Assembly (NCBI GenBank): GCA_010093995.1
Contig: ML992508.1
Location: 1,427,290 to 1,481,146 of the forward strand
DNA: 53,857 nucleotides
Reading direction: 5' to 3'
Origin: Elsinoe ampelina
Taxonomy: Eukaryota
Part shown: piece by piece, positions 1-53,857 of the stretch
How the letters are laid out: each line of letters opens with the position of its first letter
Numbering within the stretch: the first letter of the stretch is position 1
Program-made: the position numbers and the translations under genes
The notes under the pieces: model-generated
Told to the model about the DNA's origin: nothing
The model's database searches: none
Seen by the model: only the letters and a program-made list of their open reading frames with translations

Positions 1-674
1 ATCCTAAACTAGATCCTTAACCTGTTAATAAATAGGGAAAGTAACTTATTATTGCTAATTATAAGAGTAAAGACCTTATAATACTACTACCTAAAGTTAT
101 TAGTGAACTACATTTAACCTTTAATCCTATAGTTAATGTTAATTAACTACTAATATATATATAGAATAAGAATATTAACTTCCTTATTACACTATTTAAC
201 ACACAACCTCTAACTAGTAAAAGAAAAAGATCTCTCTTACTATAAGAAACTATTAGAAGGTCCCTTAGAACACATCACTAGATTAATTATAAGAAACTTA
301 ATAATAGCAAAATCATTAGATCTATAGCTATTAATTTTAAGCTAGACCTATAAATAGTAAGAGATATACTATTCTCTCCTAAAGGTTATTACTAGTAAGC
401 TATAATAGAGATAGAGTAGAAGGCTCTAACTAACTCTAAAACCTTTTTAATTATTAAGAAATTACAGGTACTAAGAGGTATTAGGCTAATAATAGGTAAA
501 TAGGTCTTTAAGACTAAGAGGCTTACTAATAGCAAAGTTAAAAGATATAAGGCTTATTAGACTATAAGGAGCTTTACTTAAAAAGCAGATATTAACTTTG
601 TTAGAACCTTTATACTAATACTAAGAGCTAAAACTAGAAGAGTAATTCTTATATATGCTCTTTATTATAATTAG

Positions 675-877
675 TGTTAAGTAGAAGGCACGTTTAGGAG
701 TGGAATATTGTATAGAACTAATCGTACACTAGTTAGATAATAGACAAGTTAGTTAGTTAAAAGGAGTCTATCTACTAGAAGAAAGAACAGCTATAAATCC
801 CTAGGCCTTAGCATTACATAACTTAAGATTATATAACTTTATAGCTTAATTATCTAGAGAGAGCTATATTCTTAATA
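675..877 (-). repeat. Copia B 3' LTR
   Basis: TGTTAAG...CTTAATA ends; near-identical to 5815-6017 and 45276-45478. Confidence 0.92.
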
Positions 878-3800
878 CTCCTACTTAGCTCCTATAGATA
901 AGCTATTAGGTTAATAATAAGCTAAGTTGCTTTATAAACCTTGTAAAGATCTAACCTTATAATAGCTTAGTTAACCTATTAGCTACTATGTCTACTGTCC
1001 TTATAAACTCTACTTAAATCCTCTAGTCCCTCTATAGCCTCCTAACGTAGTAGTAAGCAACATTAATATGCTTTGCCCTTTTATAAGTATATAGCTCTTT
1101 TATAAGTAAAAGAGCTACTTAGTTATTACTATTAATCCTAGTAGTAAAGGGTAATCTTATTATTACTTTCTAAGATTCCTTTATAGTTAGCCTCTATAGT
1201 AATTGCCTAACTATCTTATAATAGCCTATGTCTCTTAGTAACTAAGACAGGAACTATAATCTCTTTATATAAGAGTATATTACTATATATTTAGCCTCTA
1301 TAGTAGAGGTTAAAATAGACTTCTACTTCTTACTTATCTAGCTAATAGAACTACCTATAAGTATAAAGACATATCTAAGAATAGAAACCCTATCTAACTT
1401 ATCTAAGGCATAATCTAAATTAGAGTATCCCTTAAGAGTCTTACCTCTATTCCTTCTAAATATAATACTAAGATCTTTAGTTAATCTAATATATCTTAAT
1501 ATCCTCTTTATCTTAATAGTATAGCTATCTATTAGATCTGCTATAAACTAACTTAGCCTTTCTAAGGTAAAGGCAGTATCTAGCCTTATTAGAGTACCGA
1601 GGTATATCTAGCTTCTAATAGTATATAAATATTTAGTTCTACTAAACCTTATATTATCTTCCTAAGCTCTTTAAGGGAGCTTATTATCTATTAGCTACTT
1701 TATTAGAGTAACCTTATTAAAGGTTATATTAAGCCTCTATAGCACATTATCTATATAGTAGGTTTAATTAAGTCTTAAGGTGCTTTATTGTCTATTCTTT
1801 ATAATCTTAACCCTAAGAACTTTATTAACCTTACTAAGATCTTTAATCTTAAAGATCTTACTAAGTTCGTGCTTAAACTACTAGATGTTCTCCTTACTTT
1901 ATGCTATAAATAGTATATTATTAACATAAACTAAGAGAATAATCTTCTTATTATAGTATATAAGAAGATAGAGGTCTACTTCGCTCTAAGTAAAGCTTAG
2001 CTTTAGGAGCTTAGAGATGTAGTACTAGTTCTAGTCTCTAGTAGCTTACTTAAGTCTATATAAGCTCCTTAGAATCCGGAAGGCAAATCTAGGACTAACC
2101 TTTAGTCTAGGTAGTAGCCTTATATAGATCCTTTTATAAAGAAAAGACTCTATAAAGGCGTTATTAATATCTACCTAGTAATACTTAAGGTTACGTATAT
2201 AAATAATAGCGAAGAATAGCCTAAGTATATCTACTTTAACTATTAGTATAAATATGTCTTTATAGTTAATACTATACTTCTATAAGAAGCCTCTAGTAAC
2301 TAGTCTAGCCTTAAACTTTTTAATAGAGCTATCTATGTTATACTTGACATTAAAGACCTATTTAGATGTTACTAAGTTAGATCCCTTTAGAGGAATAATC
2401 TCTTTCTATATATTATTTAAGTATAGAGTATTAAGCTCTATATTAATTACTTTTTACTATTTACTTCCCTATACTAGATTAGTAATAGCCTTATAGTAGT
2501 CCCTTAGGATTAGGACATGTTACTTAATAGAGGCTATTATAGTAATCTTATTAACCTTATCTTACTAATTAATACACTTAGTAATAAAAGCTCTATAGTG
2601 CTTAGCTTTAAGGCCTTTATTATTAGAGTTATTATCTCTTAATCTCTTAAGTGATTAACTTATATAGTTAGTTAGTAAAGATTAAACTATTAGCTCTTCT
2701 TTACGTTAGAAATCTATAAGGTTAATAGGGTTAACCCTTAGGATCTTAATATATAAGAAGATTCTCCCTATAGGTGCTTTATTCTAAATAGGCTAATTTA
2801 GTTAGTCTATCCTAGATCTGACCTTAGTCTAAATCTAAGTTAGTCTACTAACTAGTCTCCTAACTAGTGCTTAATTACTTATAGTATTAATCCTAATACT
2901 AAGATTAATATTACTACCTTTCTTAAACTTAGAGAATTTAACATTTAGTAATATAATTACTACCTTCCTATTAGGTGCCTATATCTTGTATATCCTATTA
3001 GATCTATCTATATAGCTAAGGAATACTCCTACTCTCCCTCTGTCTATAAGCTTATCTTTTCTTCTATATATAGAAAGGGACTTTAGGTTTATATAGGTAT
3101 ATACCTTGTAGCTCTAGACCCTAATATAATTAACTAATAGCTTAATGCCTATATAGGCCTTAATAGGTATAACTTACTTATTATTAATTATAGGTCTAGT
3201 TACTGTCCTATTTCTTAAATATATATCTACCTAAACTACTTTAGGCTAGAACTTATTTAGCATCTTTAAGTCCTTAAGTATTGCTCTTATACTATTCTCT
3301 AAGGTTTAGATACCTTTCTCTACTAGTCTATTCTAAATTAAATTATATAGCTTAGTAGTTGTATAATAAATATCTTCTTAGCGCTTCTACTACTTTAGAA
3401 TCTTATTAAGTTTACTAGTATTGTCTAATCTAGTAACCTTAACCTTAGTATTACTCTCCTTCTTAACTCTTAGCTTCTACTTAATAAGCCTTTATAGGGC
3501 TTTATCTCTTGTCTTAAGTAGTATAATCTATATTATTCTTAAATAGCTATCTATAAGCTTAAGAAAGTATCTAAATCCTTCCCTACTTGCTTTAATAGAA
3601 CTATAGATATTTATATAGATAAGCTAAAGAACCTCGGGTCTTCTTTATAAAGTTTTACCTCTTCTATTCCCTATTTTAGTAAGGGAATAGACCTTATATA
3701 GGATAGATAGATCATAGTTTAGGTTAATAGGTTTCTTAAGGGTTATAACCTTATAAAGATCCTTAAGCTTCTTAATCCTAAGGTAAGCAAATCTCCTATG

Positions 3801-5814
3801 CTAAAGCTAATACTCTGTCTTAGAGTTATTAGGTCCTAAGTTAATAAGATTCTCTTATTGCTTATCCTAGGTTAGATATATATACTTAGTCTATAATATA
3901 ATTATAAGCTAGGTAGTAAGGAATACTAAATCCTAATTAGCTAGATCTAGAATTAAGCTAGGCTTAGATCTAGAATGCGGCTTTTAATTAGCTAATTGCT
4001 TAAAGAGGGATTAGATAATATATATCCCCCCTCAAATTCTAGCTTTAAGTAGTAGTTACTTCTACTAATTAAGGACAAGAAAAGAATTTAAATTAAGAAC
4101 TCTAGAAACGCCTAAATCTACATATAGCTTGTAATAGAAGACTAAATTAATACTAAGATTAGGTATATAGAGAGCCTATATCTTTATCTTATCTCCCTTC
4201 TTAGTCTTAATAATTGTAGTTCCTATTAACTATAACTAAAGGTAACTCTCCCTAACCTAGATCTATTAAGTGTAAATCTTGCTTAATAGGCCTCTAAAGA
4301 GAGTTAGCTTATCTATTATATAGTTAGATACTCTAGAGTTAAGTATCTACTAATAATGTAGAAGCTTATCTTAAACCTCTAATATAGAACTTATAGTTTT
4401 AAGCTCTTTATCCCTAGATAGAACTTCTAGTAGTAGAGATAGAGATATTAATAATAAACCTCTCTTAGTAGCTAGATAGGCTTTGCCTCTCCTTCTTAAT
4501 TTAGCTACTTTAAGAGAGTCTATTTTCTTAGTAAGCTATCTTATAAGTTTAAGTAGTTCCTAGTGCTTAGGTAACTACCTTCTTATAGAGCTACTCCTTT
4601 TAGTAACTCTATAGGATAGCTAGACATGCTTCTTAGCTTATTAGAGATAAGGACACCTTAATATAGAGTATCTAGGTTCCTTATATAAGATATATATATA
4701 ATTTAAGCTCCTACTAGTTCCTTATTATAGTCTACCTCTTATAAATATAGTAGATTCCTCTTCTCCCTTCTATACTTTCTTTTCTTTAAGAATATTATAG
4801 ATCTTATCTATACTAAGGTATAGTTAAGTATCTAAGGCATCTCTTATAGTTAACTATAAAGCTAGAAAAGCACTAAGTAGTCTTTAAATTTTTATTATTA
4901 GTAAGGAGTATTACTTAATCTCTAAAGATCTATTAATTCTCCTTCCTAATATAGTTAGGTATAACTAAGCATCTAAGATAGTTATATTATTACCTATAGT
5001 GTATATTATAAACTCTTTCTAAAGTTGTCTTACCTATATACTTATCTACTTTATGTACTTACTCTTTAGCTTCTTCTAAGCTAGTTTAGCCTACTACTAT
5101 TCCTAAATTATCTCTTAATCTTTCTTAGAGATATATCTATAGATCTAGTAAAGGGCAGTACTATTCTTCTCTACTAATAAAGAAGAATACTAGAAGTTAA
5201 ATAAGGAAGTTAATAATAAACTTAGAGTTATTACTAATAGTTTAGTAAGGGAAGTAAGGGTCTATAATACCTTCTTTAATGTAAGCTAAAGCTCTATTTA
5301 TTAGAACTACTTCTTATAGTTGTCTTTAGAGAGTATAGGCACTAGCTGCCTTAATTAGGTATTATTATCTTCTATAGCTAAAGATACATTCTAGAGTAGA
5401 AGAGAATTTTATAAATAAATAGATAAAGGTTAAGATCCGGAGGTTAATAACCTTTAAGTTAATTCTTCTAGGTGTTAAGATCTCTATACTAGTCTTAACT
5501 AGATAATTGTTAATAAGATTAATAGGTACTTAATCTTAAGAGAGAAAACAGTAATAAAACAAATATTGTTTAGTTATTTACAGCTAATAAATAGTAGCTA
5601 TTATGCAATTATAGAAATAAATCTATAGTAGACGTCTTAATATGTCCTACTTAATGTACGCTTTATACTACCTCTACTAATCTGTCTAGGATTAAGATAA
5701 TAGAGGAGAAACGGAGGAGAATACTAATAGAATCTAGCCTAATTTTAATAACGTAGATACTTAACTACAGTATATACAATCCTATACTTATACTATAGCT
5801 CTAGGCTTATAACC

Positions 5815-6017
5815 TATTAAGTAGAAGGCATATTTAGGAGTGGAATATTATATAGAACCAATTACACACTAGTTAGGTAATAGACGAGTTAGTTAGTTAA
5901 AAGGAGTCTATCTACTAGAAGAAAGAACAGCTATAAATCCCTAGGCCTTAGCATTACATAACTTAAGGTTATATAACTTTATAGCCTAATTATCTAGAGA
6001 GAGCTATATTCTTAACA
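5815..6017 (-). repeat. Copia B 5' LTR
   Basis: TATTAAG...CTTAACA ends; adjacent PBS; followed by TSD ATTAG. Confidence 0.92.
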
Positions 6018-7078
6018 ATTAGGTTATTCTAATAGCTAATGTAGTTACTATATTCCTTAGACTAGATATTAATATTAAGAACTATATCTCCTACCTAGAA
6101 GGCGTACTAATTCCTAGTAAATAGGACAAGCTTATTATTCTTATAAAGGGCTTATATAGGCTTAAGTAAGCTACTACCCTCTAGTATAATACTATAGTTA
6201 AGGCACTTCTATTACTTAGTTTTAATAGATCCTATAGTAATGCTTGTCTCTTTATTAATAAGTATTATATAGTTCTTATATATGTTAATAATTTTAGGAT
6301 TATTACTACTAGGTAGAAGTATATAGATAAGCTAGTTAAAGATCTTTATCTTAAGTTTCTAATAAAGATTATAAACTTAAACCTCTTCCTTAATGTTTAA
6401 CTTTATAGAACTAAGGACATAATTAAGATTAAGTAATTACACTACTTAAAGGAGAAGCTTAAAGGCTATAATCTTTACTAAGCAAGAACTATAAAGCATC
6501 TTATTAATTAGCTCTATAAACTAACTAATAGCTAAGTTAATACTTAATACTATAAGACATTTAATAGAATCATTAGTGAATTGTAATATCTAGCTAACAA
6601 CATAAGGCCTAATATTAGCTATGCTACTAATTACCTAGCTAAGTTCCTTTAGAATCTAACTATAGCTTATATAGTTATAGCTAAATAGATCTAGAGGTAT
6701 ATTAATAGGACTATTATAAAGGGCCTTACCTTTAAGAAGACTAATAGACTATTAGTTAATATAATTAAGGCCTACTCTAACTTAGACTTTACTAGAGACA
6801 GATTAACTACAAGATCTATATCTAGCACTATTATTTATATACTTAGTGTACTAGTTATTTAGAAGTTAAGGCTATAGAAGATTATTATGTTATTAAGTAC
6901 TAAGGCTAAATACCTTACCCTTACTAAGACCTATAGAGAGATTAATTAGTTAAGAAACCTTATTATTAAACTTAAGCTACTTGCTAATATCTACCTTAGT
7001 CTAACTATAGTCTTTATTAATAATAAATTAGCTATTAAACTTGTAAGAGATTATACTAACTTAAGGAGATCTAAGTAT

Positions 7079-7088
7079 NNNNNNNNNN
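7079..7088. other. 10-N assembly gap with duplicated overlap
   Basis: 6984-7078 is repeated identically at 7089-7183. Confidence 0.9.
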
Positions 7089-7479
7089 CTAATATCTACC
7101 TTAGTCTAACTATAGTCTTTATTAATAATAAATTAGCTATTAAACTTGTAAGAGATTATACTAACTTAAGGAGATCTAAGTATATTAATCTAAGGAATTA
7201 TTACTATAGAGAGTAGTATAAACTTAAAGTAATTAAGCTTAAGTACATTAATATAACTTAGTAATTAGCTAATATACTTATAAAGCCTAAGTCTCCTAAT
7301 AAGATCCTTAATTAATTAGCAAAGGCTAATTACTTAGTATATATCTATACTATATACTTATTTAGATTTTATATATATTATTATTTTAAGTATATTATTT
7401 ATGCTACTACTACTTATTAAGCTATCTTATTTGTCTAAAGCTTAAAGTAAATTGCTTTATTATTAAGAAGACAGAAAGG

Positions 7480-8740
7480 AAAAGCTATTATAACTCTATT
7501 ACTAGCTACCTACGCCTAAGCTATATCTACTACTTAGTACTATTATTACCTTTAATAACCCTTATCTATTCTTTACTTTAAATTACTTCTTTATAGAAGA
7601 AGAACCTCTTCCCTTATTACTACTAGTAGACCTTATAGAAGTGTTAGATCTAGACCTACTATACCTTATTAGTACTAGGCCTAGTATAAAGGCATAAATA
7701 GAAGAAAGCTAACTAGGGTAGCTAGTAGCTATAATCCTTATAAGCTCTACTACATAGTTTGTTACTATAGTAGCTAAGTTATAAACCTTAGTAGTAGTTA
7801 AGTTAGTAGGATCTACAAAGTTTATAAGGACTACTATAAAGTAGTAAGAGTTAGCATAAGTTATCGAGGTGTTAACTATACCTAATAATACCCCTAGTAT
7901 ATAGGCCCTTAGTAAGAACCTCTAAGGCAAAGTACTACTAAAAGAGATAGACCTTAGGAGCTCTATTAGTAGATGTATTAGGCTATATAGAATAGGCTAG
8001 GTAATAACTCTTAAGCTACTTAGAGTCCTTATAGGTTTAGGAGAGCTAATAGGCCTTAGAGTTAGAGTATAGTTAGCTAAGGAACATCTAGTATATTAGT
8101 TACTATAAGTATAGCAAGTATAGGCCTTATTAAGCTAACTAGATAAAGTAATATACTTACTAAACTTGCTACCCCTACCCTTGCTCTAATTATTGCTAGG
8201 GTTAGATCTCTAACACTTAGTGTAGTAATTAGTGCTATAGTAAACTACTCTACTAGTAGCACTAGAAGCTATTAAAGTAGTAGAGTAGTTAGTAGATCTA
8301 GTAAGGTTAACTTGCTTAGTTAGATCCTTAACTAGAATAGGATTAGTAACTACTAGGTGTATACTATAGGTACTAAAGGCCTAGACTACTATAGACCTCT
8401 AGATAGAATATAAGTTAGTATAGTTATAATAACTAATTATCCTAAGCCTAAGGAGAGTATTCTAGATTATGTTAGCTAACTATTAAGTTAATGTCTAAGT
8501 TAATTAGGCTATTAATATTAGCTTGTGCTATTAATGCTTTATAGCTACTTACTAAGAGTATTAAGACAAGTAATTAGTCTTATAGTAGTATTATAATTAA
8601 CATTAGAAGTACTAAGTAACTTTAATAGAGAATTTCTCTTCTTACTACTACCTCCGCTACCTAGTAGACTACTTAGAGCACTAGCACTAGTAGTAATACT
8701 ACTAATGCCTAGCTATTGCTACACTATAGCGCTTATATTA
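7480..8740 (-). pseudogene. RIP-degraded antisense accessory ORF of Copia A with DUF3716-like Cys-rich domain (ends approximate)
   Basis: Minus strand ~8075-8235 de-RIPs to CCTKC...GKFGECVTLSGWLNEACTCCTYSNQYTRCSL; Gly-rich stretch then KKR near 8640-8700. Confidence 0.55.
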
Positions 8741-8889
8741 TAAGTATTATTAATGTAGTATAGTAAGAAGGTAAAAGTGTTATATAAAAGAAAAGGCTAC
8801 TACTATAAGTGTAATAAAGGAAGGAAAAATTATAAAGAGACTAGTTAGATACTTATATCTCTTTAATTAAGACTTATAAGCTAGTCTAT

Positions 8890-9352
8890 TGTTACGAACT
8901 AGTAGGACAGCTAGAACGTAGGGATGTTAGGACTAATTAAGCTACTAAGATTATTACGTGACCTAGCTCGATGTTTACCTAGTTCTCTATCTTCTCTAGC
9001 GGCTCTACCTCTAAAACTATAGAGCGCGTAGGTTACTAGCGGACGTGTACTCTATGTTACTCCCGACTCTCGCTATAGAGTATATAGAGTACACGGAGAA
9101 CATAAGGGAGAATATATATATATAGAAACAGTCCTTACCTTATATAAGTACTATAGTTAACCTTGTCTAGATAGCGAACACTAGTATTACTAAGGCTAGC
9201 CTTTATAATACTATCTAATTGTACTTTATTATCTATAAGATATATCTTCTCTAACTCTTACCTTAGTACTATACTACTATAGAAGTAGAACTACCTCGTT
9301 CTTAGCTTAGCTTAGACTACTAACATAGGCTATATTTAGACAGTTCGTAATA
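8890..9352 (+). repeat. Gypsy A LTR 1
   Basis: TGTTACGAAC...GTTCGTAATA terminal inverted repeats. Confidence 0.93.
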
Positions 9353-9468
9353 TTTTAACTACCCTTACTATAGTATAGCACGCTACAAGGTTAATAAGTA
9401 ACTCTTGCTCTAAGTTACTATTAGCATCTTCGATCGCTAGTAAGCTAGGAAAGCTTACTATTAACGAC

Positions 9469-11451
9469 ATGTCTACTACTAGTTTAACCTCGGGCAAACA
9501 TAGAAGGTCTTTTAGTATAGAAGGACAGAGTAAGCCTAAGTTAGAAGTGGAACTCTTCTACGGGGACTATGCCTACTTAAGGCACTTCCTTGTTTAACTT
9601 AAAGCCTTCTTTACTCTAGAGAGAGACAAGTACGCTAACGACGTAGCAAAGGTCCTCTATACTAGGATACACCTTAAAGGCGCTACCTTCGGGTAGTTCG
9701 AGCCTTACATAAGTAGCTACTTAGATAGATAACTAGGCCTAGATATAAAGGCTATCTTTAAGAGCTTTAGCATCTTCTAGGCAAAGATTAAGTAAGTCTT
9801 TAACATATCTAATAAGAAATACATCACTATAACGAAGATCTAACAACTACAATAACATAGGTCTATAGCCTAGTACTATTCCTAGTTCTAACAACTTATA
9901 ATATATCTAGACTAGAACGATAGTGCTAAATACTTAGTATTCTATTAAGGACTAAGCAACTCGGTTAAAGACTAAATAATACCCGAGCCGCCCGATAGTC
10001 TTTAGGAACTAGTAGACACTATAATTGCTATTAATAATAGACTTTATAAACGACGCATAGAACGTTGTAGAGAATATAAGGCAAATACTAGATATATGCG
10101 TTTCTCTCGAAACTATAGAGACCCTATAGAACTTAATACTATATATAAAGGCTACCCCTTATAGGTATAAGGCTACAGCTATAGAGGAAAGTTCCTTAGT
10201 AGAAAAGAGAGAGAGAAGTATAGACGAGACAACCTATGTTTTAAGTGTAAAAGACCTAAGTATTAGGCTAGGGACTACCGACAAGAGGCGCTAGCCGATA
10301 GATTATATATAATAGTTACCAGGCTAGTAGAAAAAAAGGCTAATACTACTATAGAAGACCTAACGACCTTTAGCGTAGGCAAGGAAATACAGAAGAAGTC
10401 TACGATAACTTAAGAGGTAGTAGAATCCTCTCCGGATATTACGCTTAATATCTCTACGACTAATAGTAAATAACAAAGCTAACACGTAATACTATTATAG
10501 ATAGCATATTACGATAACTCTTATTATATTTACTTATTAGATAAGTAGAGATCTAGTTAGTTCCTATATAAGCTATCTAAGCGTAGGTAACTAATAAAAC
10601 AGCTAGACTAGGAACCTAACCTAGAAGGGCCCTCTATAATTAGTAGCAATAGTAACTAACCTTAGAAGGTAGTTAGCGACAATTACTAATATACGATTAT
10701 CGAGACGAAGTATTAGGACGCAAGTGCTATATAATAACATAGTAGCCTTACCTTTAGCCCTTATAGCGCACTATAAGGAAAGGCATATTATGTATTGCTT
10801 TAGAAATGTATAAATCTAAATTGCGAATAGTACTATACTATCTACTTACACGACATACTTAGAGAAGACACTATTAGTCTTAAATATACTACAGACTTCT
10901 CGGTAATTAAAATAGATAGTACTATCCCCTATAGCTAAGTAAGAGAATATACTTAGTGTAGCCTTACTAACTATAACTATACTAGAGGTAGCAGCGACAA
11001 AGAGGAATATAACGAAGAATATACCGAACAACTATAATATAATAACATAGATAAGAACTTATCTAATAACGACGACGATATACTACTATTAGGTAGACGA
11101 CTTAAAGCATACCTTATAGGGATATAGAGGAATTATATAATAATATACACCTACTACTAGAATAGGACGCGACAAGACAAATCTATATAACCTATTTTTG
11201 CCTTTAATACTAACGCCTAGCTACACCTAGAAGGAATAGTTATACCTATATAGGTATATAACACCACTTAGTATAACTAGTAGAGAATTATTAGACTTTA
11301 TAGTTACTAAGGGACTTAGGCGCTAGAAGTTTACCTTGCTATATTAAATAGTAATAAAACACGACTTACCTAGTAGATATAGTACTAATAATAGATACGT
11401 GCGGGAAGGGATTAACTACTTATCTAAGGTACTACAATGACAAAAAACTAG
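9469..11451 (+). pseudogene. gag: Gypsy A gag, copy 1 (~660 codons, many RIP stops)
   Basis: ATG at 9469 is in frame with TAG at 11449-11451; de-RIP zinc knuckle CFKC..PGHRARDC at ~10237-10280. Confidence 0.75.
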
Positions 11452-14400
11452 CTAGTTGTCGCCTAAGGAGGTAAGATAATAATACTAGCTAAAGCCTTAA
11501 TATAATAAAGATTTATATGTTAAATTACTTTATACTAGAAGTCTAGATATAAGGAAATAAGGTAAGAGCAATAATAGATTTAGGAGCTAACTATAGCTAC
11601 GTCTCTATAACAGTTACTAATTAGCTTAAACCTTATTAATATTAGAAGGAGTTACTTTACTTACTTACTATAGTAGATAGAACCTCTATAGAGAAGGATA
11701 GGAAAGTTACTTAGGAACTACAAAATGTTATAATTAGAATTAGGACACATATAGAAAAACGATCGATCGATATAGTAGACATATAGTATAATATAGTACT
11801 TAGTATAGACTAGCTTTAATAATATAATCTAGACGTAGACTAGATTAAAGAAACACTTAAATTCCCTAAGTATAATTATAGGACATAGGAAGCATAATTA
11901 GCTCTACGGATACTAACTATAAGGACAGTATAGGTACGACTAATAGTTAGGGCTATTACTAGCGTAAGTAATTAAGTACTTCCGCTAGAATATAAAGACT
12001 TTAAGGACTTATTTAAAGAAAGAGAAGGCATCGTAGCCTTACCTTAACATAAACTATAGAATTACGAAATACCTTTTAAAGAAGGTAAATTCCTAATATA
12101 CTATTAAGGTCTTATACTACTATCGAAATAAGAGGAGAATGTCCTTAAGAACTATATCGATAAGTACTTACTTAAAGGATTTATATAACTATTAAAATTA
12201 CCTATTATATACGGAGTGCTTTTTACACTAAAGAAGGATAGGACATTATAAATATGCATTAATTACTAGAAACTTAATACACTTACTAGAAAGAATTACT
12301 ATCCCCTACTAAGGATTAATAAACTTTAAGACTAACTTCTTAGAGCTAAATAGTTTACTATAATTAATATTAGGGATGCCTATTATTAAGTATAAATAAA
12401 GAAGAGCAAGGAGTAGAAAATAGCTTTTAGGACATAATAGAGTCTATATAAGTACCTCGTTATACTCTTTAGGTTAACTAACACTTCCGTAACCTTCTAA
12501 GAATTAATTAATAACACTCTACGAGAATACCTTAATAACTTTATCTTAGCATATTTAGATAATATTATTATCTTCTTAAAGATATATAATAAACATATAA
12601 GACATGTTTATAAAGTACTATAGAAACTAAAAGAGAAAGACCTACCGGTAAAACTCTCTAAGTATAAGTTCTATAAGCACAAGATACAATTTCTAGGCTA
12701 TGTTATATCTACTAATAGTATCGGACCCGATCCGAAGAAGATTAAGTTAGTAAATAACTAGCCGGAACCTACGACAGTTAAGGAAGTTTAAGCGCTACTA
12801 AGGTTCTTTAACTACTACTATAAGTTTATTAAAGGATTCTCTAAGGTAGCTACGCTAATATCTAACCTTATAAAAAAGAAAACTAGCTTTGTCTTTAACA
12901 AGAGATATAAGTAGGCCTTTAAGGAGCTAAAGCTTAGACTTACGATAGTACCTATCCTAGTACTCTTCGACCTAGACTAATAAGCACTACTAGAAACAGA
13001 TACCTTAGACTTTACGATAGAAGCGTATCTAGTGTAAAAGGACATAGAAGAACGACGCTGCCCAATTATATACTACTTACGAAAAATAACCGGACTTAAA
13101 CTTAACTACGATATATACGACAAGGAATTACTTATAATTATAAAAGCGTTCCGTAAATAGAGAGTATACCTAGAAGGGATAACCTTACCTATATAAGTCT
13201 ATACTAACTATAAGAACCTTCTATATTAGATAATAACTAAGGTTCTTAATAGACAATAGGTTCGATAGTTAGAAACACTTATAAGCTATAACTTCTAGAT
13301 CTACTATATTAAGGAATTAGAGAACAGCGAAGTAGACGCTCTTAGCCGCTAGCTAGATTACTTAAAAAACATAACAATAATAGAGGCCTCTATGCTAAAG
13401 TAGTAGAATAGCGCTTTAGTCTATAAGCACCCGAAGGTAAAGTAGTTATATAGCCTTACCTAGGAGCTTATATAAGAATAGAAGAAAGAAGTTATTTAAA
13501 TATACTATAATAACCTAATAGCAGGACATAGCGGGATTAATAAGACTATTAAACTTATTACATAAAACTACCTCTAGAAAGGACTTCGAAACGATATTAA
13601 GACATATATTGCCGCCTACGATATATGCTATAAGTCTAAGCACTCTCGACATAAACTATATAGCCTACTATAACCCTTGCTACTACCAGACAAACTATAG
13701 TAATTAGTTATAATAGACTTTATAGGACCTCTACCGCTATTAGAAGAACCTCTTACAGGTATAAAGTATAATAGCATTCTAGTCCTAGTAGATAGGTTTA
13801 TAAAGTATTACTACTTTATACTATATAAGATAATAGCAACTACCGAGGATATAGTCTTTACCTTCCTTTAAATAATTGTTTTATAACATAGAGTACTACG
13901 AGACCTAATAACTAATAGAGATAAGCTATTTACGTTATAATTCTAGTAATTATTTATAGACCTACTAGGAGTTAAACATAAGCTATTAACCTCCTTTTAC
14001 CTATAAACGGACAGAAAAACTAAATAGGCAAATCAAGTACTAGAGTAGTATCTATAATACTACCTAAACTATAAGTAAGACTTATAGGTAATACTATTAC
14101 TGCTCGTAGAGCTTACTATTAATAATAGAAAGTTAGTAAATAGAGTTTTACTATTCTATATAAACTATAGAATACACCTAGATCTATACTATAACATACT
14201 TAAAATTAAGCTAATGTCTAAGGATATAAATAGACTAGTAACTAACATTAAGAAGTTATATAACTAGCTATACTAAGATATAGTATTTATATTATAGAGA
14301 ATAGTAGGGTTTACTAACCGGAAGAGAATTACGGGACTAATTCTATAGGAGAGAGAGAAGGTTTATATCCTTAGTAAAAACATTAAAACGAAATAACTAA

Positions 14401-14830
14401 GTAAGAAACTTAACTACACTAAACTAGGACTCTTTAAGATCCTAGAAAAGAAAAACAAAAACATATACAAACTAGAACTACCTAGATATATAAGGATCTA
14501 CCTAGTCTTTTATATATTACTATTAGAGAAAGTACTATAGGACGTAGTACCTAGACCTATCGAACTAGATAAAGAAACATAGGAGCTATAATATAAGATT
14601 AAAAGGGTTTTATGTTATAAATCTATAAGAGGAAAACGTTACTATCTTATCTACTAGAAAGGATATTAGTATAGTAAGGCAATATAGGAACTAGAGGAAC
14701 ACCTTACCTCGTAAGTAATCCTAGATTATTAAACTAAAAACCTATCCTAAGTAAACCGACTAGGTAGACCTAACGCTACTAATACTAAACAAAAACGAGA
14801 ATGCCTAAGGAAGACTACTTAACTAATAGA
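11442..14830 (+). pseudogene. pol: Gypsy A pol, copy 1 (PR-RT-RH-IN-chromodomain); 3' end approximate
   Basis: De-RIP AMIDSGA (11568), YLDD (12552), NYDIHDKELL (~13105), integrase MDF (~13713), chromodomain YLVHWKGY.HSEATWEPEEHL (~14640-14706). Confidence 0.88.
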
Positions 14831-14849
14831 AGCGCCCTAATTATTACTA

Positions 14850-15367
14850 AATAAGGAACCCTAATCGGAGTTAGGCATAAATAACTACTAATCCTATAGT
14901 AGAATAGAATTTACTAATAATAGTATTTCCTCCTACTCTAGGACTTAAATACGAGTCTCCTTTAAAGAGATTACTTTCTCTGCCTTATCCTTTAACTTTT
15001 ATATCTCTTCGCGCAGGTAAAGCTTATTACCTATAGCTCTTTAATAAGCCTCTTTTGCCTTTTTATAAGCTTTTTTAGCTTCTCTTCTAGTAGCCTTAGC
15101 TATAACTAATTCCTTTCGTAAACAAATATACTTAGACTAGAGACGCTACTATTTCGATTTTATTACTTAAATATTATAACCTAAGTAGTTACTTACAACA
15201 TACTAGCTATAGATACCCGACTAAATATAGACCTTATAGTCTAGCCCCTTCGATTTGCAACAAGAATAAGCCTATAGTATGTTAGTTCTAAATAGTTTAA
15301 TAAACTTAAAGAGATTCTTTCGTGTAGATATACTAGATTTACTATACCTTTAATAACTAGGAGGCAT
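14850..15367 (-). pseudogene. Antisense ORF of Gypsy A: Zn2Cys6-like cluster plus coiled coil (copy 1)
   Basis: ATG at 15367 conserved in all three copies; de-RIP spacing C-x2-C-x6-C-x8-C-x2-C-x7-C followed by an E/K/A-rich helix. Confidence 0.65.
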
Positions 15368-15441
15368 ATTTAGTACATAGTGCGTAAAGATAAGAAAGAA
15401 TACTTACTTATTAGAATAACTTAATTAAAGGAGGAGAGTAA

Positions 15442-15904
15442 TGTTACAAACTAGTAGGATAGCTAGAACATAGGGACGTTAGGACTAATTAAGCTACCGA
15501 GATTATTACGTAACCTAGCTCGACATTTACCTAGTTCTCTATCTTCTCTAGCGGCTCTACCTCTAAAACTATAGAGCACGTAGGTTACTAGCGGACGTAT
15601 ACTCTATATTACCCCCGACTCTTGCTATAGAGTATATAGAGTATATAAAGAACGTAAGGAAGAATATATATATATAGGAATAGTCCTTACCTTATATAAG
15701 TACTATAGTTAACCTCGTCTAGATAGTAAACACTAGTATTGCTAAGGCTAGCCTTTATAATACTATCTAATTATACTTTATTATCTATAAGATATATCTT
15801 CTTCGACTCTTACCTTAGTACTATACTACTATAGAAGTAGAACTACCTTGTTCTTAGCTTAGCTTAGACTACTAACGTAGGCTATGTTTAGACGGTTTAT
15901 AACA
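15442..15904 (+). repeat. Gypsy A shared central LTR
   Basis: PPT on the left, element leader on the right, no flanking TSD. Confidence 0.93.
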
Positions 15905-16020
15905 TTTTAACTACCCTTACTATAGTATAGCACGCTACAAGGTTAATAAGTAACTCTTGCTCTAAGTTACTATTAGCATCTTCGATCGCTAGTAAGCTAG
16001 GAAAGCTTACTATTAACGAC

Positions 16021-19000
16021 ATGTCTACTACTAGTTTAACCTCGGGTAAACATAGAAGGTCTTTTAGTATAGAAGAATAAAGTAAGCCTAAGTTAGAAGT
16101 AGAACTCTTCTACGGGGACTATGCCTACTTAAGGCGCTTCCTTGTTTAACTTAAAGTCTTCTTTACTCTAGAGAGAGACAAGTACGCTAATAACATAGCA
16201 AAGGTCCTCTATGCTAGAATATACCTTAAAGGCGCCGCCTTCGGGTAGTTCGAGCCTTATATAAGTAGCTACCTAGATAGATAACTAGGCCTAGATATAA
16301 AGGCTATCTTTAAGAGCTTTAGCATCTTCTAGGCAAAGATTAAGTAAGTCTTTAATATATCTAATAAGGAGCGCATCGCTACAATAAAGATCTAACAACT
16401 ATAATAACGTAGGTCTATAGCCTAGTACTATTTCTAGTTTTAATAACTTATAATATATCTAGACTAGGACAATAGTACTAAATACTTAGTATTCTACTAA
16501 GGACTAAGCGACTTAGTTAAAGACTAAATAATACCCGAGCCGCTCGATAGCCTTTAGGAACTAGTAGATACTATAATTACTATTAATAATAGACTTTATA
16601 AACGACATATAGAATGTTATAGAGGATATAAGATAAACACTAGATATACGCGTTTCTCCCGAAACTATAGAGACTCTATAGAACTTAATACTATATGTAA
16701 AGGCTACCCCTTATAGGTACGAGGCTATAGCTATAGAGGAAAGTTCCTTAGTAGAAAAGAGAGAGAGAAGTATAGATAAGATAACCTATGTTTTAAGTGT
16801 AAAAGACTTAAGCATCGAGCTAGAGACTACCGATAAGGGGTACTAGCTAATAGATTACATATAATAGTTGCCGGGCTAGTAGAAAAAAAAGGCTAATACT
16901 ACTATAGAAGACCTAACGACCTTTAGCGTAGGTAAGGAAACATAGAAGAGATCTACGACAACTTAAGAGGTAATAGAATCCTCTCCGGATGTTACGCTTA
17001 ATATCTCTATAACTAATAGCAAATAACAAAGCTAACACGTAACGCTATTATAAATAGTATATTATAATAACTCTTATTATATTTACTTATTAGACAAGCA
17101 AGGATCTAGTTAGTTCCTATATAAGCTATCTAAGCGTAAGCAACTAATAAAATAGCTAGACTAGGGGCTTAACCTAGAAAGGCTCTCTATAATTAGTAGT
17201 AACATTAACTAACCTTAGAAGGTAGTTAGCGACAATTACTAATATACAATTATTAAGACAAAGTATTAGGACGTAAGTGCTATATAATAACATAGTAGCC
17301 TTACCTTTAGCCCTTATAGTAAACTATAAGGAAAGGTATATTATATGTCGCTCTAGAAATGTACAAATCTAAATTATAAATAGTACTATACTATTTACTT
17401 ACACGATGTACTTAGAGAAGAGGCTATTAGTCTTAAATACACTATAGACTTCTCGGTAATTAAAATAGGTAGTACTATTCCCTATAGCTAAATATAGGAA
17501 TATACTCGGTGTAGTCTTACTAACTACAACTATACTAGAGGTAGTAGCGACAAAGAGAAATACGACAAAGGATATACTAAACAACTATAATATAATAACA
17601 CGGATAATAATTTATCTAACAACAACGACGATGTACTACTACTAGGTAAACAACTTAAAGTATACCTTATAGAGATGTAGAGAAACTATATAATAATATA
17701 TACCTATTACTAGAATAGAATATAATAAGACAAATCTACTTAACCTACTTTTGTCTTTAATGCTAATACCTAGCTATACCTAGAGGGAATAGTTATACTA
17801 ATATAAGTATACGACACTACTTAGTATAACTAATAGAGAATTATCGAACTTTACGGTTATTAAGGAACATAAGCACTAGAAGTTTACCTCGCTATATTAA
17901 ACAATAACAAGACACGACTAGCCTAATAGATATAGTACTAATAGTAGATACGCGTAGAAAGGGATTAGCTACTTATCTAAGGCGCTATAATAACAAAAAA
18001 CTAGCTAGTTGTCGCCTAACGAGGCAAGATAATAACACTAGCTAAAGCCTTAATATATTAAAGATCTATATATTAAATTACTTTATACTAGAAGTCTAGA
18101 TACAGGGAAATAAGGTAAGAGCAATAATAGATTCAGGGGCTAACTATAGCTACGTCTCTATAACAGTTGCTAATTAGCTTAAACCTTATTAATATTAGAA
18201 GGAGTTACCTTACCTACTTACTATAGTAGATAGAACCCCTATAGGGAAGAATAGAAAAGTTACTTAGGAACTATAAAATGTTATAATTAGAATTAGAACA
18301 TATATAGAAAAACGATTAATCGATATAGTTAACATATAGTATAATATAGTACTTAGTATAGACTAGCTTTAATAATACAATCTAGACGTAGACTAGATTA
18401 AAAGAACACTTAAATTTCCTAAGTGTAATTATAGGACGTAGAGAGCATAATTAGCTCTATAGATACTAACTATAAGGACAGTATAGGTACGACTAATAGT
18501 TAAAGCTATCGCTAGCGTAAGTAATTAAGTACTTCTGCCGGAATATAAAGACTTCGAGGACTTATTTAAGGAAAGGAAAGGCATTATAGCCTTACTCTAA
18601 TATAAACTATAGAATTACAAAATACCCTTTAAAGAGAGTAAATCCCTAACACACTATTAAGGTCTTATACTACTATCGAAATAAGAGAAGGACGTCCTTA
18701 AGGACTATATTAACAAGTACTTACTTAAAGGATTTATATAACTATTAAAATTACCTATTACATACGGAGTGCTTTTTATACCTAAAAAGAATAAGACATT
18801 ATAAATATATATTAATTACTAGAAACTTAATATACTTACTAGGAAGAATTACTATCCCCTACTAAGGATTAACAAACTTTAAGACCGACTTCTTAGAGCT
18901 AAATAGTTTACTATAATTAATATTAGGGACGCCTATTATTAAGTATAAATAAAGGAGAGCAAGGAGTAGAAAATAGCTTTTAGGATATAATAGAGTTTAT

Positions 19001-21380
19001 ATAAGTACCTCGTTATGCCCTTTAGGTTAACTAACACTCCTATAACCTTCTAAGAGTTAATTAATAATACTCTATAAGAATACCTTAACAACTTTATCTT
19101 AGCATATTTAGATAATATTATTATCTTCTTAAAGATATATAATAAACACATAGGATATGTTTATAAAGTACTATAGAAACTAAAAGAAAAAGACCTACTA
19201 GTAAAGCTCTCTAAATATAAGTTTTATAAACACAAAATACAATTTCTAGGCTATATTATATCTACTAATAGTATCGGACCTAATCTAAGAAAGATTAAGT
19301 TAGTAAACGACTAGCCGGAACCTATAACAGTTAAGGAGGTTTAAGCGCTACTAGAGTTCTTTAACTACTACTACAAGTTTGTTAAAGGATTCTCTAAGGT
19401 AGCTACGCTAATATCTAACCTTATAAAAAAGAAAACTAGCTTTGTCTTTAACAAGAGATATAGGTAGGCCTTTAAGGAGCTAAAGTTTAGACTTATAATA
19501 GTACCTGTCCTAGCACTCTTTAACCTAGACCGATAAGTACTACTAGAAATAGATACCTTAGACTTTGCAATAGAAGCGTATCTAGCGTAAAAGGACGTAG
19601 AAGGATAATGCTACCTAATTATATACTACTTACGAAAAATGACCGGACCTAAACTTAACTACAACATACACGATAAGGAATTACTTATAATTATAGAAGC
19701 GTTCCGCAAATAGAAAGTTTACCTAGAAGGGACAACCTTACCCGTATAAGTCTATACCGACTATAAGAACCTTCTATATTAGACAACAACTAAGGTTCTT
19801 AATAGACAATAGGTTCGATAGTTAGAAACACTTATAAGCTACAACTTCTAGATCTACTATGTTAAGGGATTAGAGAATAGCAAAGTAGACGCTCTTAGCC
19901 GCTAGCTAGATTACTTAAAAAATATAACAATAATAGAGGCCTCTATACTAAAGTAGTAGGATAGCGCTTTAGTCTATAAGCACCCGAAGGTAGAGTAGTT
20001 ATATAGCCTTATCTAGGAGCTTATATAAGAATAGAAGAAAGAAGTTATTTAAATATACTATAATAACCTAATAGCGGAATATAGTAGAATTAATAAGACT
20101 ATTAAACTTATTATATAAAACTACCTCTAGAAAGAACTTCGAAATAATATTAAGATATATATTGCTGCCTATAATACATGCTACAAGTCTAAGCACTTTC
20201 GACATAAACTATATAGTCTACTATAACTCTTACTACCACTAGACAAACTATAGTAATTAGTTATAATAGACTTTATAGAACCTCTACCGCTATTAGAAGA
20301 ACCTCTTATAGGTGTAAAGTACAATAGTATTCTAGTTCTAGTAGATAGACTTATAAAGTATTACTACTTTGTACTATATAAGACAATAGTAACTACTAAG
20401 AATATAGCCTTTACCTTCCTCCGAATAATTATTTTACGACACGGAGTACTATAAGACCTAATAACTAATAGGGATAAGCTATTTACGTTATAATTCTAGC
20501 AATTATTTATAGACCTACTAGGAGTTAAACATAAGCTATTAACCTCCTTTTACCTATAAACGGACAGATAAACTAAATAGACAAATTAAGTACTAGAGTA
20601 GTACCTATAATACTACCTAAACTATAAGTAAGACTTATAGGTAACACTATTACTGCTTATAGAGCTTGCTATTAATAATAGAAAGTTAGCAAATAGAGTT
20701 TTACTATTCTATATAAACTATAGAATACACCTAGATCTATACTATAACACACTCGGAATTAAGCTAATGTCTAAGGATATAAATAGACTAGTAGCTAACA
20801 TTAAGAAGTTATATAACTAGCTATACTAAGATATAGCATTTATATTATAGAGAATAGCAAGGTTTACTAACTAGAAGAGAATTTTAAGACTAATTCTATA
20901 GGAGGGAGAGAAGGTTTACCTCCTTAGTAAAAACATTAAAACAAAATAACTAAGTAAGAAACTTAACTACACTAAACTAGGACCCTTTAAGATCCTAGAA
21001 AAGAAAAACAAAAACGTATATAAACTAGAACTACCTAGATATATAAGGATCTACCTAGTCTTTTATATATTACTATTAGAGAAAGCACTATAGGACGTAG
21101 TACCTAGACCTATCGAACTAGATAAAGAAACATAGAAGCTACGATATAAGATTAAAAGGGTTTTACATTATAAATCTATAAGAGGAAAACGTTACTATCT
21201 TATCTACTAGAAAGGACATTAGTATAGTAAGGCAATATAGGAACTAGAGAAACACCTTACCTTATAAGTAATCCTAGATTATTAAACTAAAAACCTATCC
21301 TAAGTAAACTAACTAGGTAGACCTAACGCTACTAACACTAAACAAAAACAAGAACGCCTAAGAAAGACTACTTAACTAAT
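16021..21380 (+). pseudogene. Gypsy A gag-pol, copy 2
   Basis: Colinear with copy 1 at an offset of 6552-6553 bp; one extra A in the run at 16883-16890. Confidence 0.85.
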
Positions 21381-21994
21381 AGAAGTGCCTTAATTATTAC
21401 TAAATAAGGAACCCTAATTAGAGTTAGGCATAAATAACTACTAATCCTATAGTAGAATAGGATCTACCGACAATAGTATTTCCTTCTACTCTAGGACTTA
21501 AATACGGATCTCCTCTAAAGAGATTACTTCCTCTACCTTGTCCTTTAACTTTTATATCTCTTTACATAGGCGAAGCTTATTACCTATAGCTCTTTAATAA
21601 GCCTCTTTTGCCTTTTTATAAGCTTCTTTAGCTTCCCTTCTAGTAGCCTTAGCTATAACTAATTCCTTTCGTAAACGAATATACTTAGACTAGAGACGCT
21701 ACTATTCCAATTTTGTTACTTAAATATTATAACCTAAGTAGTTACTTACAATATACTAGCTATAGATACCCGACTAAACATAGACCTTATAGTCTAGCCT
21801 CTTCGATTTGTAATAAGAACAAGCCTATAGCATGTTAGTTCTAAATAGTTTAATAAACTTAAAGAGATTCTTTCGTGTAGATATACTAGATTTACTATGC
21901 CTTTAACGACTAGGAGGCATATTTAGTATATAGCGTGTAAAGACAAGAAAGGATACTTACTTATTAGGACAACTTAATTAAAAGAGGAGAGTAA

Positions 21995-22457
21995 TATTAT
22001 AAACTAGTAGGATAGCTAGAACGTAGGGATATTAGGACTAATTAAGCTACTGAGATTATTACGTAACTTAGCCCGACATTTACTCGGTTCTCTATCTTCT
22101 CTAGTAGCTCTACCCCTAAAACTATAGAGCGTATAGGTTACTAGCGGACGTATACTCTATATTGCCCCTGACTCTCGCTACGGAGTATATAGAGCATATA
22201 GAGAACACAAGGGAAAATATATATATATAGGAACAGTTCTTACCTTATATAAGTACTATAGTTAACCTCGTCTAGATAGCGAACACTAGTATTGCTAAGG
22301 CTAGCCTTTATAATACTATCTAATTGTACTTTATTATCTATAAGATATACCTTCTCTAACTCTTACCTTAGTGCTATACTGCTATAGAAGTAGAACTACC
22401 TCGTTCTTAGCTTAGCTTAGACTACTAATGTGAGCTATATTTAGACAGTTTATAACA
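21995..22457 (+). repeat. Gypsy A LTR 3
   Basis: TATTATAAAC...TTTATAACA, followed by TSD TCTAT. Confidence 0.93.
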
Positions 22458-22669
22458 TCTATTTATATAAATAATAGCTGCCTAGCTATTGTTAATAGTT
22501 ACTATTATTACTAGTAATTATAAGCTAAACTAATAGTAAATTCTTACTAATAATTAGCTAACACTAACAATTATAAGCAACTATAAAGAGATAAAGTAAT
22601 AAGCTAATCACTTTACCTATATATAACAGGACAGTTCTCTAGCTTTAACAATCTACACTAGAGGGGGAG

Positions 22670-22811
22670 TGTTGTAATAGAAGGCTAGTACAGCTTCTCT
22701 AGTACTAAAGAACTGGCACTGATGAGTCAGCGCACGCATAGTAGATAAATCGGTTATTATAACTCTCTGAATGAAACATACGTCTCTCGATCCGATTTGC
22801 CAGTTACAACA
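22670..22811 (+). repeat. Copia A 3' LTR (142 bp)
   Basis: Preceded by PPT agagggggag; perfect 8-bp TIR TGTTGTAA/TTACAACA. Partner LTR is outside the window. Confidence 0.78.
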
Positions 22812-23029
22812 GAGCTGACCGCACCTCGCGGCGCAGTTCCACTGCAATCAATCTCTGCGTCCATCATCAACAACAACCATGGATCTGAGACTCAGCTCTT
22901 TGCCTCCATTGCTTCGGATGGTTAAGCCTGAAATCAAAATGGATGCTAGCAACCCATTCACGTGCCTTCGTATGATATGTATGCTGGTGTTGGACCCCAG
23001 TCCGGGTCGTCAGTTTCCATTTCAGCAGC

Positions 23030-25635
23030 ATGTACCGCATCACTTTTATTGCCATCCTCTCACTGGCGAGTACCGTCCAATCTCAACTTTATTGTACTGC
23101 TTCTGTCACAATTGGTGATCAGACGGTTCTTCTAAGGCCTGTAGAAACTGGAATCGGCGAGGGCGCAATCCCCCTCTATGCAGTCAAGCTGCCGCAAGCA
23201 ACTGCTTTCACGGTCTTGCCGGACAACTTAGAGACCATACGCGGGGATCATACATATCGTTATGAACGAAGAGGTACTGTGTATATCGATTCGAGCACAT
23301 ATCAAGTCACTGCAGAGTTGCCATCGGGTTGTCACTCGCTGTCTCATTCGACCACAGCCAGTTCTCCTGCGGCTTCGCAGGCCTTTTCATGGACTCCGGC
23401 TAGTCGTCCAACTTCAAAGGTACACTTGACACTTTCACATTATAAGCTGTTCCAACTAAATCTCATTCGCAGGCCTGGATCCATGCAGAGTCTGCATCTT
23501 CCCGTAAGGATTCGTCGAGGACAGGATGGTCCGTCGACGGACATGCAGATGACAATTTCGGCTCTGGAAATACCAAATCTGTAGCACATGGCGGGATTAC
23601 CGCGGCACCACCAGATCAGCCCACTCACGCCCATCTTGCCGGCCCGGATCACACCCGTGGTGCAATTAATCCAAGTGCAAAACGTTCCTCGACTGAACAA
23701 CAACAATCGAGCTTCACAAAGTCTTCCATATCGTCGGAGATACTTCCAGAGCAGAAGTTACAGACGACAGCGACCGTAACTCCCGTCTCGAAGAGTCCCA
23801 CGAGGGCAACAATGGACAGCTCCTCGGGGGCAATAGGTACAGAGTCGGATAGCCGGATATTCAGTCAGTCATCCCCAGTGAGCGCTGATATGCGGACGCC
23901 CTCCCGGGTATCTCCAGCGACTACCGCTACCATTACTACCGGCGCGAACATCGGAAAGATCATCGCTAGCATGATAGGGCTCACATCCCTGCAAGAATCA
24001 AAGGGCGATGTGGGTCGGACAAGTACATCGAAGCCCCTCGCACAAACCTTCACCAACGAGGGCTCTTCAGCACACTCTAGCCTTTCCACAACACCTGTTG
24101 GGAACGCATCGGAAGCCACCTGGCTCAAGTCACTGTCATCCTCGAGCCAATTGACTATCTCGGACATGACATCCGTCTCGACTCTTGGTGATACCGCGAC
24201 AGTGACAACCCAAAGTCAGATGCCCACAACCGTCTCCAATGACAGGATCAGTAGTGAGGTCTCAATGGCGACGACGATTGGGCCGAGTCCATCCAGCCGG
24301 AGTAGTCAGGAGGACACACCACAGAGCAGCTCCGGGCGCACCGAGCTTGAAAGCTCTCGCACCTCTAGCCTCTCGACGACTAGCAGCTCGTGGCGAAATA
24401 CACAGTCCATTTTGATCAGCAGCAATCAACAAAGATCATCAAGCTCTACAGAAGCTGAGTCCTCAAGGTCGATCATAATACCAGTACCGTTTCCATCCGT
24501 TTCATCGCCAGATTCGCCACCGACTGGTTCAGTATCAGGGTCTCCCACGACTACGTCCTCACTTGGACCGTCTCCGGTAGTGCCAACCCCTGATTCTCCA
24601 CTCTCAATCTCTAATCCCAGTCCACCGACTGCGTCTATGCCTGGTCCACCGCCAACATTTTCCATACCTGGTATTCCTAGCCTGATACCGACCATAGTCA
24701 TACCCAGCCCTCCACCCAAAGTGCCGGTCCCGAGCCCTCCACCCACGGCGCCGGTTCCAAGCCCTCCTCTTACCATAACGGCGAGACCCTCCGCTGATAT
24801 CAGCCTCTCTAGTCCTTCATCGGCAGAGATCTCTACTGCACCGACCACTAGCACTTCTGCAGGCTGCGAGACCCGCACCGGAAGCGTCTGCACACAAGTC
24901 TGCAGTTTTGCTACCAACACCATTGGTATCACGACCTCATCTTCATGCGCACAGCCGAGCTGCCTTCCTTCTCTGGGATGCTCAGCGACCGCAACAACCA
25001 TCACTCATACTTCTACATCAGCCTACTCATTATCACCCGAGCCGCCTGGACTCTTCGCTACGGATGGAAATGGCTTACTGCCGACCTTACTACGATCAGT
25101 CCAGGTAGTCATTCGTCAACCACAAGAGTCTTCAGTATCACCGACTTCCATGTCATCTACAACTGCATCGTCCACATCCGCATCATCAATGGGCTTCACC
25201 CTCATCTCTACCATCCCCGCGCCTGCACCCACCGCATCACTCGCCCCATCTCAGAAGTACATCTACATCAACAACATCAAGAACTGCAGCACCGCCGTCG
25301 CTCGACCTGAGTGCAACTACATCTGGTCCGCTCTCGAGCTCGCCCCAGGCGACCGCAATGCTCCTCGCCCAGACCGATGTAACGATAAAGGAATCTGGTA
25401 CGGCAACCGCACCACCAGTCAACCCAGCTTTCCTGTGGAGGTCGGGCCTTTCGATCTACCTACCTACAAATCTTGCTCGGTTCGCAAGGAGTCAGAGACG
25501 GATGGGGGACAGATTCTTTGTGGGAGTATGGCTACGGCTTGCACGTTTGTGAAGGGAAATGCGAGGACGCTTTGTGGGGGCGCTACGCAGGAGATGGGTG
25601 GGAACAGTGTTTGTGTGTTTGTTGGGATGTTATGA
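23030..25635 (+). CDS. Secreted Ser/Thr/Pro-rich (mucin-like) protein, ~850 aa; exons 23030-23419 and 23473-25635
   Basis: Signal peptide MYRITFIAILSLASTVQSQ. A 53-nt GT..CAG phase-0 intron (23420-23472) joins exon 1 to a frame open through the 607-aa ORF. Internal 6-Cys motif and C-terminal 8-Cys domain. Confidence 0.8.
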
Positions 25636-25802
25636 GGTGTCATGCAGATGGTGGATTACTTGCTGGATGTGGCGCTGGTGAGTACCTGCTCTGCTTGCGA
25701 TGATAAGATGTAGCATTCAAAGGAGGGGTATATGGTGATCATTAGAAAGGTCATTCGGCTGGACGGGCCGTTAGGTTCTCCCGTGAGTTGATAATGCTCT
25801 TA

Positions 25803-26636
25803 TCACTTTCGAATCGTCCCTGATGCTCCGTGCTTGCGTAGTAGTCTGATCATTGCAGTCCGGTCTGTTTCCACTGCAGAATCGCACTTATCGTTTGCTG
25901 CATCCTTCATCCACCCTGTTTGCTGGAGAAGGGGGTCTGGTAACTCATCGACGTTGCGAATGTTGACGGCCTCCATCTGAGTGAGAATGATGAGTATCTA
26001 CCACTATCAGCACATGTGGCTCAATCATTCAAAGTGAATACGTACAGGAATGCCGATGATGCGAGCTTTCTGAGCACTTGCACCCCTCCCGATCAGGAAC
26101 TTGGCAAAAGGCACATCGTTCTCCAGTGAGACAGTCGCGAGGGCATCGCATCTGTCGTTATTGAGCCATTCTATTGGCATGGTAGGATATCGCGCTACGA
26201 GGACCTTGTACATGTCGAGGCCGGCATGATGCTGGAAGATGGCATCGTGAACTGGACGCAACAGCCAGGGCTTCTCATCAACCAGTCCAGGATGACGAGA
26301 CGAGAGGTACGACAAGGCGTCCTTCTGTTTTGAGGCCACACTTGTGATCATCATCTTGCGTAGAAGGTTATCGTCTACTGCGATTTTGCCTGACTGATCC
26401 AGTAGGTACCGAAGTGAGTTTACGTTGCCTTTGGAGCAGGCCAGCAAGACTCGCTCGTTCCATGGTATATTGAACGCAGGAAGTTCTACAGCATCAGACA
26501 CTGTCGCCGAGTCACTCCTGGAATGTGAAGGACTGGATGTCGAATTGACGGATGACCGTGATCGCCGTCTTGGTGTTGCTGTCGCTTTGGCGTCCGCAAC
26601 AGCGGCATCGTACTCGCGGGATGATTGGCAGCCCAT
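25803..26636 (-). CDS. Ankyrin-repeat-like protein with N-terminal MGCQSS acylation motif, 261 aa; exons 26636-26046 and 25997-25803
   Basis: ATG in ccgccATGG context (the track's 26672 start is TTG). 48-nt intron GTACGT..GCTGAT..TAG at 26045-25998. Ankyrin-like segments ACSKGNVNSLRYLLD, ENDVPFAKFLIGRGA, RTAMIRLLRKHGA. Confidence 0.8.
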
Positions 26637-27094
26637 GGCGGTGATTGTCCGAGTGGTTTGACATGTTGTCAATTTGTTTTAGCGGCCTCGAGCATTGATA
26701 TGAAACCATGGCGACCATTGTGCTGCAAGCCCGATCTCAAAATGTTGAGGCTGAGGTTCAGCTGAATGCTCAGCCGCACCACAATGCAGGGACTTGAAAC
26801 AGCCATAGCTGCGAGACTAGCTATATTTTGATCAGTGGTCATGTATCTGGGATGTCCCGATCTAGCTGATCATTGTGCTAGCATTGTGCTAGCGCTTGAC
26901 GATGTGATCGTATTGGTCGAGAAGACGAAACATCGACGGGAGGAGGTAAATGCGGCCGCATGAACGGCCCAGCCTGATCGGATCTGAAGGATTGACCAAG
27001 GGTTCATCCAACAGCCTAAAGAAATGATTTGGAACTTTGCCTAAATAGTGACTTCGTGCTGCAAGCTCTCAATTAGATCATGGAAGACATTGTG

Positions 27095-28003
27095 CTAATC
27101 CAGGCAATCGGAAAGGGTCCTTAAAATCTCGGCTTGGTGCTTGACGCATGGTGCAGAGTGACCTTCACCCTCGTATACTGTCAGCACTGCCCCCGGAATC
27201 CTTTGTGCCATGGCTCGACCAGCTGCTGCCGGTGCAATATCATCCTTCTCGCCGTACCACATTAAGACATTCACGTCCTTGATGTTGTCGAGCTGAAATC
27301 CCCAGGGTGCTACTGCAAGTGCCGCATCGTCGACGTAACCTCCTGGCCCTTGCGCAAAAGCACCTCGCAGTGCCTCAGTCATGCAATCAATAACCCAGTC
27401 GTTCTTACTGGCTTCGGCATCAACTCCATTCTGTGCCTTGATAGACTTCTCAACCGCACTTCGCAGCTTTGACTGATCTGGATCCCGTGCGGTCTTGCCC
27501 ACCATAAAGTCCCAGAGCCAACCTACTGCTCCAGCTGGCACTTTGTCCATGGCCCAGAAGCTGAATCTTTGGACCATTGACATGCCTTCGAATGTGAGAC
27601 CACGAGGTGGTAGACCAACAACTACACTTACTGCCTTTAAGCCTGGCAGCATGTCTCTTCTGGTACCACAAGCCAAGGCGTAAGCACCACCACCAGAGCT
27701 ACCGAGGACTGCGTAGCCAGTGACCTTGAGATGAGCGACTAGTGCGGCGACATCGACGGGATAGTCGACTACTTTGCGGGTGCTATGGCGAGTTGAAATG
27801 CCTAGACCAGGACGGTCTGGAGCAACAATGCGAATGGACAGGGCGTTGGCAGTGTCTTGCCAGAGTCGAGCCTCAAGACGTGAGCTGGGCAGGCCATGGA
27901 AGAAAATCACGACACGCTCATGCTGCGCACCGTAGTCTGCATATGCAAGCTTCCGTCCATCGGTCAAAATTAGGACGTTGAGGTCACTGTTGATCGAAGC
28001 CAT
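27095..28003 (-). CDS. Alpha/beta-fold hydrolase (Abhydrolase_1-like), 302 aa, intronless
   Basis: FHGLPSSR oxyanion motif, PDRPGLG, nucleophile elbow GSSGG, catalytic Asp (YGEKDD) and His (YEGEGH). Confidence 0.93.
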   Translation of the reverse strand: MASINSDLNVLILTDGRKLAYADYGAQHERVVIFFHGLPSSRLEARLWQDTANALSIRIVAPDRPGLGISTRHSTRKVVDYPVDVAALVAHLKVTGYAVLGSSGGGAYALACGTRRDMLPGLKAVSVVVGLPPRGLTFEGMSMVQRFSFWAMDKVPAGAVGWLWDFMVGKTARDPDQSKLRSAVEKSIKAQNGVDAEASKNDWVIDCMTEALRGAFAQGPGGYVDDAALAVAPWGFQLDNIKDVNVLMWYGEKDDIAPAAAGRAMAQRIPGAVLTVYEGEGHSAPCVKHQAEILRTLSDCLD

Positions 28004-28245
28004 TGCCTATGATAATTTGCGGCGTGCTGCTTGAAGTGGTTGCTGATGGTATTGGCGGTCTGAGGACCTCATTTAAGCTGTCTTGTACAGGAGCCTGGCA
28101 GATCGGTTAGACTGCTCATTGCGCCGCGAGCAGATGCAATAGAGCCGCTTTTCATGATGGCAGCCTGCGTTGCGAAGGTACGGCGGATTTAATCGGCGCC
28201 TGATTGTGGTGGCTGGTCTAGCTGGTGGCCGTGCGAGGAGGTCGG

Positions 28246-28504
28246 TGTTGACTTGTGTAGGGGAGGAAAAAGGATTAATTACTGCCTGAACTACCAAAAT
28301 GAGGTAGATTATAACTACATAAATACTTAACCTAGTATACTAAAAGATAGCTAAATCAAAAGAACTCCTTAATAGTAGTAGATTAAAATAATAATTATCC
28401 AATTTAATTATAGATTAGTAAAATAGTAAGATAGTGTTTAGTTTAACCTTAGGATAAACTAAATTAGAGTCTTCTTAGCGCTCTAGCTTATACCTTAGTT
28501 AATA
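28246..28504 (-). repeat. Copia C 3' LTR (259 bp)
   Basis: Ends TGTTGACT and AGTTAATA (RIP of AGTCAACA); adjacent PPT on the minus strand. Confidence 0.75.
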
Positions 28505-28592
28505 TACCCCTTTACTAAATAGCTATAACTCTATAATAGCTAGTTAGTAGACTACTAACTTAAGGAATAGCTATTATAAGAAGGCCTTATAC

Positions 28593-31500
28593 TATCACGA
28601 ACTGTCTAAACACAGCTTACGCTAGTAGTCTAAGCTAAGCTAAGAACGAGGTAGTTCTACTTCTATAGCAGTATAGCACTAAGGTAAGAGTCGAAGAAGG
28701 TATGTCTTATAGATAATAAAGTACAATTAAATAGTATTATAAAGGCTAGCCTTGGCAATACTAGTGTTCGCTATCTAGATAAGGTTAACTATAGTACTTA
28801 TATAAGGTAAGGACTGCTCCTATATATATGTGTTCTTTACTATGTACTCTATATGCTCTATATACTCTATAGCGAGAGTCGGGAGCAATATAGAGTATAC
28901 ATCCGCTAGTAACCTATATACTTTATAGTTTTAGAGGTAGAGCTACTAGAGAAGATAGAGAACTAGGTAAACGTCGGGCTAAGTTACATAATGATCTTAG
29001 TAGCTTAATTAGTCCTAACGTCTCTACGTTCTAGCTGTTCTACTAGTTTATAATATTACTCTTCTCCTTTAATCAAGTTGTCCTAACAAGTAAGTATTCT
29101 TCCCTATCTTTATACGCTATGTACTAAACATGCCTCCTAGTTGTTAAAGGCATAGCAAATCTAGTACATCTACATAAAAGAATCTCTTAGAGTTTATCGA
29201 ACTATTCGGAACTAATATGCTATAGGCTTATTCTTGTTATAAATCGAAGGGGCTAGACTATAAGGTCTATGTTCGGTCGGGTATCTATAGCTAGTATATC
29301 GTAAGTAACTACTTAGGTTATAATATTTAGGTAACAAAATTAGAATAGTAGCGTCTCTAGTCTAAGTATATTCATTTACGAAAGGAATTAGTTATAGCTA
29401 AGGCTACTAGAAAGAAAGCCGAAGAAGCTTATAAAAAGGTAAAAGAGGCTTATTAAAGAGCTATAGGTAATAAGCTTCGCCTACGCGAAGAGATATAAAA
29501 GTTAAAGGACAAGGTAGAGGAAGTAATCTCTCTAGAAGAGACCTATATTTAAGTCTTAGAGTAGGAGGAAATACTATTATTAGTAGATCCTATCCTACTA
29601 TAGGATTAGTAGTTATTTATGCCTAACTCTAATTAGAGTTCCTTACTTAGCAACGATTAAGGTGCTTCTATTAGTTAAGTAATCTTCCTTAGGCGTCCTT
29701 GTTTTTGTTTAGTATTTAGGGTACTAGGTCTATCTAGTCAGTTTACTTAGGATAGGTTCTTAATCTAGTAATCTAGAATTACTTACGAGGTAAGGTACTC
29801 CTCTAGTTCCTATGTTGCTTTACTATACTAATGTCCCTTCTAGTAAATAAGATAGTAGCGTTTTTCTTTTATAAGTTTATAACGTAAAACCCTTTCGATC
29901 TTATACTATAGCTCTTATGTTTCTTTATCTAGTTCGATAGGTCTAGGTATAGTATTCTATAGTACTTTCTCTAGTAGTAATATATAAAAGACTAGATAGA
30001 TCCTTATATGTCTTAGTAGTTCTAGTTTATATACGTTCTTATTTTTCTTTTCTAGGATCTTAAAGAGTCCTAGTTTAGTATAGTTAAGTTTCTTACTTAG
30101 TTATTTTGTTTTAATGTTTTTACTAAGGAGGTAAACTTTCTCTCTCTCCTATAGAATTAGTCCTATAATTCTCTTCTAGTTAGTAAACTCTACCATTTTT
30201 TATAATATAAATGCTATATTATAGTATAGCTAGTCGTGTAGTTTCTTAATGTTAGCTACTAGTATATTAGCGTCCTTAGATATTAGCTTAATTCTAAGTG
30301 TGTTATAGTGTAGATCTAGGTATATTCTATAGTTTACATAGAATAGTAAAATTCTATTTGCTAACTTTCTATTGTTAATAGCGAGCTCTACGAGTAGTAA
30401 TAGCATTACCTATAAGTCTTGCTTATAGTTTAGGTAGTATTATAGGTACTACTCTAGTACTTAATTTGCCCGTTTAGTTTGTCTATCCGTTTATAAGTGA
30501 AAGGAGATTAATAGCTTATATTTAACTCCTAGTAGATCTATAAATAATTGCTAGAATTATAATGTAAATAGCTTATCTCTATTAGTTATTAGGTCTCGTA
30601 GTACTCTATGTTATAAAACAATTATTCGGAGAAAGGTAAAGGCTATATCCTCGGTAGTTGCTATTGTCTTATATAGTATAAAGTAGTAATACTTCGTAAA
30701 CCTATCTACTAGGACTAGAATACTATTATACTTCGCACCTATAAGAGGTTCTTCTAATAGTAGTAAAGGTCCTATAAAGTCTATCGTAACTAATTGCTAT
30801 AGTTTATCTAGTAGTAGCAAGGGTTATAATAGGCCGTATAGCTTGTGTTATAAGTACTTAGACTTGTAGCATATATCGCAGGTAGTAATATATGTCTTAA
30901 CATCGTTTCGGAGTTCTTTCTAGAGGTAGTTTTATATAATAAGTTTAATAGTCTTATCGATCCTGCTATGCCCTGCTATTAGGTTATTATAGTGTATTTA
31001 AATAACTTCTTTCTTCTATTCTTACGTAAGCTCCTAGGTAAGGCTATATAACTACTCTACCTTCGGGTACTTATAGACTAGAGCGCCGTCTTACTACTTT
31101 AGTATAGAGGCCTCTATTATTGTTATATTCTTTAAGTAGTCTAGTCGTCGGCTAAGAGCGTCTACTCTACTATTCTCTAATTCCTTAATATAGTAGATCT
31201 AAAAGTTATAGCTTATAAGTATTTCTAACTATCGAACCTGTCGTCTATTAAGAACCTTAGTTATTGTCTAATATAATAGGTTCTTATAGTTGGTATAGAC
31301 TTATATAGGTAAGGTTATTCCTTCTAAGTATACTCTCTACTCGCGGAATGCCTCTATAATTATAAGTAACTCCTTGTTGTATATGTTATAGTTAAGTTTA
31401 GGTCCGGTTATTTTTCGTAAGTAGTATATAATTAAGTAGCATTATTCTTCCGCGTCCTTCTATACTAGATACACTTCTATTACAAAGTCCGAGGCATTTG

Positions 31501-34500
31501 TTTCTAGTAGTGCTTATTAGTCTAGGTCGAAAAGTACTAGGACAGGTACTATTATAAGTCTAAGCTTTAGCTCCTTAAAGGCCTACCTATATCCCTTGTT
31601 AAAGACAAAGCTAGTTTCCTTTTTCGTAAGGTTAGATATTAGCGTAGCTACTTTAGAGAACCTCTTAATAAACTTATAGTAGTAGTTAAAGAACTTTAGT
31701 AGTGCTTAAACCTCCTTAACTGTTATAGGTTCTAGCTAGTTATTTACTAACTCGATCTTCTTTAGATTAGGCCCGATACTATTAGTAGATATAACATAGC
31801 CTAGAAATTATATCTTATACTTATAGAACTTACACTTAGAGAGTTTTACTAGTAGGTCTTTCTCTTTTAGTTTCTATAGTACTTTATAAATATGTCCTAT
31901 ATGTTTATTGTATATCTTTAAGAAGATAATAATATTGTCTAAATATGCTAAGATAAAGTTGTTAAGGTATTCTCGTAGAGTGTTATTAATTAACTCTTAG
32001 AAGGTTATAGGAGTATTAGTTAACCTAAAGGGCATAACGAGGTACTTATATAGACTCTATTATATCCTAAAAGCCGTTTTCTACTCCTTACTCTCCTTTA
32101 TTTACACTTAATAATAGGCGTCTTTAATATTAATTACAGTGAACTATTTAGCTCTAAGTAGTCGGTCTTAAAGTTTATCGATCCTTAGTAAGGGATAGTA
32201 ATTCTTCCTAGTAAGTATATTAAGTTTCTAGTAATTAATGTATATTTATAACGTCCTATCCTTCTTTAGTGTAAAAAGCACTCCGTACGTAATAGGTAAT
32301 TTTAATAGTTATATAAATCCTTTAAGTAAGTACTTATCGATGTAGTTCTTAAAGATATTCTCCTCTTATCTCGATAGTAGTATAAGACCTTAATAGTGTA
32401 TTAGGGATTTACCTTCTTTAAAAGGTATTTTATAATTCTATAGTTTATATTAGGGTAAGGCTATAATACCTTCTCTTTCTTTAAATAAGTCCTTAAAGTC
32501 TTTATATTCTAGTAGAAGTACTTAATTACTTACGCTAGCAATAGCCCTAACTATTAGTCGTACCTATACTATCCTTATAGTTAGTATCCGCGGAGCTAAT
32601 TATACTCCCTATATTCTATAATTATACTTAGGAAATTCGAGTGTTCCTTTAATCTAGTCTACGTCTAGATTGTGTTATTAAAGCTAGTCTATACTAAGTA
32701 CTATATTGTACTATATGTCTACTATATCGATTAATCGTTTTTCTATGTATATTTCGATTTTAATTATAACGTTCTATAGTTCCTAAGTAACTTTCCTATT
32801 CTTCCCTATAGAGGTTCTATCTGCTATAGTAAGTAGGTAAGGTAACTCCTTCTAGTGTTAATAAGGTTTAAGCTAATTAGTAACTGTTATAGAGATATAG
32901 CTATAGTTAGCTCCTAAATCTATTATTACTCTTACCTTACTCTCTTATATTTCGACTTCTAGTATAAAGTAGTTTAACGTATAGATCTTTATTATGTTAA
33001 GGCTTTAGCTAGTGTTATTGTCTTACCTTATTAGGCAACAACTAGCTAGTTTTTTGTTATTGTAGCTCCTTAGATAAGTAGCTAATCTCTTCCTGCACGT
33101 ATCTACTATTAGTACTATATCTATTAGGCAAGTTGTGTTTTGTTACTATTTAATATAGCAAGGTAAACTTCTAGCGCCTAAGTCCCTTAGTAGCTATAAA
33201 GTCCAATAATTCTCTACTAGTTGTACTAAGTAGTGTTATATACCCGTATAGGTATAACTATTCCTTCTAGGTGTAGCTAGGCGTTAGTATTAAAGACGAA
33301 AACAGGTTATATAGATTCGTCTTGTTACGTCCTATTCTAGTAGTAGGTGTATATTATTATATAATTCCTCTATATCCCTATAAGGTATACTTTAAGTCGT
33401 TTACCTAATAGTAGTACGTCGTTGTTATTGTTAGATAAGTCCTTATCTATGTTATTACATTGTAGTTGTTTAGTATATCTCTTGTTATATTCCTCTTCGT
33501 CGCTACCGCCCCTAGCGTAGTTATAGTTAGTAAGGCTACACTAAGTATATTCTTGTACTTAGCTATAGAGAATAGTACTACCTATTTTAATTACCGAGAA
33601 GTCCGTAGTATATTTAAGACTAATAGCCTCTTCTCTAAGTATATTGTATAAGTAAATAGTGTAGTACTATTCGCAATCTAGATTTGTACATTTCTAGAGT
33701 AATATATAATATGCCTTTCCTTATAGTACACTATAAGAGCTAAAGGTAAGGCTACTATATTATTATATAGTACTCGTGTCCTAATACTTCGTCTCGATAA
33801 TTGTATATTAGTGATTATTACTAACTACCTTCTAAGGTTAGTTACTATTGCTACTAATTATAGAAAGCTCTTCTAGGTTAGGTTCCTAGTCTAGCTATTT
33901 TATTAGTTACCTACGCTTAGATAGCTTATATAGGAACTAACTAGATCCCTACTTGTCTAATAAGTAAATATAATAAGAGTTATTATAATATACTATCTAT
34001 AATAGTGTTACGTGTTAGCTTTGTTATTTACTGTTAGTTATAGAAATATTAAGCGTAACATCCGGAGAGGATTCTCTTACCTCTTAAGTCGTCGTAGACT
34101 TCTTCTATGTTTCTTTACCTACGCTAAAGGTCGTTAGGTCTTCTATAGTAGTATTAGCCTTTTTCTCTACTAGCCTAGCAACTATTATATGTAATCTATC
34201 GGCTAGCGCCCCTTGTTAGTAGTCCCTAGCCCGATGCCTAGGTCTTTTATACTTAAAATATAAGTTGTCTTATCTATACTTCTCTCTCTCTTTTCTACTA
34301 AGGAACTTTCCTCTACGGCCGTAGCCTTATGCCTATAAGGGGTAGCCTTCGCGTATAGTATTAAGTTCTATAGGGTCTCTATAGTTTTAGGAGGAACGCG
34401 TATATCTAGTGTTTACCTTATATCCTCTATAACGTTCTATACGTCGTTTGTAAAGTCGGTTGTTAATAGCAATTATAGTATCTACTAGTTCTTAGAGGCT

Positions 34501-35607
34501 ATTAGGTAGCTCGAGTATTATTTAGTCTTTAACCGAGTTACTTAGTCCTTAGTAGAATACTAAATGTTTAGTACTATTATCCTAGTCTAGGTATATTACG
34601 AGTTGTTAGAACTAGGAATAGTACTAGGCTATAGACCTACGTTGTTATAGTTATTAGATCTTCGTCGCGGCGACGCACTTCTCGTTAGATACGTTAAAGA
34701 CTTGCTTAATCTTTGCCTAAAAGATGTTAAAGCTCTTAAAGATAGCCTTTATATCTAGGCTTAGTTATCTATCTAGGTAGCTACTTATATAAGGCTTAAA
34801 CTACCCGAAGGTAGCGCCTTTAAGGTGTATTCCGGCATAGAGGACCTTTACTGTGTCGTTAGCGTACTTGTCTCTCTCTAGGGCAAAGAAGGCTTTAAGT
34901 TAAACAAGGAAGCGCCTTAAGTAGGCGTAGTCCCTATAGAAGAGTTCTACTTCTAAATTAGGCCTACTCCGTCCTTCTATACTAAAAGACCTTCTATATT
35001 CGCCTAAGGTTAAACTAGTAGTAGATATGTCGTTAATAGTAAGCTTTCTTAGCTTACTAGTAATCGAAGATGCTAATAGTAACTTAGAGTAAGAGTTACT
35101 TATTAACCTCGTAGCGTGCTATACTATAGTAAGGGTAGTTAAAATGTTACGAACTGTCTAAATATAGCCTACGCTAGTAGTCTAAGCTAAGCTAAGAATA
35201 AGGTAGTTCTACTTCTATAGTAGTATAGTACTAAGGTAAGAGTCGGAGAAGATATATCTTATAGATAATAAAGTATAATTAGATAGTATTATAAAGGCTA
35301 GCCTTAGCAATACTAGTGTTTGCTATCTAGACAAGGTTAACTATAGTACTTATATAAGGTAAGGACTACTCCTATATACATGTATTCTTTACTATGTACT
35401 TTATGTACTCTATATGCTCCGTAGCAAGAGTTAAGGGCAATATAGAGTACACGTCCGCTAGTAACCTACGTACTCTATAGTTTCAGGGGTAGAGCTACTA
35501 GAGAAGATAGAGAACCGGATAAACGTCGGGCTAGGTTACGTAATAATCTCGGTAGCTTAATTAGTCCTAACGTCTCTACGTTCTAGCTATCCTACTAGTT
35601 CGTAACA
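28593..35607 (-). mobile_element. Full-length Gypsy A copy 3 (inverted), inserted at the end of Copia C RNaseH
   Basis: LTRs at 28593-29055 and 35145-35607; TSD TATAC (28588-28592, 35608-35612); reverse complement of 8890-15904. Confidence 0.95.
29130..29650 (+). pseudogene. Antisense Zn2Cys6-like ORF of Gypsy A (copy 3)
   Basis: atgcctcctagt start at 29130; homologous to the copies starting at 15367 and 21920. Confidence 0.62.
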
Positions 35608-35770
35608 TATACCTCCTAGGTAGTAATAATTTAGTAAATCTATTAGCTAGTATATTTACTAATAGTGTCTATATAACTAAGATAGGACTAGATAGATCTC
35701 TAGCTTAATTAATCTCTTGTTTTAGCTAATAATAATAAATATTAATATAGTAAAGGCATATATTTAGCTT

Positions 35771-38700
35771 TAATTACAACTAGTAAGATAAGAGGTTAAT
35801 TACGTCTATTTATTAAGATATTAAGACTTAGAAGAAGAAGAAGAAAACTAGTGTACAAAGCATATGTAATATTAAGAGTAGAGTAGCTAGAAGCCTAGGC
35901 TATAATACTAAGATTACATAACTAATCTAAACTAGATCCTAACTAAATCTAGTTCATATCTATCTTATATTACTACTCTCTCTCTTAAGCGCGTTTGTCC
36001 TTAAACGCTATTATATATTATTTATTAATCTATTTCGGCCTTAGCTTATCCATATAAGAGTCTAAATAGTCACGTAGCACATTAGCTACTCCTTTAAGGT
36101 TATTAATTAGCTACTAGGTAAGATTCTCTAGATAGCTCTTCTAGCTTATATAAGTAACTAGCTTCCCTTATAGTATACATATATTAATTACATCGTTTAC
36201 CTTATACTCTTCCTTACTATCGACCTCTACTAGAGGTAGTTCCTTAAAGGCTTAGCCTAGTAGAGAGTTATTTAGGTGCTTAGTAAGGAGGTCGGTGTAG
36301 AATATAGAGTAAATCCTTTATAGAGCAGCTAGTAGATTAAGCTTATATACTAACAGTAACTGTTTTTTAAGGATCTTATAAGGACTAACATGCTTTAGTA
36401 GTAGCTTTAGATTGCCTAGTAATTAGAGGTTCTTTGTTAATAGCTAAACTAAATTGCCTACCTTAAACTCTATTAGCTAGTAGTGTCTATTAGCTTACTC
36501 CACTATTCGTGATTAGGCAATAGCGAGGTTAGCCTTAGTAATAGCTAGCGCTTCTTCTAGTTGCTTAGTAAGGGCGCGAATGTCGGCCTTATTTAGCTTA
36601 GCTCTTGTTAACGGTGCGTTAGAAGGGAGCTAGAAGCTTAGCCTTAGCTTATATTCTCTAGTAACCTTAAACAGCAATAGCTTAGTACTCTCTAATAGGT
36701 TAACGTTAGTAGAGAATTCTACGACTAGTAGAACAAGTGTCTAATTACTAAAGCGTATAGCGTATAAATAGATAACTCGCTTAAACTTGCAATTTATAAC
36801 CTCTAATTAGCTGTCTATTTATAGATGCCCTATAGTAGACAGTTTAGTAGTAATCTTTAGGATTTAGTAGAGCCTTTTCTATACGTCGCTAACGAACTAA
36901 GGGCCGCAATCTAAGGTGATACTATCTAGTAGACTATATAGTTTCTACACGTAGAAGAATAATAGCTTAGTAGTCTTAAACGCTAAAGTACTACCTTCTC
37001 CGGAGAAGTATAGAATTAAATACTATTCCTTAGATAGGCAGTCGACAACATAGAGTACTACGTTATAGCTATCTACTAGAGGTAGACTAGTAACAAAGTC
37101 TATAGTAATGTATTGCTATAGTCTTACCGGAATAGGCAATAGCGATAGAAGGCTAGCTAGTAAGCTATAGCGAGCCTTTAAGCGCTTATAGTTATAACAG
37201 TTAGCGACGAACCTCTTAACGTTACTATCGCATCTAGAGATATAGAAAGTGGACTTAATTATAGTAGCCGTTTTAGTAGCTCCTTCGTGTGTATAATCCT
37301 TCGATGTATAGACTCCTTAGATAACCTTTACGGCTATAGAGAAAGACACGATTAGTCGGCTATTAGCCTATAGTATTCCCTTTTTAATTGTAACATCGGT
37401 CGATAGTAACTATTTCCTCTTTAGGAAGGCTCCTATTATATAGTAGATACTACGAACTAACTCGAAGTTAGAGTCTTATAAGTTAGCTCTAGCTACTTTG
37501 TCGAATAGTAGTAAAGGTAGCTCTTCTAAGGCCGAGATAGGTGCTACGTAGATGCCTAGCTTATAAGCCGAAATAGGCAGCGAAATAGGTAGCGAAATAG
37601 GAGGTGAAATAGGCAGCGAACTAGTTTACGAACTAGATACCGAACTAGATCTTAGTTTAGCTTAGATAGGTAATCCAGTTCGGGTACGACCTAGATTTAG
37701 TTTATCGATAATGCGCTAATCTAGCACCTTATACAGTAATAGCGTCTAGCGTAGATTAGAGTCTTTCTTCGAGCGTAGTACGTCTCTATTCCTTCTTATA
37801 AGTGCGTCGGCCTTACTATTAGCGGCGCTAGGCTTATATATAATCTTAAAGTTAAATTATGTAAGGTAGAGGGCCTAGCGCGCTTAGCGACGCAATAGCT
37901 TCTAAGTCTTTATAAAGTGTATTAAGGATTAGTAGTTAGTAAGAACGTAGATAGCCTTATTAGATTAAGTACTTATAAGCTTAGGGGCCTACTCCTCGAA
38001 GGCTTAGATAATAGCTAGTAGTTCCTTATTATAGATAGCGTAGTTATATTCGGCTTTATTTATAGATTTACTAAAAAAGGCAATAGGCTAGAGGACGTTA
38101 GACTTATTATATTATAATAGAATTCTAGTAGTAGTAGTGTTAGAGGCGTCTATCTTAAGGACTATCTATTTTAAGCAATTAAAGTACATAAGGATAGGCG
38201 CGCTTATAATAGTGTACTTTATATAATTAAACGTAGTAGTACACTTATCGTTCTATAGTATAGCGTCCTTCTTAAGTAGATCGTTTAGTAGCTTAGCGAT
38301 AGTACTAAATCCCTTAATAAAACAGCGATAGTAGCTATAGAAACTAATAAAGCTTCTTACCTAAGTAGTGTTACTAGGGGCTAGCTATTTCTATGCTTAT
38401 ATAGCTTCTACCTTCTTAGGGTCTATCTTAACTCTATCTCGGCTAATAATAATACCGAGGTACTTTACCTCTATTAGGTAGAACTTGCTCTTCTTAATAT
38501 TAGTATTTAGGCCTAATTTGTAAAGCCTCTAAAGTATAAGCTTAATATACTTAGCGTGCTCTTAGTAAGTACTATTAGTATAGATAAGAATATTATCTAG
38601 ATAGATTAATATAAAGTGCTTTAGTATGTTAATAAAGTTGTAATTTATAAACCTCTACTAGACTATAGAGGCGTTAGTAAGGCTAAAAGGCATTACTAAC

Positions 38701-41700
38701 TACTTAAAGTTACTTATATATATAGAGAATATAGTTAGATCCTCGCTATCGATAGAGTTATAGAGGCAGTAGAAGGCTTAATAGATGTTAATCTTACTAA
38801 ACTATTTAGCCTTACTTACGTACGTAAGTATTTCTTCGATAAGGGGCAGCGGATAGATATCTTACTTAGTTACCTCGTTAAGGCTATAGTAATTAATATA
38901 AAGGCGAAGTCCGCTACTAGGCTTATAAACAAAGAGAATAGGCAAGGAATAGCTAGCTAAGCTTAGCGTAATAAAGCCTTTATCGAGGTACTTATAGATA
39001 AACTATTCTACTATATCGAGCTCTTCTAGTAATAGGTAGCGTAGAGGTTTAGTACGTAGCAGTTTAGCTCTATCCTTAAGTGTAATTTAATTGTTAAAAT
39101 CTAGCCGATATAGAGAAAGTGTATTAGATTACTCTTTAGAGAAGATATTAGTAAACTCTTATAGCTCCTCTAGGAGAACTACTATAGAGTCTAGTTCTAG
39201 TTCGGAGGCTATTTAGTAGTAGTCCTTAATATCCTTTACTAAGATTATAAACACCTTGTTCTTTTAGTATTTAGCTACTAATATAAAGGCAGTAGCGCTA
39301 ATAAAAGCAATAGTTAGCCCTTCTTACTTAGTGTTACTTATGTAGGCAAGTATATAGGAGAACTTATATATTAACTAAGTACTATAGAAGATTAGCTTAA
39401 ACTCTCTCTAATTTAGCTTAAAGTTCGACCTAAGAGCTAGTAGCTAATATAGTCTAGTTCGTCCTAACTTAGTAGCCGAGCTAGAACTTAGTTCACAAGT
39501 TAGACTAGAACTGAACTAGTTCTAAACTAGGGCAGCGGCTTTGCCGAGCTAGATTCCTAGATCCGAGCTAAGCTTAGATCTAGATTCTAGCCTTTTAATT
39601 AGCTACGGTAGCTCCTACTTAACGACCGTTAGCGAAAACTCTTCTTTATATATAACTTAGCTATACTTATAGTCGATAGTGGCCCTATTAGCCTTAAGCT
39701 AGCCGAGGCTAAGAATAATATCGAATCGGCTAATATCTATAATACGAAAGATAGTAAGGTTATTTAGCTTACTAGAAACAGTAGTAGTAAGGGGAATACT
39801 ATATATAACTTGCTCTATTAGAACACTATTATAGGCTTAAAGCTAAATAGGGCTAGCTAGTGCTATAGGGTAGCTAAAGCTCTTTAGCTTATTAAGAATG
39901 TTATAATTAACTATAGCACTAATAAGCGCGCTAGTATCGATAAAGGCTTAAAGCGTAATAGTGTAAGAGTAGTTATAAGGGTCGTAAATAGTAATAGGAG
40001 TTATAATAGCGGGGATATAGTAGCTAATAACGCTATTTAGTAACTATATACCTCCGGATCTATCTTAAATTACTCTTATTCCGCTAGAGAATAGAACTTG
40101 TTCTCTAGCTACTTATTTCTCTAGCTAGAGTAGCCGGTAGACTTATAGTCTATTTCGGGGTTAAACTAAGGCTAAACTAGATCTAGTTTATAGGCCGAAC
40201 TAGTGTCGACCTAGTTGCTTAATTCGGCTAAGCGATTCTAAAGCTACTATATCTCCTCTATAGCACTAATACGTGTAGGGCGTATAGTAGTATAAGTAGC
40301 CTTCTCTAAGGCGCTAGCTATATACTTAGTAGAGATATGTCTAAGCTTACCGCATGTGTAACAGGTAAGTAATAGAGCTAGACGAAAAGGCTATAGAGTA
40401 CCTCTAGCGATAGAGCGGAAGGTAGGTAGAGCTATAGGCGCGGAGGTAGAATAAGGTACGTAAGTAGGTATAGTAGTAGTATAGCTTATAGCTAGTATAG
40501 AACGCAAAGCCTAAGTGCGCTTAGTAATAAGGTTGTTCTATTAGATATTATAGTTAGTAGCGTAGGCCTTAGTAATAAAAGTAGTAAGGTTATTAGTGTT
40601 ATAGTTAACTAGAGTATTACGTAGCTTATTAGATATCTTCTAATAGATCTAGTATAGCTACTCCTCTTTAGCGATCTTAGCGTAAAGGGCGTACTTATTA
40701 AACTTACTAATAAAAGAGTTAAACGTACTATTACGCTAGAAGAGGTTAGTAAACTAAGTACGTATAGTGGCCCTATAGTTAGGATCCTTAAAGCGCTAGG
40801 CTAGGAGAGTAAGGACCTCTTTAACGCTAATAATGTTATTACTAGCTAAGTCTATAACAAGGGTATAGGCTTCTCTAGAGAGATATAAGTATAGATAGAT
40901 AAACTAGGTATCTCTCGTAGGGAAACAATCTACGTTAGTATATATCTTGTTTCTTATCTAGTGCTTAAAGACCTCGAACTACTCCGGTATACCTGTGCTA
41001 AAGACAGTAGAGTCTAGTATCTTTTCTAATAAGGTAGAGCTACGTATAGAAAGGGCTAGTATACTATACTCTATCTCGTTTTTTAGTTAGTTTACCTTAG
41101 CCTTAAGCTTTTAGATTTTGTCTAGGTAGTAAGTAGCTTAGGTAGTAACACTATTAGTATAGGACTAAGATACGTCTAGTTTAGATTAGAGGTTGCCGAG
41201 CTAGGCCTAAGTAGTATCTAACTCGTAGTAATAGTAGAGAGCGTTAGTATAAGCGCCTTTTACCTACGTAGTCTACTTATTATAGAAGGACTTAATATAG
41301 TTAAATACGTCTCTTAGTGCCTATATACTATACTCTTTCTATAGCTTCTTAAGGAGTATAGCGTTAGAGAGGGCGAAAAGATTATAGTAGAGAGAGTAGA
41401 TAGAGGCATTATTATTGTTAGAAATAAGTTAAGGTAGCTTACTTTAGTAGCGCTCTTTGTTACTATAGTTAGATCGAGCTATACTTAGCATAGTTAGTCG
41501 TAAATAAAACAGTGTAAAACGTTAACACGTAACAAAGAGAATATTAAAATTTTTAGCTAGTAGCCTACTTCCTTTAAGAGTTATCTATAACTCGACTTAT
41601 TATCTTCTTTTTATATCTTTAGGGTTTATAGTATTAACCTACATAGCGGCAGCGAGGATCTAGAATAGTGTACGCGGGAACTACGATTGTAATAGCTTCT

Positions 41701-42013
41701 TCTTTAATTCTTTATAAGTAGTAGTTGTTAGTAGTTACGTAAGTAGTAGAATAACTAGATAATTTAGTAGCTCTATTACTCGGTCGCGGTCGCTTCGAAG
41801 TCTCGATATAGTAATTACAACTAGTAAGATAAGAGGTTAATTACGTCTATTTATTAAGATATTAAGACTTAGAAGAAGAAGAAGAAAACTAGTATATAAA
41901 GTATATATAATATCGAGGGTAGAGCGGCTAGAAGCCTAGGCCGCAATGCCGAGATTACATGACTAATCTAAACTAGATCCTAACTAAATCTAGTTCGTAT
42001 CTATCTTATATTA
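35771..42013 (-). mobile_element. Full-length Ty3/Gypsy chromovirus family B, RIP-inactivated
   Basis: 202-bp LTRs at 35771-35972 and 41812-42013; TSD AGCTT (35766-35770, 42014-42018); PPT at 35973-35988. De-RIP YLDDILIY (~38580-38605), protease DTG (~39935) and chromodomain VEVDGEEEYEV..WKGYP (~36100-36230). Confidence 0.92.
37569..37655. repeat. 12-bp tandem repeats inside Gypsy B pol
   Basis: (cgaaataggcag)-like x4, then (cgaactag....)-like x3. Confidence 0.8.
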
Positions 42014-43924
42014 AGCTTCTTAATTAGAGTAGTAATAAGATTAATAGTTTACTAATTATTATACTAAATACTAATATATTTAAGGGGATAGATAGAGGCT
42101 ATTAGCCTTCTCTACTATATAGCTTACTTAGTAGTCTCTATAAAAGTAAGTAGCTTAGCCTCTATAGTTAATATTATAACTATTAGTTGCTTTATAGCCT
42201 TCTAGTTAATTAATCCTTAAAATATCTTAAAGAGATAGCCTTAAAAGCTCTTCCTTATTAAGTAGCTACTAAAGCTAGTATCTAATAAAGCTTAAAAGAT
42301 TAGTAGTAGTATTAAGCTATTAAAGGTAAGAGCTAAATTCTTAGTTTTATAGAGATATTAGATTACTCTATTTACTATTCTCTAGTAAGTTAGTAATAGA
42401 TTTATTAGATACTCTAACAATCTAGAAGTAGCAAAGGCTATATTAGGCCTTATAATAACTACTATAAAGTTAATAGATCCAACCTTTTACTAATATAGGT
42501 AGATCTCTTATAGTAATACTTAGCCTTTATAAGGTTAGAGTATCTTAATTAGTAGTAGTATTAATACTAGCTTTATTAGTTCTATAATAAACTTACTATA
42601 TATCTATTATATATACTAGGCTTAGCTAAGCTAGAGTCTCTTTATTAGTCTATCTCTTATAACTTAGATAGCTAGAAACTAGCTTAGATCTCTAAGTACC
42701 TTTATCTTATATTTAGTATAGAGAGCTATAATAATAGTATTAGCTTTCTCCTTATACTTCTTAAGATATATAATAGTAATATTATCTATAAAGAAGAAGA
42801 TTATTACTTTAGGTATTATCTAGAGGTATAGAGCCTTAGGGGCTTAAGTAAATCTAATACTCTTTAGAGTAGTAGTAAATTTAGTATACTAGAGAGCTAA
42901 GGCTTACTTTAGGCTATATAGTGCCTTATTAAGTAATAGAATTACCTCTAATAGAGTAATACTAGGATAGTCCTTTATAAGATCCTCTACTACTAGCTTA
43001 AATCTAGTAGGGATAGTATAGTAGGTAGTTTTATTAATAGGACTATTAATATAGGTATTAATAACATCTATCTAGATAGCCTTTATATCTTTATAAGTAG
43101 GTAATACTATAAGCATTCTAAAGATCTTAGCTACTAGAGTTACTATATAAGTCTTAGATTTTATTAATTAGAGATTATTCCTTATATAGACTCTTACTTT
43201 ATACTTTATAACCTCTTCTTTATTATTAACTTTATAGGTAAATACCTATATTAAAGAGATAAGCTTACTAGTAGCTTAAGCTACTAGTATAATAGTCTAT
43301 ATATATTTTAAGTATAAAGTAAGTAATTTAACCTTTATAGCCTCTTAAAATTGCTTCTTATAAGGATAAGCTTTAAGCTCTCTAATATTAGCTAGTAGTA
43401 GTAGAAGATTATCCCTTAATTCTAGCTTAGGCTAAGTTAGTATTATTAATAGATAAGCATTAAAGGCTTAGTAATATCTAAGAGCCTTATTAGTTTATAT
43501 AAGAGTAGTAATATATACTTACCTTCTTAGTTTTCTTATTCTTCTTATTATAAGGATATATTTAGAAAGAAAGTTAGCTAACCTTATAGTAATTCTTTAA
43601 GGGAGTTACTTAGGCTAAGCTTTAACTACCCCTTTAGTCTAAACTTCTATCTTATCTCCTTTAGCTTTATCTCCTCCTAGTAGTAGAGGAGATAGCTATA
43701 CTACTATAGATAGTAGTAAGACTAGAGCATTAAAGAACTATTTATTTAGTAAAGATTCCTAGATCTAAGCTAGGTTTAGATCTAGAATAGCCTTATCTAA
43801 TTAGTCTAATAGAGGTAGTAACTAATCTAGTATAATAGGGTAACTCTTATCTAGCTACTAAGATAGGCTTAGCCCTTAATCTAGATTATTTTAACTTAGA
43901 GTCTAAGATAGTATCTAGTTTAGC

Positions 43925-44009
43925 TACTAAACTAGATTCTAAACTAGATTCTAAACTAGATACTAAATTAGATACTAAACTAGATTCTAAACTAGATACT
44001 AAACTAGAT
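43925..44009. repeat. 12-bp tandem repeat (ctaaactagatw)n in Copia C, running into a gap
   Basis: About 7 visible units before the N run. Confidence 0.9.
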
Positions 44010-44239
44010 NNNNNNNNNNNNNNNNNNNNNNNNNNNNNNNNNNNNNNNNNNNNNNNNNNNNNNNNNNNNNNNNNNNNNNNNNNNNNNNNNNNNNNNNNNN
44101 NNNNNNNNNNNNNNNNNNNNNNNNNNNNNNNNNNNNNNNNNNNNNNNNNNNNNNNNNNNNNNNNNNNNNNNNNNNNNNNNNNNNNNNNNNNNNNNNNNNN
44201 NNNNNNNNNNNNNNNNNNNNNNNNNNNNNNNNNNNNNNN
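44010..44239. other. 230-N assembly gap
   Basis: Run of N. Confidence 0.99.
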
Positions 44240-44667
44240 GTATCTATAAACTAGCTTAAAAGGAGTTTTGTAGTCTAGCTTCTTAAGAGGTATTCTATTA
44301 ATTAGATAGGCTACTAATCTATATAGTTTAGAGTATAATTCTCTTAGTAGATTAGTAAAGATAGTAATTGCCCTTACTCTCCTTAATAGTATAGCTCCTA
44401 TCCTTTTATTATAACTATTCTAAGCTTAAGTATAGGAAGTAGATAGCTTATAATAGATTCCTTTACTATCTAGGAAGATAGTAAATTTAAGGCTAAAGGC
44501 CCTTTTATTGTTACTCCTAAGGAATCTAATTTTAAAGCTAAGATTACTTTTAATATAAGTAATTATCTTAATACAGATTTTATTAATCTTATATCTATAA
44601 GTATAGGTAGTAACTAGTTAATAGTTAGTAGTTCTATAAGCAAAGTAGCTTATATATCTTACCTTAT

Positions 44668-45275
44668 TAATGCGAGATAGATACGAACTAGATTCAGTTA
44701 GGATCTAGTTTAGATTAGTTATGTGATCTTAGCATTGTAGCTCGGGCTTCTAGCTACTCTACCCTCGATATTACGCGTGCTTTATACACTAGTTTTCTTC
44801 TTCTTCTTCTAAGTCTTAATATCTTAACGAATAGACATAATTAACCTCTTGTCTTACTAGTTATAATTACTATATCGAGACTTCGATATAACTATAACTA
44901 AGCAATAGAGCTATTAAACTATCTAGTTATTCTACTACTTACGTAACTACTAATAACTACTACTTATAAAGAATTAAAGAATTAAAGAAGAAGCTATTAT
45001 AACTATAGTTCCCGCGTATACTATAATAGATCCTTACTACTACTATATAGATTAATACCGCAAACCCTAAAGATATAAGAAGAAGGTAATAAGTTAAGTT
45101 ATAGATAACTCTTAAAGGAAGTAGACTACTAGCTAAAAATTTTAATATTCCCTTTGTTACGTATTAACGTTTTATACTATTTTATTTACGACTAACTATG
45201 CTAAGCATAGCTTAATCTAACTATAGCGACGAAGAGCGCTACTAAAGTAAGCTACCTTAACCTATCTCTAACAAT
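44668..45275 (+). mobile_element. Gypsy B copy 2: 5' LTR (44668-44869) plus leader, interrupted
   Basis: Reverse complement of ~41415-42013. Confidence 0.9.
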
Positions 45276-45879
45276 TGTTAAGTAGAAGGCACGTTCGGGG
45301 GTAGAATATTATATAGAACTAATCGTATACTAGTTAGGTAATAGACAAGTTAGTTAATTAAAAGGAGTCTATCTACTAGAAGAAAGAACAGCTATAAATC
45401 TCTAGGCCTTAGCATTATATAACTTAAGGTTATATAACTTTATAGCCTAATTATCTAGAGAGAGCTATATTCTTAATACTCCTACTTAGCTCCTATAGAT
45501 AAGCTATTAGGTTAATAATAAGCTAAGTTACTTTATAAACCTTGTAAAGATCTAACCTTATAATAGCTTAGTTAACCTATTAGCTACTATATCTACTGTT
45601 CTTATAAACTCTACTTAAATCCTCTAGTCCCTCTATAGCCTCCTAATGTAGTAGTAAGCGACATTAATATACTTTGCCCTTTTATAAGTATATAGCTCTT
45701 TTATAAGTAAAAGAGCTACTCGGTTATTACTATTAATCCTAGTAGTAAAGGGTAATCTTATTATTGCTTTCTAAGATTCCTTTATAGTTAGCCTCTATAG
45801 TAATTGCCTAACTATCTTATAACAGCCTATATCTCTTAGTAACTAAGACAGGAACTGTAATTTCTTTATATAAGAGTAT
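45276..45879 (-). mobile_element. Copia B copy 2: 3' LTR (45276-45478) plus RNaseH end, interrupted
   Basis: Near-identical to 675-1278. Confidence 0.92.
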
Positions 45880-46669
45880 TATTACGAACTAGTAGAACAG
45901 CTAAAGCGTAGAGACGTTAGGACCAATTAAACTACTAAGGTTATTACGTGACCTAGCCCGACGTTTACCTAGTTCTCTATCTTCTCTAGCGGCTCTACCC
46001 CGGGGACTATAGAGTATATAGGTTACTAGCGGACGTATACTCTATATTGCCCCCGACTCTCGCTATAGAGTATATAGAGCATATAGAGTACGTAGTAAAG
46101 AACATATGTATATAGGAGTAGTCCTTACCTTATGTAAGTACTATAGTTAACCTCGTCTAGATAGCGAACACTAGTATTGCTAAGGCTAGCCTTTATAATA
46201 CTATCTAATTGTACTTTATTATCTATAAGATATACCTTCTCCGACTCTTACCTTAGTACTATACTACTATAGAAGTAGAACTACCTCGTTCTTAGCTTAG
46301 CTTAGACTACTAGCGTAGACTATGTTTAGACAGTTCGTAACATTTTAACTACTCTTGCTATAGTATAGCACGCTACGAGGTTAATAAGTAACTCTTGCTC
46401 TAAGTTACTATTAGCATCTTCGATCGCTAGTAAGCTAGGAAAGCTTACTATTAACAATATATCTACTACTAGTTTAACCTTAGGCAAACATAGAAGGTCT
46501 TTTAGTATAGAAGGACAGAGTAAGCCTAAGTTAGAAGTAGAACTCTTCTATAGGGACCGCGCTTACTTAAGGCGCTTCCTTGTTTAACTTAAAGCCTTCT
46601 TTGCTCTAGAGAGAGATAAGTACGCTAACGACGTAGTAAAGGTCCTCTATACCGGGATACACCTTAAAG
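45880..46669 (+). mobile_element. Gypsy A copy 4: 5' LTR (45880-46342) plus start of gag, interrupted
   Basis: Matches 8890-9679; similarity is lost after accttaaag. Confidence 0.92.
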
Positions 46670-47140
46670 CGTTACGAAAGTCCTAAGCGTAGAGAGTTAG
46701 AATATTAGGTTTCTCTATATTAAACTAAGTTTAACTACGTTAGGTTGCTATAAATACACTGCACCTATCTAAATTTAGTTAAACGCACTATGCCTATCTA
46801 ATTTTAGTTAAACGCACCGTACGTGCCTTAGATTAGATAAACGCTCTACTTGCCGCAACTAGAATAGATATAGAAATTAACAAGCATCTTCCGGAGAGGG
46901 CCCTCTAAGCTAGTATTATTATAGATCTTGTCCGCTAGATAGAGAGGAAGTATATGCTCTACATTATCGAAGCTTAGTATAGAAGTGCTTTTACTATAAT
47001 AAGAAAGTAGACATTATACGCCTTGTTCTCTAGCTTGTAACATAAAACCCTAAACTAATATATACTTATTCTAACTCTATTTTATCGTCTCTACTTAGTT
47101 GTCTATTAAGGTGTTAGATGTCTCTAAAGACAAGTACTTT

Positions 47141-47545
47141 TACGCGACTATATAGCTAGTAACAAAGGTTAATACTAACGAAAAGCGCCTCTATTACTCT
47201 ATAGCCTACGAGTTCTACTATCTAGTAGCCTATATCGTCGACAATGTAAAACAAGCTTATAGAGGGGCATTTATAACTTAGGCTCGTAGATATAAGGAAG
47301 CTTTTCCCGAGAAGGACTTAATTATTATAGCTAAGTATAGTTACGACATTAAGTATAAATACTTATAGACCTGTTCTAGTACTTAGAAGTCGTCGGTAAT
47401 ATAGAAAGAGAATAATAATAGAAGCTAGATATACTACGTTAATAGTAGCTATAGTAGCGAGGCTATAGCCTATTCTAAGAAGATTAACACTAATATAGAC
47501 AGGTACGGGAAATATAATAGACATTTAGTTTAGGCTAAGCTAATC
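47141..47545 (+). pseudogene. SprT-family (GCNA/ACRC-like) HExxH zinc metalloprotease, RIP-inactivated
   Basis: One frame reads KVNTNEKRL..SIAYEFYYLVA..QAYRGAFIT*A..KYSYDIKYKYL*TC..YSKKINT..DRYGKYNRHLV*AK. It de-RIPs to AHEFCHLA..HG.AF..WA..KHSYDIEYKYLWTC..HSKKID..RCGKC.G.LVQ.KP. Confidence 0.78.
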
Positions 47546-48699
47546 CCTTATCTACTAACACGGAATAGTATACCTACTAGAAGGATAATTCTAGAGCTAC
47601 GAAAGACTACCTAGAAAAGTAAGGTCTAACGAACATCGGTATAGTATCTAAGTAGCCTCGGAGATAGTACTAAAGATATAATAGTCTAACCGACAGCTCG
47701 AAGACAGTTATAGCGAAGAAGTAAATACTCTTTCTAGGAAGTTTAAGATCTATCTCGACTGCCTATCTATAAGGTTATCGGTAAGGAGGTAATTAGTAAT
47801 AATAAGAAACTCCTTTCGCTTCTTACTCTTCTTCTCTACCTTACTAAGCTTAATACTAGCACGGCTATAGACACTAGCGAAGGTAGGGGTAGTACGCTTC
47901 TCGCCTTACTAGCTCTCGGCGCTAGTTATAGTAGTCGTTAGAGAGGTAATAGAGGCAGTGTCTAGGTTAAGATCGTAGCACTTTATTACTATATATTAAA
48001 GATAAGATTACCTTAATGTACACTAAGCTTCTAGTAATAACCCGTAGTCGTAGCTATATACGAGCAATAGTAGTTATAGAGGGAGCGGTAGTAGTAGCTT
48101 CAGTTACGGTGTACCTTACTATAGCGGAGAGTAAGGAGAAAGGTATAGGGGAGAAAGGGGATATTCCCCTCTCGGAGGTAGGTATAATAACACTTTTTCC
48201 TACTATATCCTACCGCTCTACTATTACTACTACTAAGTAGTAGTTGCAGTAATAGCGCGTATAGAATAATCTAGTGTATAATCTTATAGACAGGATTTGT
48301 CGTATATATATTATATACTAATAATCTTATAAGGAAATACTTACGACCTACGTAGATATAGAGGAGGCTTTAGAGGATAAGGAAGAGGCTACTTACCGTA
48401 CTAAAGGGTAGCTTCTTCCTCGACTTGTTTCTCGCGTATAGTATATATATAAAGATTAATAAGAATGTTCCCTAGTAGGTCTTCTAAGCTAGTGTTATTA
48501 TAGATCTTATCCGTTAGATAGAAAGGAATAAGTCCTTAGTAACTACTCTAGTAGCATTAAGTAGATCCCTGCGATATAATAGCGAATAGAGCAAAGTACT
48601 ATTGTCTATATTAGAGTCTTATTAGTAAACTTATTATAGAGAATAAACTTTCCTCTTAGACCGCTAACTCCGTTAGTAAAACTAACCTAAAGATAACTT

Positions 48700-51600
48700 A
48701 CTAACCTAAGCCTTTTACCGCTATTGCTAAATACTTAGAGTATGTCTTAAGTATCTTAAAGACTAACTTCTATAACGCCTCGCTATAATTTCCTAAGCTA
48801 TTGTAATTAGTAAAGAAATAGACTAACTCTTTAGCGTAAAAACTACATAAGGCACCTTAGGCTATAAACCCTATATAGTTTAGAGACTAACCTAATAATA
48901 TATAGGTGTAAACTAACTAGTTAGGGTAATACCTATAGAAGTTATTATAACTCGCCTACCTAATATAGTCTAGTAGTTAACCTAAGTGTACCTAAGCGTT
49001 AAGCTATCGATATAAGAGATAATTGTTCTAGCTACGAAAGGAGTACTCTAGCTTCGTTAATGCCTACTACGCTTACTAACTACGCCTAGGGATCTTAACC
49101 TCTCTTGTTTTAAAGCCTTAGCTAGGTAGAGCTATTTAGACTCCTATAACTTATTCTATAGCATGTTATATGTGTTAAAGTCGGCTATGTTATTAATGTA
49201 TATCTAGCTATATAGCCTTATTTTATTTACCGGCACGACGTAGATACTATAGTAGATTTACGAGGTAGAGTAGATACGCCTACTAGTAAGAGTGTTCCGT
49301 CTAGCTCGCGCGTGTCGATTTATCTAAGGCTTAATTAGTGTTATGCTATACTCTCGATTAGCTACTCTATTCGGCTAAGTAGGCTAATATAGATCTACTA
49401 GCGCTCCTATGTAGTATAGGCGTTAACGCTAGCCTAATCTACTAGACTAGAAGCTATCCTCTATAGTTATTATAAATATAATACGAGCTAGTAACTTACC
49501 TTATAGGCTATTAGGTAATACTCCGTTAGTGCCTTTATTATTTATTGTCTATTCTTGCACCTAGAGCTAGTCTTGCCTCTTATTGCTATATATCCCTTAC
49601 TATTTAGTTATACACTAGATAAAGTCTTATTCGTCCGTATTAGAATTATTAGAATTATAGTTAGATAGTTTCCTATACTTTAAAGAATAGTAGAACTTAA
49701 CGCGGAGGTTACTTACCCGGGAAGAATCTAGTTCGAGTCTATCGGGATCTAGTTTAGCGTTAAACTAATTAGAGTATTTAATTCTCGAGTTAGAGCCTAT
49801 CTTAGCTATACCTTAATAAGCCTCGCGGACAAATACTACTATTACTTACTATAGTAATAGCCTAGGTAGCATGTTAATAAGCACCTCTAGTTCTCTTACT
49901 ATATGCTATATAGCTTTCCCTTTAGTGCTAGGCTAGCCGAACTAAGAAGTAATATTTACTATATTACTTACGCCGACTAGCGTACTCTAGATCTTAATTA
50001 GTTTAGTAGCCGATAGCCTAACTAACTTCGAGGGGTTATCGAATACTACTAACATGTTTATTAGTTTAGTATTATAAGTAGTAACCTAGTCTTTCTATCT
50101 AGCCTTCTTGTTTGTAAGTTTAAAGGTGTCCTTAATAAAGCGTACATAATTGTGCTCTAAATAATTAGAATTAAGGCTAGTAACTACTCTAAAATCATAG
50201 ATAGCCTTTGAAAAATGTGTTATTAAATGCTATTTCGGAAAGTTAAAGTTGCTTTTTTCTTTTCTGTCGCTATAATAGGCCTAGAAGGTTTCTTTGTACT
50301 TGTTTATCCTAAAGAGCGTAAGGTTAATATACTAGAGTATATCGTTGTTATAGGTCTTATAGTTCACTAGTAATATAAAGTCGACTAGTGCGCGTATAAA
50401 CTTAATAGCTTAAGGCGCCTTAACCTCCTCGAGTAGTAGTATAAATACTAGAAGCATCTAGCGTACGATACTCTTCTACTCTTAACCTGTCTATTGCTTA
50501 ATAGCTAAGTAGTACAAGAAGTGTCGGATGCTAAAAAACACTAGTATACTATCGAAACGCTTATTAATAATATTAAGTATAATCTTCTTTACCGAGTGCT
50601 AGTAGCCTATTCGCTACATAGTCTCTCTAGCCTTTATATACTATAGTAATCTCTATGTAGGTATTAAATCCTAGAGCAATTTTTAAGTCTAGTATAAGAC
50701 GTATATTAAAACGCCTTTAAGAAGTTAGTGTAGAATATCTAGTACTATTACGTAGTGAATATTAGTATACGGAAGATCCTATATAAAGCAACTAACTATA
50801 TAAACCTAAGAGCTTATATCTATCTTCTCGCTCCGCTACTAACTCTTATATGCTTCTCTTTATAAGTGCTATTGTCGCTATATAGAGTAGTAAGTTTAAA
50901 ACGGCATAGTAACTAATAGGTCCTACCTTTCGTCCTTGCTAATTAGGCAACTTATATAATGATATAGTAACTTTATACTAGTTATAGTGACCTATTCGGC
51001 GTAATTCGTAGGTATAGTAGTAAGTATAGGGAAGTACCTCTACCTCTTTCTATCTATATAGGAGATTATTTTGCCCCCTCTCGAGTAGTAATTAATAATA
51101 GCATTAAAGATTTTTTTTATATAAGTATAGTAGGTCTTCTCCTTAACAACATTACTACTATCTTTAATAATAGGAAGTAAGCTAATTAGTAACTACCCCG
51201 GCCGGTAGTTGCTATTACATGCTTTCGCCTTTAGGTTACCTAATAATAGATAGATAGTATATACTATAAGATCTCCTTAATGGTTTATTACCTAGGTCTA
51301 ATTACTCGCGACGATTAATGGGATAATAGTAGCCCCTAGTATTCTAAGTCGCTTTTGTATGTCCTACTACTAGTCGCTACTTACTATTTTAGTATATACT
51401 TGTTGTAGTAGCTTACTCTCGATAGCTTCTATAAAGACTCTATACGGGCTATAGTCTATGTCTACTACGAAACTGCAATAGCTAAGTAAGAAGCGTATCG
51501 CTATAAGAATATCTAGATACTAGAACGTGTGTCTTTTAGGCCTACGATTAGTGTTTAGTATAAAGCTTAAGGTCTACTAGCCGTTAATGCCCTCGCCTGT

Positions 51601-52600
51601 ATCTAAATTCTCTATCTTCTCTATTAGTTTATTCGTAGTTTGCTAACTAAGGCTCTCTACTAGAGGTTATATACGTAGGTCTTTAAGCAATTATATAATT
51701 GCAGCTCTACTAAGTTTCTCCTTTATAAGCTACTAGGTAAGACCTACGTCTATGCCGCTAATAAAGGCTTCCTTTAGTTAAGTCTTGCCTAACTAATTGT
51801 GATTTAGTTTATTGTCGGTGTTAGTATATATATTATAGACTTAGGGAGATCTAGACAAGATTAGTCGACGTAAACTAAGGATAAACTATGTCTATAACTA
51901 ACTCTTCGCTGCTAGCTAGTATACTAGTAGCTATCTCGAATGTAGTATAATCGGATATAGCTCTACTAGATAAGGACAACCTCCTAGTACTCCGCCCTAT
52001 AGACGTGCTACTAGTTATACTTACTGTAATTACTTACTCTTTCTCGTGTGTACCTTCTATTATAACCTCGTCTATGTCCTTCTCTTCCTCGTGTACGTCG
52101 CTATTAAGCCTACTATTACTATTACTATCTGTTCTACGTGCTAAAGGTCAAGAGTTAAGGTCGGTAAAGAGACTAAGAGGATTGTCCGCTATGCTATACT
52201 ATATAGTAGGCAAAGGGGGAAGGACACTCTCTGCCGGCTATAGACTTTTATTTCTACTCTAGTGTTTAGTTTAATTCTTAGTTACTGTTATTCGCGGCGG
52301 AGTAAAGTAGACTAGCGAGTTATTTAGCATCGGTAGACTATGTCGTACATTACTAGTAATACTACCTTATTAGCCTTTATTAGATAGTAAGCGCTCTCCC
52401 TTATTAAATAAGTAAGGATTGTTACTAGCGTCGTCTCTACGTAGATGTCTATTGCTACGTTACTCTAGTAAGACTTACGCTATGTTACTTATTAGTAGCT
52501 CTCTCCTCTAGTAATATAGTAGATGTTAGATAAGGCCTCTACTAGATTATATAATCTTCCCGTAGGCCGAGTATTTACTAATTTGCCTTAGTATATCTAT
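48700..52600 (-). pseudogene. Plavaka transposase (PF18759-like) with N-terminal zinc finger; ends approximate
   Basis: De-RIP KCSACGK..S..GLTQH (~52520-52575), VYTEMASSDWWWDIQ..GATIIPLIVASDQTQ (51290-51400), LGNL..RP..LIGLLP (~51170-51245), DYAEQ (~51000), PDILHQLLKGVF (50708-50745), FNFPK (~50240). Confidence 0.82.
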
Positions 52601-53470
52601 ATTTGTCGCTTAAGATCTAAATTTATAGTTAGAGTTAGCTAGTTAAATTTTAGCGATAGTAGGAAGTAGAAAACGTTTAGATACTATATTATATTAGGTG
52701 ACCTAAAAGATAGTTTAACATGCACGGGGAACTAAATTAGTCTACTAAACTAAAGAATTGTATTTTTAGGTAATATAGTTAGACTATTATTTAGTAATCT
52801 TAATTATTATCTACAACAATTATGTTCTTCTTTGCTATAGCTTATTAAAGTTTCTAGATCTCTACTCTTTACTTGTCTATTTCCTCGTAGATAACCTTCT
52901 ATATTATTAATAGCCTACTCTATCTACTATTAAGCCATTCTAGAGGCCTATAGAACAGAGCTATCGGCTTTATTATAAACGCCTCTATATAGTTAGCTTT
53001 CTAAGACTTAATATTCCTACGGACCTAAGCTAGACACTAAAGGATAGATTATAATACTAACGCTATATCGAGCAAGATTATAGTGTCGAAGCGGTTTAGA
53101 TTAAGACTAGTCTTAATAGCTCTACCCTAGGCAATTAAGATCCTTAAGCCTTCTAGCCTATTAGGTTTAATAAATGTATTATTAGATATAGCTACGTCAA
53201 CGATATTTATATAGGCAGGTATAGATATTATTCTATAGTAGACAATAACTATATTAGTATCCTTATCGATTCTAATTGCTTTACTATCTAGGTACTTCTC
53301 GAGCTATTTTAGATACTATGCCCTTATTAGCAATAACCTAAATAGACTAAATAGACCGAACTAACTATCGTAGCGACCGCTAGTACTAATAGTATAAATA
53401 TATAGACGATTACTCGCCTCTTTAGCTCCTTCGAATAGGAGACATTCTACTTAATAATCTCGGAAATAAC

Positions 53471-53857
53471 TATTACAAACTAGTAGGACAAGCTAGAGCG
53501 TAGGGATGTTAGGACTAATTAAACTACTAAGGTTATTACGTGACCTAGCCCGATAATTACCTAGTTCTTTATCTTCTCTAGCGGCTCTACTTCGGAAACT
53601 ATAGAGCATATAGGATTACTAGTAGACATATACTCTATCTTCTCTAGTAGCGCTACTACGGAGCACGTAGAGCATATAGAGTACGTAGTAAAGAATATAT
53701 ATATATAGGAACAGTTCTTACCTTATATAAGTACTATAGTTAACCTTGTCTAGATAGCGAATACTAGTATTACTAAGGCTAGCCTTTATAATACTATCTA
53801 ATTGTACTTTATTATCTATAAGACATACCTTCTCTAACTCTTACCTTAGTACTATAC
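53471..53857 (+). repeat. Gypsy A LTR variant, truncated by window end
   Basis: tattacaaactagtagg start; colinear with the other Gypsy A LTRs except ~53635-53660. Confidence 0.9.

Follow-up and report, generated by a model that had tools for sequence, protein, structure and literature searches.

The window analysed here, a stretch of 53,857 nucleotides of Elsinoe ampelina DNA, holds the RIP-degraded remains of a SprT-like (GCNA-type) gene (47057-47706, forward strand) about 3 kb away from the remnant of a Plavaka transposase. The block is probably an internal fragment of about 0.6 kb of a lineage-specific host gene, which was captured by a Plavaka-family transposon, amplified and destroyed by RIP. 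According to this proposal, the internal fragment would have joined the Plavaka-family DNA transposon, it would then have been copied with the element to tens of copies, and fragment and element would have been destroyed together by RIP. The fragment would have lain between the transposon ends and would have been moved by its transposase. Similarity limited to the block suggests that the direction was from host to element, and the fragment would never have encoded a working protease while it resided in the element.

Identity and extent of the SprT-like block

The block lies in two frames joined across a frameshift:

47057..47548, forward strand: SprT-like block, first frame, comprising the last strand, the catalytic helix, the third zinc ligand and the zinc ribbon (tblastn with P0001, P0002, P0003 and P0017; RIP-tolerant alignment; codons)
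47549..47553, forward strand: frameshift relative to the un-RIPed P0001, with 5 nt where P0001 has three codons
47554..47706, forward strand: continuation of the SprT-like block in the other frame, matching P0001 residues 96-146, with 45 of 51 residues identical after RIP reversal

P0001 (KAF2227634.1, 211 aa, E. ampelina), P0002 (PNS19499.1, 388 aa, Sphaceloma murrayae) and P0003 (KAF4554397.1, 371 aa, Elsinoe fawcettii) are the only close relatives among the phmmer matches described below, and P0017 is a Dothideomycetidae protein of canonical length.

The translation of 47141-47545 contains, in this order, IAYEFYYLVAY, AYRG, KYSYDIKYKYL followed by a stop and TC, and YSKKINTNIDRYGKYNRHLV followed by a stop. 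A single C>T or G>A change separates each of the motif residues in question (H, C, W and Q) from the present codons (TAC GAG TTC TAC TAT and so on), and the series is read from these codons as the RIP remains of HEFCH, HG, the KH.Y.IEYKYLW.C strand and the HSK..D...RCG.C.G.LVQ ribbon. The raw translation, with X at stops, had no Pfam SprT match; the residues needed by the profile are RIP-mutated. A phmmer search with 47099-47545 (X at stops) against 1.84 billion representative proteins returned 120 proteins at E<=1e-3 and three at E<=1e-10, the best matches being P0001 (3.3e-21), P0002 (4.0e-14) and P0003 (9.5e-12). Sixteen of the matches were scanned with Pfam, and 14 of these contain the SprT-like domain PF10263, mostly together with a SprT zinc ribbon and in some cases with an HMG box. 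The remaining two are P0001, which is without the protease half, and P0093 (151 aa, E. ampelina), strings of which were found in several frames of the window at about 47207-48408, including the dead SprT pieces. The deposited gene model P0093 is almost certainly spurious and not a real gene.

For the comparison of RIP-mutated DNA with intact proteins, a local alignment was used in which a codon of the window stands for any codon reached by undoing C>T or G>A changes, with the score shifted so that random alignments go negative and with six shuffles as the null. The alignment to P0002 scored 351.5 against a shuffle maximum of 43.5 (n=6), and 107 of the 165 columns formed by P0002 residues 107-268 and the first frame were identical once C>T and G>A were undone. 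The comparison with P0001 was gapless over 143 codons, of which 79 are identical, 52 differ by C>T or G>A only and 12 differ otherwise, so that 131 of 143 codons match after reversal. In-frame stops occupy 12 of the 143 codons and all 12 revert to W or Q of P0001. Moreover, 46 of 53 reverted bases stand in a TpA context, TpA being the product of RIP. Judged by these alignments, 47057-47706 descends from an SprT-like gene of the fungal family that combines SprT, zinc-ribbon and HMG-type parts. Neither HExxH (now YEFYY at 47207-47221), the third His (HG, now YR) nor the ribbon Cys (now Tyr, Y...Y) is still intact; they are best regarded as ancestral and now destroyed, all changes relative to P0001, P0002 and P0003 being C>T or G>A steps. 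An earlier sequence-only reading had claimed that a frame of about 135 codons at 47141-47545 carries SprT motifs restorable by undoing C>T and G>A, and this claim was borne out by the codons, the phmmer matches and the alignment score, as was SprT/GCNA-type descent by the PF10263 domains of the scanned matches.

The extent had been given too narrowly in that reading: the frame 47141-47545 is homologous, but the homology in fact covers about 47057-47706 across the frameshift. It starts at about 47057-47117 and ends at 47706 in another frame; measured against P0002, the upstream start falls at residue 107 and is firm from about residues 124-130 (47057-47135), and the SprT match is robust from about 47117. 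The part in the second frame covers the helices with which the C-terminal domain, in HMG-box position, begins. Overall, the block is an internal piece of about 0.6 kb that corresponds to about residues 107/124-303 of the 388 residues of P0002.

The protease part upstream of the block, which is strongly conserved across an alignment of 61 sequences (about residues 50-113 of P0002, a long helix and two strands in the model), was searched for with residues 1-125 and 40-125 of P0002 and 1-125 and 60-125 of P0057, a second SprT-like protein of E. ampelina. In the three forward frames of 46300-47130 the RIP-tolerant scores reached at most 43 against shuffle maxima of 38-45, and in six frames of 44300-53857 only null-level scores were obtained, in a search that could miss a strongly diverged N-terminus. 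Likewise, the conserved C-terminal tails of P0001, P0002 and P0003 scored at null level on both strands of 44.3-53.9 kb, the tail of P0001 (residues 147-211) being absent downstream of 47706 as well as elsewhere in this region. This tail matches P0002 and P0003, with invariant FIAP.D and P.EYD, and not the window. Neither a complete protease domain nor an open reading frame is present in the window copy.

The Plavaka remnant, its repeat unit and copy number

The window is mostly AT-rich (GC 0.22-0.39), with one GC-normal island at about 23-28 kb. Over 44.5-53.9 kb the RIP indices are 1.6-2.5 for TA/AT and 0.18-0.38 for (CA+TG)/(AC+GT), compared with 0.42-0.67 and 1.17-1.53 in the GC-normal island, and this region is heavily and uniformly RIP-mutated. 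The indices are equal over the SprT block and the Plavaka transposase remnant, which agrees with the earlier statement that the RIP level of the block matches that of the element. The features of the region are:

45873..46669, forward strand: Gypsy LTR (about 467 bp) and the first 326 bp of the internal region, cut short where it meets the unit, 90-92% identical to 8887-9679 and other copies
46670..53470, no strand assigned: multicopy repeat unit with the SprT block and the transposase, defined by contig depth, with Gypsy LTR sequence on both sides
46751..46808, forward strand: tandem pair of 29-bp units (79% alike), some 80-140 bp inward of the left junction
46860..46949 and 48439..48528, forward strand: 90-bp direct repeat pair, 81% identity, spacing 1579 bp
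47213..47217, no strand assigned: position of a Gypsy LTR insertion in another genomic SprT copy, with joints from 47217 to 45882 and from 46342 to 47213 and a 5-bp target duplication
50707..51552, reverse strand: remnant of the Plavaka transposase catalytic domain (PF18759, E 1.2e-28, 100.7 bits with a cut-off of 26.3, profile positions 32-317 of 325)
53471..53857, forward strand: start of another Gypsy LTR (repeat comparison), which truncates the unit on its right at the window end

The Plavaka remnant was detected in a six-frame Pfam scan of 40001-53857; it is RIP-degraded and stop-rich, and a word-indexed homologue search with its translation gave no matches. The same scan located a Copia-type RVT_2 remnant in RIPed DNA at 42589-43269 on the reverse strand (E 1.1e-8). 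Further short repeat families, of about 600 bp and 86-96% identity, occur at 44667-45885, 675-1283 and 41414-42014, and their presence immediately before the Gypsy LTR shows that this area is built as a mosaic of repeat fragments nested in one another. A Gypsy-type element of 6.55 kb, with the order reverse transcriptase, RNase H, integrase and Tf2-type SH3 domain, is present in three copies of 89-91% identity, two of them as tandem units that share the middle LTR (8887-22458) and one inverted (28600-35607). These copies stand on either side of the GC-normal island, towards which their LTRs at 22002-22458 and 28597-29063 are turned, and the island, which is free of RIP, has four long open frames, two on the forward strand (23030-23584 and 23812-25635, the latter of 607 aa) and two on the reverse strand (26025-26672 and 27095-28003). 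The window additionally contains a gap of 10 N at 7079-7088 between exact 95-bp duplicates (6984-7078 and 7089-7183), a duplication that is probably an assembly artefact, and a second gap of 230 N at 44010-44239.

The SprT frame had been placed between the left junction of the element and a convergent transposase. The transposase is indeed convergent, with the PF18759 remnant about 3 kb downstream of the block, but the left junction at about 46668-46670 proved to be the junction with the Gypsy fragment, without a recognisable Plavaka terminus; in contigs, other copies of the Gypsy piece continue differently after 46667/46669. It was considered whether the Gypsy LTRs at 45873 and 53471 belong to one element that encloses the unit; no Gypsy internal sequence precedes 53471. 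The SprT block lies between the two copies of the 90-bp direct repeat, which may be a trace of the way in which the fragment was acquired or simply a short repeat without connection to it; the 29-bp tandem units may be subterminal repeats. Terminal inverted repeats were searched for around the SprT-Plavaka unit in plain and in purine/pyrimidine-coded sequence and nothing convincing emerged. Plavaka termini are given in PMC12730594 as TGT..ACA or CATCA..TGATG with target duplications of 2-3 bp, and neither these termini nor target duplications were found here, where both ends abut Gypsy LTR sequence and RIP would blur the motifs. The missing inverted repeats and target duplications count against capture by the transposon.

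Copy number was assessed with contigs from two runs (X1 and X2) of one sample of one study, in which about half of the sampled words of 46670-53470 were present. At 80% likeness, 8241 (X1) and 5699 (X2) contigs were placed on 45800-53857. The X1 contigs comprised 2176 with at least 99% identity, 2476 with 95-99%, 2689 with 90-95% and 900 with under 90%, and 609 of 621 changed places in X1 were transitions (A>G 124, C>T 159, G>A 185, T>C 141), the other 12 being transversions. Summed contig depth, which is not a copy number, amounted in X1 to 64-220k over the LTR, 86k over the Gypsy internal piece and 5.9-18.6k in every bin of 46607-53331, including 10.8k and 10.1k in the SprT bins and 9.3-11.4k in the transposase-domain bins; single listed contigs had depths of 137-399. 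Distinct contigs with alternative letters numbered at least 14 at 47285, at least 10 at 47550 and at least 7 at 47716 on the SprT side, and at least 21 at 50061, at least 19 at 50534, at least 10 at 50789 and at least 16 at 50916 on the transposase side. Over the unit, between 7 and 21 distinct variant contigs were listed at most places. The whole stretch of about 46.7-53.4 kb is multicopy, and its SprT and transposase parts have similar summed depth.

These data bear on the possibility that the block is a single-copy host gene which lay beside transposons and was destroyed by leaking RIP. Leakage of RIP into neighbouring unique DNA is known in ascomycetes, and a self-comparison revealed no second copy of the 46670-53470 unit inside the window. 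Against this stand 7-18 distinct variant contigs at places within 46755-47716, a summed depth of about 10k compared with 137-399 for single contigs, and the second SprT copy with the LTR insertion at 47213-47217, whose joints were represented by one contig each in X1 and X2. Since the stretch is multicopy, leakage into a single-copy neighbour is excluded; the contigs refute this explanation unless they come from another organism in the sample, and it is scarcely credible. Among the observations that the sequence-only reading had named as fatal to it were the lack of any SprT relationship and a single-copy segment; both were looked for, and what was found were 120 phmmer matches and multicopy contigs.

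Another explanation holds that the SprT block and the Plavaka remnant do not form one mobile unit but are two repeats, or parts of a larger duplicated segment or composite, that reached similar copy numbers otherwise. It is consistent with the lack of detected termini, with the Gypsy sequence that cuts both sides of the window copy, with the direct repeat that brackets the block and with the lower depth between the two parts, 5.9-6.9k at 47683-48220 and 48759-49027. Moreover, the contigs are at most 260 bp long in this region and too short to bridge the block and the transposase, so that no single record links the two in another copy. On the other hand, depth varies by no more than about threefold over 6.7 kb and remains above the 137-399 of single contigs throughout, the RIP level is uniform, and none of the 12 loose ends listed (396 more exist) lies between the parts. 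We regard this explanation as unlikely, though it deserves to be kept in mind. The earlier claim that the block was multicopy cargo of the element holds with respect to multiplicity and to a summed depth similar to that of the transposase part; no Plavaka termini were found around the block, and its presence in individual other Plavaka copies is judged by depth only.

The contigs also bear on the integrity of the block. At 47550, where 10 distinct contigs were available in X1 and 11 in X2, no length variant was listed at the frameshift 47549-47553 and all of these contigs keep the spacing of the window. A joint that skips the SprT block was not listed among the contigs over 45800-53857, and the only indel listed over the whole stretch is at 49921; the absence of indels and joints is weak evidence, as contigs drop rare variants. 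About half of the gene, a frameshift and no complete protease fold or tail therefore point to a captured fragment and not to a working protease. The SprT piece was most likely disabled early, considering that it is part of a gene with a frameshift common to all variants seen. The hidden working DPC protease of the sequence-only reading was not upheld: only an internal block with a frameshift and 12 stops is present, and the N-terminal half and the tail were undetectable.

Relatives of the block and the possibility of a functional cargo

The three close relatives form a tiny subfamily known from three Elsinoaceae species only, with 46-47% identity between members. In a FastTree of 119 phmmer matches (P0093 left out) they form a clade on a long branch with a local support of 98, and P0057 (KAF2227633.1, 301 aa) is the sister of this clade with a support of 95 in this quick tree. 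A word-indexed homologue search with P0002 among proteins of near length found only P0002 and P0003, with 46% identity. In P0057, R replaces the first His of HExxH. The motif is retained in P0002 and P0003, as are the third His and the cysteines of the ribbon. P0001 and P0057 have consecutive accession numbers, P0057 first, and are located on a contig of 3,306,712 bp other than that of the window, which suggests that they are neighbours in the genome. The gene model of P0001 begins at an internal Met, without the protease half; P0001 is un-RIPed and up to 92% identical to the block once RIP is discounted. RIP length thresholds are known from Neurospora, and the length of the shared stretch, about 0.6 kb, may explain how the host copy escaped RIP.

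P0001, P0002 and P0003 are without the long N-terminal region of the canonical P0017, P0007 and P0011, and extra residues in the zinc-ribbon region occur in these three proteins, P0057 and P0017 and not in P0007, P0009 and P0011. The shared extra residues would fit an origin of the subfamily from the local canonical gene. Canonical relatives have HMG_box matches at the aligned position, where the model of P0002 has two or three helices; for P0001, P0002 and P0003 no HMG_box match was obtained at E<=5. The AlphaFold model of P0002 has a mean pLDDT of 73.5 with core blocks at 84-98, and a Foldseek search with it gave only two matches at E<=0.001, 6mdw and 6mdx (probability 1.00), both entitled 'Mechanism of protease dependent DPC repair' and both of the human SPRTN protease domain. 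P0002 is accordingly modelled, and so predicted, to fold like the SPRTN protease plus its zinc-binding subdomain. A PDB sequence search with P0002 yielded a His-tag artefact only. A metagenome scan with the alignment of P0001, P0002 and P0003 retrieved five loci with 32-36% identity, which are canonical relatives and do not belong to the subfamily, and tblastn of the RIPed Plavaka piece against these five SprT loci, a weak test, gave no match.

Several of these properties would also be expected if the SprT-like gene were a complete, functional accessory gene of Plavaka, with P0001, P0002 and P0003 as surviving element-borne copies and in analogy to the TET/JBP genes of other Plavaka families. 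Its protease would then attack proteins bound to DNA, for example the transposase complex or adducts of DNA methyltransferase type. The block equals the transposase in summed depth, faces it in convergent orientation and lies near one boundary, and the subfamily is tiny, confined to three Elsinoaceae species and diverged to 46-47% identity; the identity of only 46% between P0002 and P0003 speaks against capture in so far as it would also fit a fast-evolving element-borne gene. The motif residues retained in P0002 and P0003 and the match of the P0002 model to 6mdw and 6mdx further agree with a functional cargo, and Plavaka elements are known from PMC12730594 to carry an enzyme gene. However, the window copy is without the N-terminal protease part and the conserved tail, the frameshift is without length variation among the contigs, P0001 stands beside its SprT paralogue P0057 in what looks like a host tandem pair, and co-mention of SprT and Plavaka was not found in the literature searched. 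This explanation is rather improbable.

Equally improbable is the broader idea that the short Elsinoaceae SprT-like proteins without disordered region (P0001, P0002 and P0003, perhaps also P0057) were born on Plavaka and are working DNA-dependent proteases in intact elements. If this were true, such proteases would help the transposon, for instance by stripping transposase or methyltransferase-type adducts from DNA, and the window would hold a decayed, truncated descendant. In a weaker variant, a captured fragment would expose the host protease gene to homology-based silencing.

Relation to known systems and meaning of the probably captured fragment

The preferred reading, capture of a host gene fragment, resembles a known kind of event. 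Cut-and-paste transposons capture fragments of host genes by transduplication, as in Pack-MULEs, plant CACTA/EnSpm elements and Mutator-like elements. Similarly, an internal piece of a host gene stands here beside a transposase, was amplified, would already have been disabled and has an intact relative elsewhere in the genome; the homology is limited to a part of a host gene that exists outside the element, P0001 and P0057 being on another contig. In contrast to the Pack-MULE and CACTA cases, the host is a RIP-active ascomycete, the transposon belongs to the Plavaka lineage, the source is a protease of DNA-repair type, and the capture would have taken place inside an element whose termini are undefined.

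In its catalytic helix, zinc ligands and zinc ribbon, and where the domain in HMG position begins, the block is homologous to proteins of GCNA/ACRC type and to SPRTN (PF10263; PF17283). Unlike canonical fungal GCNA-type proteins, P0001, P0002, P0003 and P0057 have no long disordered N-terminus and no Pfam HMG_box match, and unlike GCNA and SPRTN genes, the window copy is without about half of the gene and RIP-dead.

Plavaka, KDZ and other fungal DNA transposons are described in PMC12730594 as encoding a TET/JBP dioxygenase. As in those transposons, a transposase of the Plavaka lineage is accompanied here by a second gene for a DNA-directed enzyme. The TET/JBP cargo is a complete, presumably functional dioxygenase and occurs in Agaricomycotina, Pucciniomycotina and Pezizomycetes according to PMC12730594, whereas the SprT-like piece of the window is partial, frameshifted and located in a Dothideomycete. 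The words 'SprT' and 'protease' each occur zero times in PMC12730594, and a pairing of SprT with Plavaka or with a fungal DNA transposon was not found in the literature searched.

As it stands, the finding adds a further case to a type of event already known, and no transposon-encoded DPC protease is demonstrated; its interest is modest unless intact co-located SprT-Plavaka pairs occur in sister species. If capture is the correct reading, a case would be documented of a Plavaka-lineage transposon in a RIP-active plant-pathogenic ascomycete that took along part of a host gene of DNA-repair type and multiplied it. Furthermore, RIP-tolerant comparison can recover genes that are missed by ordinary profile searches. 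The Elsinoaceae hold a small, fast-evolving offshoot of GCNA-type proteases, the relation of which to transposons is worth a look.
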